NCBI GenBank assembly: GCA_964228555.1 | Contig: CAXQZU010000022.1 | Location: 15,695 to 79,694 of the forward strand | Source of the DNA: Planctomycetota bacterium | Lineage (GTDB): Bacteria > Planctomycetota > PLA2 > JAEUHO01 | Direction: 5' to 3' | DNA length: 64,000 bases | Part shown: piece by piece, positions 1-64,000 of the stretch | Layout: the number at the start of each line of letters is the position of its first letter | How positions within the stretch are numbered: position 1 is the first letter of the stretch | Notes under the pieces: generated by a model | Databases searched by the model: none | Told to the model about the DNA's origin: nothing | What the model saw: only the letters and a program-made list of their open reading frames with translations | Position numbers and translations under genes: made by a program

Positions 1-41
1 TCTCGCGCAGCATCTCGAGGCGCTCGCCCATGGCTGCCGGC

Positions 42-1037
42 CTAGCGGCGCGCCGGCTTGCCCGGCTTGGCCTTGGAGGCCGGCTTGGCGGCCGCCTTCT
101 TCGTGGGCTTGCCGACAGGCTGCGCCGTGGCGGGGCGGCGCTTGGCGCCCTTGCGCTCCTTGGCCATGCGCACGGCCTTGGCCAGCGTGGTGCCCAGGTC
201 CGCGGGGCTGAGCGCCACGGCGATGCCCGCCGCGCGCATGGCCGCCTGCTTCTCGGCCGCCGTGCCCTTGCCGCCGGCGATGATCGCGCCGGCGTGGCCC
301 ATGCGCTTGCCGGGCGGCGCGGTGGCGCCGGCGATGAAGCCGGCCACGGGCTTGGTCACGTGCTGCTTGACGAACGCCGCAGCCTCCTCCTCGGCGCTGC
401 CGCCGATCTCGCCGATCATGAGGATGGCGTCGGTGCCGGGGTCTTCCTCGAACAGGCGCAGGGCGTCGGTGTGCGTCGTGCCGATGACGGGGTCGCCGCC
501 GATGCCCACGCAGGTGCTCTGCCCCAGGCCCAGCGCGCTCAGCTGCCACACGGCCTCGTAGGTCAGCGTGCCCGAGCGGCTCACCACGCCCACCTTGCCG
601 GCCGTGTGGATGTAGCCGGGCATGATGCCGATCTTGCACTTCTCGCCGGGACTGATGATCCCGGGGCAGTTGGGGCCGATGAGGTGGGCGCCCGCGGCCG
701 TGACCGCACGCTTCATGCGCGTCTCGTCCAGCGCGGGGATGCCCTCGGTGATGCAGACGATGAGCTGGATGCCGGCCTCGGCCGCCTCCTCGACGGCATC
801 GGCCGCGAAGGGGGCGGGCACGAAGATCATCGTGGCGTTGGCGCCCGTCTTGCGCACGGCGTCCGCGACGGTGTCGAAGACCGGGAAGCCCTCCACCTTC
901 GTGCCGCCGCGGCCGGGCGTGACGCCGCCCACCACCTGGGTGCCGTAGTCACGGCAGCCCTTGCTGTGGAACAGGCCGGCCGAGCCGGTGATGCCCTGCG
1001 TGATCAGGCGCGTGTGCTTGGTTGCGAGGATGCTCAC
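42..1037 (-). CDS. sucD: succinyl-CoA synthetase alpha subunit with a Lys/Ala/Pro-rich C-terminal tail
   Basis: Protein has the CoA-binding and ligase motifs (ITGSAG, GxGGxTxxEAxxAG, MGHAGAI). GTG start overlaps the sucC stop (GTGA). The last ~40 aa ([39 protein letters not shown]) are an unusual extension. Confidence 0.93.
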
Positions 1038-2194
1038 CGGACGGCCTCCACGATCTTGCGGGCGGCGTCGGCCATGTCGCTGGCCGACGTGATCGCCAGT
1101 CCGCTCTCCTTGAGGATCTTGCGCCCCAGCTCCACGTTGGTGCCCTCGAGGCGCACCACGAGGGGATGCTTGAGGCCCACGGCGCGGGCGGCGTTGACGA
1201 CGCCCTGGGCGACCACGTCGCACTTCATGATGCCGCCGAAGATGTTCACGAGGATGCCCTTCACGGACGGGTCCTCGAGGATCAGGCGGAAGGCCGTGGT
1301 CACCTGCTGCTCGGTGGCACCGCCGCCCACGTCGAGGAAGTTGGCCGGCTCGCCGCCATGGAGCTTCACCACGTCCATGGTCGCCATGGCGAGGCCCGCG
1401 CCGTTGACGAGGCAGCCGATGTTGCCGTGCAGCTTCACGTACGAGAGGCCCGCCTCGCCCGCCTTGACCTCCGTGGGATCCTCCTCGGCCACGTCCCGCC
1501 ACGCGGCGAGGTCCTTGTGGCGGAACAGCGCGTTGTCGTCCAGCGTCACCTTGCCGTCCAGGCACACCACGCGGCCGTCGCCCGTGGTCACCAGCGGGTT
1601 GACCTCGACAAGGCTGGCGTCGCAATCCACGAACACCTTGGCCAGGCCGCGCAGCACCGTGGCCAGCGCCGGCACCAGCTCCTTCTCCACCCCCAGCGCG
1701 AAGGCCATGCGGCGCGCGCGGAAGGCCGACAGGCCCGTCACGGGATCCACCACCTCGCGCAGGATGGCCTTGGGCTTCTTGGCGGCCACCTCCTCGATGT
1801 CCATGCCGCCCTCGGCGCTGGCCATCAGGATGGGCGTCTCGCTGGCGCGATCCAGCAGCACCGCGGCGTAGAGCTGGCGCCTGAGGTCGAGCCCCTCCTC
1901 CACCAGCAGCCGGCGCACGGTGACGCCCTCGGGGCCGGTCTGCGGGGTCACCAGCGGGCGCGACAGGATCGCGGCGGCGGCGCTCTCCGCCTCCTGCGCG
2001 GAGCGCACCAGCTTGACGCCGCCGCCCTTGCCGCGACCGCCGGCGTGCACCTGCGCCTTGACCACCGCGAGGCGCCCGCCCAGGCGGGTGAAGCAGGCGG
2101 CCGCCTCCTTCGCGTGGGCGGCCAGCTCGCCGCGCGGCGTGCTCAGGCCGGCGCGCCGGAACAGTTCCTTGGCCTGGTGCTCGTGCAGCTTCAC
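1034..2194 (-). CDS. sucC: succinyl-CoA synthetase beta subunit (ATP-grasp)
   Basis: [12 protein letters not shown]...[18 protein letters not shown]...[11 protein letters not shown] are classic SucC motifs. GTG start with GGGAGG 7 nt upstream. Directly upstream of sucD and coupled to it. Confidence 0.95.
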
Positions 2195-2317
2195 GGCGTG
2201 CCTCCCGGGGAGAGCGCGGATGGTACCCCTGCCCGGGACGGCCGCCCGTCGCCGCGCGCGCGCCCCCGACGCAGGCCCCCGCCCTCGACCTCGCGCGGGG
2301 AGCGGGCCCGCCTGCCG

Positions 2318-4165
2318 CTAGCGAGGCAGGCCCTCGAGCCGCGCGCGCACCAACCCGGGCCAGGGCTGGGCATAGGCCGGCAGGCGCCCGGACTCCTCCA
2401 GCGGGGCCAGCAGGCGCAGAGCGCGGCGCAGCGAGCGCGCGCCCTCCTCGCGCTCGGCCTCCTGCGCAGCCTGCGCCTCGCCCAGGTGCATCCAGATGCA
2501 GGCCAGGTCGGCCTGCCAGAACGCGTTCTCGGGCGTCTTCTTCGCCAGGGGCTCGATCACGGCGAGCGCCGCGCGCCACGCCTCCAGCGCCTCGGCCCGG
2601 CGGCCCAGCACGAGCAGCGTGGCGGCCACCCGGTCGTGGCAGGTGGCCAGGTCACTGCCCGTCACCATGCGCAGGCGCCGCCCGCCCTGCGCCGGCGCCT
2701 CGGCCTCCGGCTCCAGGCCCTGCACGCGCTCGCGCGCCTGCTGGTAGGAGGCCAGGGCGCCCTCCGCATCCCCCTGCCGCGCCTGCAGGTCGCCGAGGTC
2801 CAGCAAGGCGTGCAGCCACTCCTGCTGCGGCTGCTCACGCGACGGGTCCAGCTCGCTCACGCGCTGCCAGGCCAGCGCGGCCTCCAGCCGGCCGCGCAGG
2901 GCGTCCTCCGGATCGCCACCCGCCTCCAGCGCCTCGGCCAGCCGGGTGCACACGCGCGCCAGCCGCTCCTGGCCGGCGCGTGCGAGCGGCTCGCGCGCCA
3001 CCACGTCCACCGCTGCGTCCAGCGCCTGCCGCAACGCGGCCATCGCCGCGGGCGCACGGCCCGCCACGAGGTCGTGGTCTCCGCGCGCCAGCAGCAGGTC
3101 GGCGCGCTGCGACATCGACTCGGTGCTGGGCGGGGCGCCGCCCGCGCCGGGATCCAGCAGCGTCAGCGCCTCGTCCCACGCGGCGAGCGCCTCGCCCGCC
3201 GAGCCGGTGGCGGCCAGCGACGCGGCCTGCACGCCCAGCGCGCGGGCCAGCACCTGCTGCACGCGCGCCTCGCCCGGCTCGCGCGCACGCACCGCCCGGG
3301 CACCCGCCACGGCCGCACGGGCCATCTCCAGCGCCGGCTGGGCACGGCCCAGCGACCCCAGCGTGCGCGCGATGCGCGCCTGCGTGTCGGCGGCCTCGCC
3401 CTGCCAGAGCAGGTCCGCGGGCTGCGCCTCGGCCAGCACCCGCACGACGCGCAGGGCCTCCTCGCGCTCGCCCAGCGCGCCCGCGAGGTCGGCGCCCCGC
3501 TCGAGGGCATCGGCCAGGGTCTCGTGCGCGCGCGCCACCGCCAGCACCCGCGCCGGCTGGGGCCGCACCTGCTGGCGCTGGCGGGCCAGCAAGAGCGCCG
3601 CGCGCAGCGTGTCGGCCGCCTCGGCCAGGCGCCCCTGCTCGGCCTGCACGTCGCCCAGCAGCGCCGTCGCGGCCCACTTCACCTCCAGGCTGGCGGGCGT
3701 GAGGGCCTCCACCTCGCGGCCCTCGTAGGGCTCCAGCGCGACCCGGGCCGCGCGCTCGACGATCTCCAGCCGGCCCAGCGGCGCCAGGCCTTCGCGCGAC
3801 TCCATGAGCAGCAGGGTGCTGGCCAGCTCCACGCTCTCGCGCAGCCCCTCGGCCACCTTGACGCGGGCGTCGGCCGACTGCTCGGTCACCTGCACCAGCT
3901 GCTGGAGCTGGTCCACCAGCTGCGCCTGCTTGGCCGCCAGCTGCTCCGCGAGGTCGAGCTGGCGGCGCACGCCGGCCGACTCCCCCTCGACCTGCGCGCG
4001 CTCGCGCGCGGCGCCTTGCGTGCGCCCGGCCACGAAGGCCACCGCCCCGGCCGCGAGCGCCAGCAGCACGGCACGCAGCCAGCCACGCCCTCCCGTCGGG
4101 CCCGGCGCGGCGGGAGCCGGCGGTACCGTGGGCGCAGCGCTCGAGGGCACGACGGGATCGGTCAC
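2318..4165 (-). CDS. membrane-anchored coiled-coil/TPR-like hypothetical protein
   Basis: 615-aa ORF with an N-terminal TM helix ([18 protein letters not shown]) followed by a long Ala/Leu/Glu/Arg-rich helical repeat region. GTG start. Composition is protein-like, unlike the overlapping frames. Confidence 0.6.
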
Positions 4166-4232
4166 GCCGCGACCCTACCAAGGGCCACGGCGCGGGCGGC
4201 GCAGCAACTGCGGCCGCGCATGCGCTCGATGC

Positions 4233-4757
4233 CTACTTCGTGGCGGGCGCAGGCAGCTCGGCCTGGATGGCGGCCTCGAGCGTGGCCAGCGTGGGCGCCA
4301 GCTCGCTGGTGCCACCGACCTCGCGCAGGTGGCCGTCGGCGCCGATCAGCCGGATGCCGGGCATCTTGCCCAGGCCGAAGCGCTTCGTCGTGGTGCCGGT
4401 CCAGTCGAAGCCCACGGGGAAGTTGTAGCCCTTCTCCTTCATGAACTCGACGGTGTAGTCCTTCTTGCCCCAGGTCACGGTGACGACCTTGAGGCCCTTG
4501 GCAGCGTACTTGGCGTAGAGCGCCTGCAGGTCGGGCACGAACTTCTTGCAGTGCGGGCACACGGGGATCCACATCACCAGCAGCACGGGGCTGCCGAGGT
4601 GCTCGGCCACCGTGCTCTTGGCGGTCATGCCGTGGATGCCGTCGGTGATGGCGATCTCGGGGGCCTTGGGACCCCGCGCGTTGCTGGCCGAGGCCGTGGG
4701 CATGACCAGCGCGAGGCAGGCAAGGGCGACGAGGGCGAGGGGGGCGAGACGACGCAT
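4233..4757 (-). CDS. TlpA/ResA-like periplasmic thioredoxin (thiol:disulfide oxidoreductase)
   Basis: Signal peptide MRRLAPLALVALACLALV and CPHC active site inside a thioredoxin-fold sequence (WIPVCPHCKKFVPDL). The ATG was verified at 4757. The 721-aa ORF in the track is a read-through artefact. Confidence 0.85.
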   Translation of the reverse strand: MRRLAPLALVALACLALVMPTASASNARGPKAPEIAITDGIHGMTAKSTVAEHLGSPVLLVMWIPVCPHCKKFVPDLQALYAKYAAKGLKVVTVTWGKKDYTVEFMKEKGYNFPVGFDWTGTTTKRFGLGKMPGIRLIGADGHLREVGGTSELAPTLATLEAAIQAELPAPATK

Positions 4758-4894
4758 GCGGGACTCCAAGGGGGCCCCCACGCGGGGGCGAGCCCGCACT
4801 CTACCGCCAGCCAGCGACCGGGTGCCGCCGTAGCGCACCCCCGCCCCCGGCGCCAGCGAGGCGTCCGGCTGCCGCCCCGCCGCCCGGCCGCGGC

Positions 4895-6415
4895 TCAGCG
4901 GTTGTCGCGGGGGCCCTCGTCGCCGCCGGTGACGGCGCGCGGGATCAGGCCCTTCGTGGCGCGCTTGAGGAACAGCAGCGCGAAGCAGGTGTCGAGCACG
5001 TCCTTGGGCTCGTGCGTGCTGTTGGTCATCCAGTGCGTGCCGGGCACCTTGCGCGTGCCCTTCTTCTGCCGCTCGTCGACCTCGACGGGCTTGTCCTTGT
5101 CCAGCAGCTGGCGCGCGCCCAGCTGGTACCAGAGGTTCTTGCCGACGAGGTTCTTGCCGAGGATGTCCATGGCACGCTCGAGCGAGTACAGGTAGTAGAT
5201 CGGGTAGCCGTAGGTGCTGTACTTGTTCTCGAAGGCCGACCAGTTCTTGTCGAGCCACGCCAGCGCGTCCCAGGTGGCCTTGTCCACGACCGTGTCCATC
5301 TTCTTGTCGAGGAACCGCTTGCGTCCCTTGTCGGTCTCGCAGATCACCTCCTTGCAGATCAGGATGGTGCCCAGGCCGCACGCCGTCATCGAGCCGGTGG
5401 CCTTCCCCTCGCTGCCGTCGGCGCTGCCCTTCATGTAGCAGAAGCCGCGCGCCTTGTCCTTGGGCGGTGCGTACCCGCCCGCGACGTAGGCCGGGTCGTG
5501 GCGCGCGTGCTCGGGCCCGTCGTCCTCCTGCTGGGCCAGCGCGAACGCGAGGATGTCCCACCAGATCTCGGGCTCCACCTTCACGCCGAAGCGGTGCGCG
5601 TTGTACAGCGCCAGCGCCGCCAGCTGCGTGCTGGACATGTCCTGGTTCCCCAGGTGCCCGCGGCCCGAGTTGCGCGTCCAGTTGCTGTTGCCGCTGGAGA
5701 GCGTCAGGACCGGCACGTTGTAGCGCCAGCCCTTGTCGGGCTCGCTGCCCTCGCCCGCGGGCGTGCCGCGGCGCTCCACCAGGCCCTGCACCATGGCCTG
5801 CAGCCACTCGAGGTCGTCCTTGTTGGTGATCTTGAGCTTGCCGGCCTTGGCGGCATCGGCGCTGTTCTTGGTGCGCTTGTACGCGTCGTACTTGGCCGTG
5901 AGCGCCAGCACCATCACGCTCATCTCGTAGGCGCCGGCCGCCTGCGTGTGGTGCCACGAGAACTGCGGAGCCTCCTGCCCGTCGGTCTCCTCCGTGATGG
6001 GATGGACCACCTTGAGCCAGTGGAAGCCCTCGGTGATGACGGGGTCCTTGGGGTCCACGCCGCACTTGAGCAGCGTGTAGAGGGCCAGCGCCGTGGGACC
6101 TGCCGGGTGGCGGTACTGCGGCCCGTCGCCGCCGCCGTAGATGCGCTCGCCCTTGACCAGGCCCCAGTGCGCCGCCGGCTCGTCGCGGAAGGTGTAGATG
6201 CGCGGCTTGGCCTTGAGCCAGGCCACGCCCTCCTCGATGGCCTTGTTGACCTCCTCGCCGAAGGGCATGGGGCCGTCGGCCCCGTCGTCGGGCGGGGCGT
6301 CGGGGCCCGCAGGCTTGTTGCCCGGCGCGGCGGGCGGGTCCTCGGCCCGCAGCGGGGTCGCGGAGGGCAGCAGCACGAGGCCTAGGGCCAGCAGCCACGG
6401 GGCGAGGCGGGGCAT
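4895..6415 (-). CDS. secreted hypothetical protein with prenyltransferase/terpenoid-cyclase-like alpha-alpha toroid repeats
   Basis: Signal peptide MPRLAPWLLALGLVLLPSATPLRA. Repeated QxxxGxW/aromatic-rich helical-hairpin motifs (ALALYTLLKCG, LAALALYNAHRFG). ATG verified at 6415. Confidence 0.65.
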   Translation of the reverse strand: MPRLAPWLLALGLVLLPSATPLRAEDPPAAPGNKPAGPDAPPDDGADGPMPFGEEVNKAIEEGVAWLKAKPRIYTFRDEPAAHWGLVKGERIYGGGDGPQYRHPAGPTALALYTLLKCGVDPKDPVITEGFHWLKVVHPITEETDGQEAPQFSWHHTQAAGAYEMSVMVLALTAKYDAYKRTKNSADAAKAGKLKITNKDDLEWLQAMVQGLVERRGTPAGEGSEPDKGWRYNVPVLTLSSGNSNWTRNSGRGHLGNQDMSSTQLAALALYNAHRFGVKVEPEIWWDILAFALAQQEDDGPEHARHDPAYVAGGYAPPKDKARGFCYMKGSADGSEGKATGSMTACGLGTILICKEVICETDKGRKRFLDKKMDTVVDKATWDALAWLDKNWSAFENKYSTYGYPIYYLYSLERAMDILGKNLVGKNLWYQLGARQLLDKDKPVEVDERQKKGTRKVPGTHWMTNSTHEPKDVLDTCFALLFLKRATKGLIPRAVTGGDEGPRDNR

Positions 6416-6503
6416 GAGGGTCTCCTGGACGCCACCCCCAAGGATAGCCGAGACGCGCACGCCACGGCGCGCCCCCGGTGCGCCGCGCCCCGCGAGGCCC
6501 GGG

Positions 6504-7502
6504 CTAGGGCAGCAGGGCCCGGGCCAGCACGGGCAGGCTCGCCTCGTGGCGGTAGCCCACCTGCTTGTGGTCGTCGTCGAACTCCTCGTGCACGTGGGGC
6601 ACGCCCGCCGCCCGCAGGCGCCGGGCCAGCATGCGCGTGCCGTGGTGCAGGTGCCACTCGTCGCGCGTGCCGCAGTCGAACCACAGCAGGCGCAGCGAGC
6701 GCAGCGCCGCGGCGTGGCGCTCCACCAGCCAGACGGGGTCCCGCTCGCGCCAGCGGGCCACGACGTCCTCGCGCCGCTCGCCCGTCTCGAGGTCGAAGGG
6801 CAGGTCGAAGCCGTGGGGCGCCGCAGGGTTGGGCGAGAAGAACGCCGCCTGCGCCACGATGATGAGGGCGTCGCCCCATGCGCGCGGCAGCTTGGGGTGG
6901 CTGTGCAGGCGCTCGAGGTAGGGCGTGAGCCCCCCCACCGCGCGCAGCGTGTCCACCGTGGTCGGGAAGTGCACGCCGTAGCAGTACTCGAAGTAGGCGT
7001 CGCCCGAGTGGCTCACCACGCCGGCAAAGGTGTCCGCGTGCTCGAGGCCCATCATCAGCGCGCCGTAGCCGCCGGACGACTTGCCGAACACGCCGCGGTG
7101 CGCGCGCCCCGGCAGCACCGGGTAGGTGCGCTCCACCCACGGCACGAGTTCCTCGCAAACATGGCGTGCCCACGGGCCCACCGCGCTGCTGTCGATGTAC
7201 TGGTTGCCCCCCAGCCTCGTCATGCCGTCCACCATGACCACCACGGCCGGCGGCATGCGGCCCGACTCGATCATGCGGTCGAGGCGTTGCGGCAGGCTGG
7301 GCTGGTAGAAGTCGTAGTTGAGGTACGAGAGGCCGGAGCCGGTGAAGCCGGCCAGCGCGTAGAGCACCGGGACGCGCCCCGCGCCCGCCTTCTCCAGGCC
7401 GGCAGGCAGGTACACCGGCACCTGCCGTCGCGGGCTGTCGCCCAGCGGGTTGCCCTCCAGCAGGCGGCTCTCGAAGGTGACGACCTCGACGCGTCCGGGC
7501 AT
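6504..7502 (-). CDS. alpha/beta-hydrolase esterase (putative esterase / enterochelin-esterase-like family)
   Basis: GKSSGGYGA nucleophile-elbow motif (GxSxG). VPVLYALAGFTG and HSGDAYFEY blocks are typical of the esterase family. ATG verified at 7502. Confidence 0.8.
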   Translation of the reverse strand: MPGRVEVVTFESRLLEGNPLGDSPRRQVPVYLPAGLEKAGAGRVPVLYALAGFTGSGLSYLNYDFYQPSLPQRLDRMIESGRMPPAVVVMVDGMTRLGGNQYIDSSAVGPWARHVCEELVPWVERTYPVLPGRAHRGVFGKSSGGYGALMMGLEHADTFAGVVSHSGDAYFEYCYGVHFPTTVDTLRAVGGLTPYLERLHSHPKLPRAWGDALIIVAQAAFFSPNPAAPHGFDLPFDLETGERREDVVARWRERDPVWLVERHAAALRSLRLLWFDCGTRDEWHLHHGTRMLARRLRAAGVPHVHEEFDDDHKQVGYRHEASLPVLARALLP

Positions 7503-7584
7503 GGGCGGCTCCCGGGGCCCCGACGGCCCCACGGCATGGTGGACCGGCGCTCCGACGCCCGCCGTGCGCGCCCGGCGCGGCGGC

Positions 7585-8238
7585 TCAGCGCTGCTCCGAC
7601 CACGACCAGCCCGCCGCCGTGCGGCGCAACGCCCCGGCCAGCGACAGCGTGGCGCCCCGGCGCTCGACACGGTCGCGGCGGCCCTGGCTGGCATCGCCCT
7701 GCGCCACCACGCGCAGCCACACGGGCACGCGCAGGTCTTGGGCCTGCACGAGGCGCAGCCGCAGCACGCGCCGCGCCGACACGGTGAGCCCCGCGCCCAC
7801 CTGCACGCGCGGGTTGTTCTCCACCGCCAGCGACGAGCGGGACATCATGAAGCGCAGCGTCACCGTGGTCACCTCGGGCGTGACCTCGTCGGTGCGCTCG
7901 ACCGCCCCCACGCGCGAGGCGATGGCCAGGATGGGCGCGAAGTACTCGCGCGTGCCCTCGACCAGCACCTCGTCGCCCACGATCCACTGGGCGTTGCCCG
8001 CAGCGACCCATGCGTCCACGCCGGCGAGGTCCTGCGGCGACAGCTGCACGCGACCGGCGCGCGCCTCGCGCGCCGACACCGGGGCCAGCGGCGTGACGGG
8101 GCGCGGCAGCGCAGCCGCGGGCGGCGCGGCAAGGGGGCTCGCCTGCGCGGGACCCAGCACGCGGCCGCTGCGGCAGCCGGCGAGCAGCCATGCCAGCGCC
8201 AGGGCGGCCGCGGCGCGGGAGCAGGGCACGCGGCTCAT
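7585..8238 (-). CDS. lipoprotein, function unknown
   Basis: Signal peptide with lipobox (LALAWLLAGC). ATG at 8238 overlaps the ribE stop (ATGA). Confidence 0.6.
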   Translation of the reverse strand: MSRVPCSRAAAALALAWLLAGCRSGRVLGPAQASPLAAPPAAALPRPVTPLAPVSAREARAGRVQLSPQDLAGVDAWVAAGNAQWIVGDEVLVEGTREYFAPILAIASRVGAVERTDEVTPEVTTVTLRFMMSRSSLAVENNPRVQVGAGLTVSARRVLRLRLVQAQDLRVPVWLRVVAQGDASQGRRDRVERRGATLSLAGALRRTAAGWSWSEQR

Positions 8239-8876
8239 GGCCGCCCCACGGCCCCGCCCGGCGGCAGGCCGGCGGCGCGCGCGTGCAGCGCCGTGAGCCA
8301 GCGTCCCAGCACGTCGGCCTCCACGTTGAGCAGGTCGCCGGGCCGGCGCTCGCCCAGCACCGTCACGGCCAGCGTGTGCGGGATCAGGTAGACGCTGAAG
8401 CACTCCGAGGCCCCCTCGCGCCACACCTCGCCCACCGTGAGGCTGACGCCGGCCAGCGTCACCGAGCCCTTGGGCAGCACGCTGCCCTCGAGGCCCGCCG
8501 GCAGCTGCATCACCCAGCGCACCTCGGCCCCGCGCACCTCGACGGCCGCCAGCCGCGCCATGCCGTCCACGTGGCCCTGCACCCAGTGGCCGCCCAGCTC
8601 GTCGCCCACGCGCAGCGCCCGCTCGAGGTGCACGCGCGAGCCGCGGGCCAGCGTGCCCAGCGTGGTCTTGCGCAGGGTCTCGGGCACCGCCTCGAAGGCC
8701 AGCGACCCGCCCGCAGCGTCCACCACGGTGAGGCAGGCGCCATCCACGGCCACGCTTGCGCCCAGCGCCACCGGCGGCATGGGCGACTCGGGACGCACCA
8801 CGAGGCGCAAGGCACCGTCCGCCCGGCGCTCGGCCTGCTCCACGCGCCCGCAGTGCGTGACGATGCCGGTGAACAT
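8235..8876 (-). CDS. ribE: riboflavin synthase alpha subunit
   Basis: MFTGIV(T)HCG N-terminus and the duplicated lumazine-binding repeat (GxSVAVDGACLTV ... GSVTLAGVSLTV). ATG verified at 8876. Confidence 0.85.
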   Translation of the reverse strand: MFTGIVTHCGRVEQAERRADGALRLVVRPESPMPPVALGASVAVDGACLTVVDAAGGSLAFEAVPETLRKTTLGTLARGSRVHLERALRVGDELGGHWVQGHVDGMARLAAVEVRGAEVRWVMQLPAGLEGSVLPKGSVTLAGVSLTVGEVWREGASECFSVYLIPHTLAVTVLGERRPGDLLNVEADVLGRWLTALHARAAGLPPGGAVGRP

Positions 8877-8878
8877 GC

Positions 8879-9583
8879 CTAGGCTCCCGCGCCGCGGCCG
8901 CCCAGCAGGTCCGGCCGCCGCTGGGCCGTGCGCTCCCGCGCCTGCTGCTCGCGCCACAGCTGGATGGCGGCGTGGTTGCCGCCACGCAGCACCTCGGGCA
9001 CCGGGCGACCGCGCCACACGGCCGGGCGCGTGTAGTGCGCGTGGTCGAGCCATCCGCGGCCCTCGCCGAAGGAGTCGGCCAGCGGGCTCTGCTCGTCCCC
9101 CAGCACGCCCGGCACGAGGCGCCCCACGGCGTCGAGGATGGCCAGCGCCGCGGGCTCGCCGCCGGAGAGCACGAAGTCGCCCAGCGACACCTCCTCGGGC
9201 GCGAGGTGCTCCACGGCCCGCTCGTCCACCCCCTCGTAGCGCGCGCACAGCAGCACGAAGCCGGGGGCGTGCGTGGCCAGCTCGCGGGCGAAGGCCTGGT
9301 CGAAACGCCTGCCCTGGGGCGTGAGCAGCAAGGTGCGTGCCCCGGGGGGGTGGCCGGCCCGGGCCTTCTCGGCGGCCTGCACGAAGGGCTCCGCCAGCAG
9401 GACCATCCCCGGGCCGCCCCCGAAGGGCCGGTCGTCCACCACCCGGTGGGGCCCCTCGCCCAGCTCGCGCAGGTCCACGAGGTCCACCCGCAGCAGGCCT
9501 CGCTCCACCCCCCGCCCGATGACGCCCGTCTCCAGCAGGGGCCGGAACATCTCGGGCAGCAGGGTGACCACGGTGGCGCGCAC
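8879..9583 (-). CDS. trmD: tRNA (guanine37-N1)-methyltransferase
   Basis: TrmD trefoil-knot motifs (VLLCARYEGVDERA, LSGGEPAALAILDAV, RPFGGGPGMV). GTG start chosen at 9583; a longer upstream in-frame extension cannot be excluded. Confidence 0.82.
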   Translation of the reverse strand: MRATVVTLLPEMFRPLLETGVIGRGVERGLLRVDLVDLRELGEGPHRVVDDRPFGGGPGMVLLAEPFVQAAEKARAGHPPGARTLLLTPQGRRFDQAFARELATHAPGFVLLCARYEGVDERAVEHLAPEEVSLGDFVLSGGEPAALAILDAVGRLVPGVLGDEQSPLADSFGEGRGWLDHAHYTRPAVWRGRPVPEVLRGGNHAAIQLWREQQARERTAQRRPDLLGGRGAGA

Positions 9584-9692
9584 CCCCGGAGGATACGCCG
9601 CCGGCCTCGGTCCTTCGTAGGCAGGTCCGGGGCCCGAGGCTACCTTCCCCGGTTCCCCCGTCGCCGGCTCCCCGGCGGCCTGGAGCCCTGCG

Positions 9693-10076
9693 ATGGACCG
9701 CGTCCGCCTGCTCGAGAAGCCCCTGCTGCGCACCGACATCACCAAGCCCTCGGTGGGCGACACGGTGGCCGTCTCCCTCAAGATCAAGGAGGGCGACAAG
9801 GAGCGCACCCAGGTGTTCTCCGGCGTCGTGATCGGGATCCGTGGCGGCGGGCTGGGCGAGACCTTCACCGTGCGTCGCATCGTGGCCGGCGAGGGCGTGG
9901 AGCGCATCCTGCCCCTGCACAGCCCCCTGATCGAGAAGATCGAGGTGGTGAGCAGCGGCAAGGTGCGCCGTGCCAAGCTGCGCTACATGCGCGCCCGCAC
10001 GGGCAAGGCCACGCGCCTGGAGGCGCTGGTGGGCGAGGACGAGGCCGCCGAGCCGGCCGCTCCCGCCAAGGCCTAG
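9693..10076 (+). CDS. rplS: 50S ribosomal protein L19
   Basis: 127 aa with the typical L19 sequence ([22 protein letters not shown]...[19 protein letters not shown]). Normally linked to trmD. Confidence 0.93.
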
Positions 10077-10251
10077 CGCGGCGCGCCCGCCCGGGCGCCG
10101 CTCGCTGCCTGCCCCGCTGCGCCGCGCGCCCCCCGCGCAACCGCCTGCCCCCGGCACGCGGTGCCCTGGCGTGAGCCGCTCCCGAGCCCCTGCCGCCCCG
10201 CGCGGCCCAGCGCGCCGTGGCCGCGCCTGGCATGGCCGTGCATGGCCCTGC

Positions 10252-10623
10252 GTGGCGCGGGCGGCACGCCATGGCAGGGAGCGGCTGCTGGGCTGGCGCG
10301 GCGAGCGCGCGGCCTGCCGGGTGCTGCGGGCGCGCGGCTACCGCCTGCTGGGGCGCAACGTGCGCACGCCCTGCGGGGAGGTGGACCTGCTGGCCGAGCA
10401 CGCGGGCCTGCTGGTGCTGGTCGAGGTGAAGGCCACGGCCCGCGCGGGCGCCGCCCCGCCCCTGCACGCCCTGCGCGACCGGCAGCGCCGCCGGCTGGAG
10501 GCGGCCGGGCGCTGGCTCTGTGCGCAGCCTGCCCTGCGGCGCCGTGGCTTCCGGCTGGACCTGGTGGCCGTGGCCTTCGGGAAGGGAGCCCCCGTGGTTA
10601 GCATCCGCCCCGACGCGCTCTAG
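10252..10623 (+). CDS. yraN: YraN-family (UPF0102) endonuclease
   Basis: GExAACRVLRARGYRLLGRNVRTPCGEVDLLAE...VLVEVKAT matches the YraN signature. GTG start inferred. Overlaps a meaningless alternate-frame ORF. Confidence 0.75.
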   Translation: MARAARHGRERLLGWRGERAACRVLRARGYRLLGRNVRTPCGEVDLLAEHAGLLVLVEVKATARAGAAPPLHALRDRQRRRLEAAGRWLCAQPALRRRGFRLDLVAVAFGKGAPVVSIRPDAL

Positions 10624-10660
10624 GAGCGGCTGTGGCCGTCATGCGAGCGTGGGAGACGGC

Positions 10661-11122
10661 ATGGACCAGCCCCGCATCGACCTGCGCGACCACCTGCACC
10701 CCCACTACGTGGTGCAGCTCAAGGGCCGTTCCAAGGACGCCGTGCTCGAGGAGATCGTGCGCGCCGTCGAGGGCTCGCCCGACGTGCGCGACCTGCCCGG
10801 CCTGCTGGCCGCGGTGCGCGAGCGCGAGGCGCTGCTCTCCACGGGGATCGGGCTGGGCATCGCCATCCCCCACGCGCGCATCGCCAGCGTCAACCGCTTC
10901 GTGGTGGCCGTGGGCCGCTGCGCACACGGCATCGAGTTCGGCAGCATCGACGGGAAGCCGGTCACCATCGTGGTGCTGATCGCGGGGCCGCAGGACGCGC
11001 AGAAGCCCTACCTCGAGCTGCTAGCCCAGATCAGCCGCCGGCTCAAGCTGGCCGAGGTGCGCGAGCGCATCACCAGCGGCTGCAGCGCCGACGAGGTCGT
11101 GCGCCTGCTCACCGCCCGCTAG
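10661..11122 (+). CDS. ptsN: PTS EIIA(Ntr)-type domain protein (PtsN-like)
   Basis: 153 aa with the EIIA fructose/nitrogen fold (LLSTGIGLGIAIPHARI, phospho-His context). ATG verified at 10661. Confidence 0.75.
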   Translation: MDQPRIDLRDHLHPHYVVQLKGRSKDAVLEEIVRAVEGSPDVRDLPGLLAAVREREALLSTGIGLGIAIPHARIASVNRFVVAVGRCAHGIEFGSIDGKPVTIVVLIAGPQDAQKPYLELLAQISRRLKLAEVRERITSGCSADEVVRLLTAR

Positions 11123-11137
11123 GCGGCGCCCCGCCCG

Positions 11138-14100
11138 CTAGGGCCCGGGCGGCCCCACCGGCACCACGCGTGCGCCCTCGTCGGTGAGCAGCAGCAGCGC
11201 ACCGGCCAGCCGCGCCGGCGGCGAGCGCCAGGGCACCTGCATGGACACCGGCCAGGGCACGGGCGAGGCCGGCCGCGCCTCGGAGCCGCCCTCTGCGCTG
11301 GGCACCCACAGGTGGCTGCGCAGGTACAGCCCGCTGTCGGCGGGCTGGCGCGTGATCCCGCTGGCCAGCAGCCCGTCGGGCGTGGCCACGAGGTGCGTCA
11401 GCAGCAGCTCGCCCGTGGCGCGCGTCAGCGGCGGCTCGTGGTCGAGCAGCGTGAAGCGCAGGTTGCCGCGCCGGTCGTCCTCGATGCGCCCGAAGGTCAT
11501 CACCGTGACACCGCGCTCGGCACTGCCCGGCCAGCGCACGGCGTAGCGCACCACGTGCAGCGTGTCGCCCACCGCCCGCAGGCGGCTGTTGGCGTCGAGC
11601 AACCCGCCATGGTGAGGCTGCTCGGTGAGCAGGCTGCCGGGCGAGAGCCCGCCCCGCCGCACGAAGCCCTCGGAGGCCGGGTCAGGCGCCAGCAGCCACA
11701 CGTGCGACGGCCACGCGCCCACGGCGACGTACGCACCGGCAGCAAGGCTGGGCGCGAACCCGGCCGGCTCCGGCAGCGGCAGGCGGCCCAGCGCCAGCGT
11801 GGTGCTGTTCACGGTCCACAGCACGCCCTGCCCGCGCCCGGCCACGAGGTGCATGCGGCCCGCCGTGCTGCCCCACGCGCGGCGCTCGGCACGCACGGCC
11901 GCCTGCGGCTGGAAGGGGTGCGTGGGGTCCTCCTCCAACGGGCTGGCCCAGCGCAGCGAGCCATCGGCCGCGTCCAGCAGCAGCAGCTGCCCCGGCTCCC
12001 CCAGCGACACGGCCAGCGCGCTGCCGCAGGCCTCCAGCGCCGCGATGCGGCCCCGCAGCGACGCGCGCCAGCGCTCGCGCCCGTCGCGCAGGTCCAGCGC
12101 CACCAGCAGGTCATCGTCGCCCTGCCTGCGCACGCAGGCCAGTGCCTGCCCCCCCAGCACCTCCAGGCGCCACACCGTGCCCGGGCCCTCCAGGCTCCAG
12201 GGCGCCTCCACGCTGGGCGGATCGAGGCTCACGCGCACCACCCCGGTGCGCGTGGGCAGCCAGGCCCGGCCCGCCCCGTCCAGCCAGGCGCTGTCCCGGT
12301 CCAGCAGCGTGCGCGCCTCCTCGACGGGGCGCGCCTGCGGCACGAAGCGCAGGTGCTCGGGCTGGCCGGAGCGCAGGCGCACGACCTCCACTGGCGAGCC
12401 CGGCTCGCTGCGTGCGATGCGCCGCATGAGGTCGGCCGTGCTGGCCAGCGGCGCCCCTCCCCAGCTGAGCAGCCAGTCGCCGGCCAGCAGGCCGGAGAGG
12501 TCGGCTGGCTGGCCCGCCGCGGTTCGCAGGAGGCGCACGCCGGGCTCGGGAAGCCACGCAGCACTGTCCTGCAGCGAGCCGCCCAGCCAGCCCCGGTCGC
12601 CGGTGGGCAGCGCGGCCACGCGCGCACCCGAGGCCAGCGACCACACTTCCAGCTCCAGCCCGCGCAGCACGAGGAATCGGTCCGCCGCCCGCGCCACGCC
12701 CGGCCCCCGCAGGCTGGGCACGCTCACGGCCCCGAGGCGGTCCTGGATGCGCGGGCCGTCCGCCGCGGGCCAGAACGCGAGTGGCTCGCGCAGGTCGCCG
12801 CCGCGCGTGGGTGCCCAGCCGTGCTGCGCACGCCACGCCGTGATGCGCTGCGCCGGCGTGCGTCCCTGCTCGTCCACCAGCGCGGCGGCGTGGCGCCGCA
12901 GGTCCTCCAGCAGCGCACGACCCGTCTCCAGGTCACCGGCCTCGAGGCAGGCGTCGGCCTCCAGCGACTGCCAGCGGGCGAGCGCCTCGGGCGGGGCCGC
13001 GTCGTGGTCCAGCCGCAGGTCGGCGGCCTGCCATGCCGCCGTGCATGCATCGCCCTGCGCGCGCGCCTGCGCGAGCAGGCGGGAGCGTGCCGCGGCCAGT
13101 GCCCGCGTGCCCGCCGCGCGCCGCAGCGCCTCGCGCTGGGCCTGCGGTGAGGCTGCCTCCACTGCCTGCAACGCCTCGGACACGACCTGCTCGTGGGACG
13201 CCAGCGCTGCCGCGGCACCCGGCTCGCGCCGTAGCGCGCGCAGCAGGGCAGCCGCCAGCAGGTCCCCGCGCAGCCGACCGCCCACGGGCAGCACGAAGCC
13301 TGCCTCGAGGTCCCCATCCTGCACCTCGTAGCCCTCGAGCACGGCGGGTGGCGCCTCGATCCAGGCCACCAGCAACGCGACCAGCGCGGGCCAGCGCGCC
13401 GCGCCGCGCAGCACGCGCGCCCCGTCCAGCAGGATGCGCTCGCGCCACGGCGCGGGCAGCCGGGCCAGCGCGTGCAGGCGTGCCGGCAGGGCTGCGTCCG
13501 CCCACGGCTCCACGCCCACCCACTCCTCGCCCAGCATGCGCTCCACGTCGCGCGCGAGCGCGGCCGCCACGGCCCCATCCTCGTCGGGCAGGCCGTCGAG
13601 CGCCTGCAGGAGGCCCGGCAGGTCCCGCCGCAAGCAGGCACCCACGGACCGTCGGGCAGGCTCGCCGGCCGCGGGGTAGGCCGCCTCGAGGTCCTCCTCC
13701 GCCACGCAGGCTCGCAGGCCTGCGTTCTCGGCCAGGATCCAGGTGCCGGCGATGCGCACGAGGTCGCAGGGCGCCACGGCCCCGGCCTCGCCGGCGCGCG
13801 CATCCGGCAGGTCCACGCGCACGGGCGGGCCGTCCTGCCTGCCGGTGCCGGGCCACGCTTGCACCCGCAGCATGCCGCGCGTGCCGAGGTCCACACCGAC
13901 GTGCCAGTCCCCGACCACCACGCCGCGCCCCGTGGCGGGCAGGTCGGGCGCGTCGGGTGCCGGCGCGGCCATGCCCGACGCACCCCAGGAACGCAGGGCG
14001 CCGCCCACTGCGTCGAAGGTGGCGGGCTGGGCACCCAGCACGCGCACCAGCGGCTGCAGGCTGGGGTCATCCTGCAGCCCGCACAGGTCGTTGATCGGCA

Positions 14101-15868
14101 AGCGCGCCGCCTGCCAGCGCAGGCGGCCCGTGCCCTGCTCCAGCGCCAGCAGCGCGGGAGCATCCATCGGCATCAGGATCCACTGCCCACCCCAAGGCAG
14201 CGGCTGGTTGCGGGCGCTGCCGCCCCACAGGCGCTCCTGCGCGAGGTCCGCCTGCCCGGGGACGAAGCGCGGCAGGGCGCGCAACCAGCGCACGCGGCCC
14301 GTGCGCGCATCGAGACCGGCCGCCAGGCCCGCGTGCGGCACCACGCACAGCTCGTCACCGGCCAGCACGGGCCGCTGGCCCCACGGCAACGACTGCACGA
14401 CCGGCGCACCGCGCTGCTCCTCGTCCTTGGGCTCCACCCGTCGACCGCTCTCGCCGTGCGCCAGCTCCTGCACCCAGCGCGGCCTGCCCGTGTGCCGGTC
14501 CAGGCAGGCTGCGTAGGTGGTGAGGGTGCCGCGCCGTCGCGCGAAGAGCACGTAGAGCCCGTCCTCGTGCACGAGGGCCGGGCTGGTGCACGACACGGCG
14601 CGGTCGCCCAGCACGGGATGCGACTCGCGCAGGGCCCCGGTGTGCCAGCGCAAGCCTCCATCGGCCGCCTGCAGCACCACGAGCCGCGCACGCACCTCGG
14701 CCGGGCCCGCGTCGATGTCCAGCTCGCGGTCGCCGGAGGCGAGGAAGGAGCCCGTGCCGCCCGGGTCGCCCACGACCGCCAGCACGTCGTCACCCGAACG
14801 CTCCACCCAGCGCAAGGGCTCGTCCCACGGCTGGTACGCCGGGCGCGGCAGGCCCGCGCCCGCCGCGGCCGGGAAGGACCAGCGCTCCACGCCCGTGGCC
14901 AGGTCGAGCGCACGCACCCGCCGGCCGTCGTGCACGAACAGCCCGCGCGCATCGCCGGCCACGGCCACGGCCGGCAGGGCAGGACCCGCCGGCGCAGCGG
15001 CCGGGTCGCGCAGGTCCAGGCGCCAGGCCAGGCGCAACGCGCGCGGCAGGGTCGCCGGAGGGCCCGCGGCCGGGCGGTTCCCGTCCGCGCGGCGGGGCTC
15101 GAGCCGCTGTCGAGCCGCCTCGCCCACCGCATCGGTGCGCGTCGCCAGCGCCTGCAGGGCGTGCAGGTCGCCGCAGGCTGCGGCCAGCCGTACCTCCGCG
15201 CGCTCGGCCGCGTCCCGGGCCCGCGCATCCGTCGCTGCGGTGGCAAGGGCCCGCCAGCGTGCCAGCAGCAGGCGCGCGCGCGCAGGCTCGCCGCATTCCT
15301 CGGCCAGCGCTGCCGCTGCCAGCAGGGCCTGGACGCCCACCTCGTCGAGCACGGGCGCCTCGCACAGCCGCTCCAGCGCTGCGCGGTCGCCCCCGCGCGC
15401 CTGGCCCAGCAGGCGCGCTGTCTCGCCCTGCAGGCGTGCCGCCAGCGCAGCGCGCTGCACGCTGGGCCAGCCGGCTGCCAAGCGCTCCAGCGCCTGCGCC
15501 CACGGCACGAACAGGCCGCGCGAGGCAGCCTCGGGCTGCGCATCGGTGTCCAGCACAGGCACGAGCCGAGCCCCCTGCGCCGCGCCCGCCGAGAGCAGCT
15601 CCAGGGCGCCAGCCAGGTCGCCCGAGCGCCGCATCCGCTCCGCCGCCTGCAGGCAGGCCAGCGCCGTGCCCTCCGGATCTACCTCCACGCTCGCCAGCGG
15701 CGGTGCGGGCGGCGCTGCCGCGGGCGCGGGCGCCACGGCGTCCTCGGCGCTCGCCGCCACGACCCACGCACCACCGAGCAGCACGCACGGCAGGACGCAG
15801 CCCAGCAGGGTGCGCAGCGCAGGGCGGCGCAGGCCACGAGCGACAGGAGCGGGCCGCAGGCGCGTCAC
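11138..15868 (-). CDS. giant secreted PQQ-like beta-propeller repeat protein with a C-terminal PDZ domain
   Basis: About 1576 aa. Signal peptide follows the proposed GTG start (LRTLLGCVLPCVLLGGAWVVAASA). Multiple PQQ/BamB-like WD-type repeats (TGRVRWLRAL, DGSLRWASPL) and a PDZ block (GDWLLSWGGAPLASTADLMRRIARSEPGSPVEVVRL). Opposite-strand ORFs are compositional junk. Confidence 0.75.
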   Translation of the reverse strand: MTRLRPAPVARGLRRPALRTLLGCVLPCVLLGGAWVVAASAEDAVAPAPAAAPPAPPLASVEVDPEGTALACLQAAERMRRSGDLAGALELLSAGAAQGARLVPVLDTDAQPEAASRGLFVPWAQALERLAAGWPSVQRAALAARLQGETARLLGQARGGDRAALERLCEAPVLDEVGVQALLAAAALAEECGEPARARLLLARWRALATAATDARARDAAERAEVRLAAACGDLHALQALATRTDAVGEAARQRLEPRRADGNRPAAGPPATLPRALRLAWRLDLRDPAAAPAGPALPAVAVAGDARGLFVHDGRRVRALDLATGVERWSFPAAAGAGLPRPAYQPWDEPLRWVERSGDDVLAVVGDPGGTGSFLASGDRELDIDAGPAEVRARLVVLQAADGGLRWHTGALRESHPVLGDRAVSCTSPALVHEDGLYVLFARRRGTLTTYAACLDRHTGRPRWVQELAHGESGRRVEPKDEEQRGAPVVQSLPWGQRPVLAGDELCVVPHAGLAAGLDARTGRVRWLRALPRFVPGQADLAQERLWGGSARNQPLPWGGQWILMPMDAPALLALEQGTGRLRWQAARLPINDLCGLQDDPSLQPLVRVLGAQPATFDAVGGALRSWGASGMAAPAPDAPDLPATGRGVVVGDWHVGVDLGTRGMLRVQAWPGTGRQDGPPVRVDLPDARAGEAGAVAPCDLVRIAGTWILAENAGLRACVAEEDLEAAYPAAGEPARRSVGACLRRDLPGLLQALDGLPDEDGAVAAALARDVERMLGEEWVGVEPWADAALPARLHALARLPAPWRERILLDGARVLRGAARWPALVALLVAWIEAPPAVLEGYEVQDGDLEAGFVLPVGGRLRGDLLAAALLRALRREPGAAAALASHEQVVSEALQAVEAASPQAQREALRRAAGTRALAAARSRLLAQARAQGDACTAAWQAADLRLDHDAAPPEALARWQSLEADACLEAGDLETGRALLEDLRRHAAALVDEQGRTPAQRITAWRAQHGWAPTRGGDLREPLAFWPAADGPRIQDRLGAVSVPSLRGPGVARAADRFLVLRGLELEVWSLASGARVAALPTGDRGWLGGSLQDSAAWLPEPGVRLLRTAAGQPADLSGLLAGDWLLSWGGAPLASTADLMRRIARSEPGSPVEVVRLRSGQPEHLRFVPQARPVEEARTLLDRDSAWLDGAGRAWLPTRTGVVRVSLDPPSVEAPWSLEGPGTVWRLEVLGGQALACVRRQGDDDLLVALDLRDGRERWRASLRGRIAALEACGSALAVSLGEPGQLLLLDAADGSLRWASPLEEDPTHPFQPQAAVRAERRAWGSTAGRMHLVAGRGQGVLWTVNSTTLALGRLPLPEPAGFAPSLAAGAYVAVGAWPSHVWLLAPDPASEGFVRRGGLSPGSLLTEQPHHGGLLDANSRLRAVGDTLHVVRYAVRWPGSAERGVTVMTFGRIEDDRRGNLRFTLLDHEPPLTRATGELLLTHLVATPDGLLASGITRQPADSGLYLRSHLWVPSAEGGSEARPASPVPWPVSMQVPWRSPPARLAGALLLLTDEGARVVPVGPPGP

Positions 15869-15897
15869 GACCCGAGGGTAGCAGCCCCAGCCAGCGG

Positions 15898-18225
15898 CTA
15901 GTCCAGCAGGGCGCGCGCCGCGGCCTGCAGCTGGGCAGGGGCCAGCCGGTCCAGCTGGGCCAGCACCAGGCGCGTGCGGTCCACCTGCGGATACCGGCCT
16001 GCGTCTGCAGCCACGTGCGCCACGAGGCGCGCCAGCGCATCGCGGTAGCCCAGGCTGTGCGGGTCGGCATCGCGCTCCTCGGCCGGCAGCCGCTCGACCA
16101 TCTCCGCGAGCACGAGGTAGGGATGCGGCGAGGCCGCCAGCGCCCACAGCTGGGCGCGGCGCTCCAGCGCAGCCTCGAAGCGTGTCGCGGAGAGTCCCTC
16201 GCGCGCCAGCAGCCGCACCGTGGACGGCAGTCCCTGCCACAGGGGCAGGTGACGCCGCAGGTCCAGCACGTGCCCTTCCTCGTGCACGGCGAGGGTGGCG
16301 AGGCCTGCCCAGCGCTCGTGGGGCGAGGCCCGCTGGTGGGCTGCGAGCAGGCGCAGCCGCACCGCGCCCGGGTCGTCCAGCGCAGCAAGGCCTCGCGGAC
16401 CGTCGGCCGCCGGCAAGGGCATGGCGGACGCGGCCTCCACCAGCGAGGGATCCCGGCGCAAGGCGGCAAGGGCCTCGTGCTGGGCCTCCAGCGCGGCATC
16501 GGCGTCCAGCCACAACCCGTCAGGCAGGCAGGCGCCCGCCAGGCCGCCACCCTGCGCATCGACAAACGAGCGCAGGCCGCGGTCGTAGCCCAGCGCGAGG
16601 TCGTGCTGCAGGGCCTGTCCGCGCACGGTCACCGGTGCTGCGGGAACCAGCGCCGCCAGCGAGAACACGATGGCCTCCACGGGACCGTCGCTGCGCTGGC
16701 CCAGCACGAGGTAGCGCCCGTAGGCGCGGAAGTGCTGGACCAGCGGGGCTTCTGAGTGCACGCGGTGGTCCAGCCACGCGCCCACGAGTCCCACCTCCCG
16801 CAGGCCCGCACCCGGCACGGAGAGTCGCTGGGCTTCCTCGGGCACCAGGTGCTGGGCCGCCGCTGCGGCCATGCGCGCCAGCACGCGCGCCAGCGAGGCC
16901 CCCTGCGGGCGGCCCTGCGCGACCTGGTGGCCCGCACGGTAGCCCGTCTCCACTTCCTCGCGCAGCACCCGCTCGAAGGCCTGCTGGCCCTCCACGCGCC
17001 GGGCCAGCGCGCGCGCACCCGGTGTGTCCACGCAGGCCAGCACGTGCTGTGCGTCGGGGAGTGCCCCCACCGCGACCAGCGCCGCGGCCAGTGCCTCGAC
17101 CGCCGCGGGCGGCGCCTGCGGGCCGGGTGCCGCCTCCACCGCCCGTCGCAGATCCTGCCAGCGCGCGCGCAGCAGGCTGTCGCCCCGCTCGCGGGCGGCG
17201 GCCGGCGAGGCGGCCTCGATGGCCTCGACCACCTCGGTCCAGCGCCCCGCCTGCGCCAGCAGGTGGCGTCGCTCGCGCTCCAGCGGCACCGGCCTCGCAC
17301 CGGCGGCCAGGGCACGATCCAGCGCTGCCAGCGCACCCGCGCGGTCATCCTGCGCCAGCAGCAGCCGGGCACGCAGCGCCTCCGCCTCCGGGTTGCGGCG
17401 GTCCAGCACGGCCCCGATCGCGGCCCACTCCCCGGCGGGCACGACGGCGCCCTCCTCGCGCACGAGGTCGGCCAGCCGACGGGCCAGCGCCTCCGAGCGC
17501 GGCGCGAGCGCGAGCGCACGGCGCAGGGCATCGCGCGCCGGGAGCACGCGACCCAGCCTGCGCAGCACTTCCGCCTCCAAGGAGGGCCCGCGCGCGTCCT
17601 GCGGGTCCTCTCGCACCACCTCGGCCGCCAGCGCGAGGGCCTGCGGCAAGCGACCGAGGTGCACACAGGCGCGCGCCGAGAGCAGCCACGCCTCCACCCG
17701 CACGAAGGGGGAGGCTGCCCCGCCCAGCGCCCGAGCCTCGCCCAGCAGCTCGGCGTGCTCGCCCAGCCGTGCCAGCACGTGCAACAGCGCCAGCCTCAAC
17801 CACGGGCTGCGGTCGCGCCTCGAGGCCACGCGCAGCCGGTCCCGTTCCGTCGCGGCATCAGGCGCCAGCAAGGCTTCCAGGGCCGCCCGCAGCCCCCCCG
17901 AGGGCAGGGCCTGCAGGCGCGCCAGGACCTCGCCGCGGCCCCGCACCAGCGGGGCGACCTGCGTCCACAGCCAGGCCACCTCGGCGGGGCCCTGCGCAGG
18001 GTCCCCCTCGGCCTCGAGGCAGCGCACGGCCCCCCCCACATCGTGGGCCCGGAGCAGGGCCCGCGCCTCGGCTGCCTGCCGGACAGTCGGGCCCGCCCCG
18101 CGCACCGGCCCGGGGAGCGCGGGGGGCTCGGCACCGGCCACGGCGGCGGCACCCGCAAGGCCGGGCACACCCCCGCAGAGGGCCACCAGCAGCACGAGGA
18201 CGGCCTGGCAGGCGGATCGGACCAC
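15898..18225 (-). CDS. secreted TPR-repeat protein with a C-terminal HExxH zinc-metallopeptidase-like motif
   Basis: Signal peptide (VRSACQAVLVLLVALCGG), long Ala/Leu-rich TPR-like region, and an AVHEEGHVLDL (HExxH) motif near the C-terminus. GTG start. Confidence 0.7.
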   Translation of the reverse strand: MVRSACQAVLVLLVALCGGVPGLAGAAAVAGAEPPALPGPVRGAGPTVRQAAEARALLRAHDVGGAVRCLEAEGDPAQGPAEVAWLWTQVAPLVRGRGEVLARLQALPSGGLRAALEALLAPDAATERDRLRVASRRDRSPWLRLALLHVLARLGEHAELLGEARALGGAASPFVRVEAWLLSARACVHLGRLPQALALAAEVVREDPQDARGPSLEAEVLRRLGRVLPARDALRRALALAPRSEALARRLADLVREEGAVVPAGEWAAIGAVLDRRNPEAEALRARLLLAQDDRAGALAALDRALAAGARPVPLERERRHLLAQAGRWTEVVEAIEAASPAAARERGDSLLRARWQDLRRAVEAAPGPQAPPAAVEALAAALVAVGALPDAQHVLACVDTPGARALARRVEGQQAFERVLREEVETGYRAGHQVAQGRPQGASLARVLARMAAAAAQHLVPEEAQRLSVPGAGLREVGLVGAWLDHRVHSEAPLVQHFRAYGRYLVLGQRSDGPVEAIVFSLAALVPAAPVTVRGQALQHDLALGYDRGLRSFVDAQGGGLAGACLPDGLWLDADAALEAQHEALAALRRDPSLVEAASAMPLPAADGPRGLAALDDPGAVRLRLLAAHQRASPHERWAGLATLAVHEEGHVLDLRRHLPLWQGLPSTVRLLAREGLSATRFEAALERRAQLWALAASPHPYLVLAEMVERLPAEERDADPHSLGYRDALARLVAHVAADAGRYPQVDRTRLVLAQLDRLAPAQLQAAARALLD

Positions 18226-18291
18226 CAGGCCAGCCTACGGGGTGCGGCCCACCCGGACGGCACCCCCCCTCCCTGGGTCGCGCCCTCTTGC

Positions 18292-18306
18292 GTTCGCAAT
18301 CCGTTC
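18292..18306 (+). promoter_or_regulatory. GTTC-N7-GTTC direct repeat (alphaproteobacterial-type LexA/SOS box) overlapping a weak putative -35/-10
   Basis: The sequence is GTTCGCAATCCGTTCGG, 17 nt upstream of the small ORF at 18323 and about 420 nt upstream of lexA. A near-identical motif occurs at 54738-54752. Confidence 0.55.
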
Positions 18307-18322
18307 GGTTAGGTTGTTCGTC

Positions 18323-18466
18323 ATGAGCAACATCACCCTGACAAGCCTGTACTCCCGCACCGTGGTTCGCCACTCCCGAGACGAGCGTGCCCGCCTCCTG
18401 CCCCGGGGCGAGGCCGGCTTCCTGCTCCTGCTCGTGGCGGCGATGGCCCTGGCGCTGTTCGCCTAG
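18323..18466 (+). CDS. small (47 aa) hydrophobic protein, possible SOS-controlled membrane peptide
   Basis: MSNITLTSLYSRTVVRHSRDERARLLPRGEAGFLLLLVAAMALALFA has a C-terminal TM helix. It lies in a locally low-GC stretch immediately downstream of the LexA-box-like repeat, in the same orientation as lexA. Confidence 0.45.
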   Translation: MSNITLTSLYSRTVVRHSRDERARLLPRGEAGFLLLLVAAMALALFA

Positions 18467-18626
18467 GCCGCCCTTCGGGGCGGCCTCCCGAGCCCGCCGG
18501 CTGCCCGACGGCCAGCCCCGGGGGACGGGCTCCCCCCCGGCGAAGGCGCCGCCACGCGGCCAGCACGACAGCCCACGCCGCGCAAGGCCAACCGCGCAGC
18601 GTCCCTCCACCCCTGCTTCGCCCGCC

Positions 18627-18661
18627 CCATCCACCGTCTCCATCCACCCTCTCCATCCACC
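18627..18661 (+). repeat. three tandem copies of CCATCCACC separated by 4-5 nt
   Basis: The sequence is CCATCCACCgtctcCATCCACCctctCCATCCACC, in the lexA 5' region. Confidence 0.7.
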
Positions 18662-18729
18662 CCCGAACAAAGCCAAAAGGTAGGCGGCCGTTCGGCCGAT
18701 CCAGCCTCGTAGCCGCAGGAGCCCGCACC

Positions 18730-19335
18730 GTGAACTACACCCCCAAGCAGCTGCAGATCATGAACTTCCTGCGGGACTACCGCCGGACGCACGGCACCTC
18801 GCCCACGCTGGAGGAGATCGGCGAGCAGATGGGCGTGCACCGGGTGACGGTGCACCAGCATGTCACGTCGCTGGAGAAGAAGGGCGCCATCCGCAAGCTG
18901 CCGCAGCGCTCGCGGTCGATCGAGATCCTCGACCGGAACTACCTGCCCGAGGCCACCGTGCCGGTGCTGGGCCGCATCGCGGCCGGCCGGCCCATCGAGG
19001 CCATGGAAGACAGCGAGCACTACACGCTCGAGGAGCTGCTGCCGATCGCGCCGGGCCAGGACACCTACATCCTGCGCGTGGTGGGCCAGTCCATGATCGG
19101 CGACCACATCGCAGACGGCGACCTGGTGATGGTCGAGCGCACCCATCCCGGCCGCGAGGGCGAGATCGTGGTGGCCGTGGTGGACAACGAGGCCACCCTC
19201 AAGCGCATGTACCGCGAGCCGGACGGCAGCGTGCGCCTGCAGCCCAGCAACGCCACCATGAGCCCCATCTACGTGCGCCCGCCCCAGCAGCTGGACATCC
19301 GCGGCGTGGTGCGTGGCGTGCTGCGCCGCTACTAG
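18730..19335 (+). CDS. lexA: LexA repressor
   Basis: Winged-HTH N-terminus (LTPKQLQIMNFLRDY...GTSPTLEEIGEQMG) and S24 peptidase C-terminus with an Ala-Gly cleavage site region and Ser/Lys dyad (VVGQSMIGDHIADGDLVMV ... ATLKRMY). GTG start. Confidence 0.93.
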   Translation: MNYTPKQLQIMNFLRDYRRTHGTSPTLEEIGEQMGVHRVTVHQHVTSLEKKGAIRKLPQRSRSIEILDRNYLPEATVPVLGRIAAGRPIEAMEDSEHYTLEELLPIAPGQDTYILRVVGQSMIGDHIADGDLVMVERTHPGREGEIVVAVVDNEATLKRMYREPDGSVRLQPSNATMSPIYVRPPQQLDIRGVVRGVLRRY

Positions 19336-19356
19336 TCGCGCCGCCCGCCGGCTGCG

Positions 19357-20334
19357 CTAGCGCAGCACGGCCCTCTTGCGCAGCACCACGCGTGGCTGGG
19401 CTCCGGCCGGGGCGGACTGCACCATCAAGTCCACCGCCTCTCCGGCACGCCGCCCCCACAGGGCCCGTTCCACGTCAGCGGCCGAGGCCACGCGCTGGCC
19501 CGCCACCTCGAGCAGCACCTCGCCGGGCAGCACGCCCGCTGCGGCCGCGGGCCCGCCTGGGTCCACCGCGGCCACTTCCAGCAGGCCGGGCCGCTCGCGG
19601 ACGGAGAGGCCCAGCGAGGGACGGGCAGGCCCGGCCCCACCGCCCCGCAGTCGTCGCACTGCTTCCAGCACGGCCTCCACCGGCGTGGCCAGCGAGATGC
19701 CCTGGAAGCCGCCCGCACGGGTCATGATCTGGGTCACCATGCCCAGCACGCGTCCGTTCGTGTCCAGCAAGGGGCCGCCTGAGTTGCCGAGGTTGGCCGC
19801 TGCATCCGCCTGGATGAAGTCCTCGTAGGCGCTGGGCTGGGCCGCCACGCCGCGGCGGTGGAGGCCGCTGACGATGCCTGCCGACCACGAGCGCTCCAGG
19901 CCGTAGGGGCTGCCGCAGGCCAGCACCCACATGCCTGGCGCAAGGTCGCGCGTGCTGCCGGCGGCCAAGGGCACGAGGCCCGTGAGCGGGGCCTTGAGCA
20001 GGGCCACGTCCACGCGCGGATCGGTGGCGACCACCTCGGCCTCCACGGGTGCCCGGCCGGCCAGCCCCACCAGCACGCGCTTGGCCCCGGCCAGCACGTG
20101 GGCGCTGGAGACGATCCATCCGTCGCCCTCGAGCACCCACCCGCTGCCGACGGCGTCATCGCGGGAACGCCCCGCCACCTGCGTGCTCACGTGCACCACC
20201 GAGGCCTCGGCGGACACGATGGCCGCGCGGAAGTCGGCGGGCCCGGAGGCGCTCGCTGGCGCCGGATCGGCCCCGAGCCGGCCAAGGCACCAGCCCAGCG
20301 CGAGCACGAGGGGCAGGACGACGATGGGACGCAT
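19357..20334 (-). CDS. HtrA/DegS-like trypsin-family serine protease with one PDZ domain
   Basis: Signal peptide, then the catalytic triad context (SSAHVL ... D ... GNSGGPLLDTNGRVLGMV) and a C-terminal PDZ. ATG verified at 20334. Confidence 0.85.
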   Translation of the reverse strand: MRPIVVLPLVLALGWCLGRLGADPAPASASGPADFRAAIVSAEASVVHVSTQVAGRSRDDAVGSGWVLEGDGWIVSSAHVLAGAKRVLVGLAGRAPVEAEVVATDPRVDVALLKAPLTGLVPLAAGSTRDLAPGMWVLACGSPYGLERSWSAGIVSGLHRRGVAAQPSAYEDFIQADAAANLGNSGGPLLDTNGRVLGMVTQIMTRAGGFQGISLATPVEAVLEAVRRLRGGGAGPARPSLGLSVRERPGLLEVAAVDPGGPAAAAGVLPGEVLLEVAGQRVASAADVERALWGRRAGEAVDLMVQSAPAGAQPRVVLRKRAVLR

Positions 20335-20363
20335 GGCAGCCTCCAGCGCGGGGAGGCGGCATC

Positions 20364-21770
20364 CTACGGGCGAGCCACCTGGCCGGGACCCGGCCCGCGC
20401 TCGCCCCCGCCCACGCCGTACTCCTCCAGCTTGCGGTAGAGCGTGCGCAGGCCGATGCCCAGGATGCGCGCAGCGGCGGTCTTGTTGCCGCCCGTGCGCT
20501 GCATCGTGTCGAGGATGATCAGCCGCTCGGCCTCGGGCAGCGGAGTGCCCCGCTTGATGCGCAGCACGTCGGCCGTGTCGGGCAGGTCCTCCACCCGCTG
20601 CTGCCCGCCGACCTCGACGGGCAGCACGGCCCGCGTGACGAGGGGGCCGTCGCTGAGCACCACGGCGGCCTCCACCATGTTCTCCAGCTCCCGCACGTTG
20701 CCCGGCCACTCGTGCTGCTGCAGCAGGGCCAGCGCCTCGGGCTCGAAGCCGCGCACGTCGCGGCCGTGCCGCCCGGCATACAGCGCGCGGAAGTGCTCGG
20801 CCAGCGCCGGGATGTCGCCGCGGCGCTCGCGCAGCGCCGGCATGCGCACCGTCACCACCTTGAGCCGGAAGTAGAAGTCCTCGCGCAGCTCGCCCTTGCG
20901 CACCTTTGCGTCGAGGTCTGCATTCGTGGCGGCGACGAGGCGCACGTCCACCTGCCGAGGCTTGTTCTCGCCCAGGCGCTCCACCTCGCGGTTCTGCAGC
21001 ACGCGCAGCAGCTTCACCTGCGTGTGCAGCGGCACCTCGCCCACCTCGTCGAGGAACAGGGTGCCCCCGTGCGCAGCCTCGAAGCGCCCGGCGCGTTCCG
21101 CCGCAGCGCCCGTGAAGGCGCCCCTGGCGTGCCCGAACAGCTCGGCCTCCAGCAGGCCCTCGGGCAGCGCGGCGCAGTGGACCTTCACGAAGGGCCCGCG
21201 GGCCCTCGGGCTGGCCTTGTGCACGGCCTCGGCCACCAGTTCCTTGCCGGTGCCCGACTCGCCCAGGATCAGCACGGTGGCGTTGGTGGGCGCGGCCTTG
21301 CCCACCATGCGGAACACCTCCCGCAGGGCGGGGGCGCTGCCCACGAAGCCGGGGGGCAGCCCCTCGGCGCTCAGTCCCGCACGCCACGCGGCGCTCACCG
21401 GGGCCTGCTGGCGCGCAGCCAGCGCCGAGGCCACGAGGCTGCGCAGGCGGCGCACGTCGAGCGGCTTCTCCACGAAGTCGTAGGCGCCGTCGCGCATGGC
21501 GCGCACGGCGCGCTCGACGCTGCCGTAGGCAGTCATCACGATCACGGGCGCCTCGGGCTGCGCGGCCTTGGCGGCGCGCAGCAGGTCGAGGCCGTCACCC
21601 TCGCCGGGCAACACCACGTCCGTGAGCAGCAGGTCGAAGGGCGCCGCCGCGATGGCGGCACGGGCGCTGGCCATGTCCTCGGCCAGCCGCACCTCGTGCT
21701 CGCCGGAGAACACCTCGCCCAGCGCCTCGCGCGCGTTCTTCTCGTCCTCCACGACCAGCAGGCGCGCCAT
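20364..21770 (-). CDS. sigma-54-dependent response regulator (NtrC family: REC + AAA+ + HTH)
   Basis: Receiver domain (LLVVEDE...D at the phospho-acceptor site), AAA+ with Walker A GESGTGKE, and an intact GAFTGA ([31 protein letters not shown]). C-terminal Fis-type HTH. ATG verified at 21770. Confidence 0.9.
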
Positions 21771-21778
21771 GGCTCCTC

Positions 21779-22900
21779 CTAGGCCCGGGCCGGGCCGGTG
21801 TCGGTGCCGGCCAGCGGGAGGTGGATGACGAAGCGCGCGCCCCCGCCCGGCCGCTCGAGGACCTCGATCTCGCCCCCGTGGCTCTCGACGGCCCGGCGCG
21901 CGAGCGGGAGGCCCAAGCCTGTGCCCCCCCGCTTGCGGGTGAAGAACAGCTCGAACACGCGCTTGCGGTCGGCCGGCGCGATGCCGGGGCCGTTGTCGTC
22001 CACCACGATCACCGTGCTGTGCGGATCGTCGCGCGTCTCCACCTCGACACGCCCCGCGGGACCGACGGCCTCCAGCGCGTTGCGGACCACGTTGTGGACT
22101 GCGCGGTCGATGCGTGCGCGATCGACCGGCAGCCGCCGCACGCTGCCGGGCCGGAACACCACCTGCGCGCCCTGGCGCCGGGCGGTCCCGTCGAGGCGCT
22201 CGACCACCGCGGCCACGATGTCGTCCACCCGCTCGGGGGCGAGGTCGGGCGGGCCGCCACGGCTCACCTCCAGCAGGTGGGCCACCAGCGATTCCATGCG
22301 CTGGAGCTCGGCGATCATGGCGTCGGCCTTGGCCGCGATCGCCTCGCGCGGCAGGTCCTCGATGCGTTCCCGCAGCAGCTGCAGGTTGAGGCTGAGCGCG
22401 TTGATCGGGTTGCGGATCTCGTGCGCGATGCCCGCCCCCAGCGCCGCGACGGCCTCGCTGCGTGCCTGCAGGCGGCGACGCTCTTCCTCGCGCGCGCTGC
22501 GCGTGATGTCCTGCAGCGCCAGCACGGCGCCCAGCACCTGGCCGGACGGGCCGCGCATCGGCCCCAGCGTGGCCCGCACCACCCTCTCGCCCAGCGGGTG
22601 GCGCGGCAGGTCGCACCGCACGCCCTCGCGCAGGCAGGCATGCAGGGCCAGTCCCCAGTCGAGGTTGGGGTCGGCCGCCAGCGCCGGCAGCGCGTCCAGC
22701 AGCGAACGGCCCACGGCCGCCTCGCGCGGGCCCATCCACGCCGCGAGCGCAGGGTTCCACACCAGCACGCGGCCACTGGCGTCGGTGGCCGCCACGGCCA
22801 GCGGCAGCGCCTCGGCCAGCGCCTCCAGGCGCAGGGCGTAGTCCTCCTCGGGCAGGACGCGCAGCAGCACCTCGCTGTAGAAGCGGAACCGGGTGGTCAC
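21779..22900 (-). CDS. cytoplasmic PAS-domain sensor histidine kinase
   Basis: PAS-like N-terminus, H-box (IAHEIRNPINALSLNL) and HATPase_c N/G boxes (NVVRNALEAV ... DDNGPGI ... GGTGLGL). GTG start with AGGA 9 nt upstream, 8 nt from the regulator gene. Confidence 0.8.
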   Translation of the reverse strand: MTTRFRFYSEVLLRVLPEEDYALRLEALAEALPLAVAATDASGRVLVWNPALAAWMGPREAAVGRSLLDALPALAADPNLDWGLALHACLREGVRCDLPRHPLGERVVRATLGPMRGPSGQVLGAVLALQDITRSAREEERRRLQARSEAVAALGAGIAHEIRNPINALSLNLQLLRERIEDLPREAIAAKADAMIAELQRMESLVAHLLEVSRGGPPDLAPERVDDIVAAVVERLDGTARRQGAQVVFRPGSVRRLPVDRARIDRAVHNVVRNALEAVGPAGRVEVETRDDPHSTVIVVDDNGPGIAPADRKRVFELFFTRKRGGTGLGLPLARRAVESHGGEIEVLERPGGGARFVIHLPLAGTDTGPARA

Positions 22901-23009
22901 GCCCGCGATCCTACCGCCGCCGCACCGGGCGAGCCCCGCGCGCCCCCCTCGCCCCGGAGCATGCGCGGCCGGCCCGCCGGCCGACGGCCCCCAGCGGTAG
23001 CCTGCGCGC

Positions 23010-23732
23010 ATGCCTGCGATCGCCTGGAGCCTGCTCACCCTGCTCTCCGGCGCGCTGGCCTGCCTGCTGGTCACGCGGCTGGACCGTACGCGCTGGGCCG
23101 TGCGCGGCGTCGTGGGGCCCTACTTCGCAGCGCCAGCGCTGCTGTTCGGCTTCTTCACCAGCTCGGCGCTGGGCGACATGTGGACGCGCCAGGCGCGTCT
23201 CGCCGCGCTCGCCTCCGGCGAGGCCAGTGCGCTGGGCTCCCTGCGCCGCCTCGCGCTCGAGCCCGGGGCAGCCGCTGCGGGCGTCCCGGCGCTCGTGGAC
23301 GGCATGGCGGGAGCCGAGGCGCAGGTGGCCTCGGCGCCCGACGACCCGACCCGTGCGGCAGCCGCCAGCGCGGCGGAGGCTGCGCTCTACGCGACCGCCG
23401 TGAAGCCCGGCTGCTTCACGGCCGGCAGCGCCGTGCAGGCACAGTTCCTCGCCTCGCTCGAGCGACTGCGGGACGCACGCCACGAGCGCCGGCACCTCGG
23501 GCACGCGCACGTGCCCACGGCCAAGCTGGTCATGGTGCTGGTGCTGGGCGTGTTCACGCAGCTGGCCATCGCCTGGTGCCACGCCGGCAACGCACGCGCC
23601 ACCTGGCTCGGCGTGCTGCTGTTCTCGCTCTCCTTCGCCACGGCCATGCTGGCGCTGGGCGCGGACGGGCGCGCGACAGCCGGCTCGCAGGGGCTGCCTG
23701 CGCAGGCAGCTGCCACCTCCACCGGGCGTTGA
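23010..23732 (+). CDS. hypothetical multi-pass membrane protein
   Basis: 240 aa with several predicted TM helices (WSLLTLLSGALACLLV, LVMVLVLGVFTQLAIAW, WLGVLLFSLSFATAMLALG). Divergent from the kinase operon. The overlapping minus-strand ORF is Arg/Gly/Pro junk. Confidence 0.55.
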   Translation: MPAIAWSLLTLLSGALACLLVTRLDRTRWAVRGVVGPYFAAPALLFGFFTSSALGDMWTRQARLAALASGEASALGSLRRLALEPGAAAAGVPALVDGMAGAEAQVASAPDDPTRAAAASAAEAALYATAVKPGCFTAGSAVQAQFLASLERLRDARHERRHLGHAHVPTAKLVMVLVLGVFTQLAIAWCHAGNARATWLGVLLFSLSFATAMLALGADGRATAGSQGLPAQAAATSTGR

Positions 23733-23767
23733 GCGCGACACGCGGCGCGTGGCGCTACCTTGGGGGC

Positions 23768-24160
23768 ATGAGCGCGGCGCACCCCCACCCGTCCGAGGCC
23801 CGGCTGCGCCGGGACGCCGACATCCGCGCGGTGCTGGACCGGGGCGAGGCCTTCCCGGGCCGCGAGGCACTGGTGCGACGGCTGGCGCGCGAGGACGGCC
23901 TGGCCCGCCTGGCCCTGAGCGTGCCCCGTGGCTACGGCCACGCGCCACGCCGCAACCGCTTCCGCAGGCTGGTGCGCGAGGCCTTCCGGGCCCTGCGGCC
24001 CTCGCTGCCGCCGCTGGACCTGGTCGTGAGCCCGCGCCGTGGCGCCGCGGAGCCCACGCTGGCGGGCCTGCGCGCCGATCTCGAGCGAGCCGGCCGGGCC
24101 GCAGCGGGCTCGGGCGCACCGCCGCGCGCGCCGCGGCCGGCGAGGCCGCGACGCCGATGA
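23768..24160 (+). CDS. rnpA: ribonuclease P protein component
   Basis: RnpA signature (RLRRDADIRAVLDRG...ARLALSVPRGYGHAPRRNRFRRLVREAFR). Stop overlaps the yidD start (ATGA). Confidence 0.82.
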   Translation: MSAAHPHPSEARLRRDADIRAVLDRGEAFPGREALVRRLAREDGLARLALSVPRGYGHAPRRNRFRRLVREAFRALRPSLPPLDLVVSPRRGAAEPTLAGLRADLERAGRAAAGSGAPPRAPRPARPRRR

Positions 24161-24411
24161 CGCCCGCCCGCCTCGGGCTGGGCCAGCGCCTCGCCCTCGG
24201 CCTCGTGGGGGCCTACCGGCTCTTGCTCAAGCCGTGGCTGCCGCCGGCCTGCCGCTTCGAGCCCTCCTGCTCGACCTATGCCCAGCAAGCCATCCGGCTG
24301 CACGGGGCGTGGCGCGGCATGCTGCTGTCGGTGCGCCGGCTAGGCCGCTGCCGGCCGGGCGGCGGCTTCGGGGAGGATCCCGTCCCCCCCGCACCTGCGC
24401 GCCCGTCCTGA
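24157..24411 (+). CDS. yidD: membrane protein insertion efficiency factor YidD
   Basis: YidD signature (YRLLLKPWLPPACRFEPSCSTYAQQAI..HGAWRG). Translationally coupled to rnpA. Confidence 0.88.
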   Translation: MTPARLGLGQRLALGLVGAYRLLLKPWLPPACRFEPSCSTYAQQAIRLHGAWRGMLLSVRRLGRCRPGGGFGEDPVPPAPARPS

Positions 24412-24470
24412 GCAGGCCCGGCCCGGCAGGCCCGAGGGCCCGCCCGCGGCCATCGACCGGCCAGGGCGGC

Positions 24471-27400
24471 TCAGCGCGCGGGCGGGCCGTCGAGGTTCGT
24501 GTTCGTGCGCAGGTCGAACAACGGCTGGAGGCGCTCGAACTCCTCGAGGAAGGTGGCCACCTTGCCATTCATGGCACCGTCGCGCGAGCCCACCGGCATG
24601 CGCATGCCGCGGGGCAGGTCGCGCTGGGCGCCGAAGACGCGCCGCGACATGTACTCCGAGTACGCACGGGGGCTGAACTCGGCCTTCGTGGGGTAGACAC
24701 GCTCGGCCACCCGCACCAGGAAGGCACAGCCGGTGCCGTCAGGCGCACGCTTCTCGTCACGCAGCGTCGCGCGCCCGAAGGTGCCCGGGCTGGCATCCGT
24801 GGTGTCGTTCTTCGCCTCGCCACGGCGCACGAGGCCGTAGCCCCCCTGCCGCACGAAGTTGCGCCGCAGCAGCTGCGCCTGCTCCAGCGCGCTGGCACCA
24901 GGCGCAGGCCGCGCCTGCGTCGGCACGCTGCTGCCGATGAACAGGCCGGTGCGCTCGTCGTGCACCACGGCCCCGGGGCGCGCCTTCTTCCAGGCCTCCA
25001 GCGCGGCCTCCCACCGGGTGTCCGCCTGGCCCTCGGCCACGACAGGAGCCTGCAGCACGTCGCGCTGGAAGGCGGCCAGCTCGCGTTCGGCGCGGTCGAG
25101 CTGGCGACGCTCCAGCCATCGCTCGAAGACCTGGTCCTGCACCTCCGCCAGGTCCGGGATGCGCTCGGCCGTCACCTGCAGCGTGCGGGCCACCACCTTC
25201 GTGAGGCGCTGGTTGAGCTGGATGGGGATCGAGGCCACGTCGCCGTCACGCTGGTTGCCGAGGTAGAGCGGCAGCTCGTCAAGGCCAGGCACGGCGCTGA
25301 TCTCGGCGCGCGTGAGCGACACCGCCGTCTTGTCGGCCTTGTCGGTCGTGTAGTACTCGAGGAAGCGGTGCCCGCGCGCGCGCTCGGCCTCGCCCGGCTG
25401 GTACTTGCCCAGCCGCTCCTCGGAGAGCAGGTCCACCAGCGTCACGCCATCGGCGGGTCGCGGGGCCATGCTCGTGGCCGCCGTGGCCTCCCACGCCTTG
25501 ATGGCCTCGCGGCTGGCCACGACCGCCTTCCAGTGGTGGTTGAGCACCCGCTCGAGGAACTCCTGGCGCACCAGGATCTCGCGCCAGCCCTGCTCCTCGT
25601 ACTCCTTGCGCAGCGGGTCGGGCGCGGCGCCCTCGGCCGGTGCCGGCGGGGCCGCCAGCCCGGGGAAGCAATCGCGGGACGGGACGCGCACCACGGCCTG
25701 CGCCGGCCAGCCCAGCTTGCGGGCCAGGTCCATGCCATGCCCGTCCTGGGGGTCACGGGGGTCCTTCGCGGTGAACTCGTAGCCCGACCCCGCCGTGCCA
25801 CGCCCAGACTGCCAGCGGTCGAACAGGGCCTGCTCGTCTTGCGGCCCGACGCGCTGCTCCGGGCAGTCTTCCCACAGGCGCTTGAGGGTGGCCTCGCTGA
25901 CCAACGGCAGGTGCATCACGAGGGCCTCGAAGCGACGCCGCATCGGCTGCTGGAAGGCCGAGCGCACGGCAGGCTGGGCGTAGAAGGCCTCGAGGTCGCT
26001 GGCGTTGCCGCCACGCAGGTCGTCGGCCGTCCCGGGCTGCCCGTCGGCGCCCACGCTGCTGGCCTCGTACACCCCCTGCTCGGCGTTGGCCAGCGACACG
26101 GTCACGGCGCGGCCCCAGGCATCCGTACGCCCGGCCGGGAGGTAGGCAGCGAGCACCGGGCCCAGCGCGACGCGCCCCCGCTCGGCCGTCACCACCGCCA
26201 CGATGTCGTCGGGCGTGCCTGCCACGCCGTCAGGTCCCGCAGAGGCGAGGCGGGGCGGCTCGTCGCCGGAGGCGCCGCCCGTGCCCAGCACGTAGGAAAG
26301 CGGGCGGTTCCAGCCGTCTTGCGGCACGCTGGAGAGCGCCGGCATCGCAGCCCCGCCCGCAGCACGCGCGGGCGCGCGCACGAGGTCCTCGAGGCTGCCC
26401 GGCCAAGCCCGGGGATCGCCGGCGCTGCGCCAGCGCACCAGGGCCTCGGCCACGCGGCCCACCGCCTTGTGCGTCTCCAGCTGGGCCTGCATGTCCAGGC
26501 CCACGTCATCCGCGGTCCCTTCCTTGCCGTCGGGGCCGTGGCTGCCCAGCACCGGATCGCCCGTGCCCAGCGTGTAGCGGAGGTCCTTGCCCCACGGGTC
26601 ACGCACGAGGTTCTCGGCCAGCGCCCAGCGCTGGTTCTGCACATCCTTGGCGGCCAGCACGGCGAGGGTGGCGGGCCACTCCCCCTTGGCGTCCTTGTAG
26701 TCGCGCGCCCGGTTGAGCGCGAGGCGCAGGCGCCGCACCGTCTCCACGACCGAGCGCAGCGGCTGCTCGGCCTCGGCCAGCGCCCGGCGCGTGGATTCCT
26801 CGGCTCGCACCTCGTCCGCGAACGAGGAGGCCTCCACGGCGAGATAGCGCAGGTCCACGCGCTCGCGGCTGGCCTTCCAGCCCTCGTAGGCCTGCGCGTA
26901 GGTCTGGTCGAAGCGCACCGGGTCCACGAGGCAGCTCAGCAGCTCGTCCTTGAGCACCACCCCGCGCACGACCTGCTCGAAGTCGGCCGGCGAGCGCCCC
27001 CACACCTGCGCGATGAAGCGCTCGTAGGCCTCGGGCGTCACCTCCAGCGAGGCCGTGCGCTCGTTGCTGGCCAGCACGGACTTGATGGCCCGGCCCAGCT
27101 GGGCCGGGCCGCAGCGGTAGCCAGCCTGCTCGGAGGCCCGCGCCAGCAGGGCATGCATCCACGCGACCTTGCGCATCGCGGGCGACTGGGAGCCGCGCAG
27201 GTAGCTGGCGTAGTCGATGGTCGGCATCCGCACCGTGGCCATGTACTGCTGGAACACCAGCAGCAGCCGCTGCATGTCCTCGTCGCTGATGGCGACGCGG
27301 TCAGGCTCGCCCACCAGCTGGAAGCTGCCCCCCAGTTCGGACTGCACCGCCGCGGGCGAGCCGCCCGCGCACTGGGTCACGGCTCCCGCCACCGAGAAGG

Positions 27401-27476
27401 TGGCCAGCAGCACGATGACCAGCCCGAGCAGGAAGTGCCGCTCGTAGCGCTTGAAGGCCTTGGTCCAGTGCGCCAT
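24471..27476 (-). CDS. large signal-anchored extracytoplasmic protein with repeated T2SS-GspG-C-terminal-like (DPWG...GxDG...DD) modules
   Basis: 1001 aa. N-terminal anchor MAHWTKAFKRYERHFLLGLVIVLLATFSVAGAV. At least three GspG-C-terminal-like modules (LVRDPWGKDLRYTLGTGDPVLGSHGPDGKEGTADDVG; WNRPLSYVLGTGGASGDEPPRLASAGPDGVAGTPDDIV; DAWGRAVTVSLANAEQGVYEASSVGADGQPGTADDL). ATG verified at 27476. Confidence 0.7.
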   Translation of the reverse strand: MAHWTKAFKRYERHFLLGLVIVLLATFSVAGAVTQCAGGSPAAVQSELGGSFQLVGEPDRVAISDEDMQRLLLVFQQYMATVRMPTIDYASYLRGSQSPAMRKVAWMHALLARASEQAGYRCGPAQLGRAIKSVLASNERTASLEVTPEAYERFIAQVWGRSPADFEQVVRGVVLKDELLSCLVDPVRFDQTYAQAYEGWKASRERVDLRYLAVEASSFADEVRAEESTRRALAEAEQPLRSVVETVRRLRLALNRARDYKDAKGEWPATLAVLAAKDVQNQRWALAENLVRDPWGKDLRYTLGTGDPVLGSHGPDGKEGTADDVGLDMQAQLETHKAVGRVAEALVRWRSAGDPRAWPGSLEDLVRAPARAAGGAAMPALSSVPQDGWNRPLSYVLGTGGASGDEPPRLASAGPDGVAGTPDDIVAVVTAERGRVALGPVLAAYLPAGRTDAWGRAVTVSLANAEQGVYEASSVGADGQPGTADDLRGGNASDLEAFYAQPAVRSAFQQPMRRRFEALVMHLPLVSEATLKRLWEDCPEQRVGPQDEQALFDRWQSGRGTAGSGYEFTAKDPRDPQDGHGMDLARKLGWPAQAVVRVPSRDCFPGLAAPPAPAEGAAPDPLRKEYEEQGWREILVRQEFLERVLNHHWKAVVASREAIKAWEATAATSMAPRPADGVTLVDLLSEERLGKYQPGEAERARGHRFLEYYTTDKADKTAVSLTRAEISAVPGLDELPLYLGNQRDGDVASIPIQLNQRLTKVVARTLQVTAERIPDLAEVQDQVFERWLERRQLDRAERELAAFQRDVLQAPVVAEGQADTRWEAALEAWKKARPGAVVHDERTGLFIGSSVPTQARPAPGASALEQAQLLRRNFVRQGGYGLVRRGEAKNDTTDASPGTFGRATLRDEKRAPDGTGCAFLVRVAERVYPTKAEFSPRAYSEYMSRRVFGAQRDLPRGMRMPVGSRDGAMNGKVATFLEEFERLQPLFDLRTNTNLDGPPAR

Positions 27477-27669
27477 GGGACAGGCGGGCTCCGGGGTGAA
27501 GGGGCGAGGATAGGGGCGACCCGCCCATGGGCAAGCCACCCCGCCCGAGCCCAGCGTCCGGGCGGTACGCGCCCCCGGCACGCCGGGCCAGCAGCCCCGC
27601 AGGCTGCGGCGGGCCCCGGCGGCGCGCGCGGCGGGCGCCTCGCGGCCACAGGCCCCGGCGCCCGGGCGG

Positions 27670-28437
27670 CTAGAGGCGCGCGAGGTCCTTGGCGCTGGGC
27701 AGGTCCTTGAGGTCGTTGAGGCCGAAGGCCGTCAGGAACTTGCGTGTCGTGCCGTACAGCATCGGCCGGCCGGGCTGGTCGCTGCGGCCCACCACCTTGA
27801 CGAGGTTGCGGTCCAGCAGCGCCCGCAGCGCCTCGCCCACCTGCACGCCACGGATGCGCTCGATCTCGGGCCGCGCCACGGGCTGGCGGTAGGCCACGAT
27901 GCTCAAGGTCTCCAGCTGGCCCTGCGACAGCCGGCCGTCCACCACGTGGCGCGCGAGGCGCCGCACGTACTCGGCGAACTCGGGACGCGTGACCACGCGC
28001 ACGCCACCGGCAACTTCCTGCAGCTCGACGCTCAGGCCCGCCGCCTGCCAGCGCTGGCGCACCTGCTCGATGGCCTCGCGCACGTGGATGGCGCTCGACA
28101 GGCCCAGCACGTCCCGGATGCGCTCGGGCGTGAGTGCGTCGCCGGCGGCCAGCAGCATGGCCTCGATGGCGCCCGCCAGGCGCTCCGGCGGCGGCGGCGG
28201 GCCCTGCGCACGCCGCTTGCGCGCGGGGGCAGCGAGCCCGGCGGACGCCGCGTCGGCATCCGCACCGGCCGCGGGCTCGCCCTCGGCTCCCGCCGCGCCC
28301 TCCCCGGGCTGCGACACGGCACCGTCCGCAGCGTCCGCACCCGTGCCTGCCAGCGCCTCACCCGACGGCGCGGCTTCCTCCTCGGAGGCCTGCGTCGGAG
28401 GCGTGCCACGGCCCTTGCGTCGGTTGCTGCTCATCAC
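27670..28437 (-). CDS. scpB: segregation and condensation protein B with an acidic low-complexity N-terminal extension
   Basis: ScpB winged-helix pair (AIEAMLLAAGDALTPERIRDVL ... LETLSIVAYRQPVARPEIERIRGV). The first ~90 aa are Glu/Ala/Gly-rich. Confidence 0.85.
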   Translation of the reverse strand: MMSSNRRKGRGTPPTQASEEEAAPSGEALAGTGADAADGAVSQPGEGAAGAEGEPAAGADADAASAGLAAPARKRRAQGPPPPPERLAGAIEAMLLAAGDALTPERIRDVLGLSSAIHVREAIEQVRQRWQAAGLSVELQEVAGGVRVVTRPEFAEYVRRLARHVVDGRLSQGQLETLSIVAYRQPVARPEIERIRGVQVGEALRALLDRNLVKVVGRSDQPGRPMLYGTTRKFLTAFGLNDLKDLPSAKDLARL

Positions 28438-28487
28438 CGCACCCTACCGCAGGCCAGCCCCAGCGCGCCGCCCGGACGGCCGCGCGC

Positions 28488-29087
28488 TCACTTGTTGAGC
28501 TGCTCCCGCATGGCGCGATACGCCGGTCCCCACGTGTCTTCCTTGCTGGACGCCGCGTCGTAGCTGGCCGCATCGCTGGCGTCCTTGCCGCCGACGGGGT
28601 ACCAGCGCCGGAGGAGGTCCCACGCCAGCTGGCGCCCGAGCTGGTCGCCGCCCTTGTCGTCCGGCCGCTTGATGAGGTCCAGCAGGTGCCGCTTGGCGAA
28701 GGTCTTGCGGCGGGTGGTGTCGTTGCGCTTGTCGGGAGCCAGCTCGGGGTCGCGAGAGGCCACGGCCGCATCGCTCAGGGCGCCGGCGGCACGCTGCCGC
28801 AGGCCCCGGTCGGCTTCCGGGTCGGCCAGGATCTTGGCCAGGTCCTCGGCCTTCACGCGGTTGCGCTTGCCCCAGTCCTCTTCCTGGTACTTGGCGTACT
28901 CGTCCACCTGGTCCTCGCGCGGGTCGCGCTCGGCCAGCTGGATCCACTTGTCCACCAGCGAGCCCAGCGCCTCGTGCCGGCGCTGCGCGTCGGCCACGGT
29001 CTCGGCCCGGGCCTGGCCCGAGCCGCCCCCCACGAGCCCCACGAGGGCCACGGCGACGAGGCCGCGCATGGCAAGCCCGGCGCGCAT
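28488..29087 (-). CDS. secreted hypothetical protein (last gene of the pseudopilin operon)
   Basis: Signal peptide MRAGLAMRGLVAVALVGLVGGGSG; charged, Trp-containing mature part. ATG shares a base with the upstream gene's TGA stop (TGATG). Confidence 0.6.
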   Translation of the reverse strand: MRAGLAMRGLVAVALVGLVGGGSGQARAETVADAQRRHEALGSLVDKWIQLAERDPREDQVDEYAKYQEEDWGKRNRVKAEDLAKILADPEADRGLRQRAAGALSDAAVASRDPELAPDKRNDTTRRKTFAKRHLLDLIKRPDDKGGDQLGRQLAWDLLRRWYPVGGKDASDAASYDAASSKEDTWGPAYRAMREQLNK

Positions 29088-30562
29088 CAGCGGAACTTCA
29101 CCGTGACGTCCACCATCGCGCCGGCGCAGCGGTCGCACAGGTAGGACACGGTCTGGCCCGTCTGGCTGGTCTTGCTGATGATGCCCTGTCCCTGGCAGGT
29201 GCGGCAGGGCGATGCATCGTCATCCTCGGCCACCTCGAAGAGCTGGCTGGTCTCGACGAACTGCGCCATGAGCCACGAGGCACGCGTCGGGGTGTCGGCC
29301 TTGACCCACCACTCGTCCTGCGTCGGCGGCTTGGGCAGCTGCATCGTGGGGGCAGCACCCCCACCACCCTGCTGGGGCCGGTTGCCCTGGCTGCCCGCGC
29401 TGGCCCGCGGCGGCTGGATGCGGGGCTTGCGCGCGATGAAGGTGCCCGATCCGTAGGAGGCCCGCGACCAGCCCGACTTGGCCACGCCCTGCCAGCGGGT
29501 GTCCCACCACAGGCGCACCTCGTCCACGGTCACGGCATCGATCTTGTTCATGCGCTCGGCCAGCGCCTCGAAGGCGGCATCCGGCAGCTCGCGCTTGGCC
29601 CACGAGCGGGCGTCCGCGAGCGTGACGTCCTTGTCGCGCACCTCCGCCTCGATCAGGCGGCGCACGATCTTGCGCGCGAACTCGTAGCGCGCGATCTGCC
29701 GGAAGTGCTTGTCACGGCGCTTGGTGAACTCGCCCTTGAGCGTCTCCAGCGCCTTGAGCACGGCCTCGCTGGACCCGGGGTGCTTGGCCTCGAAGCCCTC
29801 GATGCCCGCGCGCACGTTCTTGAACAGGTTGCTGTTGAGCTTCACCTTGAGGTCGCGCAGCGTGGCCAGCGCGGCCTGGTCCTTCAGCAGGGCCTCCACG
29901 CGCGTGGCACGCTGCTCGGCCGACGCGCGGTTGAGGAACTCGGGGTCGGCCGACGCGCGCCGGAAGGAGTCCAGCGCCAGCTGCAGCGCGCCCGCCCACT
30001 CGGCGAACTCCGCCACGCGGAAGGCCGTGCGGCCGTCCGTGCTGTCGAGGCCCTGCGGCGGGTCCTGCTGCGCCAGCTCGGCCGCCAGCTGGTCCACCAG
30101 CTGCTGCGAGGTCCACACCTCGCGCGGGTCGAGGTTCTCCTCGCTGCGGTCCACGACCTGCGACAGGGGCACGGGGAGCACCTCGCCGTTGCGTCGCAGG
30201 TAGATGGTCGTGGCGTCCTCGCGCTCGATGACGCCGTACATCTCCTGCTCGTCCTCGCCCACGCGCGTCACGAGCCGGTGGCCCTTGGCGGTGGACACGG
30301 CCCGGCCCTTCCACTCCCACTCCTCCTGGATGCGGTCGCGGTCGTCGGGCTCCAGGGCGTCCCAGGCGAAGGTGCGCACGGTGCCGCGCTGGAGGTCCTC
30401 GACCACCAGCAGGCGCTCGTCGCTGCGCTCGCGCAACGGCCGGCACTTGACGTTCTCGCCCGTCCTGAGGCGCAGCACGTCAGCCGACGCCGACTGCGGC
30501 TCCAGCGCCAGCGGCAGCAAGGCCAGCGCCACCACGAGGGCACGCGTGAGGAAGGTCGTCAT
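29087..30562 (-). CDS. secreted hypothetical protein with a C-terminal CxxC...CxxC zinc-ribbon-like motif
   Basis: Signal peptide MTTFLTRALVVALALLPLALEPQSASA. Strong RBS GGAGG 8 nt upstream. C-terminus has CRTCQGQG...CDRCAG. Follows the last pseudopilin by 3 nt. Confidence 0.7.
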   Translation of the reverse strand: MTTFLTRALVVALALLPLALEPQSASADVLRLRTGENVKCRPLRERSDERLLVVEDLQRGTVRTFAWDALEPDDRDRIQEEWEWKGRAVSTAKGHRLVTRVGEDEQEMYGVIEREDATTIYLRRNGEVLPVPLSQVVDRSEENLDPREVWTSQQLVDQLAAELAQQDPPQGLDSTDGRTAFRVAEFAEWAGALQLALDSFRRASADPEFLNRASAEQRATRVEALLKDQAALATLRDLKVKLNSNLFKNVRAGIEGFEAKHPGSSEAVLKALETLKGEFTKRRDKHFRQIARYEFARKIVRRLIEAEVRDKDVTLADARSWAKRELPDAAFEALAERMNKIDAVTVDEVRLWWDTRWQGVAKSGWSRASYGSGTFIARKPRIQPPRASAGSQGNRPQQGGGGAAPTMQLPKPPTQDEWWVKADTPTRASWLMAQFVETSQLFEVAEDDDASPCRTCQGQGIISKTSQTGQTVSYLCDRCAGAMVDVTVKFR

Positions 30563-30565
30563 GGG

Positions 30566-31027
30566 TTACCTCCGGGTCCCGCCGCGCCCGGGCGCCGCAG
30601 CCGCGGGCGCGAGCGAGGCAGGATCGAACATGGAACGGAACAGGGCGATGGGCTTGAGCACGTGCTCGACACGGCCCTCGCGCCGGATGGCCGCCAGCGC
30701 GACCACGCCGGCGCCCGTCGGGTCGAAGGTGCTGGGTGACCAGTCCACGACCACATCGTAGCCCGTCAGCGAGAGCGGGTAGGTCTTGCGCCCGGTGGAC
30801 GGCAGGTCGCGCGGCAGGCCGCCGTAGCGGTCCACCTCCTGCTGCACGATCACGAGCACCTCGGGCCGCAGGCGCCGCAGCTCGGTGTCGAGCCGGCGTG
30901 CGGAGAGGTGCTGCGTGCCGATGGCGAACAGGGGCAGGATGGCGAGGCAGCCCACGAGCAGCATGGACAGCGCCACCATCACCTCGAGGAAGGAGAAGCC
31001 GTGCTGGGCGCGCGCGGGAAGGCTCAA
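30566..31027 (-). CDS. small prepilin-type pseudopilin (minor pilin)
   Basis: TTG start coupled to the upstream stop (TTGA), with GGGAGG upstream. Leader MSLPARAQHG precedes FSFLEVMVALSMLLVGC (class III signal peptide, G-F-x-x-x-E). The rest of the 759-aa ORF in the track is an out-of-frame overlap artefact. Confidence 0.72.
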   Translation of the reverse strand: MSLPARAQHGFSFLEVMVALSMLLVGCLAILPLFAIGTQHLSARRLDTELRRLRPEVLVIVQQEVDRYGGLPRDLPSTGRKTYPLSLTGYDVVVDWSPSTFDPTGAGVVALAAIRREGRVEHVLKPIALFRSMFDPASLAPAAAAPGRGGTRR

Positions 31028-32298
31028 CGGCCACCTCCCGCGCGGAAGGTGCGGTCGCGCCACGCGGGCAGCGCCACCACTGTCGTGGCCGCCTGGCCCA
31101 CCCACACGTCCGCGCCCACGTCGTGGGACTGCTTGCCGGTGCCCCGCTCGCCACGCTCGACGGTCACGGTCAGGCCCACGGGGTCGATGCGCGTGGCGTC
31201 GTACCGCATCCACTCGGTGCCCACCTTGAGGAAGCGGGGCCCGCTGGCCCGGCCCAGCAAGGGCTCCAAGGACTCCACGGGCAGCCGCGTGGCCTCGGCC
31301 GGCACCGTGTCCGACAGCCTCGTGTCGCCGCGCTTGTAGCCGCCCAGCACGGGCGGGATCAGCGTGGCCTCCAGCCGCGCGTACTGCGGGAAGAGGTCGT
31401 CGCTGGGGTCGCCCAGGCTGGCCGGGTCGCGGAACAGCGGCCACGACTTGTCCAGCGCGCGCGTGCTGTCCCACACGGGGCCCACGTACGGCACGTCCTC
31501 GCCACCGCCGCGGTCGGTGCCCGACTCCCAGTCGCGCACGCCGGCGCGGCGCCACGTGACGGCGAAGTGCAGCACGCCCTCGTGCTTCTTCTCGAAGCGC
31601 GCACGCACCTCTGCCAGCGTGTCGAAGCTGGCCGGCTCCAGCAGCGAGTCCGGCCCCCCCACGGGCGACTGGAAGCCGCGGAAGAGGGTCAGCACGCTGG
31701 GACGCGCTGCGTCCAGCGGCACGGCCAGCCAGCACACCGTCATCAGGCCGCCCGTGGCCTTGAAGACGGTGCCGGCGGTGGCCCGCTCGAGCTCGGGCTT
31801 CGTGTAGGGCTTGGCCGTCTCGCCGGCACGCACGGGATCGCCGGCCGTGCGCAGGCGCGGGTCGTTGGCCTCGTCGCCGGTGTGCACCACGAAGGCCACG
31901 TAGGGGCAGGGATAGCCCTTGAGGCCCGGGTCCGCCTGGTCGCGCAGCAGCACCGTGCCGGCCCGCAGGCGCACGCCGACCGGCGGCGGAGGCGCCGGCT
32001 TGGGCATGCCGGGCTCCAGCATCTCCTCGCTGGGGACGATGGGCGGGTCGAGGCTGTCGGGCAGCGCGATGCGCTGCAGGTCGGCCAGCACCTCGGGCAG
32101 CAGCGTGTCCTGGCGGTCGGCCAGCTCGCTGTCGCGTGCCCCCACGCTGAACATCTGGGCGCCCTGCCGCATCATGAACACGGCCGTGCCGCCCAGGATG
32201 CTGAAGATCGCCACCGAGATCAGCAGCTCCAGCAGCGTGAAGCCGCCGCTGGCCGGGCCGCGCGGGCGCGAGGGGCGCTGGGTGGCCGCCGCGCTCAT
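31024..32298 (-). CDS. prepilin-type pseudopilin (large minor pilin, GspK/PilX-size)
   Basis: Leader ...GPASGG precedes FTLLELLISVAIFSILGG (G/FTLLE prepilin motif). 424 aa. ATG overlaps the upstream stop (ATGA). Confidence 0.85.
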   Translation of the reverse strand: MSAAATQRPSRPRGPASGGFTLLELLISVAIFSILGGTAVFMMRQGAQMFSVGARDSELADRQDTLLPEVLADLQRIALPDSLDPPIVPSEEMLEPGMPKPAPPPPVGVRLRAGTVLLRDQADPGLKGYPCPYVAFVVHTGDEANDPRLRTAGDPVRAGETAKPYTKPELERATAGTVFKATGGLMTVCWLAVPLDAARPSVLTLFRGFQSPVGGPDSLLEPASFDTLAEVRARFEKKHEGVLHFAVTWRRAGVRDWESGTDRGGGEDVPYVGPVWDSTRALDKSWPLFRDPASLGDPSDDLFPQYARLEATLIPPVLGGYKRGDTRLSDTVPAEATRLPVESLEPLLGRASGPRFLKVGTEWMRYDATRIDPVGLTVTVERGERGTGKQSHDVGADVWVGQAATTVVALPAWRDRTFRAGGGR

Positions 32299-33506
32299 CG
32301 CGTCCCCCCTGCGGGCGCCTTGCCGGCGGAGGTGTCGCCCTCGGCCACGGGCGGCGCGCCCATGTCGGCGCGGACCATGCCGCTGCGGCCCAGCTCGAGC
32401 ACCAGCGGCAGGTCGCCTGGACGCGTGGCGTCCCGCACCTGCAGCACCACGTCCTGCGGGTGCTGCACGGCGTCCAGGCGCCCGTTGGCGTAGCGCACGC
32501 GCAGCGGCAGGCCCTTGCCCGACGGCGAGAGCACGGAGAACTGGTAGCCGTCGGGCAGCTGGATGCGGTCGTCACGCGTGCTGAACACGCCGCGGAACAC
32601 AAAGCTGTCCATCCGGCCCTGGTAGGGCTGCGTGGCCGAGCCGATGCGCAGGGCCACGGCGCCCTCGGGCGGCACGGCGATGCGGCGCGGGAGCGTGGAG
32701 GCCGGCGGCGGCGGCGGGGCGCCGCGCGCCACGCCGGGCCGGCGCACCGGGCGCTCGAGGCCATCCACCTCGAACAGCGGCGCGGTGCCGTCGAAGGCCA
32801 CCCGCACGTGCACCCAGCGACCGTGGCCGCGCACCGGCGTGCCATCGGTCTCGAAGGTCACCCAGCTGCCCTCGCCGCGGCCGTCGGCAGGCAGCAGGTT
32901 CAGGCGCAAGCGCAGGTCGTAGTCGGAGCCCGTCACGCCGCGGAACAGCGACACCTCGTACGCGCCGGCCCCATCGACCAGCACCATGATGGGCGCCGCG
33001 CCGGTCGGCACGATCCACGCCTCCAGGTCCAGGCCCTCGGTGGTGGCGAAGGCCGCCTGCGGCTGGAAGGCAAGCACGCCCCCGCGGGCGAAGAGCGCGC
33101 CGCCGCCCGTGCGCCCACCCTCGGGGTCCACCTTCACGTCGCCCTGCACCGCCATCGGCAGCAGGCCGCTGGCGCCGTCGATGCGCTCGAAGGCGTGGCT
33201 GAGCACCGTCTCGGCCACGTGCACCGTGGCCTCGTCGGTCTCGCGGCCGTTCTCGTCCTTGGCCCGCTGGAAGGAGAGGGTGGCCAGCCGCCCGCCCATG
33301 CTGCGCGACTGCGCCCGGCGCGCCGCATCGAGGAGCTGCGTGCGGGCCAGCGTCATGCCCGTGGCCCGCCCCGCGCCCTGGATCCAGCCCACGGAGAGGC
33401 CGGCCATGACGGCCACGATGCCCATGATCACGATCAGCTCGACGAAGCTGAAGCCTCGCGGGCTGCCCGTGCGCAGGCTGCCGGGGGTGGCAGGCTCGAT
33501 CACCAT
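32295..33506 (-). CDS. prepilin-type pseudopilin (large minor pilin)
   Basis: Leader MVIEPATPGSLRTGSPRG precedes FSFVELIVIMGIVAVMAGL. 403 aa. ATG overlaps the upstream stop (ATGGTGA). Confidence 0.85.
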   Translation of the reverse strand: MVIEPATPGSLRTGSPRGFSFVELIVIMGIVAVMAGLSVGWIQGAGRATGMTLARTQLLDAARRAQSRSMGGRLATLSFQRAKDENGRETDEATVHVAETVLSHAFERIDGASGLLPMAVQGDVKVDPEGGRTGGGALFARGGVLAFQPQAAFATTEGLDLEAWIVPTGAAPIMVLVDGAGAYEVSLFRGVTGSDYDLRLRLNLLPADGRGEGSWVTFETDGTPVRGHGRWVHVRVAFDGTAPLFEVDGLERPVRRPGVARGAPPPPPASTLPRRIAVPPEGAVALRIGSATQPYQGRMDSFVFRGVFSTRDDRIQLPDGYQFSVLSPSGKGLPLRVRYANGRLDAVQHPQDVVLQVRDATRPGDLPLVLELGRSGMVRADMGAPPVAEGDTSAGKAPAGGTR

Positions 33507-34153
33507 CCCTTGCGGTCGTCCTCGGTGTTGGGCATGCCGTCCTCGCCCATGCTGAAGACCTGGAAGCCGTTGGGGTTCACGAACCCGCCAGCCTCCTCCT
33601 TCCACGGCTTGGGCTGCACGGCACCCTGCGTGCGCGAGATGTAGGTGGGCGGGTCGCGGTCGGCCTGCACGTAGGCCGTGTTCACGAAGTAGATGAGCGG
33701 GTTGCCCCAGCCATCGACGATCTCGCGCAGCTCCACGCCGCGGCTCGTGGCCGCGGCGGCCAGCCGGTCGTCGTCGCTGTTGGCGAGGTCGCGCTCCTCG
33801 TTGAACTCGGCGTCGGTGCCCACCGAGGGCCAGTAGAGGGCCTGATAGAGCGCCTCGATGCCCTCGTTCTCGCCGTTGCTCGTGTGCTTGATGGGCGTCC
33901 CGACGCTGCCCGCCGCGAGGTGGATGTCCTTGAGCAGCACGGGCGGGTACATGCCGTGCTTGCCCTTCCACGCATCCGAGAGCGCCTTCACGCGACGCAG
34001 CACGTCGTCGGTCTGCACCTGCGGGCCGCGCTTGATCCAGATCTGGACCACGACCACGCCCAGGCCGGCCAGCACGGCGATGATGCCCATCACCACGAGG
34101 ATCTCGATGAACGAGAAGCCAGCCTGGCGTCGACGGGAGGCGAGCATGCGCAT
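33500..34153 (-). CDS. GspG/PilA-like major pseudopilin
   Basis: Leader MRMLASRRRQAG precedes FSFIEILVVMGIIAVLAGL. GspG-type C-terminal module (DGWGNPLIYF ... NPNGFQVFSMGEDGMPNTEDD). AGGAG 8 nt upstream of the ATG verified at 34153. Confidence 0.88.
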   Translation of the reverse strand: MRMLASRRRQAGFSFIEILVVMGIIAVLAGLGVVVVQIWIKRGPQVQTDDVLRRVKALSDAWKGKHGMYPPVLLKDIHLAAGSVGTPIKHTSNGENEGIEALYQALYWPSVGTDAEFNEERDLANSDDDRLAAAATSRGVELREIVDGWGNPLIYFVNTAYVQADRDPPTYISRTQGAVQPKPWKEEAGGFVNPNGFQVFSMGEDGMPNTEDDRKGW

Positions 34154-34191
34154 GCGGGGATCTCCTGGCGGGCGGCGGGAGCCGGCCCGGG

Positions 34192-37100
34192 CTACTTGCG
34201 GACGCGGACGACCCGGATGTCCTTGACCTTGACGTCGTACGGGAGGGCCGAGGGCGACCAGCCGCCGAGCCACAGCTCGGCCTTGCCGCTGACGCCCTTG
34301 AAGCCGCTCACCTTGTCGCTCACCACGGGCACCTGCTCGTCGTTGAGGTACACGGCCATCAGGCCCTCGCGAGCGTCCTCGCGCACGATGCGCACCTCGA
34401 CCCACTCGCCCGCCGGCCAGGCACGCTCGTTGCCGGCCTCGTCGCGCACGCGGGCCACGTTGCCCTCCTTCCACTGCGCGGAGAGGCCGGTGCCGATGCG
34501 GGCCGCCACCAGGCCCTTCTCGAAGCACAGCAGCACGCCCGGATGGCGCCCGCCGATGCCGCCGGCGCCCGCGCCCGAGGTGCTCGTCGCACCCTGCACG
34601 CCCACGCCGAAGAAGATGTTGTTGGCGCGCGAGCCGTCCTCTTGCGTGGTCGGGATGCGCAGCTTGAGGCGCACCTCCTCGAAGGTGCTCTTGTCGAAGA
34701 AGGCCTGGCAGTAGGCCGCGACGGTGGGATCGGCCATCGAGCCGTCCTTGTCCGCCTTGCCCTCGAAGACGAGCAGCCCGCCCTCGGGCTCGAGGCTCAC
34801 CTTCACGCTGCTGCGCTCGGCGGTCACCCACTCCTTGGTGAGCTGGCTCATGCCCTCGAAGGACACGACCTTCTCCTCCAGCGAGCGCCAGTGCTTGACG
34901 CGCGTGAGGGTCTTGTCGGCCCACGTGCGCCACGCAGCCCACGGCTGCACCGGCTGGCCCTCCTCGGCGGCCGGCACCTTGCCCAGCACCAGCACGAGGT
35001 CCTGCTGGCAGGCGTCGTAGTTCTCGTCGCCACCCAGCCGGTAGCTGGCGTAGGCGCGCATGCACAGGGCCGCCGGCTGCTCCAGCAGGTTGCGGTCGTC
35101 GTTGCGCTTGAGGATGCGATCGCAAGCCTCGCGCGCCAGCTCGAAGCGCTTGCGGGCCGAGAGGTGCTGGGCCTGCAGGAGCACCCACGCCTCGCGCAGC
35201 GTCGCTGCCACGGTCTTGGCGCTCACGCCGTCGGCACGGGCTGCGCGCGAGGCAAAGGCCACGGCCGCCTCGTGGTGCTCGGCCGACGGCAGGGCCAGGA
35301 TGGCGTCGAGCCGGGCGTTCTCGTCGCCCAGCGCGGAGCGGCTGCTGCCCGCCTCGCCCTGCGTGGCGCGACCCGCGGTCTCCAGGCCCCAGCGCAGGTG
35401 GTTGAGGGCCAGCCAGCCGTCCAGCTCGCTCGCGTCCGGCGCAAGGTCCAGCGAGCGCCGCAGGGCCCGGATGGCCGCCGCGGTGTTGCCCGCGCGCGTG
35501 GCCAGCACGCCGGCGAGGTGCTCGAGGTAGGACGTGCGCGCCGCCTCCTCGCGCGCGGCCGAGAGGAACTGTCCCGCCTGCCCCGGCTCGATGCCCAGCG
35601 GCGGCAGGGCCGCCGCGGCCACGGCGGCGGGATCGGCGGCCGGCGCCGCGGGGTCGGCCGGCGGCGGGGCCTTGAGCGCCATCGCGATCAGGGCGCGGCC
35701 CAGCGAGGGCGACACGGTCTCGTCGTCGCGGCGGCCCGGCGAGGCGCCCTGGCGCAGGGCCAGCTCGCAGGCCTCGAAGGCGCCCGCCGCAGCGCGCGTC
35801 TCGCCCAGGCGCCAGTGGGACAGGCCCAGGTTGTAGAGCGCCTGGGCACGCCACGCCCCGGCCGCCTCGGCCGAGGTGGCCGCCATCGCGTAGGCGCTCT
35901 TGGCGCCCGCGAGGTCGCCCAGGGCGTAGAGCACGCCACCCCGGGCGAGGAGAGCGCGCGGGTGGTCACCACGCTGCGAGAGCGCGGCGTCGGCAGCCTG
36001 GCGGGCCTGCGGCAGCTCCCCCACGCGCAGCGCTGCCTCGGCACGGCGCACCTGCGCATCGAACGAGGCCCCCGCGCGCCCGTAGGCGGCCAGGGCGTCG
36101 CGATCGCGGCCCAGGGCGGTGAGCGCATCACCCAGGCCCAGCGCCGCGCGCTCGTTGCCCTCCTCCAGGCCCTTGGCCTTGGTGAAGTAGGCCAGCGACT
36201 GGTCCGGCAGGCCCATGCCCACCAGGGCCGCATCGCCCAGACGGATCCACGGCTCGGCCCGGGTGGGCACGGCCTTGGCGTAGGCCGAGAGGGCCCGCAG
36301 CGCGGCCTGCTCGTCCTTGAGGGCGTTGTAGGCCTCGACGAGCGAGACCAGCACCTCGGCCTGCACCTCGGGCGGGTGGGCCTTCTCGGCCACGGCGCGT
36401 GCACGCTCCAGCAGCAGCACCGCGCGACGCCAGCCCTCGCGCTGCTCCTTGCCCGTGCGCCCCAGGGCCGCCATCTCGCGCGCGGCCTCCTGCAGGCCTC
36501 GCAAGTTCATCGTGGCCTCGACCGGCTCGATGCCCAGCACGCGACGCACGGCCTGCTCGTAGGTGTTCTCCACCGTGCGGCGCAGGTTCCACAAGCCGAA
36601 CTTGGCGGCCGGGTCCGTGTTGCGGTTGCCCTTGCTCTTCTTGGCCACGCTCGTGGGGTCCAGCCCCGCCTTGGTGGCCTGCTCGGCGGAGCCGATGAGG
36701 GCCCATTCCACCTGCATCTTGTCGATGCCCTCGCCACCCGCGAGGCGGCGCTCCAGCGCCCGGAAGGCGCTCTCGCCACGGCGCACGCCGTCGATGGCCA
36801 CGATGGCCACGAAGGTCTGCTTGCCCCCCACGTCCACCCAGTCATAGACGTCCTCGGGCGTGGGCACGTACTGCTCGAAGACGACCGGCGCCACCTGCAG
36901 CGGCACCGAGGCGTCGTTGGGGTCCAGCGCGGGCAGCGTGCCCCGCAGCAGGCGCCGCGCCGAGGGCGCGAGGCCCGGCACCGTGGGAGGCAGGGGCACC
37001 TCCAGCGCGATCTCCGGCGGCAGGTCGATCTCCACCGGGGGCAGCGGGCGCGTGTCGCTCACGCGCTCGTAGGGGTTGCGGCGGTCGCGGCCGCCCGACT

Positions 37101-37419
37101 CGAAGGAGGGCCGCGCCATCGGCGCGGGGGCCAGCGTGCGCTTGGCGGCGAAGCCGGCCAGCACGGTGTCCTCGCGCGGGCGCGGAGGCGGCCCGGAGAG
37201 ATCGGCCTTGTCGCGCAGCACCACGGCGGTGAACACCACCACGGCCGCCGCGTAGGCCAGCAGGGCCCGCTCCTTGCCCATGACGCGGTCCAGCGCCGCG
37301 GTGACGGCGAGGGCGCCCAGGCCCAGCAGCAGGAACACGAAGAAGGTGCCCAGGGCCGCGCCCACCAGCGGGGCGGGGGCCAGCACGGGCGCCAGGGTCA
37401 GCATGGTGTCGAGGCTCAC
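34192..37419 (-). CDS. large polytopic-anchored TPR-repeat protein of the pilus-like cluster
   Basis: GTG start overlapping the upstream stop (GTGA); alternative ATG at 37404. N-terminal TM helices (LGTFFVFLLLGLGALAVTAAL; AAVVVFTAVVL) then about 900 aa of TPR-like repeats (AYAKAVPTRAEPWIRLGDA, AYAMAATSAEAAGAWRAQALYNLG). Only 38 nt from the gspG-like gene, so no room for a promoter. Confidence 0.75.
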   Translation of the reverse strand: MSLDTMLTLAPVLAPAPLVGAALGTFFVFLLLGLGALAVTAALDRVMGKERALLAYAAAVVVFTAVVLRDKADLSGPPPRPREDTVLAGFAAKRTLAPAPMARPSFESGGRDRRNPYERVSDTRPLPPVEIDLPPEIALEVPLPPTVPGLAPSARRLLRGTLPALDPNDASVPLQVAPVVFEQYVPTPEDVYDWVDVGGKQTFVAIVAIDGVRRGESAFRALERRLAGGEGIDKMQVEWALIGSAEQATKAGLDPTSVAKKSKGNRNTDPAAKFGLWNLRRTVENTYEQAVRRVLGIEPVEATMNLRGLQEAAREMAALGRTGKEQREGWRRAVLLLERARAVAEKAHPPEVQAEVLVSLVEAYNALKDEQAALRALSAYAKAVPTRAEPWIRLGDAALVGMGLPDQSLAYFTKAKGLEEGNERAALGLGDALTALGRDRDALAAYGRAGASFDAQVRRAEAALRVGELPQARQAADAALSQRGDHPRALLARGGVLYALGDLAGAKSAYAMAATSAEAAGAWRAQALYNLGLSHWRLGETRAAAGAFEACELALRQGASPGRRDDETVSPSLGRALIAMALKAPPPADPAAPAADPAAVAAAALPPLGIEPGQAGQFLSAAREEAARTSYLEHLAGVLATRAGNTAAAIRALRRSLDLAPDASELDGWLALNHLRWGLETAGRATQGEAGSSRSALGDENARLDAILALPSAEHHEAAVAFASRAARADGVSAKTVAATLREAWVLLQAQHLSARKRFELAREACDRILKRNDDRNLLEQPAALCMRAYASYRLGGDENYDACQQDLVLVLGKVPAAEEGQPVQPWAAWRTWADKTLTRVKHWRSLEEKVVSFEGMSQLTKEWVTAERSSVKVSLEPEGGLLVFEGKADKDGSMADPTVAAYCQAFFDKSTFEEVRLKLRIPTTQEDGSRANNIFFGVGVQGATSTSGAGAGGIGGRHPGVLLCFEKGLVAARIGTGLSAQWKEGNVARVRDEAGNERAWPAGEWVEVRIVREDAREGLMAVYLNDEQVPVVSDKVSGFKGVSGKAELWLGGWSPSALPYDVKVKDIRVVRVRK

Positions 37420-38336
37420 GAACGGCCCTCCTGCGCGTCGAGATCGAGGCTCGCCTCCGGGCGCACGGCCACGCTCTCCAGGGTCAAGGTCACTTCCACG
37501 AGGCCGGTGGCGGCCTTGGCACGCGACGGCTGCTGCGCGACCAGCCCGGCGATGGGCGTGGGCTGGCGCGGGTCGGTCAGCAGGTCCAGCACCGCCTCCA
37601 CGCATGGCGCAGGCGCCGTCATCACGATCTTGACCGGCCACTCCTGCAGGAACGCATCCGGGCCCGTCGAGCGCGGGTTGTCGAAGGTGACGCTGTCGAT
37701 CGAGGTGGCACCGTTGCGGATGGCGACGTCTGCGATGCGCGCCACCAGCGCCAGGTTGGCCAGGCGACGCTCCAGGTCCTCGCGAGGCACGCTCGTCACG
37801 CTGGCGAAGCCCAGCAGCTCGGCCTCGAGGTCCATGTCGGCGCGGTTGGCGCGCGTGCGCAGCACGTTCCACACGTCCGAGAGCAGCGAGGAGAAGGCCA
37901 CGTTGGGGTTGCCCGTGCGGAACAGGGTCGTGCGGTCCACGGCCAGCCGCTCGGCATCCTTCAGGGCCTGCTCGGCCGCCTTGGCATCGCCCTCGAAGGC
38001 GGATGCGCCCACGCCACCGCGCGCGTAGGCCGCCACCAACGCCATGCGCACCCACGCCTGGATGCGGTCACCGCCGGCCGAGGCCGGGTCGAGCGCCGCG
38101 GCCATCGTGCGCACCGAGGCGTCGAACTGCTCGGCGTTGGCCCGCAGCGTGGTGCCCACGCCGTCGCGCGGCAGCACCAGCGTCTTGACCGAGGACTCGG
38201 CCGAGAGCGCCTGCGCCTCCGCCTCCTCGGGGCTGGGCGTGATCACGTGCACGGCGACCAGGCCCAGCAGGAGGATGCCCAGCCCGAACAGGACGGGGCG
38301 CCAGAAGGAACCGTAGCGTTGCCAGAGCTCGTCCAC
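37416..38336 (-). CDS. GspM/PilO-like bitopic inner-membrane component
   Basis: Short cytoplasmic N-terminus, one TM (FWRPVLFGLGILLLGLVAVHVI) and a periplasmic domain, sitting directly after the PilM/N-like gene. GTG start with GGAGG 7 nt upstream. Confidence 0.65.
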   Translation of the reverse strand: MDELWQRYGSFWRPVLFGLGILLLGLVAVHVITPSPEEAEAQALSAESSVKTLVLPRDGVGTTLRANAEQFDASVRTMAAALDPASAGGDRIQAWVRMALVAAYARGGVGASAFEGDAKAAEQALKDAERLAVDRTTLFRTGNPNVAFSSLLSDVWNVLRTRANRADMDLEAELLGFASVTSVPREDLERRLANLALVARIADVAIRNGATSIDSVTFDNPRSTGPDAFLQEWPVKIVMTAPAPCVEAVLDLLTDPRQPTPIAGLVAQQPSRAKAATGLVEVTLTLESVAVRPEASLDLDAQEGRS

Positions 38337-38345
38337 AGGGACCTC

Positions 38346-40301
38346 CTACTTCTGCTGGGCGGCCGCGCGGGCCGCCTCCTCGAGGATGGAACGGGCCTGG
38401 TCTTGCGCCAGGCCGGGGAAACGCTCGGAGAGGACACGCTTGATGTCCTCCACCTTGACCTCGCCGAAGCCCACGCGCGCCTCGAGGCCCCCGGGCGTCA
38501 GGCCCACGAAGGCCGTCGGCTGCTTCTCGTCGTCGAGGCGGATGCGCGCCAGCGTCACGGGGCGGCCCGTGTCGCCCGGGCGGCCCAGCACCTCGCCCGG
38601 CCACAGCTCGAGCTCGAACTCGCCGTCCTGGCCCGGCTTGGGCGGCTTGAAGCGGGTCAGCACGCGCACCACGAGGCCGCGCGTGTTCTCCTCGCAGGCC
38701 TTCACGAACGCCGTGTACTTCTGCTCGGGCTTGTCCACGTTGGCCATCACGCGCAGCGTGGCCAGCACGCGCGCGTCGCGCGCACGCATGGGCTCGGTGC
38801 TGCGCAGGCCGGCCTCGTAGCCGCTGGCCGGGCGGGTGGCCGACTTGGGCCGCACCCACCCGAACTCGTTCACGGGGTCGTCCGTCACGAGGCGCACCGA
38901 CTGTGCGTAGAGCTCGGGCGCCGCGGAGAGGCGCGTCGTGATCTCGCTCCACGCCTGCGCCAGCAGCACGCCCGGCGCCGCGCGCTCGGCCAGCATCCGG
39001 TGCTTGACCTCGCCCTCCTGCGCGCCCACCAGCGCGTCCCGCACGCCACGGTCCTTCTTCTTGACCTCCTCGGCGCGCGCCTTGATCGAGTCGGCACGGT
39101 CCATCCAGGCCTGGCTGGCCTCGCTGCGGCCCGTGTAGAGCAGGCCCAGCGACACCAGCATGACGGCCGCAGCACCGATGGTGAAGATGCCCTTGGTGAG
39201 GAAGTCGCGCTGGCGGCGCATGGCTGCCGGCAGCACCTCGAGCACGAAGGCCGCCGGGGCCATCGCCATCTGCGCGAGGCCCACCGTCACCGAGAACTCG
39301 TGGCCCTGCTCCTCGGCCAGCCGCCGCTCGTCCTCGGAGAGGCCCGAGAGGTCGCACAGCACGAAGGGGTTGAAGCGCTCCACCGGCACGCCCATGGCCT
39401 GCTTGAGGTAGAGGTCGAGGCCCTTGAGGCTGGCGCCGCCACCCGACAGCAGCACGCGGTCGATCTTGAGGTCGGGCATGCGCGTCTGGGCGCGCGCGAT
39501 CATCAGCGTGCTCTGGATCAGGGACGACATCTGGCCGGCCACGCCCATGATGGCGTTGGCGACCTTCTCCGCGGTGGGGTCGGCGTAGCGCGCCTGCGCC
39601 TTGGGCGTCACGTCGCCCTTGCCCACCTTCATCGTCTCGGCCTTGCCCTCGGTCGTGGAGAAGGCCTGCACCAGCGCGTCGGTGAAGGCCTTGCCGCCCG
39701 GCGTGGCGTTCCTGGCGAAGAGCAGCTCGCCGCCACGCTGGATGGCGATGTCGAGGTTCTCGGCGCCCACGTTGACGAGGATCGCGGTCTCCTCCTCGGT
39801 GTAGGTGGCGTTGACCGCGAAGGCGTTGAACAGCGCCACGCTGTTGGGGCAGCAGGCACCCACCTTGAGGCCGCCGCTGCCCAGCGAGCCGATCTGCGCA
39901 TCCACGTAGCGGTTGCGCGCCAGCGCCACGAGGATGGTGTCCTCGCTGCGGTTGCCGTCCGGGTCCGGCAGGTTGAGCTTGCGGTAGTCCGCGCTCACGT
40001 CGCCGCCGGACTGCGAGCCCACCTCCTCCACCTCGAACTTCATCAGGGTGCGCAGGCGCCACTCCGGCACCGGCGGGACCTGGCTGTAGCGGATGATCAC
40101 GTCACGCCCGCTCATGCCCAGCGTCACCGGCGCCCCGGCCAGGCCACGGGCGGCCAGCGCCCGGCCGGCCACCGGGCGCGTGGCCTCGTCCACGCGTTCC
40201 GAGAACAGCTTCTGCACGACGAAGCCTGCGCCCTTGCGACGCAGCTTGACGGCCCTGAGGGAGTGGCTGCCCAGCGTGACACCGAGCCCGGTGGTGGCCA
40301 T
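38346..40301 (-). CDS. PilM-PilN fusion / GspL-like protein (cytoplasmic actin-like ATPase-fold domain + TM + periplasmic domain)
   Basis: N-terminus resembles PilM (GVTLGSHSLRAVKL...; actin-fold glycine loops LLSGGGASLKGLDLYL), followed by a TM helix (IFTIGAAAVMLVSLGLLYTG) and a ~260 aa periplasmic part. Confidence 0.8.
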   Translation of the reverse strand: MATTGLGVTLGSHSLRAVKLRRKGAGFVVQKLFSERVDEATRPVAGRALAARGLAGAPVTLGMSGRDVIIRYSQVPPVPEWRLRTLMKFEVEEVGSQSGGDVSADYRKLNLPDPDGNRSEDTILVALARNRYVDAQIGSLGSGGLKVGACCPNSVALFNAFAVNATYTEEETAILVNVGAENLDIAIQRGGELLFARNATPGGKAFTDALVQAFSTTEGKAETMKVGKGDVTPKAQARYADPTAEKVANAIMGVAGQMSSLIQSTLMIARAQTRMPDLKIDRVLLSGGGASLKGLDLYLKQAMGVPVERFNPFVLCDLSGLSEDERRLAEEQGHEFSVTVGLAQMAMAPAAFVLEVLPAAMRRQRDFLTKGIFTIGAAAVMLVSLGLLYTGRSEASQAWMDRADSIKARAEEVKKKDRGVRDALVGAQEGEVKHRMLAERAAPGVLLAQAWSEITTRLSAAPELYAQSVRLVTDDPVNEFGWVRPKSATRPASGYEAGLRSTEPMRARDARVLATLRVMANVDKPEQKYTAFVKACEENTRGLVVRVLTRFKPPKPGQDGEFELELWPGEVLGRPGDTGRPVTLARIRLDDEKQPTAFVGLTPGGLEARVGFGEVKVEDIKRVLSERFPGLAQDQARSILEEAARAAAQQK

Positions 40302-40353
40302 GGGGAAGTGCTCCGGAACGTGATGCGAGAGGGGTGGGGAAGGGTGGAGACGG

Positions 40354-42813
40354 CTAGCGCGGAGGCAGGGCGTCCACGACGCCCGGCGTGCCCTCGATGC
40401 CCTGCATCGCCGAGGCGAGGCGCGCCAGCAGCGCGTCGCCCTCGGCCGTGCCGGACACCAGCGGCGAGAGGCTGGCCTGCAGGTCGCGATAGATCAGCAG
40501 CGCCATCGCCTCGTAGCCCTTGGTGGTGGCCAGCACCGTGGCCAGGCGCTCGAGTCGCTCGCTGCGCGGGCCCAGCGTGGCCAGCGCGCAGGAGCGCTCG
40601 AGGTCTCGCGCCTCGGCCGCCAGATTCTCCACCTGGCTGGCGTAGCTGCCGTCCGAGGCGCCGGCCGGGGCCGACCCGGCAGGGAAGCTGGCTCGCAGGG
40701 CGGCCTCGCGGGCGCGCATGTCCTGCAGGGCCGTCGGCGAGCCCAGCAGCGCGACGGTGCGGACGGCGCTGCGCAAGGCGGCGATGTCGGCCGTCAGCCG
40801 CTCCTCGAGCTGGCGCGCCAGCGTCGAGGCCTCCTCGGCCACGCCCGCCTGGAAGGGGTTGGCCTGCGCCACCTGGCGCAGCGCCCCGATGGCACTGCCC
40901 GGCGAGGTGCGCGCCAGCTGCTTGGCCGCCTCGAGCGCCTGGCGCGCGGCCTCGGCCTGGGCGCCGAACTCCGTCACGACACCGATGCGTCCCGTGCCGC
41001 CCGCCACCGCGTGCACCAGCCGCACCATGCCCGCGTCGTGGGGGTCCTCGACGCCCAGCCGCGCCGTGGTGTCCACGGGCTGGAAGGCCACCAGCGTCTG
41101 CGGGCGAGGACCGTCCGCCTTGGGGTTGCCCGCCAGCGTCTTGCGCAGGTCGCCATCCACGGCTCCCTGCACCAGGGCCGCGCCACGCGCATCGCTCGGC
41201 GTGAGCACGTTGAGCGCGCCCCCGAGGTGCGCCCGCGGCATCTCCGCCACGAGGCCCACCTGGTCGGCCCCCGCGCAGGCGATCTCGGCCAGCAGGCCCT
41301 CCGGGCCGGCCGCCCAGGTCACGCTGCCCTCGAGGTCGCCGGCGGCACCGCGGAAGCGGCCCGCCACGCGCACCGACTCGCCGGAACGCGCCACCTCGCC
41401 CGTCGCCTCGAAGGCGTGGCGCTCGGTGCCCTTCCACGCCGCGGCCGAGAGGGGCGCGGCCAGCAGCGTGCGGTTGACCTGCAGCGTGGCGCTGCCGTCG
41501 GCCTCCACGGTCACGCTGGGCAGGCCGGGCACGTCCAGCGCCTGCGTCGGGGGCATGCCGGGCGTGGCACGCACGGAGACGTCGTCCAGCGAGAGCTTGC
41601 CCCCCACCGGCACCACCAGCTTGAGCGTCAGCGCGCTGGCCCACGACGGGAAGGAGAGGCTGCGATCGACGCTGCCGCCCGCGCCCGTCCCCAGCACCTG
41701 CGCATGCACCACGCCCGTGGCGCCCACGCCCCGGTCCGCGTCGTTGCGCCACACGGCCAGCAGCTCGCCCTGCCCGCGCAGGCGCGCCTTGATGCGCAGC
41801 TGGCGGCCCGCGCTGGCCAGGATCTCCTCGTCGTAGACCACCTCGCCCGTGCGCGCGCCCTCGGCCTGCTCGTTGCGGGCCTCCAGCACGGCACCCTGCG
41901 GGGTGACGACGCGGCCAGCCGACAGCGAGCCGCCGTCGGCCCACGACCACGGCAACTCGGCGCGCTCGAAGGAGCCATTGCGCACCTGCTCGCCCGTGGG
42001 CCCCTGGGCCGCGCCGCCGGCGTTCTCGGCACCGCGCATGAGGAAGAAGCCGCCCGCCCCCACCAAGGCCAGGAACACCACCGTGCTGATCGTGCCGCCG
42101 CGCGACACGCGGGCCTTGCTGAGGTCGATGTCGCCCATCATGCCCCAGCCGTCCTCGTCGTCGATCGTGGCCAGCTCGGCCTCGATCTCCTTCATGGACG
42201 GGTCGCGGAACACGAAGCGCGTGCCCCCCACGCGCAGGCGCATGCCGTGGGCCAGCGTGGACTCGGTGGTGGTGTTGCCATTGACCAGGATGCCGTTCGT
42301 GCTGCCCAGGTCGCGGATCGTGTAGCCGTTGAGATCCTTCACGATCTCGGCGTGATGCCCCGAGGCCATGCGGTCCTCGAGCACGATGGTGTTGCCCGGG
42401 CGGCGGCCCAGCGTGGTGCGCGGCCCGCTGAGCATCACGCGCTGGCCCTTGCGCGGGCCCTCCGCGTACTCCAGCAGGCACACGCCCTGCTTGCCGGCGG
42501 CCGCCAGGCGCGCCTCCTCCTCCGGGTCCTCGAAGCGGATCGAGACCTTGCCCACCTCGATGGCGTCGCCGCTGGCCAGCGCCCGCGCCTCGATGGCCAC
42601 GCCATTGACCCGCGTCTTGTTGGTGGCGCCCAGGTCCGCCACCTCCCAGCCGCCGGCCGCGGCCGGACGCACCTCGCAGTGCTTGCGCGAGGCGCCCTTG
42701 CCGTCGGGCAGCGCGATGCCGCTGGCGGGGTCGCGCCCCACGCTCAGGCTGGTGCCGGGCACCAGCTCGTAGGTCTTCTTCTCGCCATCGAGGTCGACAA
42801 TCAGCCGCGCCAT
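40354..42813 (-). CDS. double-FHA-domain inner-membrane protein (cytoplasmic FHA-FHA, one TM, large periplasmic domain)
   Basis: Two FHA domains (GRDPASGIALPDGKGASRKHCEV...LGATNKTRVNG and LGRRPGNTIVLEDRMASGHHAEIV...LGSTNGILVNG). TM TISTVVFLALVGAGGFFLM. About 530 aa periplasmic. Topology resembles T3SS YscD/EscD. ATG verified at 42813. Confidence 0.85.
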   Translation of the reverse strand: MARLIVDLDGEKKTYELVPGTSLSVGRDPASGIALPDGKGASRKHCEVRPAAAGGWEVADLGATNKTRVNGVAIEARALASGDAIEVGKVSIRFEDPEEEARLAAAGKQGVCLLEYAEGPRKGQRVMLSGPRTTLGRRPGNTIVLEDRMASGHHAEIVKDLNGYTIRDLGSTNGILVNGNTTTESTLAHGMRLRVGGTRFVFRDPSMKEIEAELATIDDEDGWGMMGDIDLSKARVSRGGTISTVVFLALVGAGGFFLMRGAENAGGAAQGPTGEQVRNGSFERAELPWSWADGGSLSAGRVVTPQGAVLEARNEQAEGARTGEVVYDEEILASAGRQLRIKARLRGQGELLAVWRNDADRGVGATGVVHAQVLGTGAGGSVDRSLSFPSWASALTLKLVVPVGGKLSLDDVSVRATPGMPPTQALDVPGLPSVTVEADGSATLQVNRTLLAAPLSAAAWKGTERHAFEATGEVARSGESVRVAGRFRGAAGDLEGSVTWAAGPEGLLAEIACAGADQVGLVAEMPRAHLGGALNVLTPSDARGAALVQGAVDGDLRKTLAGNPKADGPRPQTLVAFQPVDTTARLGVEDPHDAGMVRLVHAVAGGTGRIGVVTEFGAQAEAARQALEAAKQLARTSPGSAIGALRQVAQANPFQAGVAEEASTLARQLEERLTADIAALRSAVRTVALLGSPTALQDMRAREAALRASFPAGSAPAGASDGSYASQVENLAAEARDLERSCALATLGPRSERLERLATVLATTKGYEAMALLIYRDLQASLSPLVSGTAEGDALLARLASAMQGIEGTPGVVDALPPR

Positions 42814-43180
42814 GCCTTGCCGCTCCTTCGTGCCCGGGCCGCCCTCGCCCCGGGCATACGCCCCCCGCCAGCCGGCCAAGGCTGCTCGGAAGGCCTCCGG
42901 ACCCTGGGTCAACCCATTGGGTAAACCGGCACCCTACCCCCACGGAACGACGGGACGCAACGCCCAACCCAGCGCGGCCTTGCGCGTGGCCACGGCCCGG
43001 GCCGGCCCCAGGGCCGGCCTGCGGCCGGCGTGACGAGCCGGCTCGACCCTGGCAGCGAAGTTGACACCTGCTGGTAACGAGGTAGCGCCGCCCTCTCGGG
43101 TCCTTAGTCTCGGCTGCCGTGCTGCCCCTGCCTCCCCGGCCCGCAGGCGGCCTCGGGTCACCGCAGGCCGCGGCGGGCTC

Positions 43181-45232
43181 CTAGGCGCGGGGCTTGGGCG
43201 GCTGCTCCTCGTCCATGCCGTAGCGCTCCAGCTTCTTGCGCAGGCCCAGGCGCGAGAGGCCCAGTTCCTCGGCGGCGCGGCTCTTGTTCCACGCGTGCCG
43301 CTGCAGCGTGCCGCGCAGCACGCGGCGCTCGAGGTCCTCGACCAGGCCCTTGAGGCCCTGGTCGGGCAGGGGTGCCCTCGGATCCGGCGGGCGGTAGGCA
43401 AGCAGGCGTGCGCTCAGGTGCTCGGGGCGGATCACGCCGCCACTCTCGAGGGCCAGCAGCCGCTGCACCTCGTTGCGCAGCTCCCGCACGTTGCCGGGCC
43501 AGTCGTAGGCGGCCATCAAGTCCAGCGCGCCGGGCTCGAGGCGCACGGGGCGCGTGGGATCCCCCAGCTCGCGCAGGAACCAGGCCACCAGCGCCGGGAT
43601 GTCCTCCCGCCGGTCGCGCAGCGCCGGCACCTCGATGACCACCCCGGCGAGCCGGTGGTAGAGGTCCTGCCGGAAGCGGCCGTCGGCGATGAGGCTCCCG
43701 AGGTCCACCTGCGTGGCCGCCACCAGCCGCACGTCCACGGGGGTGGCAGCCTTGGCACCCAGCCGCCGCACGGTGCCGCCCTCGAGCACCCGCAGCAGCT
43801 CCTTCTGCAGCTCCGCGGGCAGCTCGCCCACGTCGCGCAGGAACAGCGTGCCCTCGTGGGCCTGCTCGAAGAGGCCGGCGTGGTCCCGCGGCGCGGCGGG
43901 CACCGCCCCCCGCACGGCGCCGCGGAACTCGCTCTCCACGAGGCCCGGCGGCAAGGCGCCGCAGGCCTCCACCACGAAGCGACCGCGACGCTGGGCCCCG
44001 TTGAAGTGGATGGCTCGCGCCAGCAGCTCCTTGCCCGTGCCGGGCTCCCCCACCACCAGCACCGGCACGTCCAGGTCGGTCACCCGGTCCACGACACGCA
44101 GCAGCGTGCGCATGGCCGGGCTGCGTCCCACGATGGCGTCGTAGGCGTACTTGAGCCCCAGCTCGTGAGACTGCTTGGCCAGGTCCTCCCGGGCCTGCCG
44201 CAGGGCCGTGGTGCGCAGGCGCAAGGCCTTGCGCAGGCGGTCGTTGAGGCGCTCGATGCGGCGGGACTGGCGCACCGCCTCGCGCCGGCGCATGCCCATC
44301 TCGCGCCGCTGGCGCGCGTTGCGGATGGCGATGGCCGCCAGCCGCGCGTAGCCCTCGAGGATGCGCACGTGGAAGCCATCGAAGCGCCCGGACTCGTAGG
44401 TGTTGTCCAGGTAGATGGCGCCCAGCACCTGCCCCTCGCCGGGCAGCGGCACGCACACCAGCGAGCGCAGCGAGAGGTTGACGATGCTGGCAGCGCCGTC
44501 GAAGCGCTCGTCGCAGATGGCGTCCTCGCTGAGCACGCTGGCGCCCTCGCGGATCACCTGGGCCGCCACGCTGACGGAGTAGGCGCCGTCGGCATCGACC
44601 AGGTCGCGGTGGTCGCGCAGGCGGGCGCGGCGCACCCGGAAGTGGTCGCCCTCGTTGAGCAGCAGGATGCCCCGGGCCGCCCCGCACAGCTGGATGGCGG
44701 CGTCCAGCACGGCGTCGAGCAGCTCGTCCTCGTCGCTGACGGCCTGCAGCTTCTCGTTGAGCTCCATCAGGTGGCCCAGCGCGCGGATCTCGCGCTGGCG
44801 CTCGGCCAGCGTCACGCTGCCGGTGGCGCCAGCGAGGCCCATGTCGGTGGCGTGCGGGTCGGCTTGCGCCGCCTGCTCCACGAGGCCCGGGACCGCCTTG
44901 ACGGCCGGCTTGGGACGGATGGCCCCGGGCAGGAACACGCGCACCTGCGTCTCGCCCACCTCGATGGCATCGCCCTCGGCAAGGCGTGCGTCCAGCACGG
45001 TGGCGCCGTTGAGCATCGTGCCGTTGCGCGAGCCCAGGTCGGTCACGCGCCAGCCATCGCTGCCCAGGTAGATGCGGCAGTGGCGCCTGGAGAGCGTGCG
45101 ATCCTCGACCGGCACGTCCACGCCGGCATCGCGCCCCACCACGACGGCCTCGGCGCGCAGCTCGAAGACCCTCTGGTCGTGGCCGGGCGACTTCACGAAC
45201 AGGCGCAGCGGGTCGCGTGCCATGCCCACCAC
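43181..45232 (-). CDS. FHA-GAF-AAA+-HTH bacterial enhancer-binding-protein homologue with a degenerate GAFTGA motif
   Basis: N-terminal FHA (GRDAGVDVPVEDRTLSRRHCRIY...LGSRNGTMLNG), central GAF-like region, AAA+ with Walker A GEPGTGKE. The GAFTGA position reads ESEFRGAVRGAVPAAP. C-terminal HTH. GTG at 45232 or ATG at 45223. Confidence 0.88.
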   Translation of the reverse strand: MVGMARDPLRLFVKSPGHDQRVFELRAEAVVVGRDAGVDVPVEDRTLSRRHCRIYLGSDGWRVTDLGSRNGTMLNGATVLDARLAEGDAIEVGETQVRVFLPGAIRPKPAVKAVPGLVEQAAQADPHATDMGLAGATGSVTLAERQREIRALGHLMELNEKLQAVSDEDELLDAVLDAAIQLCGAARGILLLNEGDHFRVRRARLRDHRDLVDADGAYSVSVAAQVIREGASVLSEDAICDERFDGAASIVNLSLRSLVCVPLPGEGQVLGAIYLDNTYESGRFDGFHVRILEGYARLAAIAIRNARQRREMGMRRREAVRQSRRIERLNDRLRKALRLRTTALRQAREDLAKQSHELGLKYAYDAIVGRSPAMRTLLRVVDRVTDLDVPVLVVGEPGTGKELLARAIHFNGAQRRGRFVVEACGALPPGLVESEFRGAVRGAVPAAPRDHAGLFEQAHEGTLFLRDVGELPAELQKELLRVLEGGTVRRLGAKAATPVDVRLVAATQVDLGSLIADGRFRQDLYHRLAGVVIEVPALRDRREDIPALVAWFLRELGDPTRPVRLEPGALDLMAAYDWPGNVRELRNEVQRLLALESGGVIRPEHLSARLLAYRPPDPRAPLPDQGLKGLVEDLERRVLRGTLQRHAWNKSRAAEELGLSRLGLRKKLERYGMDEEQPPKPRA

Positions 45233-45301
45233 GAGGCAACCGTCGTGCCAGAGCGCGGCCCCCCGCGGCCTCCACGCCGCGCCCCGGGCGTCACCGAGGC
45301 G

Positions 45302-46054
45302 CTACGCCAGCCCCAGCGCCTGCGCCGCGGCGGCCAGCGCAGCCTGCTCCACGCGCAGGGCCGTGGCGCCCAGCTGCACCGTGGGGACACCCGCCTCCCG
45401 CGCCCGGGCCACCTCCGCGTCCACGAAGCCCCCCTCCGGCCCCACCAGCAGCCAGGGCAGGTCGGCCCCCGGTGCACGCTGCCCCAGCCAGCCGAGCAGT
45501 CGCGGCGCCTGCGGGTCGGGGTCGAGCAGCACGGCGCCGCAGGGGGGCAGGCCGTCCACCAGGGCCGACAGGTCGCGCACCGGCTCCACGCGCAGCATGC
45601 GTGCGCAGCCGTTGCCCTTGGCCGCCTCGCGCGCCACGCGCTCCCAGCGCGCGGCACGACGCGCCGGCAGGTCCTCGCGGCCCGCCGGCGTGCGTGCACA
45701 GCGCAACGGCACCCAGCGCTCCACGCCCAGCCAGGCCAGCCCTTCCACGAGGTCGTCGGCCCGCGAGGGCTCGGGGATGGAGGACGCCACCACCAGCGCC
45801 CGGGCCGGTCGCCGGTCGGGTGCCTCCGCCAGCACCTCGAGGCAGGCGGCGCGCGCGTCGGCCGTGCGCAGCCGCGCCCGGCGCGTGAGGCCGGTGCTGT
45901 CGAACAGCACCACCTCGTCACCCGCGGCCACCCGACGCACGCGCACGAGGTGCGCGGATTCCTCGGCGTCGAGCGTGACCTCGCCCTGCAGCGGCAGGTG
46001 CGCCACCCAGGCGCGCTCCGGGCCGCTGCCGCGGCTGGCGCCCGCGGTGGCCAT
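45302..46054 (-). CDS. rsmE: 16S rRNA (uracil1498-N3)-methyltransferase
   Basis: RsmE motifs (HLVRVRRVAAGDEVVLFD; LLVGPEGGF; GVPTVQLGATALRVEQAAL). ATG overlaps the upstream stop (ATGA). Confidence 0.82.
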   Translation of the reverse strand: MATAGASRGSGPERAWVAHLPLQGEVTLDAEESAHLVRVRRVAAGDEVVLFDSTGLTRRARLRTADARAACLEVLAEAPDRRPARALVVASSIPEPSRADDLVEGLAWLGVERWVPLRCARTPAGREDLPARRAARWERVAREAAKGNGCARMLRVEPVRDLSALVDGLPPCGAVLLDPDPQAPRLLGWLGQRAPGADLPWLLVGPEGGFVDAEVARAREAGVPTVQLGATALRVEQAALAAAAQALGLA

Positions 46055-49000
46055 CAGCGCTCCGCCCCGAGGCGCTCGAGCTCGGCACGCCGGCGACGGG
46101 CCATCTCCAGACGGCCCGGATCCGTGCCCGCGCGGCTGCCTGCGCGCTCGAGGTAGCGCCCGTAGGCCCGCAGGGCGGCCTCGCGGCTCTCCTCGTGCCC
46201 GCCGCGCCGGAACAGGGCCTCGTTGAGCAAGGCGCGGTAGAGGTGCCGCGGCGGGAACTCGTCGGCCCGGTCCAGTGCGTCCAGCGCCTGGAGGCGCTCG
46301 AAGGCGCGATTGGTCACGCTGCGCCGGTCGTCCTCGGAGAGGCCGCCCGCAGCCAGGCGCTCGTAGGCCGCCACGACGAGGAAGAACGATGCCTTGCGGT
46401 GCTCCGGGTCCAGCGCCAGCGCTCGCTCGGCCATGAGGTAGGCGTCCACGGCCTCGCCCACCTCCAGGTGGCCGGCGGCGCGCGCGGCCGACTCCATCGC
46501 ATCGCGTGCGCGCCGCGCCTCTTCCTCGGGAGAGGCGGCGGTGAGCCCCGCCAGCAGGGCCTGCGCCTGCGCTGCGTGCTCGCCCGCGGGGTCGAGGCGC
46601 ACGCTGGACTGCAGGTCGCCAAGCGCCTGTGCACGCAGGGCGTCCACCCGCTGCTGGGCCTCGGCCTGCGCCTTCACGTAGGCCGCGCGGCGCGCCTGCT
46701 GCTGGTCGCCTGGCAGCGCCGCGAAGGCCCGGGCGTCGGCCTCCCAGGGAGGGGGCGGCAGCCGGACCATGCGCACGCCCACGGCGGCGGGCATGCCGCG
46801 CTGGTAGTAGGCACGCGCCAGCAAGCGGTCCACCTCGAGGCTGGCAGGATCCAGCTCCTTGGCCTTCATCAGCACGCCGATGGCCCGCGCGGCGTCCCGC
46901 TGGCCCTTGGCGTCGGGCGTCTCCAGCCACACCCGCCCCTCCAGCAGCCACGCCGCGGGCAAGGCCGGCTCCACCTCCTTGGCTGCGGCCACCGCGCGCA
47001 ATGCCGCCTCGCGGTCGCCGGCCTCCAGCGCCTGCTCGCCCAGCGCGGCATGGAGCCCAGCCAGCTCGCGCGCGGCCGGCCCCCCGGGCAGGTTCTCCAG
47101 CGTGCGCGCTCGCGCAGCCCACGCCAGCGCACCCTTCATGTCGCCCGCGATGCGGCGCGCACCTGCCGCGTCCATCGCCGTACGGGCGTCCCGCGGGTCC
47201 AGCTCCAGCGCGCCCTGCAGCGCCGCCAGTGCCTCCTCGACCAGCACGCGCTCGCGCAGCACCAGGTACTGGTTGAGGTACACGGCCGCCTGGCCGCGCA
47301 GCACCGAGGGCTGCCCGGGGAAGCGCTCGCGCAGCGTGTTGAGGCGCCGCAGGGCCTCCACCCAGCGCTGGGCGCGCATCTCGGCCTCGGCCGCGACGAG
47401 GCCTGCCTCCAGCACGCCGGGGTGCGCGTCGGCCAGCGCCACCACGCGCGCCGAGGCAGCAGCCAGCGCGGCGTCCGCCTCCTGCGCAGCACGCGTGTCG
47501 TCCAGCACCTTGCCGGCGGCCTCCCACGCGGCGTGAGCCGCCTCGTCCGCGCCCGCTGCCAGCGGCACGGCCCGCAGGGCCGTGGCCTCGGCCACGCGCT
47601 CGGGGCCGGGACGCCAGCCGGCCGCGATGGCCTGCCGCGCTGCGCACGCACGCACCTGCACCTGCGCCTCGCGCAGCGCCGGCAACGGGTCGTCGGGGCG
47701 CCGGCGCGCCACGAAGGCATAGTCGCGCGCCGCCCCCTCCATGTCGGCGGCGCGCTCGCGCGCGCTGCCACGCAGCATCAGGGCGGCGTCCAGCACCTCG
47801 GGCGCGCCCTGCTCCTGCGGTCGTGCGGCCACCACGGCGGCCAGTTCCTCCTCGGCCCCGGGGTCATCCCCCACCACCACGCGAGCCGCCGCCAGCAGCA
47901 CGCCCACCGCCGGCGCGCGAGAGGGGCCGGGTGCGTCGAGGCGCCGGGCGACCTCGGCGAGCAAGGCGCGCTCCGTGTCCAGCGAGGCCATGCCCAGGTC
48001 CAGCCGCGACGCGCCCCCCGCCACGGCCTCGGCCACGAGCCGCGCAGCGCCCTCGCGCAACGCGCCGTCGCCGTCGCGGCGTGCCAGCCACGCGGCCTCG
48101 AGCAGCGCCGAGCGCGCCACCAGCGATCGCACCCACGCGGCCCCGGCGTCGCGCTCCAGCGCGCGCTGGTAGCGCGTGCGTGCCTCCAGCCACTTGCCCT
48201 GCTCGAAGAGCACGTCGCCGGCCAGCAGCCAGCCCTCCGCGTGCTCGGCGCCCGCCTGCACCGACTGCTCGGCGCGCTCCAGCGCCCGGCCCAGCAGCTC
48301 GCGGCTGCGCGTGCGGTCACGGCGTGCCTGCTCCAGCAGGCGCTGGCCGTCCTCGCGATAGAGGTCGGCGACGAGGCGGGCCGCCCGGGGGAAGCCCGGG
48401 TGCTCGCGCCGCAGCCGCTCCAGCTCGCGCAACGCAGCCTCGGCCGGGCCTGCCACGAGGAAGTGCTGCGCACGCGCCAGCAGCAGTTCCGGGGCAGCGC
48501 CATGGCGCGACTCGAGGTCCCGGTAGAGGCCCACCGCCTCCTGCGTGCGGCCGGCCATGGCAAGCAGCTTGGCTTCCTGCAGCCCCGCATCCAGCCACGC
48601 CGGCTGCAGGCGCCTCGCCCCCTGCACGCACTGCAGGGCCTCCTCCACGCCCTTGCCCTCCGACTGGGCCGCCTGGCGCGCCAGCAACGTCCCGAGGTTG
48701 TAGAGCGCGGAGGCGTTCTGCGCGTCGAGGTTGGCCGCGCGACGGTAGGCCTCCAGTGCACCGGCCGGCTGCTCGCGGCCCTCCAGCGCCTGGCCGCGGA
48801 ACACCTCGGCCTGCGACTCCAGCCGCCGGGCGTCGTCGCGCGCGAGGCCGCTGCCCGCCGCCTCGCGCGCGGCACTGCCTGCGGCACCGGCGGCCTCCAG
48901 CAGGTCGTCGAGCCGGCCCTGCGTGAGGTGCGCGCCGCAGGCCACCAGGTGAGCCTGGACCCGTACGCGCGCCGAGGACACCCGCGGGCGGCGCTGCGAC

Positions 49001-50355
49001 CACGCCAGCGCCTCGCTGGCGCTGGCCAGCGCCAAGGCCTGCTCCTTGCGCTCCGCGGCGGCCTGCGCACGCTGCACCCAGGCCAGCGCACTGCCCGGCT
49101 GCTTCTCGAGCGTGTCAGCCCACACGGCCTCCGAGGAGGCGAACACCCCGGTACGCAGCAGGCCGCCCACGGCCAGCACGCCCACCACGGCCGCCAGCGC
49201 CGGCCCCCGCGCACGCCCCAGCCGGCCGAGCAGCCACGCCAGCGCCAGGTAGGCGCCCACCGCGCCCACCAGCAGGTAGCGCTCCGCCATCAGCGTGGTC
49301 GTGCGCGGCCAGAGGTTGTTGACGGGCGCAAGCCCCAGTCCCCAGAAGCCCAGCGCGAGCACGGCCAGCGCCCAGCCACGCCTGAGGGCCACGAGGAAGG
49401 CGGCCGCCAGCACCACCGCGAGGCCCGCGCCCAGCCACGCGCTGGCCGCCTGCCAGGTGCCGGCGGGGTCGATGTCGTGGTCCAGCGCCAGGTGCACGGG
49501 CGCGAGCAACGTGGCCACGTAGCGGGCGTGCACGCCGGCCATCGCCGCAGCCAGCGAGGCGGACGACACGCCGTGGTCCACCGCCCCCGGACCCGCCTGC
49601 GCTCCGATGAGGGCGTCCATGGCGATGCCGCCGCAGGCCACCAGCAGGCTGGGCAGCAGGCGCGCCAGCGCCCCCCGGGGCCCGCCACGGCGGCGCTCCA
49701 CCCACTCGTCGAGCACGAGCAGCCCCGCCCAGGTCCAGGTGGTGCCCTTGCACAGGCCCGCCAGCGCCAGCAGCAGGGGCGCCAGCAACGGCACGGCATC
49801 GCGCGAGCGCGCGCGCCGGTAGGCAAGGTGCGCCAGCACGGCCAGCAGCAACGAGAGGACATCCTTGCGTCCGCTGAGCCACGCGACGCTCTCGACATGG
49901 ACGGGATGCACGGCCAGCAGCAGGCCTGCGCCCAGCGCGAGCCACGCCGAGCGCGTGAGCGCCAGCAGCAGCCACGCCAGCAGCCCGCAGGCCGCCGCGA
50001 ACAGCAGCACGTTGACCACGTGCCCGAGGCCGGCCCCGTCCTCGTCCAGCAGCAGGTCCAGCTTGAGGCTCAGGAAGTAGACGGGCTTGTAGGCGTAGTA
50101 GGTGGTCGACGACAGGATCTGCGCCACGCTGCGCTCACGCGCCAGCGACACGACCTGCGGGTCGTCGTAGTTGAGCAGCGCATGCGAGGCCACCGAAGGC
50201 TGCAGGCCAGGCACGTAGCCCAGGTGCACCACCAGCGCGACCAACGCCACGGCCACGCAACCACGCAGCGCGCCCAGCGACTCCACCCAGCCGCCCGCAA
50301 GCCCGGGGGCGGGCGGCGCAGGGCGTTGCTCGGCGGCGGGACCAGGCGTGCTCAT
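46054..50355 (-). CDS. TMTC/PMT-like GT-C glycosyltransferase-fold polytopic membrane protein with a long C-terminal TPR array
   Basis: N-terminal multi-TM domain with the HPxHVESVAW(L/I)SxRKDVL signature (AVHPVHVESVAWLSGRKDVLSLLLAVLAHL). About 1000 aa of TPR repeats follow. ATG at 50355 overlaps the asnB-like stop. Confidence 0.8.
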   Translation of the reverse strand: MSTPGPAAEQRPAPPAPGLAGGWVESLGALRGCVAVALVALVVHLGYVPGLQPSVASHALLNYDDPQVVSLARERSVAQILSSTTYYAYKPVYFLSLKLDLLLDEDGAGLGHVVNVLLFAAACGLLAWLLLALTRSAWLALGAGLLLAVHPVHVESVAWLSGRKDVLSLLLAVLAHLAYRRARSRDAVPLLAPLLLALAGLCKGTTWTWAGLLVLDEWVERRRGGPRGALARLLPSLLVACGGIAMDALIGAQAGPGAVDHGVSSASLAAAMAGVHARYVATLLAPVHLALDHDIDPAGTWQAASAWLGAGLAVVLAAAFLVALRRGWALAVLALGFWGLGLAPVNNLWPRTTTLMAERYLLVGAVGAYLALAWLLGRLGRARGPALAAVVGVLAVGGLLRTGVFASSEAVWADTLEKQPGSALAWVQRAQAAAERKEQALALASASEALAWSQRRPRVSSARVRVQAHLVACGAHLTQGRLDDLLEAAGAAGSAAREAAGSGLARDDARRLESQAEVFRGQALEGREQPAGALEAYRRAANLDAQNASALYNLGTLLARQAAQSEGKGVEEALQCVQGARRLQPAWLDAGLQEAKLLAMAGRTQEAVGLYRDLESRHGAAPELLLARAQHFLVAGPAEAALRELERLRREHPGFPRAARLVADLYREDGQRLLEQARRDRTRSRELLGRALERAEQSVQAGAEHAEGWLLAGDVLFEQGKWLEARTRYQRALERDAGAAWVRSLVARSALLEAAWLARRDGDGALREGAARLVAEAVAGGASRLDLGMASLDTERALLAEVARRLDAPGPSRAPAVGVLLAAARVVVGDDPGAEEELAAVVAARPQEQGAPEVLDAALMLRGSARERAADMEGAARDYAFVARRRPDDPLPALREAQVQVRACAARQAIAAGWRPGPERVAEATALRAVPLAAGADEAAHAAWEAAGKVLDDTRAAQEADAALAAASARVVALADAHPGVLEAGLVAAEAEMRAQRWVEALRRLNTLRERFPGQPSVLRGQAAVYLNQYLVLRERVLVEEALAALQGALELDPRDARTAMDAAGARRIAGDMKGALAWAARARTLENLPGGPAARELAGLHAALGEQALEAGDREAALRAVAAAKEVEPALPAAWLLEGRVWLETPDAKGQRDAARAIGVLMKAKELDPASLEVDRLLARAYYQRGMPAAVGVRMVRLPPPPWEADARAFAALPGDQQQARRAAYVKAQAEAQQRVDALRAQALGDLQSSVRLDPAGEHAAQAQALLAGLTAASPEEEARRARDAMESAARAAGHLEVGEAVDAYLMAERALALDPEHRKASFFLVVAAYERLAAGGLSEDDRRSVTNRAFERLQALDALDRADEFPPRHLYRALLNEALFRRGGHEESREAALRAYGRYLERAGSRAGTDPGRLEMARRRRAELERLGAER

Positions 50356-52238
50356 GCGTCGCTCCGGGGCAGGGCCGCGCCCCTCGGGGGCAGCGCGTGC
50401 GCGTCGCCATCGAGGTAGAGCCGGGCCCACGTCTCGAGCACGACGCACGCGAACAGCCCACGATCATGGACCGGGCGCTGCTCGTCCAGCCGTGCCCGGC
50501 AGGCCGCCACGTCCCACCAGCCGCGCGCGGCGAAGCGCTCGTCGCCGAACAGCTGCTCCAGCCGTTCACGCCCCACGCCGCGCGCAGCCCGCTCGAAGGG
50601 CGTCGGGAAGCCTCGCTTGGCGCGGGCCGTGCGCACGCCTTCCGGGATGCGGCCGCGCAGGAGGGTGCGCAAGGCGCGCTTGCCCTCGCCATCGGGGCCC
50701 ACCACCTCCTCCTCCGGCAGCGCCAGCGCAGCGCCGGGCAGGCGGCCGAGGCAGAAGACGGGCCTCGCCTCCAGCCCGTGGGCTCCGGCCAGGCGGTCCT
50801 CCACCTGCAGCAGGGCCGCGAGCGTGCCCTCCACCTCCGCGCGCAGGGCCAGCGCCAGGCCCTGCTCGCCGGCAGGGCCCGCGCAAGCCAGCTCGGGCTC
50901 ACCCAGCGCTGCGCGGAAGGCCGGCGCAAGCAGGGGTGCCACGTCGCCGCTCCGGTCGTGCAGGGCCTGCACGCGCGCCGCGACGGTGGGCAGGCCCGCA
51001 ACGCGTGCCCCGAGGGCCTCGTAGCCCGCGGTCCAAGGCCCCGCACGGCCCAGGGCCAGCGCCACGCGTGCGTAGCCCCCCAGGAACTCGTCCCCGCCCG
51101 TGCCGGTGAGCAGCACGCGTCCACGCCCGCGCACGCGCGCCATCAAGCGCCACAGCGCGAGCGAGCCGGGACCGCCCAGCGGCAGCTCCAGCGCGCGCAC
51201 CACGGCCGGGAGGTCCTCCAGCAGGCCTGCGTCGTCGAGGTCCGCCACCTCGTGGCGCACGCCCGCCTGCGCCGCCACCTCCGCGGCCTCGCGCGACTCA
51301 TCCAGCGCGCCGCCCCACGGTGCGAAACGGCCCGTGAGGGCGTGCAGGTCGCTGCGGCCCGCGGCAGCCGCCACGGCCGCGCTGTCCAGGCCGCCCGAGA
51401 GCAGCAGCGTGACGCGCCCCGGGGCCTGCACGGCCTCGCGCGCAGTGGAGGCCAGCGCCGCAGCCAGCTCGCGCCTCGCGCGCGCAGCCTCGTGGCCCGG
51501 CAGGCGCACCACGAGCAGCGGGTCGGGCCCAGCCGGCACGGGCGCCTGCGGGCCCAGCGGGCCCAGTTCCTGGAGGTGGCGCGCGGGCACGCTGCGCACG
51601 CCTTGCCAGGGCAGGCGAGGGCCGGGCCGGTGCAGGTGCACGAGCGAGGCGAGGCCGCGCAGGTCGAGGCGGGCGGGCGCCACGCGCAACAGGGGCTCCA
51701 GCTCGGAGGCCCACCACGTGCCCAGGCCCTCGGGGTCCTCGCGCGTGTAGAGCGGCTTGATGCCGAAGCGATCGCGCAGCAGCCACGCCTTGCCCGCCGC
51801 GAGGTCGGCCACGCACAGCGCCCCCATGCCGCCCAGGACGGCCTCGCAGAGCGCACGGCCGCAGGGGCCCTCCCAGCCCTCGCCCCCCTCCAGCGCGGCC
51901 GAGGCCGCGCACAGCAGCAACGCCGTGTCGCCTTCCGCGGACGGGGGCGGCTCGACGCCGCGCCCGGACAGGGCGTCTCGCAGGGCCCGCCGCGCCGAGG
52001 CCAGCACCTCGCCATTCCAGGCCAGCGCCAGCCGGCCCGAGGGGGACACCCGCGGCTGCTGGGCCTCCAGAGGGCCCTGGATGGCAAGGCGCACGGCCGC
52101 GAGCACGACACGCGGCCCCTGCACCACGCCGCTGCCGTCCGGGCCGCGGTGCGCCAGCCGGGCAAGCAGGTCGGCGATGCGCGCGCTGCCAGCCGGCGGC
52201 CCGCCCGCGCGGGCGACAAACCCGACGAAGCCGCACAC
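50352..52238 (-). CDS. asparagine synthetase (glutamine-hydrolysing) family amidotransferase
   Basis: N-terminal Cys nucleophile (MCGFVGFV), Ntn glutaminase domain, and PP-loop SGGLDSAAVAA in the synthetase domain. Confidence 0.85.
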   Translation of the reverse strand: MCGFVGFVARAGGPPAGSARIADLLARLAHRGPDGSGVVQGPRVVLAAVRLAIQGPLEAQQPRVSPSGRLALAWNGEVLASARRALRDALSGRGVEPPPSAEGDTALLLCAASAALEGGEGWEGPCGRALCEAVLGGMGALCVADLAAGKAWLLRDRFGIKPLYTREDPEGLGTWWASELEPLLRVAPARLDLRGLASLVHLHRPGPRLPWQGVRSVPARHLQELGPLGPQAPVPAGPDPLLVVRLPGHEAARARRELAAALASTAREAVQAPGRVTLLLSGGLDSAAVAAAAGRSDLHALTGRFAPWGGALDESREAAEVAAQAGVRHEVADLDDAGLLEDLPAVVRALELPLGGPGSLALWRLMARVRGRGRVLLTGTGGDEFLGGYARVALALGRAGPWTAGYEALGARVAGLPTVAARVQALHDRSGDVAPLLAPAFRAALGEPELACAGPAGEQGLALALRAEVEGTLAALLQVEDRLAGAHGLEARPVFCLGRLPGAALALPEEEVVGPDGEGKRALRTLLRGRIPEGVRTARAKRGFPTPFERAARGVGRERLEQLFGDERFAARGWWDVAACRARLDEQRPVHDRGLFACVVLETWARLYLDGDAHALPPRGAALPRSDA

Positions 52239-52240
52239 GG

Positions 52241-52954
52241 CTAGGCCCTCGCCGCGACCGCAGGCTCGAGCACCGCGGTGTAGCCCAGCGCCACCGGATC
52301 GAAGGCGAGCGAGCGCACCACCCCGTGCGCTGCCAGCACGGCCCGCAAGCGTGCCGCGTCGAAGCGCTGCACGTGGCCCGGCGCCGGCTCCAGCGAGAGT
52401 CCCCGCACCAGCCGGCCCAGCCCGGTCAGGCGCAACAGCTTCTTGGCACGCAGTATGGGCCCGTCGGCGGGCACGTACACCACGACACAGCCGCCCGGGG
52501 CCAGCAGGGGCAGCAGCCCGGCCAGGGCCGCGCCCGGATCCTCCAGGTGCTCCAGCAGCGCGCTGAGCACGATCACGTCGGCGCCCTCGGGGCCCAGGTG
52601 CGCACGCAGGCCCTGCGGCGCCAGCGCGTCGCCCGGCGCGAGGACCACGCCGGGTCGACCCACGAGGGGGCTCTGCGCGAGCATCGCGGGATCGAGGTCC
52701 GAGAGCACCAGCCGCTCGACGCCCTCCGCGTAGGCCTCGGCGATCCAGCCATCCTCGCAGCCGAGGTCCAGCACGGTGCGCGGCCGGCGCGCGCGCACCT
52801 GCCGGGCGACCAGCTCACGCCGCCGCCGCTCGATGGCACGCACGATCCACCCCCCGCGCGCCCGCATCTCGGCCATCGAGTGCGTCTGGTTGAGGGCCTG
52901 GTTGCGCGCGACGCGCTCGGCCGGCAACGGCAGGGACGGGGCAGGCAGGGGCAT
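52241..52954 (-). CDS. class I SAM-dependent methyltransferase
   Basis: Motif I (VLDLGCEDGW) and downstream motifs (VIVLSALLEHLEDP). ATG verified at 52954. Confidence 0.78.
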   Translation of the reverse strand: MPLPAPSLPLPAERVARNQALNQTHSMAEMRARGGWIVRAIERRRRELVARQVRARRPRTVLDLGCEDGWIAEAYAEGVERLVLSDLDPAMLAQSPLVGRPGVVLAPGDALAPQGLRAHLGPEGADVIVLSALLEHLEDPGAALAGLLPLLAPGGCVVVYVPADGPILRAKKLLRLTGLGRLVRGLSLEPAPGHVQRFDAARLRAVLAAHGVVRSLAFDPVALGYTAVLEPAVAARA

Positions 52955-52991
52955 CGTGCCCCCAGCCTCGCGCCCCCCGTTCACGGCGCCG

Positions 52992-53750
52992 TCACCCGCG
53001 CGGGGAGGGCCTTGCACCCCCCTCGGCGAGGCCCTGCCGGGGTGGTCGCAGGCGCAGCACCAGGAGCCGGCCCAGCGCGGCGGCGTGCCCCAGCAGGGCT
53101 CGGCCCACGCGCATCTTGCTGCGGCCCTCGGTGCGCGGCCGCAGCGCGGCGGGCACTTCTTCCACGCGCAGGCCGGCCAGCAGGGCACGCCCCAGCATCT
53201 CGGCGGCAGCCGGGAAGCCGCGCGCAGCAGGCAGGCAGCAGGACCGCGCCCGCGGCCCGTAGGCCCGGAAGGCGCAGGTGAAGGTGCGCACCCCGCGGGC
53301 GCGGCGACCCAGCACGGTGCGGTAGCAGGCAGCCGCCGCGCGCGTCAGTGCCCGGCGCCAGGCCGGCACGCCCTCCATGCTCCCTGCGGCGGCCAGCGGC
53401 GAGGCCGTGGCCACGTCCGCGCCGGCGCACACGGCCTCCACCAGCCGCTGGACGTGCTCGGGCGCGTAGCCGCGGTCGGCGTCATAGACGACGACCACCT
53501 CGCAGCGTGCGGCCTGCAGGCCAGAGCGCATCGCGGCCCCCACGCCCCGGTTGCGTGGGTGGGTGACGATGCGCACGCGCGCATCCGCCCGTGCCAGCGC
53601 GTCCAGCAGGCGCGCCGTGCCGTCGGTGGAACCGTCGTCCACGCCCACGATCTCGCGTGCCGGCAACGCGGCCAGCACCGGCTGCAGGCCCGGGAGCGCC
53701 TCTTCCTCCTGGTAGCAGGGCACCACCAGCGTGTAGTCGTGCGCGGCCAC
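52992..53750 (-). CDS. GT2-family polyprenyl-phosphate sugar synthase-like glycosyltransferase (DPM1/ArnC-like)
   Basis: YTLVVPCYQEE ... GVDDGSTDGT ... VVVYDADRGYAPE (DxD context) typical of GT-A family 2. GTG start; coordinates follow the ORF track. Confidence 0.85.
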   Translation of the reverse strand: MAAHDYTLVVPCYQEEEALPGLQPVLAALPAREIVGVDDGSTDGTARLLDALARADARVRIVTHPRNRGVGAAMRSGLQAARCEVVVVYDADRGYAPEHVQRLVEAVCAGADVATASPLAAAGSMEGVPAWRRALTRAAAACYRTVLGRRARGVRTFTCAFRAYGPRARSCCLPAARGFPAAAEMLGRALLAGLRVEEVPAALRPRTEGRSKMRVGRALLGHAAALGRLLVLRLRPPRQGLAEGGARPSPRG

Positions 53751-53799
53751 CCGCGCACCCTACACCGGGCGCGGCCGCCTCCGCGGCAGCCTGCGCGTG

Positions 53800-54675
53800 C
53801 TAGCGCATGCCCAGCGCCACCTGCACGGCCTGCAGGTCGTCCCACACGGGGCGCTTGGCCTCGGGATTGCGCAGCAGGTAGGCCGGGTGGAAGGTCGGCA
53901 TCACGCGCCAGCCCTCCGGCGTGCGCATCCAGCTGCCCCGCAGGCTGGTGATGCCCCGCTCCGTGCCCAGCAAGGCGCGCGTGGCGTGATTGCCCAGCGC
54001 GAGGATGGGCGGCGGCCCCAGCAAGGCCAGCTGCTCCTTCATCCAGGGCGTGCAGGCTGCCACCTCCTGGGGCATGGGCGGACGGTTGGCTGGCGGGCGG
54101 CACTTGAGGACGTTGAGGATGAACACGTCGTGGTCGCGCGAGAGCCCGATGGCGGACAGCATGCGCGTGAGCAGCTGGCCGGCCGGCCCCACGAAAGGCA
54201 CCCCCTGTGCGTCCTCTTCCTCCCCCGGCGCCTCGCCCACGACCACCAGGCGGGGGGTGCGGCTGCCCGCCCCGAACACGGCCTGGGTCCGCGAGGCGCA
54301 CAGGCCGCAGCGCTGGCACCCGGCCACCTCGGCCTCCAGCGGACCCCAACGGGCAGGGTCCGGCGGACCGGCGGGGACGGCCCCGGGCGACACGACGACG
54401 GGCCCGGGGAGGCCGCTCTCCGGACGCCGCCCCGTGGCAGGCAGCGCGGGCCCTAAGCCACGCGGGCCCGTTCGCGGGCCGCTGCCGCCCCCTTGCCCCG
54501 GCCCACGGGCCTGCTGCGTGGCACGGCCCTGTCCCATGGCGCCGTGGGCCCCCGGCGGCACGGCCACCGTCGGCTGCGGCTCCTCGGCCGGCAAGTAGCG
54601 GGCTCCGGCGCCCCGTACCCACTCGACGTAGAAGAGGGCCTCGTCGAGCAGCGGATCAGGTGCGCCCGGCATCAC
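53800..54675 (-). CDS. family-4 (Fe-S, UdgA-type) uracil-DNA glycosylase with a Gly/Pro-rich N-terminal extension
   Basis: GCQRCGLC ... GEAPGEEEDAQGVPFVGPAG ... ILNVLKCRPPANR ... HPAYLLRN motifs. The true start may lie downstream of 54675. Confidence 0.8.
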   Translation of the reverse strand: MMPGAPDPLLDEALFYVEWVRGAGARYLPAEEPQPTVAVPPGAHGAMGQGRATQQARGPGQGGGSGPRTGPRGLGPALPATGRRPESGLPGPVVVSPGAVPAGPPDPARWGPLEAEVAGCQRCGLCASRTQAVFGAGSRTPRLVVVGEAPGEEEDAQGVPFVGPAGQLLTRMLSAIGLSRDHDVFILNVLKCRPPANRPPMPQEVAACTPWMKEQLALLGPPPILALGNHATRALLGTERGITSLRGSWMRTPEGWRVMPTFHPAYLLRNPEAKRPVWDDLQAVQVALGMR

Positions 54676-54733
54676 GGTGGCAGGCTAGCCCGGGCAACCG
54701 ACGGACCCTGGACAGGGCGGGCCGCCGCCTCGC

Positions 54734-54754
54734 ATGCGAACAAGATGCGAACAA
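54734..54754. promoter_or_regulatory. tandem ATGCGAACAA direct repeat containing GAAC-N7-GAAC (reverse complement GTTCGCATCTTGTTCGC); LexA-box-like, in the udg/secretin divergent region
   Basis: GCATGCGAACAAGATGCGAACAAATGG at 54732-54758, in a locally AT-richer intergenic stretch. Shares GTTCGCA-N4-GTTCG with the site at 18292-18306. About 60 nt upstream of the udg start on the minus strand. Confidence 0.5.
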
Positions 54755-54940
54755 ATGGCTGCGGGCCAGCAGCAAAAAGCCGGGATCGGGTGACGCGAGC
54801 GTGACACGCAGGCCGGACTCTTCCCTCGTCCAGGGTCCATGGGCAGGCCTGCATCGCGGCGCGCGCGCGCCGTCCCGACGCACGAGGGTTCGTCGGGGGC
54901 ATGCAGGCGTGCTCGTGTTCCCGCATGGAGCACACCGCGG

Positions 54941-57760
54941 ATGTCGAGCATCACCTCGTTCACGAACCTCCCTGCGTCGCGCCGTGTCCTTGGCATCGCG
55001 CTCTGCGTGCTGCTGGCCACGCCGCTGGCCGCGTGCCGGACCCACCGCCTCGGCGTGGAGCCCTACGGCCCCGCCGGCGAGGCCGGTGACGCGCCGGTCG
55101 CGCCCGCGCAGCCGGGCCCCGACACCGTGGTGGCCAGCGCTCAGCCCGAGGAGCAGCCCGCGGCTCCTGCGGCCGAGCCGCCGGCTGAGCCTGCGCCCGC
55201 CCCGGCGCCCGAGAAGACGCCCGAGCAGCAGCTGGAGGAGGCGCGTCGCGCCGCGCAGATCGCCAGCGAGCAGACCAAGTTCCTGGTCGGCCAGCAGCTG
55301 GCCAAGGCCCGCGAGGCGATGAGCGCCGGCAACATCGAGGCCGCCCGCGAGGCCTACGGCAAGGCGCTGGAGCTGGATCCGGGCAACAGCGAGGCCCTCG
55401 AGGGCTGGACCAACCTGACCTCGAACCGCCCCAGCTCCGTGGAGGGCTACCTCAAGGAGCAGCGTGCGCTCCAGCAGGTGCGCCGCCAGGAGGCCGTGGC
55501 GCGCGTGCGCAACCACCTCGAGCTGGGCCGCTCGCTCGAGTCGCGCGAGGAGTTTGCCGGCGCGGTGCAGGAGTACAACCGCGCGCTGGCGATCGTGAGC
55601 TGGTACGACGACACCAGCGACTTCGGCACCTCCGCCGCCGCGCTGCGTGACCTGATCGACAACGCCCAGCACAAGTCGGCCCTGGCCGAGCGCACCCGTC
55701 GCGAGGAGGCCCTGCGTGCCGCCCAGGTCGAGCGCGAGCGCGACCTGATGCGCACCCGCGAGCAGGCGCTGGGCAAGATCCAGGCCTACTTCGAGCAGGC
55801 CAACGTGGCCTTCCGCGAGGGCCGCTACGAGGCAGCCATCGACTACGCGCGCCAGGTGCTGCGCATCGACCCCACCAACCGCAGCGCCACGGGCATGATC
55901 AACGTCGCGCACGACGCCAAGCACATGGCCGCGCTCGACACGCACAAGCGCAACTTCGACGACCAGTGGAAGCGCGTCATGCAGCAGCTCGAGTTCGACA
56001 TGCTGCCGCAGACCAAGGTCGTGGAGTGGTCCGAGGACTGGCTGGACGGCATCGCCCAGCGCAAGCCCCGCGTGGTGGGCGACGCGGTGCCCACCGACGA
56101 GCTGGGCACCAACGGCGCCATCTACGCCGCGCTGAAGAGCAAGCGCGTGACGAACCTGCAGTGGGGTGACGACACCACGCTGCCCATGGCCGTGAGCTAC
56201 CTGCGCACGATGACCGGCCTGAACTTCTACATCACGCCCAAGGCGCAGACCGAGAAGGAGGAGGCCCGCGTGCCCCTCACGATCGACGACTACGCCGTGA
56301 GCGACATCCTCGACATCATGACCGAGCAGAACGGCCTCAAGTGGGAGGTGCGTGACGGCCTGGTGCGCATCACCACCGCCGAGGAGATCACCGGCTCGTA
56401 CATCCGCCGCTTCTTCGACATCAACGACCTGCAGGTCAAGATCCAGTCGCACCTGGGCCAGGAGATCAACCTGTTCCCCAGCAACTTCACGCCGCCCGAG
56501 CCGCCCGAGCTGGCCGAGCCCGTGGAGATGATCGCCCCCGAGCAGCTGCAGGAGCTGATCAAGGAGACGATCGGCGGGCCTGGCGCGTGGGAGGACCCCG
56601 CCATCCTCGAGGCCCGCAAGGGCCTGCTGATCGCCGTGAACACCCCCGAGGTGCTGGCGGACGTCGAGAAGCTGCTCAACGAGCTGCGCGCCAACACGGG
56701 CTTGCTCGTGAACCTCGAGGTGCGCTTCCTGACGGCCGAGGACAACTTCCTGCGCGACGTCGGCATCGACGTGCGCGGCCTGGGCCTGACCAACACGACG
56801 GCCGGCGTGCCCGGGCTGGGCACCTCGGTGACCCAGAACGACGTGTTCTTCGGCAACCCCTCCGCCCCCACGGGCTTCAGCAGCGCGCTGGGCCTGCAGC
56901 CCGAGCCCTCCTCGGTGGGCACGGCAGCGGACGCGGGCCTCTTCTACAACGACGGTGCGGACGGCCAGTACTCGGCACGCATGGAGAACCTCTTCGACGT
57001 GCTGCTGGGCAACCCGGAGGTCCTCACGGGCTCGGGCGGCCTCTCGTTCCAGCACACCTTCCTCGACGACACCGAGATGGAGGTGATCCTGCGCGCCGTC
57101 CAGAAGAGCGAGCGCATCCAGAACATCACCAGCCCGCGCATCACGGTCTACAACACCCAGCGCGCCAACGTGCAGGTGCTCAACCAGGTCTCGTACGTGC
57201 AGGACTACGAGGTCGAGATCGCGCAGGCGTCGAACATCGCCAACCCCGTGATCCAGACCATCCTCGACGGCATCGTGCTGGACGTGCGCCCCACGGTCTC
57301 GCAGAACCTGAAGTTCGTGACGCTCGAGCTGCGTCCCACGGTGGCCGTGCTCACCCGCCCGATCGCGACGTTCACCACGTCGCTGGCCTCGGGCCCGGTG
57401 ACGGCCAACGCCCCCATCACGATCCAGCTGCCCGAGCTGCGCGTGAGCCGCGTGCGCACGACGGTGACGATGCCCGACCGCGCCACCCTGCTGCTGGGCG
57501 GCCTGAAGTACTACGAGCAGGAGACGATGACCAGCACGACGCCCATCCTGGGCGACATCCCGATCCTGTCGCTGCTGTTCTCGCGCAAGGGCCACTACGT
57601 CAACCGCCGCAACCTGCTGATCCTCATCACGGCCGAGATCGTGCCGCTCGAGGAGTACGCGCCCAAGGGCGAGCTCGACGTGCAGCCCCTGCCGCCCGAG
57701 GCGTTCACGTGGCGCCCGGTGGCCGAGCCGGTCGCGGCGCCTGCGCCGGCCTGCAAGTAG
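54941..57760 (+). CDS. secretin (T2SS/T4P/T3SS family) with an N-terminal TPR-lipoprotein (pilotin-like) domain
   Basis: Lipoprotein signal (VLGIALCVLLATPLAAC). Pro/Ala-rich linker, three or more TPR-like motifs (AYGKALELDPGNSEAL; AIDYARQVLRIDPTN), secretin N domains (LKWEVRDGLVRITT; LLIAVNTPEVLADVEKLLNELRA) and the C-terminal secretin core (LLVNLEVRFLTAE ... TTPILGDIPILSLLFSRKG ... NLLILITAEIV). Confidence 0.9.
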   Translation: MSSITSFTNLPASRRVLGIALCVLLATPLAACRTHRLGVEPYGPAGEAGDAPVAPAQPGPDTVVASAQPEEQPAAPAAEPPAEPAPAPAPEKTPEQQLEEARRAAQIASEQTKFLVGQQLAKAREAMSAGNIEAAREAYGKALELDPGNSEALEGWTNLTSNRPSSVEGYLKEQRALQQVRRQEAVARVRNHLELGRSLESREEFAGAVQEYNRALAIVSWYDDTSDFGTSAAALRDLIDNAQHKSALAERTRREEALRAAQVERERDLMRTREQALGKIQAYFEQANVAFREGRYEAAIDYARQVLRIDPTNRSATGMINVAHDAKHMAALDTHKRNFDDQWKRVMQQLEFDMLPQTKVVEWSEDWLDGIAQRKPRVVGDAVPTDELGTNGAIYAALKSKRVTNLQWGDDTTLPMAVSYLRTMTGLNFYITPKAQTEKEEARVPLTIDDYAVSDILDIMTEQNGLKWEVRDGLVRITTAEEITGSYIRRFFDINDLQVKIQSHLGQEINLFPSNFTPPEPPELAEPVEMIAPEQLQELIKETIGGPGAWEDPAILEARKGLLIAVNTPEVLADVEKLLNELRANTGLLVNLEVRFLTAEDNFLRDVGIDVRGLGLTNTTAGVPGLGTSVTQNDVFFGNPSAPTGFSSALGLQPEPSSVGTAADAGLFYNDGADGQYSARMENLFDVLLGNPEVLTGSGGLSFQHTFLDDTEMEVILRAVQKSERIQNITSPRITVYNTQRANVQVLNQVSYVQDYEVEIAQASNIANPVIQTILDGIVLDVRPTVSQNLKFVTLELRPTVAVLTRPIATFTTSLASGPVTANAPITIQLPELRVSRVRTTVTMPDRATLLLGGLKYYEQETMTSTTPILGDIPILSLLFSRKGHYVNRRNLLILITAEIVPLEEYAPKGELDVQPLPPEAFTWRPVAEPVAAPAPACK

Positions 57761-57802
57761 GCCGCGGCACCCCGCGCGCACGGCGCGGGCCTGCCCACCC
57801 CA

Positions 57803-57840
57803 CGAGCCCCGGGGCACGCCCCCGGGGCTCGTCTCGTTGG
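57803..57840 (+). terminator. rho-independent-terminator-like hairpin downstream of the secretin gene
   Basis: Perfect 12-bp GC stem CGAGCCCCGGGG-cacgc-CCCCGGGGCTCG followed by TCTCGTTGG, 43 nt after the secretin stop. Confidence 0.6.
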
Positions 57841-58023
57841 TGGCCGCTCGCATGGTGCGCAGCGCGGCCGAGGGCTGGCGCCGAGGTCGCACGGGCGGGC
57901 CGCGTTGCCCGCCGCTCCCCCCATCCGTAGAATGCGCCCGCCTTGGCCCGCACGCGCGAGCCAGCGCGGGACGGTGCAGCCCCCGGGGCCCGCACCGCCC
58001 TCCCCTGCCCCTGGAGCCCATCC

Positions 58024-61000
58024 ATGGTGTTCACGCGCCGCTTCCTGCGCCTCTCCGGCGTCCTGCTGCTGCCCGCCCTGCTGCTGGCGGGCGCACCGCG
58101 CGCCGAGGCCGGTGCGGACGACTTCGAGTTCGGCCAGAAGCTGGCCCAGGCGCGCTTCTTCAAGCTGGCCCGCCGCGTCTACGAGGGCATGCTCACGGCG
58201 CAGGGCAGCAGCGACACGCAGAAGGACCTCGCGCGCTACGGGCTCGCCACGCTCGGCCACCAGGAGGCGCTCAGCGCCGGCGCCCGCAGCGAGGTGCCCT
58301 TCGCCGAGGTGATCGCGCTCTACAACACGGCCGCCGAGCAGGTGGACGCCTTCGCCCAGAAGAACCCCAACCACCCCAAGGCACGCGACGCGCGGCTGCT
58401 GAGCGGCAAGATCCGCCTCGACGTCGTCAACTGGTGCCGCGACCTGCTGGACCTGCCTGAGATGCTGGCGTCGCGCAAGGCCTCGCCCGGCGAGGTGGCC
58501 TCGGCCGCGCGCAAGGCCGTCGACGACGCCACCTCGCACTTCGAGGCCCTCAAGGGCTCGGGCGGCGACCTGGCCGAGCTGGCGGGGTACTACTGGACCA
58601 CGGCCCAGTACTACAAGGCCCTGACGCTGGACGGCGGCAGCGCAGCCCAGATGGCCGCCTTGCGCGACGCCGAGACCAAGCTGGACGACTACATCAGCGA
58701 GAACGACGGCAAGCTGCTGGCCGTGTTCGCGCAGGACATGCTGGGCCTGACGCTGGCCGAGCGCGCGAAGCACACGCCCGGCGACGAGGAGCGCGCGCAG
58801 CTCTACAGCAAGGCGCTGACCTGGTTCCAGACCTGCATCGACCAGGAGTACATGGACGCGGACACGCTCACGGTCATCACCAATGGCTACCAGCACTACG
58901 GCAAGGCCTGCCTCGAGGCGGGCCGCATCGGCACGCGCAACTTCTGGCGCGAGGGCGTCAACGTGCTGGGCGAGATGCTGGCCAAGGTGCCGACCTCGGG
59001 CAAGACCGGCAACGGCATCCGCGCCATGCTGGTGCTGGGCGACCTGCAGAAGGCGCTGGGCGACTCCTCGGCCGCGCTGAACACGTACAAGGACGCATCG
59101 GACCGGGCCAGCCAGATCGACCAGCGCGGCCTGGCAGCAGAGGCCGACAAGCGCGTGCGCGAGGCCACGCGCGGCGGCGCCGTGCAGATCACCGACATCA
59201 ACATCGCGCGCAAGGTGGCGCAGAGCAACCTCGACGAGAAGCGCTGGGAAGAGGCGATCTCGGGCTTCCAGGACGTGATCGCGCTGGCGCCCAGCACGCC
59301 GCAGGCCTTCGTCGAGATGGTGTGGCCGTCGTGGGAGAAGATTGCCACGGCCTACCGCGAGCTGGGCGATCCGCTGTCGGCCGCGATGGCCTACGAGGCC
59401 ATCCACGAGGCATGGCTGGCCGGCCTCATCTCGCACAAGAAGGGTGACGAGAACGACAACAACATGCGCCGCGCCGGCGGCAATCGCAAGGCGGGCATCC
59501 GCCTGCTGGACGAGCTGGCCACGAAGACCGGATCCAAGGTGTTCCGCGAGGCCATGAAGCGCGCCGACGCAGGCTTTGCCACGGACTTCCCCGACCACCC
59601 GGACAGCAAGGACAGCGTGCTGCGCGTGGCGCTGGACAAGTACAAGGCGGCGCGCGACGCCAAGCGGGCGAAGGCGGCCGGCTGGCGCGCACAGTTCGAG
59701 GAGGCGCGCAAGCTGTTCGAGGCCGAGGCCCGCAACGCCAAGAGCCAGAACCAGGACGCGGCGGCCTCCTACGTGATCCAGATCGACTACCAGATGGTCT
59801 ACGACCCCGGCACGGTGGCGCCCCCGGCCGAGGGCCGCAAGGCGGCCGAGCGCGGGCTGGCCTTCTCCAGCGAGATGCTTGCCTTCTGGGCCTCGGAGGC
59901 CGGCCAGCAGAAGATCAAGGACTTCCCCACGCTGGCCGGCAAGCGCACCTCGGCCGTGAAGGACGTGCGCCTGCGCCGTGGTGACCTGCTCAAGGCGCTG
60001 GACCGCTGGGACGAGGTGATCTCCGAGATGACCGCGATGCGCTCCGAGGTGGGCGACGGCGAGGAGGGGGACGACGCGCAGGCCCTCGTGGTGGAGGCCC
60101 ACGTCGAGAAGGGCAGCACGGCTGCCGCCGACGAGGCGCTCAAGGTGCTGCTCAAGCGCGGCAAGCACCCGGCCATCCCGGCGCTGGTGGGCAAGGTGGC
60201 TGGCACCTTCGACGCCCAGTTCCGCGAGCTGACCAAGCAGTTCAACACGAAGAACGAGGAGCTCAACGGCACCCGCGAGGACCGCAGCACGGGCATCAAC
60301 GCGCGCATGCGCACGACCGAGGCCCGCTACAACGACCTGCTGGCGCAGAAGGTGAGCCGCCAGCAGGTGGTGGACGTGCACCGCCGCGACATCGAGGCGT
60401 GGCGCAAGGACCCCGAGACCCGCAAGGGCCTGACCGAGAAGACGGTGAAGGAGCTCGAGGAGAAGACCATCCCCGAGCTCGACGCCCTGGTCGCGAGCCT
60501 GACGAGCGAGATCGGCTCGCTGGACACGCAGATGCAGGCCCTGCGCACGCGTTCGGAAGCCCTGCAGGGCGAGATCCGCGACATCACCCTCGCGCAGTAC
60601 GCGCCGCTCAAGGAGGCGGTCAAGCGCTTCGACCTGGGCCTGCAGAGCGCGCTGGACGCCGGCGTGACGCCCAAGGCCGCCGAGCTGGGCAACATCGCCG
60701 CCCGCTGGTACGCCGCGGCCCGCAACGCCAAGGGCGAGGAGGGAGACTGGCAGAAGGCCCGCCTGCGCTACGAGCAGTTCATGGACCTGGCCGAGGTGAA
60801 GGCGCTGCCTGACACCGACGCGAGCAAGCGGGGCGCGCAGGCCAAGCTGGGGCGCATCTACTCGCACTTCTCCGAGGTGGAGAAGGATGCCGGCCGCCGC
60901 GCCGAGACCGTGCGCAAGGCCATCCTGCTGCTGGAGCAGACGCTGGCAGCCCGGCCGGAGAACAACGAGATCCTGCTGGGCTTGCTGGGCGGGCGCTACG

Positions 61001-61734
61001 GCGTGGTGGTGTGGGAGAACCCGGTCGAACGGGGCCCGGTCTACCGCTTCATCGTGCCCAAGGCGGCGGACCTGGCGGCCTTCAAGGCAGCCGTGGCCCG
61101 CCTCGGCACGCCGGAGAGCCCGGTTCCGCTGCCGCGCGTGGGCGACGAGGCCCGCATGGTGGCCTATCGACGGGCCCTGGCCACGTGGAAGGACAGCGTG
61201 CCCACGATGGAGAGTGCCATGCAGGAGCTGCTGCTCAAGGACTTGCGCGGCTCGGGCCTGGATGCCGCCACGTGGCGCGAGCTGGGCAACACGGACCGCG
61301 AGTACCGCACCTCGCTGGCCTCGGCCTACTCCGAGAGCGGCGAGGACGCCGACCTCGGCAAGGGGGACGTGGTGCTGGCCACGCTGCTGCAGGGCCCGCT
61401 GTCCGTCGAGGACTTCAGCGACGAGTACTGGGATGTCTCGACCCTCGTGCTGCGCCACTGGGCCAACCACAGCGAGCGCCTCTCGGCCGCCGGTGGGGTG
61501 GCCGCCAAGGCCAGCGAGCTGCGCAAGCGCGCGAGGCAGTTCATCACGGGCCGCACCTCGGTGGCCAGCGTGCCGCTGGCCAACGGCGTGCGCGAGGAGT
61601 GGCAGCGCCTGGTCGAGCGCTTCAACCGCGGCCTGCGAGCCGAGGGCGCGCCCGAGATCAGCGTCAGCCTCGAGCGCATGGCCCCCCCGGCCCCGGCGGC
61701 ACCTGCCGGCACGCAGGAAGGGACTGGCAAGTGA
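58024..61734 (+). CDS. very large secreted alpha-helical/TPR-like hypothetical protein
   Basis: 1236 aa. Signal peptide MVFTRRFLRLSGVLLLPALLLAGAPRAEA. Long coiled-coil/TPR-like composition. ATG verified at 58024. Confidence 0.75.
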   Translation: MVFTRRFLRLSGVLLLPALLLAGAPRAEAGADDFEFGQKLAQARFFKLARRVYEGMLTAQGSSDTQKDLARYGLATLGHQEALSAGARSEVPFAEVIALYNTAAEQVDAFAQKNPNHPKARDARLLSGKIRLDVVNWCRDLLDLPEMLASRKASPGEVASAARKAVDDATSHFEALKGSGGDLAELAGYYWTTAQYYKALTLDGGSAAQMAALRDAETKLDDYISENDGKLLAVFAQDMLGLTLAERAKHTPGDEERAQLYSKALTWFQTCIDQEYMDADTLTVITNGYQHYGKACLEAGRIGTRNFWREGVNVLGEMLAKVPTSGKTGNGIRAMLVLGDLQKALGDSSAALNTYKDASDRASQIDQRGLAAEADKRVREATRGGAVQITDINIARKVAQSNLDEKRWEEAISGFQDVIALAPSTPQAFVEMVWPSWEKIATAYRELGDPLSAAMAYEAIHEAWLAGLISHKKGDENDNNMRRAGGNRKAGIRLLDELATKTGSKVFREAMKRADAGFATDFPDHPDSKDSVLRVALDKYKAARDAKRAKAAGWRAQFEEARKLFEAEARNAKSQNQDAAASYVIQIDYQMVYDPGTVAPPAEGRKAAERGLAFSSEMLAFWASEAGQQKIKDFPTLAGKRTSAVKDVRLRRGDLLKALDRWDEVISEMTAMRSEVGDGEEGDDAQALVVEAHVEKGSTAAADEALKVLLKRGKHPAIPALVGKVAGTFDAQFRELTKQFNTKNEELNGTREDRSTGINARMRTTEARYNDLLAQKVSRQQVVDVHRRDIEAWRKDPETRKGLTEKTVKELEEKTIPELDALVASLTSEIGSLDTQMQALRTRSEALQGEIRDITLAQYAPLKEAVKRFDLGLQSALDAGVTPKAAELGNIAARWYAAARNAKGEEGDWQKARLRYEQFMDLAEVKALPDTDASKRGAQAKLGRIYSHFSEVEKDAGRRAETVRKAILLLEQTLAARPENNEILLGLLGGRYGVVVWENPVERGPVYRFIVPKAADLAAFKAAVARLGTPESPVPLPRVGDEARMVAYRRALATWKDSVPTMESAMQELLLKDLRGSGLDAATWRELGNTDREYRTSLASAYSESGEDADLGKGDVVLATLLQGPLSVEDFSDEYWDVSTLVLRHWANHSERLSAAGGVAAKASELRKRARQFITGRTSVASVPLANGVREEWQRLVERFNRGLRAEGAPEISVSLERMAPPAPAAPAGTQEGTGK

Positions 61735-61763
61735 GCACGATCGCCCGCACGGAGGACTTGAGC

Positions 61764-63128
61764 ATGCACCGTCCCGATTCCCGCCCGCTGCTGCGTGGCA
61801 CGCTGTGCTCGCTGGCCCTCGGGGCCGTGCTGCTGGCGGCCCTGCCGGCGCACGCCGACGACACGATCACGGCGCTCAACCCGGACACCTGCGAGCGCTA
61901 CACGATCAAGTGCACGGAGGTGCTGCCGGAGACGGCCACCGAGGTGCGCTACAAGCTGGGCAAGGCCGAGAAGAGCGTGCCCCTGCCGCTGGTGGTCGAG
62001 ATCGAACGCAGCACCGGCGGCAAGGAGCGAGCCATCCTCGAGGCGGCCCTGCTGGAGCTGCGGCGCGGCAACTTCACCGAGGCCCGCACCTCGTTGCGCG
62101 ACCTGGCCGCGGGCGGCTTCAAGATGGAGGACGGCGTGCAGAAGTTCACGCCCTTCCCCAAGGGCGGCAGCGGCGCCAAGGGCAAGCGCGTGGCGTGGAC
62201 GCAGGAGTACGCGCACTACTGGTACGCCGTGGCGCTGGTGCGCGAGGGCGAGAAGTCGGGCAACGGCAAGCTGCTCGAGGAAGCCCTGCTGGTGCTGGAT
62301 GACGTGCCGGCGCCCGGCGACGGCAAGGAGACCACGGGCGGCTTCCTCGGCCGCTTCAAGGGTGGCAACAGCCGCTGGATCGCGGACGCCACGCTGCTCA
62401 AGGCGGAGGCCCTCCTGGGGCTCAAGCGCTGGGACGAGGCCGCGGCCGCCTTCAACGAGCTGTCCAACCTCGGCATGAGCGCCGGCTACTCGCCGCGCTG
62501 GGTGTTCGAGGGCAAGCGCGGCCCGGGCCGCATTGCCGAGGCGCAGGGCGACACCGACACGGCCATCCGCGCCTACGAGGGCGCGCCGCAGGCCCTGGAC
62601 TCGTTGCTCAAGGACCTGCCCAGCCGCTGCCTGCGGCTGGAGGCGGGCCGCTGGTACAGCGTGCTGCGCATGGAAGCCGCCAAGGTGCTGCTGCGCAAGG
62701 CGGAGGCCAGCGGCAAGCCCGCTGACTTCATGCCTGTGCGCAACTACCTGGAGGGCAGCACGCCCGAGGCGCTCCAGCGCAAGGTGTCGGGCAAGCCGCC
62801 GGAGCAAGCCGAGGCCTTGCTCGCAGGCTCGCGGGCCCCGGAGGTGCGCGCCGTGCTGGCCAGCGGCCTGGGCCAGGCCTACCTGGCCGACAAGCGGTTC
62901 GACGACGCCATCCTGTCGCTCTCGGCACTGACGGTGCGCGGGGGCGCAGGCAGCACGGGCGCTGCCCGCGACCTCGTGGCGGGTGCCCTCTACTACCTGG
63001 CCAAGGCCTGCGAGGGTGCGATCCAAGGAGCCTCGGGGGAGGCCAAGGCCACCTACGAGGCCATGCGCTCGGGCGCTCTCAAGCGGCTGAAGACCGACTT
63101 CGCCGACAGCCTCTACGCCACCAAGTAG
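61764..63128 (+). CDS. secreted hypothetical protein
   Basis: 454 aa. GGAGG 9 nt upstream. Signal peptide MHRPDSRPLLRGTLCSLALGAVLLAALPAHA. Follows the 1236-aa gene by 29 nt. Confidence 0.72.
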   Translation: MHRPDSRPLLRGTLCSLALGAVLLAALPAHADDTITALNPDTCERYTIKCTEVLPETATEVRYKLGKAEKSVPLPLVVEIERSTGGKERAILEAALLELRRGNFTEARTSLRDLAAGGFKMEDGVQKFTPFPKGGSGAKGKRVAWTQEYAHYWYAVALVREGEKSGNGKLLEEALLVLDDVPAPGDGKETTGGFLGRFKGGNSRWIADATLLKAEALLGLKRWDEAAAAFNELSNLGMSAGYSPRWVFEGKRGPGRIAEAQGDTDTAIRAYEGAPQALDSLLKDLPSRCLRLEAGRWYSVLRMEAAKVLLRKAEASGKPADFMPVRNYLEGSTPEALQRKVSGKPPEQAEALLAGSRAPEVRAVLASGLGQAYLADKRFDDAILSLSALTVRGGAGSTGAARDLVAGALYYLAKACEGAIQGASGEAKATYEAMRSGALKRLKTDFADSLYATK

Positions 63129-63412
63129 CCCTTCCCAGGGCCTTGGGCGGCGTGCCGTGGACGGCGCCCGCGGCCATGCAGGGACTTACGCCCGCGCCCT
63201 GGCGGGGCGCGGGGACCCCGCATGCCGGGGCCGGGCAGGGCGCCGGGGTCCGCGTGCAGGTCCTCGCGCCAGCCACCCGGGCCGCGCCGGGCGAGCCGTC
63301 CGTCGGCCAGCGCCGGAAGCCTGTTGGCATGCATCCCCCCCTTCGGTAGATTCCCCCCCTTGTCCGGCCTGCCGGAGCCACGGCAAGGCCCCCCCTGGAG
63401 CCCCGTCCCGTC

Positions 63413-64000
63413 ATGAAGTCCAAGATCCTCGTCGGCGCCGTGCTGGCCGCTGCCCTCCTCGTGGTCCTGCCCGATGCAGCCTGGGCAGCCGACGTGAAGA
63501 ACATCGGCAACGAGACCTTCTTCGAGTCGGTCATCAACTGGGGTGGCTGGGTCGGCTGGCTCATCATCGCCCTGTCCGTGTGGACCGTGGCCATGATCAT
63601 CGAGATGTCGGTGAGCATGCGCCGCGACAAGATCTGCGCGCCGGAGCTGATCGACGAGATCAACGCCCTGATGCAGGAGGACGAGTACCAGGAGGCGCTC
63701 GAGCTGTGCGAGGCGCAGCCCAACTTCGTGACGAACAGCCTCGGTGCGGCCCTGCCGCGCCTGAGCGAGGGCTGGGGCGAGATGAAGTCGGCGATGGAGA
63801 ACGCGGCCAACTACGAGGCCCTCAAGCTGCAGCAGAAGGTGGGCTGGCTGCTCTTCATCTCGAACCTCGCCCCCCTGCTGGGCCTGTTCGGCACGGTGAC
63901 GGGCATGATCGAGGCCTTCAAGGAGATCGTGCGCCTCGGTGCCAAGGTGACGCCCACCGACCTGGCCGCCGGCATCTCGGCCGCGCTCATCACCACCTTC
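63413..64000 (+). CDS. MotA/TolQ/ExbB-family proton-channel protein (partial, 3' end beyond the window)
   Basis: LGLFGTVTGMIEAF ... DLAAGISAALITTF matches the TolQ/ExbB TM2-TM3 signature. Unusually preceded by a signal-peptide-like N-terminus (MKSKILVGAVLAAALLVVLPDAAWA). Confidence 0.8.
   Translation, partial: MKSKILVGAVLAAALLVVLPDAAWAADVKNIGNETFFESVINWGGWVGWLIIALSVWTVAMIIEMSVSMRRDKICAPELIDEINALMQEDEYQEALELCEAQPNFVTNSLGAALPRLSEGWGEMKSAMENAANYEALKLQQKVGWLLFISNLAPLLGLFGTVTGMIEAFKEIVRLGAKVTPTDLAAGISAALITTF

What the first reader, a model, noticed from the sequence alone, without database searches (positions are those of the whole stretch)
18288..18323. GTTC-N7-GTTC direct repeat (alphaproteobacterial-type LexA box) upstream of a small ORF and lexA, with a second near-identical copy upstream of uracil-DNA glycosylase
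Site 1 is GTTCGCAATCCGTTCGG at 18292-18306. Site 2 on the opposite strand at 54738-54752 is GTTCGCATCTTGTTCGC. They share GTTCGCA-N4-GTTCG, in a window otherwise too GC-rich for such sequences to recur by chance. Site 1 overlaps a weak TTGCGT-N16-TAGGTT promoter-like element in front of the small ORF that precedes lexA. Site 2 sits about 60 nt upstream of a DNA-repair gene (udg) in a divergent promoter region, which fits an SOS regulon. The box type is the direct-repeat class described for Alphaproteobacteria, not the CTRHAMRYBYGTTCAGS box reported for Myxococcus.
Basis: partly seen in the sequence, partly recalled or inferred. Interest (0 to 1): 0.65.

Follow-up and report, generated by a model that had tools for sequence, protein, structure and literature searches.

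The report
Putative LexA half-site repeats in Planctomycetota
Two short same-strand GTTCG repeats in a high-GC planctomycete, one on the promoter of a small-protein/lexA operon and one upstream of a uracil-DNA glycosylase gene, are real, non-random and probably bind the DNA-damage repressor LexA, but the exact GTTC-N7-GTTC layout is found only in this lineage and binding is untested.

Summary
GTTC-N7-GTTC occurs only at 18292-18306(+) and 54738-54752(-). The shared 12-base pattern GTTCGCA-N4-GTTCG has 2 hits against 0.00 expected.

The organism is a Planctomycetota MAG, not a myxobacterium or an alphaproteobacterium.

Site 1 lies on a promoter (TTGCGT-N16-TAGGTT) conserved in 22 relatives. This promoter drives a conserved, apparently leaderless small membrane-protein gene followed by a canonical self-cleaving lexA.

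The first GTTCG is conserved in 15 of 22 relatives. The second is GTnAG in 20 of 22, and it is GTTC only in the window and its closest relative. Site 2 is kept, with one mismatch, only in the nearest udg relative.

Relatives with an essentially identical LexA DNA-binding domain carry other arrangements upstream of lexA: canonical CGAAC-N4-GTTCG palindromes in 3 genomes, GAAC-N7-GAAC in 4, and a conserved single CGAACAA in most.

My reading is that GTTCG/CGAAC is the LexA half-site of this clade, and that the window carries a lineage-specific array of such units rather than a fixed alphaproteobacterial-type box.

The parts
18288..18315 (+). Promoter P1 of the small-ORF/lexA operon: -35 TTGCGT (18288-18293), 16-nt spacer, -10 TAGGTT (18310-18315)
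   Evidence: Aligned in 22 relatives. TTGCG, GT..GGT and TAGnnT are invariant or at least 90% conserved. It is not called by the generic sigma-70 scan.
18292..18296 (+). GTTCG unit a, overlapping the -35 and the start of the spacer.
   Evidence: GTTCG is present at this position in 15 of 22 orthologous promoters.
18303..18307 (+).
   Evidence: GTTCG occurs only in the window and L001. Elsewhere this position reads GTTAG (10 loci), GTAAG (6) or GTCAG (4), and the A is at least 90% conserved.
18316..18320 (+). GTTCG unit c, between the -10 and the start codon, at the predicted transcription start
   Evidence: The same '-10 followed by GTTCG' layout occurs in L022, L023, L025 and L041 at P1, and at the udg promoters of L127 and L128.
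18323..18466 (+). Small ORF (47 aa) with a C-terminal hydrophobic helix. It appears leaderless: the ATG lies 7 nt after the -10 and there is no Shine-Dalgarno sequence.
   Evidence: An ORF starts right after P1 in about 20 relatives. It shares an N-terminal M[DES][IN]T motif, has RRPFPR.G in most copies, and ends in a hydrophobic tail such as ..LALFA. It has no Pfam or NCBIfam hit.
18627..18662 (+). 13-nt tandem repeat (CCATCCACCCTCT, 2.8 copies) between the small ORF and lexA
   Evidence: Found by TRF. Relatives carry unrelated tandem repeats at the same place.
18664..18721 (+). lexA-proximal conserved block P2: CGAACAA (18664-18670), AAAGG (18676-18680), 15-nt spacer containing GTTCG (18690-18694), CCGAT (18696-18700), and Shine-Dalgarno AGGAG (18717-18721)
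   Evidence: Aligned in 18 relatives. AACA, AAG and CCGAT are invariant and the 15-16 nt spacing is rigid. There is no consensus RNA fold and no Rfam hit.
18730..19335 (+). lexA (201 aa), canonical self-cleaving repressor
   Evidence: TIGR00498 at 169.8 bits against a cutoff of 110.95. Pfam LexA_DNA_bind plus Peptidase_S24. Ala85-Gly86, Ser121 and Lys158 are invariant in 26 homologues. It aligns full-length to solved LexA structures.
54734..54754 (-). Site 2: tandem 11-bp repeat TTGTTCGCAT[C/G] x2 on the minus strand. It holds two GTTCG units in the udg orientation, 63-77 nt upstream of the udg start.
   Evidence: It is conserved as GTTCGCATGGTGTTTG in L122 only, as an island in poorly conserved flanks.
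54682..54687 (-). Candidate udg -10 (TAGCCT), 6 nt before the GTG start
   Evidence: L122 has TAGGCT at the same place. This is inferred and was not tested.
53800..54675 (-). Family-4 uracil-DNA glycosylase with an N-terminal extension. It is the first gene of a conserved udg / GT2 / methyltransferase / asparagine-synthase row.
   Evidence: TIGR00758 at 1.2e-55. Synteny is shown. Alignment.

Best explanation
The window comes from a high-GC Planctomycetota bacterium.

Site 1 is part of promoter P1. P1 transcribes a leaderless small membrane-protein gene and, with no terminator in between, lexA. The three same-strand GTTCG units sit at about -31, -20 and -7 relative to the predicted start. They are most likely half-sites of the LexA operator. 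LexA bound there would occlude RNA polymerase. After DNA damage, RecA-stimulated self-cleavage at Ala85-Gly86 (catalytic Ser121 and Lys158) would release the operon.

Site 2 is a second pair of the same unit, also at 11-bp spacing, that arose in this lineage upstream of udg. It probably puts udg, or the divergent promoter region, under the same factor.

The unit recognised is GTTCG/CGAAC. The GTTC-N7-GTTC spacing is one of several arrangements used in this clade, not a fixed alphaproteobacterial-type box.

Shown here: the sequences, their non-randomness, the promoter and gene conservation, and the canonical LexA. Inferred: LexA binding, repression, the leaderless start, and co-transcription.
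For: - Exact GTTCGCA-N4-GTTCG occurs twice against 0.00 expected. CGAACAA is concentrated at P1, P2 and site 2.
- P1 is conserved in 22 genomes and carries GTTCG next to the -35 in 15 of them. The more distant sub-clade (L022, L023, L025, L041) instead has GTTCG right after the -10. So every lineage keeps a unit inside the core promoter, but at a shifting position, as operators do.
- L004, L005 and L013 carry perfect CGAAC-N4-GTTCG palindromes upstream of lexA. The LexA DNA-binding domain is essentially invariant across all 28 loci. The window's LexA should therefore read the same half-site.
- GAAC-N7-GAAC recurs upstream of lexA in L010/L011 and L025/L041. Direct repeats with a 7-nt gap are about 12-fold enriched upstream of lexA.
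- All intergenic hits of GTTCG-N6-GTT[CA]G in 257 kb of clade DNA lie at P1, P2 or site 2. The only other 3 hits lie outside these regulatory regions. One (L015) was checked and lies inside a histidine-kinase ORF; the other two (L019, L127) were not checked.
- udg promoters: 6 of 7 genomes have CGAAC/GTTCG within -130..+10, against 5 of 33 control genes. L127 and L128 have it at the start site.
- Site 2 is a conserved island between the window and L122.
- LexA is canonical.
- In the sister phylum Verrucomicrobia, LexA binds TGTTC-based sites, including tandem sites in which only one half-site is kept (PMC4951493).
Against: - Unit b is GTnAG, not GTTC, in 20 of 22 relatives. It sits in what looks like an extended -10 element (GTnAGGT-TAGnnT), so much of site 1's conservation is promoter conservation.
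- Site 2 is missing in L124, L127, L128, L129 and L133. It lies upstream of the likely udg core promoter.
- This udg is a plain family-4 enzyme in a glycosyltransferase operon, not the UDG-domain operon that is LexA-regulated in Verrucomicrobia.
- A LexA that reads palindromes in relatives has not been shown to read direct repeats.
- The udg enrichment test depends on a window chosen post hoc. With -100..0 it gives P=0.09.
- No recA, uvrA or imuAB promoter could be examined.
Confidence: 0.5

Rival explanations
1. This organism's LexA dimer recognises a fixed GTTC-N7-GTTC direct repeat, exactly as in Alphaproteobacteria, and this box defines its SOS regulon.
For: - There are two perfect instances in the window, and both are intergenic.
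- The same spacing is used upstream of lexA in four other genomes.
- A 7-nt gap is the commonest direct spacing upstream of lexA.
Against: - The second half-site is not conserved at P1.
- Relatives with an identical DNA-binding domain use N4 palindromes or a lone CGAACAA.
- LexA here is 201 aa, and its nearest relatives are all Planctomycetota. There is no sign of the lateral acquisition of an alphaproteobacterial lexA that my recollection of the literature assigns to Acidobacteria.
Confidence: 0.12
2. The repeats are bound by another regulator, not LexA. An example is an OmpR/PhoB-type winged-helix response regulator, a family that characteristically reads direct repeats with 10-11 bp periodicity.
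For: - Both sites have an 11-bp period on one strand.
- The same udg/secretin spacer holds another conserved period-11 direct repeat, GTGACG-N5-GTGACA.
- The window encodes several two-component and sigma-54 regulators.
- Site 2 sits at about -70, a typical activator position.
Against: - The unit equals the classical LexA half-site.
- It is tied to lexA promoters across the clade, including perfect Cheo-type palindromes.
- No candidate regulator was identified.
Confidence: 0.15
3. There is no operator function. Site 1 is simply the core promoter (a -35 extension and an extended -10) with lineage-specific substitutions. Site 2 is a neutral 11-bp slippage duplication that happens to resemble it.
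For: - Most conserved columns of site 1 belong to promoter-like elements.
- The two units of site 2 are identical over 10 nt, as a recent duplication would be.
- Site 2 is lineage-specific.
- Tandem repeats are common in these intergenic regions.
Against: - A second exact 12-base match has an expectation of 0.00.
- The duplication predates the window/L122 split and is better kept than its flanks.
- TTCG, conserved just beyond the -35 hexamer, has no standard promoter role.
- GTTCG recurs at other positions of P1, P2 and udg promoters.
Confidence: 0.2

Closest known systems
Alphaproteobacterial LexA box, GTTC-N7-GTTC direct repeat (Rhodobacter, Caulobacter; cited in PMC4951493 and PMC12700426)
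   Same: Two GTTC tetramers on one strand, 7 nt apart, on the lexA operon promoter and upstream of a repair gene.
   Different: - The host is Planctomycetota.
- The second half is not conserved in orthologous promoters.
- The same LexA domain sits behind palindromic boxes in relatives.
- Binding is untested.
Firmicutes/Actinobacteria LexA (Cheo) box, CGAAC-N4-GTTCG
   Same: The half-site CGAAC/GTTCG is identical. Perfect instances occur upstream of lexA in three relatives (L004, L005, L013).
   Different: The window has no good palindrome. The best matches have 1 mismatch, number 2 against 1.24 expected, and are not conserved. Its units are in direct orientation.
Verrucomicrobia LexA motif TGTTC-N4-GAACA, with tandem degenerate sites (PMC4951493)
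   Same: - It comes from the same PVC superphylum.
- The half-site is TGTTC-like; site 2 and unit c read TTGTTCG.
- Tandem sites there keep only one half-site.
- A UDG-domain gene belongs to that regulon.
   Different: - No TGTTC-N4-GAACA occurs in the window.
- The UDG here is family 4, not TIGR03915.
- The orientation here is direct.
SOS-induced small membrane proteins encoded next to lexA or under LexA control (YneA, SosA, ChiZ, SidA, TisB). This comparison is from my own knowledge.
   Same: A small protein with one hydrophobic helix, encoded beside lexA, behind a promoter that carries LexA-type half-sites.
   Different: - There is no sequence similarity.
- It is co-directional with lexA rather than divergent.
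- Its function is unknown.
- Most Planctomycetota lack FtsZ, the usual target of such inhibitors.

Membership tests
Alphaproteobacterial-type LexA box (GTTC-N7-GTTC) | Two GTTC tetramers in direct orientation separated by 7 nt | tested here: met
   18292-18306(+) and 54738-54752(-). These are the only two in 64 kb.
Alphaproteobacterial-type LexA box (GTTC-N7-GTTC) | Both half-sites conserved in orthologous lexA promoters of related genomes | tested here: not met
   The first half is GTTCG in 15 of 22 promoters. The second half is GTTC in only 2 of 22 (window and L001), with a nearly invariant A elsewhere.
Alphaproteobacterial-type LexA box (GTTC-N7-GTTC) | Present upstream of core SOS genes (recA, uvrA, imuAB/dnaE2, ssb) genome-wide | not testable with these tools
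   None of these genes is in the window.
Alphaproteobacterial-type LexA box (GTTC-N7-GTTC) | Cognate LexA belongs to, or was acquired from, the alphaproteobacterial LexA lineage | tested here: not met
   The named sources among the 120 best homologues, and all 41 genome loci, are Planctomycetota at 33-100% identity. No direct comparison with an alphaproteobacterial LexA sequence was run.
Alphaproteobacterial-type LexA box (GTTC-N7-GTTC) | Bound by LexA in vitro or in vivo | not testable with these tools
   This needs EMSA, footprinting or ChIP.
LexA operator in general (autoregulated lexA) | A bona fide self-cleaving LexA is encoded downstream | tested here: met
   TIGR00498 scores above its cutoff. 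Ala-Gly, Ser and Lys are invariant.
LexA operator in general (autoregulated lexA) | The motif overlaps the core promoter of the lexA transcription unit | tested here: met
   Units a, b and c overlap the -35, the spacer and the predicted start of conserved promoter P1. The transcription start itself is inferred.
Firmicutes/Actinobacteria-type LexA box (CGAAC-N4-GTTCG) | A palindromic box in the lexA promoter | tested here: not met
   The window has no perfect box, and the two 1-mismatch hits are at chance level. The feature is met in relatives L004, L005 and L013.
Myxococcus xanthus LexA box (CTRHAMRYBYGTTCAGS) | The box is present near lexA | tested here: not met
   There are 0 hits at up to 2 mismatches in the window.

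The most novel reading that the evidence does not exclude
In this Planctomycetota clade a single, invariant LexA DNA-binding domain uses GTTCG units in interchangeable layouts: period-11 direct repeats, N4 palindromes, and single units. This would be a living example of the transition between palindromic and direct-repeat LexA motifs. LexA would also control a leaderless small membrane protein co-transcribed with lexA, which could be a DNA-damage checkpoint effector in bacteria that mostly lack FtsZ.
Probability: 0.2. Interest if true: 0.65.

Novelty: new member of a known kind. Interest (0 to 1): 0.4.

Why it matters
The searchable literature describes no LexA-binding motif or SOS regulon for Planctomycetota. 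One paper notes only that planctomycete LexA does not use the E. coli box (PMC3108266). The 2016 Verrucomicrobia study states that SOS was undocumented elsewhere in the PVC superphylum (PMC4951493).

If the GTTCG units are LexA sites, three things follow:
- This locus gives a starting motif for defining that regulon.
- It shows one LexA domain working with several half-site arrangements, which bears on how LexA motifs evolve.
- It points to a conserved small membrane protein as a new SOS-linked gene.

As it stands, this is a plausible but unproven operator prediction.

Tried and rejected
- **Other LexA motifs in the window.** The Myxococcus box has 0 hits. The Verrucomicrobia TGTTC-N4-GAACA has 0 hits. 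The canonical palindrome has only two 1-mismatch hits, at chance level. The hit at 18356 is not conserved in L001, and the one at 54879 is part of a hairpin / Shine-Dalgarno-like stretch.
- **RNA element explanations for the lexA leader.** Rfam gave nothing. RNAalifold predicted no pairs on 18 aligned P2 blocks. A minus-strand terminator-like hairpin is not conserved.
- **Metagenome scan for udg.** It returned only distant family-4 UDGs (at most 60% identity), and these show no LexA-type boxes upstream.
- **GTTCG cluster at 24495-24540.** It lies near the 3' end of a long ORF and I took it to be coding.
- **The L015 hit.** It lies inside a histidine-kinase ORF.
- **Other SOS genes in the window.** None was found.
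- **Solved structures.** The solved full-length or DNA-binding-domain LexA entries that I looked at in the PDB read non-GAAC motifs, to my knowledge, so the recognition helix could not be compared with a GAAC binder.
- **Unused search.** I ran no further search on the small ORF or on an alphaproteobacterial LexA, because no genomic context could be retrieved afterwards.

Full report
**1. Observation**

GTTC-N7-GTTC occurs only twice in the 64-kb, 74.7% G+C window, at 18292-18306(+) and 54738-54752(-), against 0.32 expected. The stricter shared patterns are far beyond chance:
- GTTCG-N6-GTTCG: 2 hits against 0.06 expected.
- GTTCGCA-N4-GTTCG: 2 hits against 0.00 expected, with 0 of 100 shuffles giving any hit.

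Site 1 has a third same-strand GTTCG at 18316-18320. Site 2 is a tandem 11-bp duplication, ATGCGAACAA twice on the + strand. The heptamer CGAACAA occurs 5 times in the window, and four of these are at site 1, the lexA-proximal block and site 2.

**2. Genes and organism**

- lexA (18730-19335) is canonical. It matches TIGR00498 above the cutoff and has the Pfam domains LexA_DNA_bind and Peptidase_S24. The Ala85-Gly86 cleavage site, Ser121 and Lys158 are invariant in 26 homologues.
- The gene next to site 2 is a family-4 uracil-DNA glycosylase (TIGR00758). It is not the TIGR03915 type that is LexA-regulated in Verrucomicrobia.
- Named sources among the LexA homologues (98% to about 45% identity), and all 41 genome loci, are Planctomycetota MAGs. 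The host is therefore a planctomycete, not a myxobacterium or an alphaproteobacterium.
- No other classical SOS gene lies in the window.

**3. Site 1 in context**

In 22 relatives the same promoter-like element precedes an ORF that starts 7-12 nt after the -10 and has no Shine-Dalgarno sequence. The consensus is cTTGCGTTCGC-N5-GTnAGGT-TAGnnT.

That ORF encodes a variable small protein of 46-209 aa. It has a conserved N-terminus, an RRPFPR.G motif in most copies, and a C-terminal hydrophobic helix. The window's 47-aa ORF (18323-18466) is a short member of this family. It has no match in Pfam or NCBIfam. No plus-strand terminator separates it from lexA.

Within this promoter:
- The first GTTCG, which extends beyond the -35 hexamer, is present in 15 of 22 genomes.
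- The second unit is GTTAG, GTAAG or GTCAG in 20 of 22. It is GTTCG only in the window and L001, whose LexA is 90% identical. The C replaces an A that is at least 90% conserved. At 87% and 86% LexA identity (L130, L132) this unit already reads GTTA and GTCA.

**4. Other arrangements in the clade**

Directly upstream of lexA there is a second conserved block: CGAACAA, then AAAGG, a rigid 15-16 nt spacer, CCGAT, and the Shine-Dalgarno sequence. It shows no consensus RNA structure and no Rfam match.

Three variations on this block stand out:
- In L010/L011 and L025/L041 the CGAAC is part of GAAC-N7-GAACGAAC.
- In L024 and L022 the gap is 8 nt.
- In L004, L005 and L013 the upstream CGAACAA is missing. 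Instead, perfect palindromes TACGAAC-N4-GTTCGTA or CGAAC-N4-GTTCG lie downstream of CCGAT.

The more distant sub-clade (L022, L023, L025, L041) has a TTGACA-N17-TAnnnT promoter followed immediately by GTTCG.

Residues 23-68 of LexA, the DNA-binding domain, are essentially identical in all 28 loci. One protein domain therefore faces GTTCG/CGAAC units in direct, inverted and single arrangements, at shifting positions around two conserved promoter-like elements. That mobility is what I expect of operator half-sites rather than of core-promoter elements.

Two counts support this:
- Direct GAAC/GTTC pairs with a 7-nt gap number 8 in 16.8 kb upstream of lexA, against 5 in 132 kb of flanks.
- Every intergenic hit of GTTCG-N6-GTT[CA]G in 257 kb of clade DNA is at P1, P2 or site 2. 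Three further hits lie outside these regions. One (L015) was confirmed inside a histidine-kinase ORF; the other two were not checked.

**5. Site 2 in context**

The arrangement of a divergent secretin gene followed by udg, GT2, methyltransferase and asparagine synthase genes is conserved.

The repeat survives only in L122, whose UDG is 80% identical. There it reads GTTCGCATGGTGTTTG and forms a conserved island between poorly aligned flanks. It is absent in L124, L127, L128, L129 and L133.

A likely udg -10 (TAGCCT, 6 nt before the GTG start, also present in L122) puts site 2 at about -70, outside the core promoter.

Two further observations link udg to the GTTCG unit:
- L127 and L128 carry GTTCG right after a TAGnAT hexamer at the udg start. 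This is the same layout as unit c of P1. In 257 kb of clade DNA, 'TAnnnT followed within 3 nt by GTTCG' occurs only at lexA-operon and udg promoters.
- CGAAC/GTTCG lies within -130..+10 of udg in 6 of 7 genomes, against 5 of 33 control genes (P=7e-4). That window was chosen after seeing the data. With -100..0 the result is 3 of 7 against 4 of 33, P=0.09.

Generic family-4 udg genes from other phyla show no LexA-type boxes upstream.

**6. Literature**

GTTC-N7-GTTC is the accepted alphaproteobacterial LexA motif, and GAAC-N4-GTTC is the Firmicutes/Actinobacteria motif. Verrucomicrobia use TGTTC-N4-GAACA, often in tandem with a degenerate site that keeps only one half. In that phylum a UDG-domain operon is LexA-regulated (PMC4951493; PMC12700426).

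I found no description of a Planctomycetota LexA motif. The only relevant statement is that planctomycete LexA does not use the E. coli box (PMC3108266).

**7. Interpretation**

The best-supported reading is that GTTCG/CGAAC is the LexA half-site in this clade, and that the window's lineage has accumulated an array of such units. There are three on P1, overlapping the -35, the spacer and the start, and two upstream of udg.

The strict claim of an alphaproteobacterial-type box fails two membership tests: conservation of the second half-site, and LexA lineage.

Two rivals remain open:
- A different regulator that reads period-11 direct repeats.
- Pure promoter conservation at site 1 plus a neutral slippage duplication at site 2.

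The decisive data are missing. These are LexA binding, and the motif upstream of recA, uvrA and imuAB.

**8. Verdict**

This is an ordinary kind of element, a probable LexA operator, in a phylum where the motif is undefined. Interest is moderate.

Noticed in passing
window 18627-18662; same position in L001, L004, L008, L010, L014, L016, L018, L019, L020, L024, L025: Most genomes of the clade carry a short tandem repeat (8-39 nt units, 2-9 copies) between the small ORF stop and the lexA-proximal block. The unit sequences are unrelated between genomes. This looks like a hypervariable minisatellite at a fixed position.
   Followed up: partly
window 18664-18700: The block CGAACAA ... AAAGG-N15-CCGAT directly upstream of lexA has rigid spacing and invariant AACA, AAG and CCGAT in 18 relatives. 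It has no RNA fold and no Rfam hit. It could be a second promoter for an alternative sigma factor. Its function is unexplained.
   Followed up: partly
window 54790-54806 (+); all udg loci L122, L124, L127-L129, L133: A period-11 direct repeat, GTGACG-N5-GTGACA (TGTCAC-N5-CGTCAC in the udg orientation), is conserved in the secretin/udg spacer of all seven relatives. It is much better conserved than site 2 and looks like a regulator site.
   Followed up: no
L026-L038, 60-130 nt upstream of lexA: A more distant Planctomycetota group has LexA 45-48% identical, with recognition helix STITVFEH instead of HRVTVHQH. Its conserved lexA promoter carries three same-strand TTAGG-like units at 0, 11 and about 21 bp, flanking a TATATT -10. 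The TTAGG just before the -10 matches the GTTAGG of P1 in the close clade.
   Followed up: partly
window 18323-18466 and orthologues: The small-protein family upstream of lexA has start codons 7-12 nt after the -10 and no Shine-Dalgarno sequence, so it appears leaderless. Many copies have internal in-frame tandem repeats. Length varies from 46 to 209 aa, while the C-terminal helix is kept. In L016, L017, L020 and L024 the frame appears broken.
   Followed up: partly
window 53800-54675 (-) and alignment A3: The family-4 UDG carries a variable N-terminal extension with a conserved EALLYLEW.RGAGGR.LPA motif. It heads a conserved row with GT2 glycosyltransferase, methyltransferase and asparagine synthase genes, which is unusual company for a repair enzyme.
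   Followed up: no
window 54870-54895 (+): An inverted repeat CCGACG-N10-CGTCGG contains CGCACGAGGGTTCG, one mismatch from a Cheo box. L122 keeps the stem with a different loop. It is probably a 5'-leader hairpin or Shine-Dalgarno region of the secretin gene.
   Followed up: partly
window 24471-45301 and 54941-61734: This is a large cluster of type II secretion / type IV pilus-like genes. It includes a pseudopilin G domain, PilM, secretins with TPR domains, N-methylation-motif proteins, FHA-domain proteins, and a sigma-54 activator with FHA and GAF domains.
   Followed up: no

Follow-up and report, generated by a model that had tools for sequence, protein, structure and literature searches.

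A small, probably LexA-controlled gene for a predicted tail-anchored membrane protein upstream of lexA in uncultured Planctomycetota

Does the short open reading frame that precedes lexA in a Planctomycetota genome encode a protein, and could that protein be made in response to DNA damage? We addressed this with the 64-kb stretch of DNA that carries the locus (the window) and with related loci. The best explanation of the results as a whole, which we hold with moderate confidence, is a leaderless, LexA-repressed gene whose product would be a tail-anchored, damage-induced checkpoint effector.

18323..18466, plus strand: small ORF of 47 codons plus TAG; predicted tail-anchored small membrane protein (GC pattern, divergence, homologues).

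The frame opens with an ATG at 18323, closes with a TAG at 18464-18466 and would yield the product MSNITLTSLYSRTVVRHSRDERARLLPRGEAGFLLLLVAAMALALFA; lexA is co-directional and starts 263 nt beyond its end. The earlier note had placed the ORF in a patch of low GC and had found it listed only as the end of a long spurious frame. Both descriptions hold: GC is 0.61-0.63 at 18250-18399 versus 0.75-0.87 in the flanks, and the ORF list shows the small gene only as the last part of a 480-aa frame (17024..18466). At such GC content open frames of 47 codons are common, and one of this length is by itself near chance (estimated P about 0.5), which speaks for 18323-18466 being no gene but a frame left open by chance in DNA so rich in GC. 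The same reading gains from pN/pS, which is 0.5-1.3 on conserved blocks that are short and extremely biased in GC3, and so not clearly below 1. We consider this ratio uninformative, probably because of the extreme GC3 bias, the shortness of the blocks and constraint at the level of composition. It does not demonstrate purifying selection on individual residues, and the coding status rests on other evidence.

GC content at the first, second and third codon positions is.69/.48/.92 in the small ORF and.70/.40/.98 in lexA, as compared with.80/.72/.74 in the spacer between them. G or C occupies the third position in 43 of the 47 codons of the small ORF and the second position in 23 (Fisher p = 1e-5), and lexA has a similar pattern. 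Divergence from the close relative L051 is likewise that of a coding sequence: 2.8% in the small ORF, 3.3% in lexA and 3.7% in the neighbouring CDS, against 11.4% mismatches plus 14 gap columns in the spacer. The codon-position pattern and the divergence, along with the statistics of the apolar tail, the conserved promoter and the retention of the reading frame across homologues of 46-195 aa (all described below), argue against a chance frame, which is strongly disfavoured and has in our judgement a very small probability. These data indicate that the small ORF is very probably a real protein-coding gene.

What kind of protein would it encode? A polar N-terminal half and a single C-terminal transmembrane helix had been described before, and the translation agrees: the N-terminal half is polar and Arg-rich, and the helix, the one membrane-spanning segment of the protein, runs to the stop codon, with no residues after it.

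18413..18463, plus strand: C-terminal transmembrane helix, codons 31-47, AGFLLLLVAAMALALFA; apolar tail, helical in the AlphaFold2 model.

AlphaFold2 places the helix at residues 28-46 (pLDDT 87-89). The window contains 572 stop-to-stop frames of 40 aa or more; a final stretch of 17 purely apolar residues is seen in just two, one of which is the small ORF, and in the whole 64-kb stretch purely apolar 17-residue windows number 11 out of 127,894. The helix contains no internal charged or polar residues. The 47-aa protein is thus predicted to be tail-anchored, with the Arg-rich N-terminal part in the cytoplasm and the Ala/Leu/Val helix across the inner membrane. Searches of Pfam (E up to 0.1), NCBIfam and PADLOC with this protein and four homologues matched no family, and the Pfam search found neither LysM nor any other Pfam domain in the 47-aa protein. 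The family is previously unclassified.

The earlier note had suggested looking for the peptide upstream of lexA in relatives; a same-strand ORF ending in a C-terminal helix was found there at eleven Planctomycetota loci. Eight of these hold clear homologues of 46-195 aa (the window, L001 and L004-L009), and three hold possible versions of 26-98 aa (L011, L014 and L017). Every homologue has an apolar tail running up to the stop codon, and the helix with its juxtamembrane residues forms the common core. The longer homologues have in addition an N-terminal motif, M-[DE]-I-T-x-x-[VIL]-[ILM]-[FY]-x-V-L, a central motif, RRPFP[WR]xG, and variable low-complexity linkers. The family ranges in size from 26 to 195 aa by way of such linkers, inserted between short conserved modules.

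About ten members of the family are present among 1.8 billion representative proteins. Word-indexed protein searches returned one relative and then four, and an exhaustive profile search added two more. P0001, annotated as 'hypothetical protein' in a Planctomycetia MAG, is 96% identical to the 47-aa protein; it is an additional family member, as are P0004, P0005, P0007 and P0010. Homologues of 72-103 aa include P0007 and P0002. Profile matches to P0006, P0008, P0009 and P0011, long proteins with short aligned stretches, were discounted as low-complexity noise; P0006, the one of the four that was read, is visibly repetitive. An HMM search of the fetched loci and the window detected no paralogue within the window, and L003, L010, L012 and the Gemmatimonadetes loci yielded no member. 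The LexA of L003 is 80% identical to that of the window, yet the locus lacks the small gene. In the same search the versions in L011, L014 and L017 were not significant, and the homology of the close group to the 26-aa peptides of L011 and L014 is without statistical support (E 0.3-3). The conserved neighbourhood of the locus includes a PDZ protease, and the protease next to the locus is of the HtrA type. In a relative, assembly GCA_046089665.1, the locus is on contig JBJSYI010000011.1.

By these comparisons of sequence, the small gene is conserved in a group of uncultured Planctomycetota, just upstream of lexA. It is linked to lexA in two divergent LexA groups (77-90% and 47-50% identity), across a gap of 12-16 nt in L014 and L017 and a fast-evolving spacer of 150-370 nt in the close group. 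Such persistent linkage would also suit a membrane-tethered modulator of the SOS circuit, for example one that shapes induction or recovery by binding to LexA, RecA or a protease, and the conserved short motifs in the cytoplasmic part of the homologues, as well as the protease in the conserved neighbourhood, point the same way. The shortest family members, however, are without cytoplasmic motifs, the conserved synteny may merely reflect relatedness, and we know of no precedent for a membrane-tethered modulator made with lexA. We regard this role as quite improbable.

The sequence upstream of the small ORF suggests how the gene may be transcribed.

18288..18293, plus strand: -35-like hexamer TTGCGT, conserved 16 nt upstream of the -10.
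18310..18315, plus strand: -10-like hexamer TAGGTT, 7 nt before the ATG, in a leaderless layout.

Together these hexamers form a layout, TTGCGT-N16-TAGNNT-N6/7-ATG, that is conserved at ten loci. TAGNNT stands 6-7 nt before the start codon in 10 of 10 close loci, and TTGCGT, TGGCGT or a similar hexamer is kept in the window, L001, L005-L009, L134 and L135. The match to the sigma-70 consensus is weak (TTGCGT shares 3 of 6 positions with TTGACA, and the two hexamers together 6 of 12), and a consensus promoter scan called no promoter, the TTGCGT hexamer included. The assignment of the promoter therefore rests on its conservation and on the genome-wide spacing between -10 and start codon. In the window, TANNNT-N6/7-start is found at nine coding-like ORFs, as compared with at most one at any other spacing from 2 to 15, and these nine starts coincide with gene starts called in a close relative. 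There is no purine-rich Shine-Dalgarno sequence before the small ORF (TAGGTT-GTTCGTC-ATG). The earlier note's suggestion that the start could be essentially leaderless fits this arrangement: given a -10 only 7 nt from the ATG, and the same spacing at eight other window genes, the small-ORF mRNA is probably leaderless.

The promoter includes a repeat that may be the binding site of LexA.

18292..18307, plus strand: direct repeat GTTCGCAATCCGTTCG, candidate LexA operator, overlapping the -35 and filling the -35/-10 spacer.

Two direct GTTC half-sites lie 7 nt apart at 18292-18306 (GTTCGCAATCCGTTC), and the ATG follows 17 nt after the last base of this repeat, the distance given in the earlier note. 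The window has two copies of GTTCNNNNNNNGTTM against 0.37 expected, and the extended form GTTCGC-N5-GTTCG occurs exactly twice in the 64 kb against 0.00 expected (100 shuffles). Orthologous promoters keep the repeat as GTTCGC-N5-GTT[CA]G, with a degenerate 5' half and, in many cases, GTTA(GG) as the 3' half. Ten loci have the box in the promoter ahead of the small ORF and lexA; in L010, L013, L015, L016 and L018 it stands directly before lexA, and a box of this type precedes lexA even in lineages without the small ORF. In L010 and four Gemmatimonadetes loci, every match to [GC]TT[CT]G-N6-GTT[CA] falls within about 110 nt upstream of lexA, and the Gemmatimonadetes relatives have tandem copies phased 11 bp apart. 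A LexA box equivalent to that of Alphaproteobacteria occurs in Acidobacteria. For Alphaproteobacteria, the LexA motif given in the literature is GTTC-N7-GTTC (PMC4951493, PMC8565304). The repeat described here is identical to the alphaproteobacterial box in core and spacing and likewise stands in the promoter of a lexA unit; here it is a candidate site in Planctomycetota. Two palindromic candidate operators, TGTTC-N8-CAACA (across the start codon) and GTTAGG...CCTAAC, were rejected, as they are not conserved across the close group.

The second copy of the box in the window lies near a DNA repair gene.

54737..54752, minus strand: second exact box copy GTTCGCATCTTGTTCG; 11-bp tandem TTGTTCGCAT repeated twice.
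53800..54675, minus strand: family-4 uracil-DNA glycosylase (UDG) gene; Pfam PF03167, 1.4e-36; NCBIfam TIGR00758, 187.9 bits.

The UDG start codon lies 62 nt downstream of this copy, which is in a divergent intergenic region shared with a secretin/TPR gene. The UDG gene has a leaderless-type start of its own (TAGCCT-N6-GTG), and the box is well upstream of that -10, at a variable distance. Across five orthologous regions the box is kept in one (L137), altered on the other strand in two (L138 and L141) and absent from two (L139 and L140); a further orthologue, L136, ends at the contig end and is not among the five regions compared. No relevant boxes were found in 80 metagenome loci that match the UDG protein at 42-60% identity. 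Since it stands off the gene's own -10, at a variable distance, and is kept only in the closest orthologue, the UDG-side copy is modest as independent evidence. The UDG gene is a possible second member of the regulon. The survey of repair genes for boxes covers the window; recA, uvrA and imuAB lie outside these 64 kb.

Promoter function alone could conserve a repeat that overlaps the -35 and the spacer, and the second copy is both poorly placed to repress the UDG promoter and poorly conserved there. The gene might accordingly be real but free of LexA control, with the repeat serving as a promoter element or as the site of another regulator and the adjacency to lexA being inherited synteny. We judge this improbable. 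A repeat of the same type precedes lexA in L010 and the Gemmatimonadetes loci, which have no such promoter or ORF and carry this repeat type nowhere else; the second window copy is not part of a promoter of the same layout; and the motif is identical to a LexA motif class already in the literature (PMC4951493). The small gene is likely to be under LexA control, as far as its promoter sequence can tell.

The region from the stop codon to lexA contains several further elements.

18465..18486, plus strand: 9-bp G+C-rich hairpin with a UUCG loop and no U tract, starting inside the stop codon.
18467..18664, no strand: fast-evolving non-coding spacer with a 13-nt repeat in three copies (18627-18665).
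18665..18700, plus strand: lexA-proximal element GAACAAAGCCAAAAGG-N9-GTTCGGCCGAT, conserved across loci.
18717..18721, plus strand: lexA Shine-Dalgarno sequence AGGAG, 8 nt before the GTG.
18730..19335, plus strand: lexA, 201 aa; Pfam LexA_DNA_bind (PF01726) and Peptidase_S24 (PF00717).

The hairpin is kept in L051 with changes in the loop and upper stem, and L006 has a hairpin of 4 bp. As more distant loci have none, we rejected it as a general conserved terminator; possibly it is a partial terminator or a 3' stabiliser. A terminator scan left it uncalled, the only terminator-like match being on the minus strand at 18698-18685, in the lexA-proximal element. One copy fewer of the 13-nt spacer repeat is present in L051 and L052. 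Positions 18665-18729 are 100% identical to L051, and the lexA-proximal element recurs as (G/T)AACAAnnnGCAAAGG-N13-GaCCGAT in L001, L004-L009, L134 and L135. On the other strand it reads as a degenerate box, CTTT-N7-GTTC, and its sequence resembles the whole promoter/operator region of L011, L014 and L017. Read as a sigma-70 or sigma-54 promoter or as a conserved RNA hairpin, it shows no consistent -10, -24/-12 or stem. An Rfam scan of 17500-19500 (E up to 1) found no family. Since lexA has a Shine-Dalgarno sequence, it is leadered, unlike the small ORF. The window LexA is canonical by its alignments: it scores 169.8 bits with the NCBIfam equivalog TIGR00498 (cut-off 110.95) and aligns full-length to solved LexA structures, in which the Ala-Gly (RIAAGRP) and GxSM (GQSM) sites line up.

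A strong hairpin that starts inside the stop codon, as in the window and L051, would suit an upstream ORF or leader peptide whose translation, not its product, tunes lexA, either through the hairpin (attenuation or 3'-end formation) or through coupling. The ORF is on the same strand and directly upstream of lexA in all loci, its stop codon is 12-16 nt from the lexA start in L014 and L017, and its pN/pS is near 1, all of which would be expected of such a leader. However, the apolar tail is kept in every lineage despite extensive sequence turnover, and a functional product is also suggested by the conservation of the N-terminal and RRPFP motifs. The hairpin is conserved in the closest relatives only, and in the close group lexA is set off from the ORF by 150-370 nt of rapidly evolving spacer. 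A leader peptide thus seems to us a poor fit, of low probability.

We favour a LexA-repressed gene for a membrane effector, which would work as follows. Transcription from the TTGCGT-N16-TAGGTT promoter would give a leaderless mRNA, with the small gene as the first of the lexA transcription unit or as a separate unit immediately upstream. LexA bound at the GTTC-N7-GTTC repeat would repress the small gene, and DNA damage, through RecA-stimulated self-cleavage of LexA, would release it. The LexA-operator-like repeat in its promoter makes the small gene a good candidate for encoding a membrane effector induced by DNA damage. The helix of such a checkpoint effector might bind a membrane partner and thereby delay division or envelope growth, as SidA, YneA, SosA, ChiZ and DivS do. 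By analogy with these proteins, a role of the 47-aa protein as a division or growth checkpoint effector is a tentative assignment, which we put somewhat short of an even chance. Division inhibitors may lack their usual targets in Planctomycetota, since cell division in this phylum is reported to proceed without FtsZ (PMC12283558). It is more speculative, and on the whole unlikely, that the protein is a DNA-damage checkpoint effector of a Planctomycetota clade that uses a new GTTC-N7-GTTC SOS box and acts on FtsZ-independent machinery for division or envelope growth.

As of 2016 no SOS response had been documented in the PVC superphylum (PMC4951493), and we found no description of a Planctomycetota SOS response or LexA motif in the literature searched. 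The locus supplies a candidate LexA operator for Planctomycetota, of the same type as the alphaproteobacterial box, and, in a phylum whose division is reportedly independent of FtsZ, a candidate for a membrane effector induced by damage. Should the product be a checkpoint protein, whatever it binds would lead to the division or envelope machinery and offer a direct handle on how these bacteria divide. The locus is also a clean case of a small gene that naive ORF lists hide in a long spurious frame in very GC-rich DNA. The impact is limited in that an SOS-induced small membrane protein beside lexA is an already known theme, and in that the carriers are uncultured MAG lineages.

How does the small gene compare with known systems? 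TisB and DinQ, the SOS-induced type I toxins of E. coli (TisB, PMC11575346), are small hydrophobic peptides, as the window product is, and the window gene has a candidate LexA box; the shortest positional equivalents, at 26 aa and almost all one helix, are of the TisB/DinQ size class. A toxin-like peptide of this type would insert into the membrane, with loss of proton-motive force and dormancy. The likeness to TisB drawn in the earlier note fails as family membership, as no Pfam, NCBIfam or PADLOC family was matched, and the Pfam search, run up to E 0.1, showed no toxin family. Within 17500-19500 no known antitoxin RNA family was found (a novel RNA is still conceivable). Unlike tisB and dinQ, the window gene is linked to lexA, its predicted leaderless mRNA would have no long structured 5' UTR by which to be locked, and the helix lacks internal charged or polar residues that could line a pore. 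The homologues, moreover, have long cytoplasmic regions with conserved short motifs. The tight coupling to lexA in L014 and L017 (12-16 nt) implies basal co-expression, a costly arrangement if the product formed pores. We consider a TisB-like toxin improbable, and less likely than a checkpoint effector.

SidA of Caulobacter crescentus is a 29-aa SOS-induced inner-membrane division inhibitor that acts on FtsW (PMC4211646). The window gene resembles it in encoding a very small hydrophobic protein, predicted to be in the inner membrane, in its candidate GTTC-N7-GTTC operator and in the 26-aa equivalents of L011 and L014; the membrane helix is the conserved core of the window family. In contrast to SidA, the window gene is directly upstream of lexA and probably leaderless, and the N-terminal part of its product is polar, predicted to be cytoplasmic, and bears lineage-specific motifs. 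The likeness rests on size, membrane helix and candidate operator, and the host phylum reportedly divides without FtsZ (PMC12283558).

YneA, SosA, ChiZ and DivS are SOS division inhibitors of Gram-positive bacteria whose genes adjoin lexA (PMC6851548, PMC6051672), an adjacency that was used to predict SosA and is also common to YneA, ChiZ and DivS (PMC6851548). They share with the window product a small single-pass membrane protein encoded beside lexA, poor conservation between lineages and a LexA site, which in the window is a candidate. Their genes are divergent from lexA, whereas the window gene is co-directional. They have an N-terminal membrane segment and an extracellular C-terminal domain, often LysM, and are targets of CtpA-type proteases; the window protein, by contrast, has its helix at the extreme C-terminus, no extracytoplasmic domain and no LysM, a topology opposite to that of YneA, SosA and ChiZ. 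In Pseudomonas, a division inhibitor is co-transcribed with lexA in the lexA-sulA operon; SulA, encoded downstream of lexA, is a soluble FtsZ binder of 160-170 aa. Its sequence and topology are unrelated to those of the window protein, but the operon demonstrates that an arrangement in which the repressor gene is coupled to a checkpoint effector can work.

Around the small ORF and lexA the GC content of the window is 75-87%, with a local dip to 0.61-0.63 across 18250-18399, and in a mechanical ORF list the small ORF is visible only as the tail of a 480-aa frame. What the earlier note stated as fact about it (its position, the box, the low-GC patch and the listing as the tail of a long frame) proved correct throughout. 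The locus comprises:

18288-18293, plus strand: -35-like TTGCGT, conserved in ten close loci
18292-18306, plus strand: direct repeat GTTCGCAATCCGTTC of the GTTC-N7-GTTC type (the box)
18310-18315, plus strand: -10-like hexamer of the TAGNNT type
18323-18466, plus strand: small ORF, ATG at 18323, 47 codons, TAG at 18464-18466, product MSNITLTSLYSRTVVRHSRDERARLLPRGEAGFLLLLVAAMALALFA
18465-18486, plus strand: 9-bp G+C hairpin with a UUCG loop and no U tract, beginning inside the small-ORF stop codon
18627-18665: three copies of a 13-nt tandem repeat, CCATCCACC[GC][TC]CT, with one copy fewer in the related loci L051 and L052
18730-19335, plus strand: lexA, with Pfam LexA_DNA_bind and Peptidase_S24 domains

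Openness of the small ORF is in itself weak evidence, because we estimate that at this GC roughly one 47-codon frame in two would lack a stop by chance. The codon-position GC pattern of the small ORF (GC1/2/3 of.69/.48/.92) is the same as that of lexA (.70/.40/.98), and the spacer 3′ of the small ORF is flat (.80/.72/.74); for GC3 versus GC2 within the small ORF, Fisher p = 1e-5. A protein 96% identical to the product, P0001, is encoded on three contigs; its NCBI annotation is 'hypothetical protein', from a Planctomycetia MAG. We compared the window region by region with one of these contigs, the close relative L051. Divergence was 2.8% in the small ORF (four changes, two synonymous and two non-synonymous), 3.3% in lexA, 3.7% in the CDS upstream, and 11.4% with 14 gap columns in the spacer (18467-18664). 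Of the window's stop-to-stop frames of 40 aa or more, 572 in all, just 2 have a purely apolar 17-residue tail at the C-terminus, and among 127,894 stretches of 17 residues just 11 are purely apolar. On conserved blocks of the protein family pN/pS was 0.5-1.3, which lends the gene no support, with pS depressed by the strong GC3 bias; the central block is kept at synonymous sites too, and what seems constrained is composition and short motifs. The small ORF is very probably a real gene.

The earlier note named conservation of the peptide upstream of lexA in relatives as a check, and such conservation was found. A LexA scan with one genome per species gave nine loci of Planctomycetota whose LexA is 77-90% identical, and others that are more distant. 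In L001 and L004-L009, an ORF upstream of lexA and on its strand has a related N-terminus (MSNITLT, MDITNAVIYEVLA and MEIDETALFRLF among them) and an apolar helix ending at the stop. These ORFs are 46, 51, 99, 103, 151, 187 and 195 aa long, implying many indels with the frame preserved. Protein searches added P0004, P0005, P0007 and P0010. The family has an N-terminal module, M-[DEQS]-I-T-[DN]-x-[VIL]-[ILM]-[FY]-x-[VL]-[LF], a central module, G-x-x-[RK]-R-P-F-P-[WRP]-x-G, and a C-terminal module, RE[AGS]LG followed by the helix, joined by low-complexity linkers often with internal repeats. The window protein represents the family in its minimal form, with a RARLLPRGEAGF that resembles what is left of the central and juxtamembrane motifs. 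Longer homologues carry internal tandem peptide repeats (PQANH, GQAKSR, ALPPRR and VTGPE, each twice; L006 2220-2807, L007 2254-2817, L009 411-722), and in L006 and L007 the island of DNA that encodes GSNRRPFP is almost the same, synonymous sites included.

The family had no matches in Pfam, NCBIfam or PADLOC. When 1.84 billion representative proteins were searched exhaustively with a profile, ten were returned at E up to 0.001, six of them family members (the four query sequences, P0007 and P0010); the other four, long proteins matched over short stretches only, were not counted as members. In L003, despite a LexA 80% identical to that of the window, there was no family member within 3 kb upstream of lexA. 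Its 2000-3000 region has low-complexity frames encoding PFDPA and GPGRM repeats instead, and some 600 nt away from lexA it carries a copy of the CAAAG...CCGAT element. In L134 (338-1146) a minus-strand gene, unrelated and lower in GC, takes the place of lexA after the P0007 gene and the lexA-proximal element described below, which may reflect rearrangement or a chimeric metagenome contig. Gene order is common to L001-L009 and the window (15898-22900): TPR protein (minus), small ORF, lexA, HtrA-type Trypsin/PDZ protease (minus), sigma-54 response regulator (minus) and histidine kinase (minus).

The N-terminal part of the product is Arg-rich (six Arg, one His, three acidic residues) and is followed by a 17-residue Ala/Leu/Val helix with no residues beyond, from which an N-in, tail-anchored inner-membrane topology is predicted. 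AlphaFold2 places the C-terminal helix at residues 28-46 (pLDDT 87-89), in line with the polar N-terminal half and single C-terminal transmembrane helix proposed earlier; P0007 has a confident C-terminal helix at residues 44-71. The N-terminal helix is of low confidence and the middle disordered. Helix and juxtamembrane residues are the only module common to all versions, the cytoplasmic part ranging from 9 to about 175 residues.

Upstream of the family ORFs, all ten close loci share the consensus cTTGCGTTCGC-N5-CGTT[AC]GGTTAGnnTnnnnnn(n)-ATG, which parses as -35-like TTGCGT, a 16-nt spacer, -10-like TAGNNT, 6 or 7 nt and the start codon. A promoter scanner called no promoter at the small ORF, the hexamers matching consensus weakly; the argument from spacing is independent of match strength. 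Across the window, TANNNT precedes the start of coding-like ORFs at spacing 6 in seven cases and at spacing 7 in two, and in at most one case at any other spacing within 2-15. The hexamer before these nine starts is mostly TAGNNT, and GTG starts are frequent among them. Besides the small ORF, they lie at 23010 (plus) and at 54675, 28434, 18225, 15868, 9583, 4165 and 22900 (all minus); five agree in start and product length with genes called in the close relative (775, 1576, 373, 240 and 254 aa). Because of this clustering, leaderless genes appear to be common in the window's genome. The suggestion that the small ORF is essentially leaderless is thus borne out in layout, with a -10-like hexamer 7 nt before the ATG, and we infer a leaderless mRNA that fits the genome pattern. 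Unlike the small ORF, lexA has AGGAG 8 nt before its GTG.

GTTC-N7-GTTC is the LexA motif published for Alphaproteobacteria (PMC4951493, PMC8565304), and a 2016 paper described the SOS response as undocumented in the PVC superphylum (PMC4951493). A search of the literature from 2017 on found no paper on the SOS response, LexA or DNA damage in Planctomycetota. The window's lexA product scores 169.8 bits against the NCBIfam equivalog TIGR00498 (cut-off 110.95) and aligns full-length with solved LexA structures, including the Ala-Gly cleavage site and the GxSM serine motif. GTTCNNNNNNNGTTM occurs twice in the 64 kb (0.37 expected), and the extended GTTCGC-N5-GTTCG has two perfect copies and none with one mismatch (0.00 expected). 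Small-ORF promoters of orthologous loci keep the repeat as GTTCGC-N5-GTT[CA]G. In loci with a related LexA and no small ORF, the fetched sequence has the same repeat type immediately before lexA and at no other place; in one, L010, GTTCGTTGTCCGTTCG lies 33 nt before the lexA start. Four Gemmatimonadetes loci (L013 2915-2950, L015 2734-2775, L016 2893-2934, L018 2894-2930) carry phased tandems upstream of lexA, CTTC-N7-GTTC-N7-GTTA then CTTC-N7-GTTC, which suggests a LexA box of this type in that phylum too. As a sanity check, myxobacterial loci L033 and L034 show CTCTACACGCCTGTTCAGGG upstream of lexA, which resembles the Myxococcus LexA box.

The second exact copy of the box lies elsewhere in the window:

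54737-54752, minus strand: second box, an 11-bp tandem, TTGTTCGCAT(C/G) twice
53800-54675, minus strand: family-4 uracil-DNA glycosylase (UDG) gene, with the box 62 nt upstream
54839 onward, plus strand: divergent secretin/TPR gene, sharing the intergenic region that holds the box

The UDG gene has a leaderless -10 of its own, which lies well downstream of this copy; in L137 the distance between the two is different. Among the UDG orthologues only the closest, L137, retains the copy (GTTCGCATGGTGTTTG); in L138 and L141 it is altered and on the other strand (GTTC-N7-GT[AG]C), and in L139 and L140 it is absent. Such a position and poor conservation weaken the operator case. Taken together, the small ORF is probably under LexA control through the candidate operator.

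The small ORF ends 263 nt before lexA. The hairpin at its stop survives three substitutions in L051 and is not kept in more distant loci. At the same intergenic position L001, L006, L009 and L135 have tandem repeats unrelated to those of the window, which marks the spacer as a recurrent site of repeat expansion. The hairpin and the fast-evolving, repeat-bearing spacer suggest that the small ORF and lexA are separate units. Other features point to a shared unit or a common origin. The 65 nt before lexA (18665-18729) are 100% identical to L051; over the 198 nt ahead of them the difference is 11.4%, with indels in addition. Within these 65 nt, all close loci keep an element, (G/T)AACAAnnnGCAAAGG-N13-GaCCGAT, which on the opposite strand reads CTTT(G/T)-N6-GTTCG, a degenerate box. 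No convincing -10 was found in it; it may be a lexA promoter, a second LexA site or an RNA signal. The more distant L011, L014 and L017 have a single promoter/operator region, ...TAACAAG-N5-AAAG-N12-GTTC-xxCCGAT-GTTAGGGTAAAAC, which looks like it contains the same element, followed by an SD-led ORF of 26-98 aa with an apolar tail and then lexA, only 12-16 nt away in L014 and L017. This arrangement suggests an ancestral peptide-lexA operon. The window's group would now have promoter and box intact before the small ORF, with a decayed copy left before lexA. The 26-aa peptides match the close family at E 0.3-3, homology without statistical support.

The small-ORF product may be a checkpoint effector, a reading we tentatively favour because the gene is linked to lexA, its mRNA is predicted to be leaderless and simply regulated, and the cytoplasmic motifs are conserved. 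Two further points favour it and also count against a type I toxin: the helix has no internal polar residues, and a pore former would carry a cost if made at a basal level along with lexA. TisB and DinQ are SOS-induced small membrane proteins of the type I toxin group, and that the product is of their kind seems unlikely to us; we see little chance, too, that it is a membrane-tethered modulator of LexA or RecA, or that the small ORF serves purely as a leader peptide.

The SOS-induced small membrane proteins known so far form two groups, division inhibitors and these type I toxins. Among the division inhibitors, SidA has 29 aa and acts on FtsW (PMC4211646). YneA, SosA, ChiZ and DivS are division inhibitors all encoded beside lexA, a synteny that served to predict SosA (PMC6851548), and the adjoining lexA gene is a feature shared with the small ORF. 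Membership in the YneA/SosA/ChiZ class was rejected, since the small-ORF product has the opposite topology and no extracytoplasmic domain; our claim is that it may work like these proteins, not that it is one of them. The PDZ protease beside lexA here brings to mind the degradation of YneA and SosA by PDZ proteases, although the synteny may be inherited. The theme of an SOS small membrane protein is known; what is new is this family, with its topology and its arrangement with respect to lexA, and the phylum in which it occurs.

What the first reader, a model, noticed from the sequence alone, without database searches (positions are those of the whole stretch)
24471..27476. 1001-aa signal-anchored protein built from repeated GspG-C-terminal-like 'DPWG...G-DG...DD' modules
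The C-terminal calcium-binding/beta-sheet module that defines T2SS major pseudopilin GspG (DPWGxxYxY...GxDGxxGxxDDI) appears at least three times inside one large protein. This protein lacks a prepilin leader and instead has an N-terminal signal anchor. A large protein carrying the GspG globular module multiple times could be a filament cap, adhesin or substrate related to the pseudopilin system 3 kb away.
Basis: seen in the sequence. Interest (0 to 1): 0.5.

Follow-up and report, generated by a model that had tools for sequence, protein, structure and literature searches.

The report
PpiD-like chaperone carrying three pseudopilin heads
This 1001-residue membrane-anchored protein is not a pilus component: it is a periplasmic folding chaperone of the PpiD/SurA type into which an uncultured Planctomycetota lineage has inserted three calcium-site-bearing copies of the head domain of the type II secretion pseudopilin GspG, a combination I found no description of.

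Summary

The interpretation (filament cap, adhesin or substrate) is not supported. The rest of the protein is a PpiD/SurA-type chaperone scaffold:
- Pfam SurA_N_3 is detected in 5 of 16 family members.

A profile of the C-terminal half alone finds about 600-700-aa Planctomycetota "SurA N-terminal domain" proteins that lack any T2SSG domain. These align end to end with the target (hhalign 99.95%, E=1e-38), except for one gap covering residues about 226-490, which is the three modules. Two of the short relatives occupy the same locus (pseudopilin operon ... rotamase, ScpB, X, then convergent yidD and rnpA).

The target is therefore a positional orthologue of a PpiD-like gene that acquired a roughly 265-aa triple pseudopilin-head insert. 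The insert is as conserved as the scaffold. About 40 cluster representatives carry it; every locus with a named source is an uncultured Planctomycetota MAG. What the insert does is inferred, not shown. Verdict: a new variant of a known kind, of moderate interest.

The parts
24471..27476 (-). Complete CDS, 1001 aa plus stop: PpiD-like chaperone with a triple GspG-head insert.
   Evidence: ORF. The GC3 frame plot supports this frame. Full-length homologues at 30-99% identity support it too. The AF2 model has pLDDT 85.7 and pTM 0.67.
27378..27437 (-). N-terminal transmembrane anchor, about aa 14-33, preceded by a short basic cytoplasmic tail. There is no prepilin cleavage motif.
   Evidence: The sequence HFLLGLVIVLLATFSVAGAV lies inside predicted helix 2-33. 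In homologue P0010 the SurA_N_3 profile match starts at residue 8 and covers this helix.
26802..27344 (-). SurA_N / PpiD 'NC'-type helical chaperone domain, about aa 45-225: a small hairpin, six to seven helices and strand 206-215.
26496..26771 (-). GspG-head module 1, about aa 236-327: alpha1-C-like helix, DPWG strand and calcium-site pattern D316/T321/D323/D324.
26193..26495 (-). GspG-head module 2, about aa 328-428: helix 329-352, DGWN strand and calcium-site pattern D416/T421/D423/D424.
   Evidence: Best TIGR01710 stretch is 361-423. Module 1 versus module 2 gives z=14.7.
26007..26192 (-). GspG-head module 3, about aa 429-490: sheet-only, no long helix, DAWG strand and calcium-site pattern D478/T483/D485/D486.
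   Evidence: It is the third Pfam T2SSG stretch. Module 1 versus module 3 gives z=7.8.
24474..26006 (-). C-terminal PpiD-like scaffold, aa 491-1001, containing at least one parvulin-fold domain and long helices.
27670..28437 (-). Context only: scpB, directly upstream, lying between the target and the pseudopilin operon.
   Evidence: Pfam SMC_ScpB, E=3.3e-50. It is inverted relative to the target in L001, L009 and L010.
30566..34150 (-). Context only: an operon of four prepilin-type genes. The first (33503-34150) is GspG-like and carries the same D-x4-T-x-D-D C-terminal pattern.
   Evidence: N_methyl and TIGR02532 matches, plus weak GspG/H/J/I matches.
23768..24411 (+). Context only: rnpA and yidD, convergent with the target. 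Start coordinates are approximate.
   Evidence: tblastn matches to genes called as Ribonuclease_P and YidD in related loci.

Best explanation
The gene encodes a cytoplasmic-membrane-anchored, periplasm-facing holdase chaperone of the PpiD/SurA class. It is the positional orthologue of the roughly 640-700-aa 'SurA N-terminal domain-containing protein' of other Planctomycetota.

Shown:
- A single N-terminal transmembrane helix is followed by a SurA_N-type helical domain and a C-terminal region with a parvulin-fold domain.
- Between residues about 226 and 490, an insert of three tandem GspG globular (head) domains interrupts this scaffold. The domains arose by internal duplication.
- Each head domain keeps the GspG calcium-ligand pattern but lacks the prepilin leader and the hydrophobic polymerisation helix.

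Inferred:
- Like E. coli PpiD, the scaffold sits beside the Sec translocon and holds newly translocated envelope proteins.
- The three calcium-stabilised head domains pack into one rigid unit that projects from the scaffold.
- This unit adds a binding surface. The most attractive version is a pilin-head mimic that recognises prepilin-type proteins or the periplasmic parts of the neighbouring pseudopilus machinery. That would make it a chaperone biased towards that system.
For: Scaffold:
- Foldseek of the full model puts the PpiD-YfgM structure 8zht_A first (E=2.2e-5, prob 1.0, 992 columns). SurA, PEB4 and PrsA follow.
- SurA_N_3 matches 5 of 16 members. In P0010 it is above Pfam's cut-off and spans residues 8-176.

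Insert into a pre-existing gene:
- A profile of residues 491-1001 alone, run against 1.84 billion representatives, finds only 83 proteins. The weak tail consists of 600-700-aa proteins with SurA_N_3 and no T2SSG.
- hhalign of the family against these proteins gives prob 99.95% and E=1.1e-38 over 585 columns spanning 12-981. There is a single gap at about 226-490.
- One of their clusters is named 'SurA N-terminal domain-containing protein', Planctomycetota.
- P0083 and P0076 lie in the same neighbourhood...rotamase, ScpB, X. P0076 additionally has a prepilin-type (N_methyl) gene upstream and convergent yidD-rnpA downstream.

Modules:
- The modules-only model has pLDDT 89.9 and pTM 0.86, and its top 11 PDB hits are all GspG proteins.
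- The D-x4-T-x-D-D pattern equals the OutG/PulG ligands D117, T/S122, D124 and D125 (PMC13081927). It is conserved across the family.
- The modules are as conserved as the scaffold: mean pairwise identity 0.39, against 0.40 and 0.39.
Against: - No direct sequence link to E. coli PpiD: hhalign of the family against the single E. coli sequence gives only 11% probability.
- For the window protein itself, SurA_N_3 and Rotamase_2 are below Pfam thresholds.
- Global TM-scores to PpiD are low (0.16-0.22), as expected for flexible multi-domain proteins but not decisive.
- Calcium binding, Sec association, chaperone activity and any interaction with pseudopilins are untested.
- The link to the pseudopilin operon rests only on gene order, which is conserved lineage-wide for housekeeping genes too.
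- The fold evidence comes from predicted models built on 14-16 sequences.
Confidence: 0.72

Rival explanations
1. One reading: a pseudopilus-associated structural protein (cap, adhesin or substrate) whose GspG modules dock onto or extend the filament made by the operon 3 kb away.
For: There are three true GspG head domains with calcium-site residues. A prepilin-gene operon, a PilM-like gene and a secretin lie in the window. The first pseudopilin of that operon carries the same C-terminal pattern.
Against: - No class III signal peptide and no hydrophobic alpha1-N helix. The N-terminus matches the SurA_N_3 anchor instead.
- About 735 of 1001 residues are a PpiD-like chaperone scaffold.
- Module-free orthologues sit at the same locus next to the same kind of operon.
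- ScpB separates the gene from the operon and is inverted in three genomes.
- TIGR01710 scores 42 bits, against a cut-off of 88.85.
Confidence: 0.06
2. A PpiD-like chaperone in which the GspG heads are only a rigid, calcium-stabilised spacer or extra generic client-binding surface. A co-opted domain with no specific tie to pseudopilins or type II secretion.
For: Same scaffold evidence as the best explanation. The three modules pack as one compact unit (pTM 0.86). The gene-order link to the operon is uninformative because the whole region is collinear. The parvulin domain of E. coli PpiD is itself catalytically inactive, and its functional importance has been questioned (PMC9643414).
Against: The pilin-specific surface features (DPWG strand, calcium loop) are kept invariant in all three modules across about 40 diverged representatives. 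That is more than a spacer would need, though it may only reflect fold stability. A PpiD-like gene next to a prepilin-type gene is also seen in one distant relative, P0076.
Confidence: 0.2
3. Artefact: a chimeric ORF created by mis-assembly of a metagenome bin, or by read-through in 75% G+C DNA where long spurious ORFs are common.
For: The window has very high G+C and many long shadow ORFs, for example a 1223-aa antisense ORF over the same region. All sources are MAGs.
Against: - The same architecture and length recur in about 40 representatives at 50% identity or less, from independent NCBI, JGI, ENA and Logan assemblies.
- Codon-position G+C fits this frame.
- The junctions are conserved.
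- The AF2 model is confident across both junctions.
Confidence: 0.01

Closest known systems
PpiD (E. coli b0441), the inner-membrane-anchored periplasmic chaperone that pairs with YfgM at SecYEG; more broadly the SurA/PpiD/PrsA chaperone superfamily
   Same: - A single N-terminal transmembrane anchor, a SurA_N-type helical domain and a parvulin-fold domain further on.
- Nested, multi-domain, mostly helical periplasmic body.
- PpiD is the best PDB fold match. The PpiD architecture is taken from PMC9643414.
   Different: - 1001 aa against 623 aa.
- A 265-aa block of three GspG head domains is inserted after the first strand that follows the N-domain.
- No detectable sequence similarity to E. coli PpiD itself.
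- No YfgM partner was looked for.
'SurA N-terminal domain-containing protein' of Planctomycetota (for example the P0081 cluster with MCK6479563.1 and NUN53205.1; also P0076 and P0083)
   Same: - Homologous over residues 12-981 (hhalign 99.95%, E=1e-38).
- Same locus between scpB and, in P0076, convergent yidD-rnpA.
- Same phylum.
   Different: - They have no T2SSG domain and are 600-700 aa long.
- They score only E of 1e-13 or weaker against the C-terminal profile, whereas module-bearing members score E below 1e-100. The module-bearing proteins therefore form a separate clade.
GspG / PulG / EpsG / XcpT, the major pseudopilin (endopilin) of the type II secretion system
   Same: - Each module has the alpha1-C helix (modules 1 and 2), the D-P-W-G strand, the small sheet and the C-terminal calcium loop D-x4-(S/T)-x-D-D.
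   Different: - No prepilin leader, no Glu5 and no hydrophobic alpha1-N helix, so no canonical route into a filament.
- Three copies lie in tandem inside another protein.
- The score is below the GspG equivalog cut-off.
- NCBI's name for the near-identical MAG protein, 'type II secretion system protein GspG', is therefore misleading.

Membership tests
GspG major pseudopilin (TIGR01710 / Pfam T2SSG) | Class III signal peptide with a prepilin-peptidase site (G|F/M-x-x-x-E) at the N-terminus | tested here: not met
   The N-terminus is MAHWTKAFKRYERHFLLGLVIVLL..., with no G-F-x-x-x-E. Pfam N_methyl is not detected, unlike in the four neighbouring prepilin genes.
GspG major pseudopilin (TIGR01710 / Pfam T2SSG) | Hydrophobic alpha1-N helix that forms the filament core | tested here: not met
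   Pfam T2SSG matches start at profile positions about 2-27 inside amphipathic helices. The only hydrophobic helix is the SurA_N_3-type anchor at residues 14-33.
GspG major pseudopilin (TIGR01710 / Pfam T2SSG) | Globular head: alpha1-C helix packed on a small antiparallel sheet | tested here: met
   [not shown]
GspG major pseudopilin (TIGR01710 / Pfam T2SSG) | C-terminal calcium site (OutG/PulG ligands D117, S/T122, D125, possibly D124) | tested here: met
   The pattern D-x4-T-x-D-D is present at 316-324, 416-424 and 478-486. The Asp residues are invariant or nearly so across the family. Ligand identities come from PMC13081927. This is a sequence pattern only; binding was not measured.
GspG major pseudopilin (TIGR01710 / Pfam T2SSG) | Equivalog-level score (TIGR01710 at or above 88.85 bits) | tested here: not met
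   42.4 bits, summed over three stretches.
PpiD / SurA-type periplasmic chaperone | Single N-terminal transmembrane anchor followed by a SurA_N-type helical domain | tested here: met
   [not shown]
PpiD / SurA-type periplasmic chaperone | Parvulin-fold (PpiC-type) domain within the periplasmic body | tested here: met
   [not shown]
PpiD / SurA-type periplasmic chaperone | Overall fold most similar to PpiD among solved structures | tested here: met
   Foldseek rank 1 is 8zht_A, the PpiD-YfgM complex (E=2.2e-5, prob 1.00). The next hits are all SurA, PEB4 or PrsA.
PpiD / SurA-type periplasmic chaperone | Detectable sequence homology to E. coli PpiD | tested here: inconclusive
   hhalign of the family profile against the single E. 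coli sequence gives 11% probability over 74 columns in the N-domain. Homology to Planctomycetota SurA_N_3 proteins is strong.
PpiD / SurA-type periplasmic chaperone | Association with SecYEG and YfgM, and holdase activity on translocating proteins | not testable with these tools
   Requires biochemistry. No YfgM homologue was sought.

The most novel reading that the evidence does not exclude
The triple GspG-head array makes this Sec-proximal chaperone a pilin mimic. It would capture newly inserted prepilin-type proteins head to head, or dock on the assembly platform, and hand them to the neighbouring pseudopilus machine. That would be the first dedicated periplasmic chaperone or assembly factor for type IV-filament subunits, built by grafting the subunit's own head domain onto PpiD.
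Probability: 0.15. Interest if true: 0.7.

Novelty: new variant of a known kind. Interest (0 to 1): 0.45.

Why it matters
- Pilin and pseudopilin head domains are normally seen only as filament subunits. Here the head, with its calcium-site residues, is kept under constraint in three copies inside a chaperone, in a protein that cannot polymerise. This is a clear case of domain co-option.
- It corrects a database name: the near-identical MAG protein is labelled 'GspG'.
- It offers a testable idea about how prepilin-type proteins, which are very numerous in Planctomycetota, are handled between Sec insertion and assembly.
- It gives a natural experiment, since orthologues with and without the insert sit at the same locus.
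- The limits are that the family is small, occurs only in uncultured organisms, and has no functional data.

Tried and rejected
- hhalign of the family against the single E. coli PpiD sequence gave only 11% probability over 74 columns, so there is no direct sequence bridge.
- The PDB sequence search with the family profile found only GspG chains and no PpiD or SurA. The scaffold link needed fold search and profile-profile comparison.
- The first attempt to scan genomes with the 16-sequence alignment failed because there was no conserved 7-10-column stretch. A 7-sequence alignment worked.
- Pfam and NCBIfam on the window protein alone report only T2SSG/GspG plus a sub-threshold Qn_am_d_aIV match over about 20 residues of the G-x-D-G loop. 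I regard that match as spurious.
- The sigma-70 promoter and intrinsic-terminator scan of 24100-27800 found nothing, so it says nothing about operon structure.
- Three literature searches (PpiD, pseudopilin and Planctomycetes; PpiD, YfgM and parvulin; T2SSG/PF08334 and SurA_N_3/PF13624) found no description of this architecture.
- BLASTP of the modules against the neighbouring GspG-like pseudopilin gave only short motif matches (E=0.001). Descent of the modules from that gene can be neither supported nor excluded.
- I considered a lipoprotein or cleaved signal peptide, and rejected it. C36 is not conserved, and the residue before it is Q, which does not fit a lipobox.
Full report

Yes. The minus-strand ORF ends at 24471. 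With the ATG at 27476 it encodes 1001 residues. An upstream in-frame GTG at 27581 would add 35 residues. Every homologue starts at the same M-A-x-W-x-K..YER motif and M1 is invariant, so the ATG is the start. Codon-position G+C (third-position G+C 0.93) supports this frame in DNA that is 75% G+C and full of shadow ORFs.

The GspG modules are well supported:
- Pfam T2SSG (PF08334) matches at E=1.8e-15 in three stretches.
- TIGR01710 (GspG) matches in three stretches, but at 42 bits against a cut-off of 88.85.
- A family profile searched against all PDB sequences hits only GspG, EpsG, PulG and XcpT chains.
- The three modules are about residues 236-327, 328-428 and 429-490. The first two include a GspG alpha1-C-type helix. 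The third is sheet-only.

The N-terminus is a short basic tail plus a hydrophobic helix, with no prepilin motif. The pseudopilin operon "3 kb away" is also real. Four prepilin-type genes lie at 30566-34150 on the same strand. Further on there are a PilM-like gene, FHA and sigma-54 regulators, and a TPR-secretin.

**2. Do the modules fold like GspG?**

A separate model of residues 216-500 has pLDDT 89.9 and pTM 0.86, so the three modules are predicted to pack as one unit. Its top 11 Foldseek hits in the PDB are all GspG, EpsG or PulG.

In OutG and PulG the calcium ion is held by the side chains of D117, T/S122 and D125, possibly D124, plus two backbone carbonyls (PMC13081927). The same spacing, D-x4-T-x-D-D, is present in all three modules: D316/T321/D323/D324, D416/T421/D423/D424 and D478/T483/D485/D486. 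The aspartates are invariant or nearly so across the family. Calcium binding is therefore likely, but it is inferred from sequence only.

**3. What is the rest of the protein?**

Several lines of evidence point to the PpiD/SurA chaperone class.

- (a) Foldseek of the full model ranks the PpiD-YfgM structure 8zht_A first (E=2.2e-5, prob 1.0, 992 aligned columns). SurA, PEB4 and many PrsA foldases follow.
- (c) Pfam SurA_N_3 matches 5 of 16 family members. In P0010 it scores above the curated cut-off and spans residues 8-176, transmembrane helix included. A weak Rotamase_2 match in P0015 maps to target residues 657-781.
- (d) The secondary-structure order fits the published PpiD description of an 'NC' domain of six N-terminal helices, followed by nested domains (PMC9643414). 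The target has a transmembrane helix, six to seven helices, then a strand and a long helix.

**4. The modules are an insertion into a pre-existing gene**

I built a profile from residues 491-1001 only, with no GspG part, and ran it against 1.84 billion cluster representatives. Only 83 proteins scored E of 0.001 or better.
- About 40 are full-length proteins of roughly 950-1100 aa, in which this region starts at residue about 470-590. Fragments make up most of the rest.
- The weak tail (E from 1e-13 to 1e-4) consists of proteins of about 600-700 aa.

The proteins in that tail have N-terminal SurA_N_3 domains, four of them above the Pfam cut-off. They have weak Rotamase_2 matches and no T2SSG. 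One cluster is named "SurA N-terminal domain-containing protein" from Planctomycetota.

Profile-profile alignment of the target family against nine of them gives 99.95% probability and E=1.1e-38 over 585 columns, spanning target residues 12-981. There is one long gap in the relatives opposite target residues about 226-490. The N-terminal part of that alignment is independent of how the relatives were found.

Two of the short relatives were placed on contigs.
- P0076 (641 aa) sits in: prepilin gene, 552 aa, 178 aa, Rotamase_2, ScpB, P0076, then convergent yidD and rnpA.
- P0083 (642 aa) sits after Rotamase and ScpB.

This is the target's own neighbourhood. The target is therefore the positional orthologue of a PpiD-like gene that gained a roughly 265-residue insert.

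Three further points bear on the insert:
- The modules resemble each other (module 1 versus 2, z=14.7; module 1 versus 3, z=7.8), which points to internal duplication.
- A few members carry a fourth calcium-site motif within the module region, and hence apparently a fourth module, for example P0017 and P0021.
- Mean pairwise identity is 0.39 in the insert, 0.40 in the N-domain and 0.39 in the C-terminal region. The insert is therefore under the same constraint as the scaffold.

**5. Distribution**

All nine loci found in one-genome-per-species GTDB contigs are uncultured Planctomycetota or Planctomycetia MAGs. The near-identical protein P0001 is labelled "type II secretion system protein GspG" by its source. 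That name is wrong for the protein as a whole.

**6. How much does the neighbourhood say?**

Less than it seems. In every locus long enough to show it, the gene order is collinear with the window: TPR protein, four prepilin genes, 491-aa gene, 216-aa gene, (rotamase), ScpB, target, then convergent yidD-rnpA, followed by histidine kinase, sigma-54 regulator, HtrA and LexA. HtrA is missing in L002/L005, and several short contigs end earlier. This is lineage-wide synteny, not a specific linkage.

ScpB lies between the operon and the target and is inverted in three genomes. In those genomes the target cannot be co-transcribed with the operon.

On the other side, a PpiD-like gene and a standalone parvulin gene lie beside a prepilin-type gene in the distant, module-free relative P0076. 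In addition, the first prepilin gene of the window's operon ends with the same D-x4-T-x-D-D pattern as the modules. These are hints, not evidence of interaction.

**7. Mechanism**

- Shown: the architecture and the evolutionary origin.
- Inferred from the family (E. coli PpiD, PMC9643414): the protein is anchored in the cytoplasmic membrane, faces the periplasm, and holds proteins emerging from Sec.
- Inferred from anatomy: the three heads form a rigid, probably calcium-stabilised unit that projects from the hinge after the N-domain and adds a binding surface.
- Open question: whether that surface is specific for pilin-type proteins, or for the pseudopilus platform, or is generic.

I put 0.72 on [quoted passage not shown]. 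Conditional on that reading, I give the pilin-specific version about one in five.

**8. Rivals**

- Filament cap, adhesin or substrate (0.06). This fails on the missing leader and polymerisation helix, on the chaperone scaffold and on the module-free orthologues.
- Generic spacer or co-opted domain (0.20). This remains open.
- Assembly artefact (0.01). This is excluded by about 40 independent, diverged representatives with conserved junctions.

**9. Novelty and score**

Both building blocks are well known. I found no description of their combination in three full-text searches: three non-polymerisable pseudopilin heads inserted in a PpiD-like chaperone. It is a new variant of a known kind, confined to a small uncultured clade and without functional data. 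Interest is 0.45.

Noticed in passing
window 28438-28487; compare L001 8147-9109, L002 8150-9106, L015 6374-7267: A standalone parvulin (Rotamase) gene of about 300-346 aa lies between the 216-aa gene and scpB in the more distant relatives. It is also present in the module-free relatives L014 and L015. tblastn with the L001 and L002 rotamase proteins finds no match anywhere in the 64-kb window. In the window and its closest relatives (L003, L004) the gap between the 216-aa gene and scpB is too short to hold it.
   Followed up: partly
window 27670-28437 (-); L001, L009, L010: scpB lies on the same strand as the target in the window and most loci. It is inverted in three related genomes, so the target must have its own promoter at least there.
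   Followed up: partly
window 33503-34150 (-): The first prepilin gene of the operon looks GspG-like. It has a prepilin N-terminus, DGWGNPLIYF, and a C-terminal SMGEDGMPNTEDD with the calcium-ligand spacing. It carries a roughly 70-aa insertion and is missed by Pfam T2SSG. PDB matches to GspG are weak (E=0.07-0.27).
   Followed up: partly
window 38346-61734: A type IV-filament-like gene set lies around the operon: a PilM-like ATPase-fold protein (38346-40493), a double-FHA protein (40354-42933), an FHA-GAF sigma-54 activator (43181-45301), large TPR proteins (34192-38055, 46054-50463) and a TPR-secretin fusion (54794-57760, +). No GspE/PilB ATPase or GspF/PilC platform gene was seen in the parts scanned.
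   Followed up: no
window 29087-30562 (-) and 28488-29138 (-): A 491-aa gene and a 216-aa gene directly downstream of the prepilin genes are conserved in all related loci. They have no Pfam or NCBIfam match. The 491-aa protein has a signal-peptide-like N-terminus and a C-terminal C-x-x-C...C-x-x-C motif.
   Followed up: no
window 23768-24411 (+): rnpA and yidD overlap by 4 nt and are convergent with the target. No yidC follows yidD, because the target occupies that side on the opposite strand. The arrangement recurs in every related locus long enough to show it, and in the module-free relative L015.
   Followed up: partly
[not shown]
   Followed up: no
window 24039-27710 (+): A 1223-aa antisense ORF covers the whole target gene. 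It is a shadow ORF typical of 75% G+C DNA, and its codon-position G+C does not fit a coding frame.
   Followed up: yes
P0017 and P0021 (homologues, about 1100 aa): These family members carry a fourth calcium-site motif within the module region, apparently from an extra GspG-type module, so copy number varies within the clade. Five other members (P0019, P0028, P0031, P0033, P0046) have additional motif matches, mostly at positions outside that region (about 161 and 597-714) that were not examined.
   Followed up: partly
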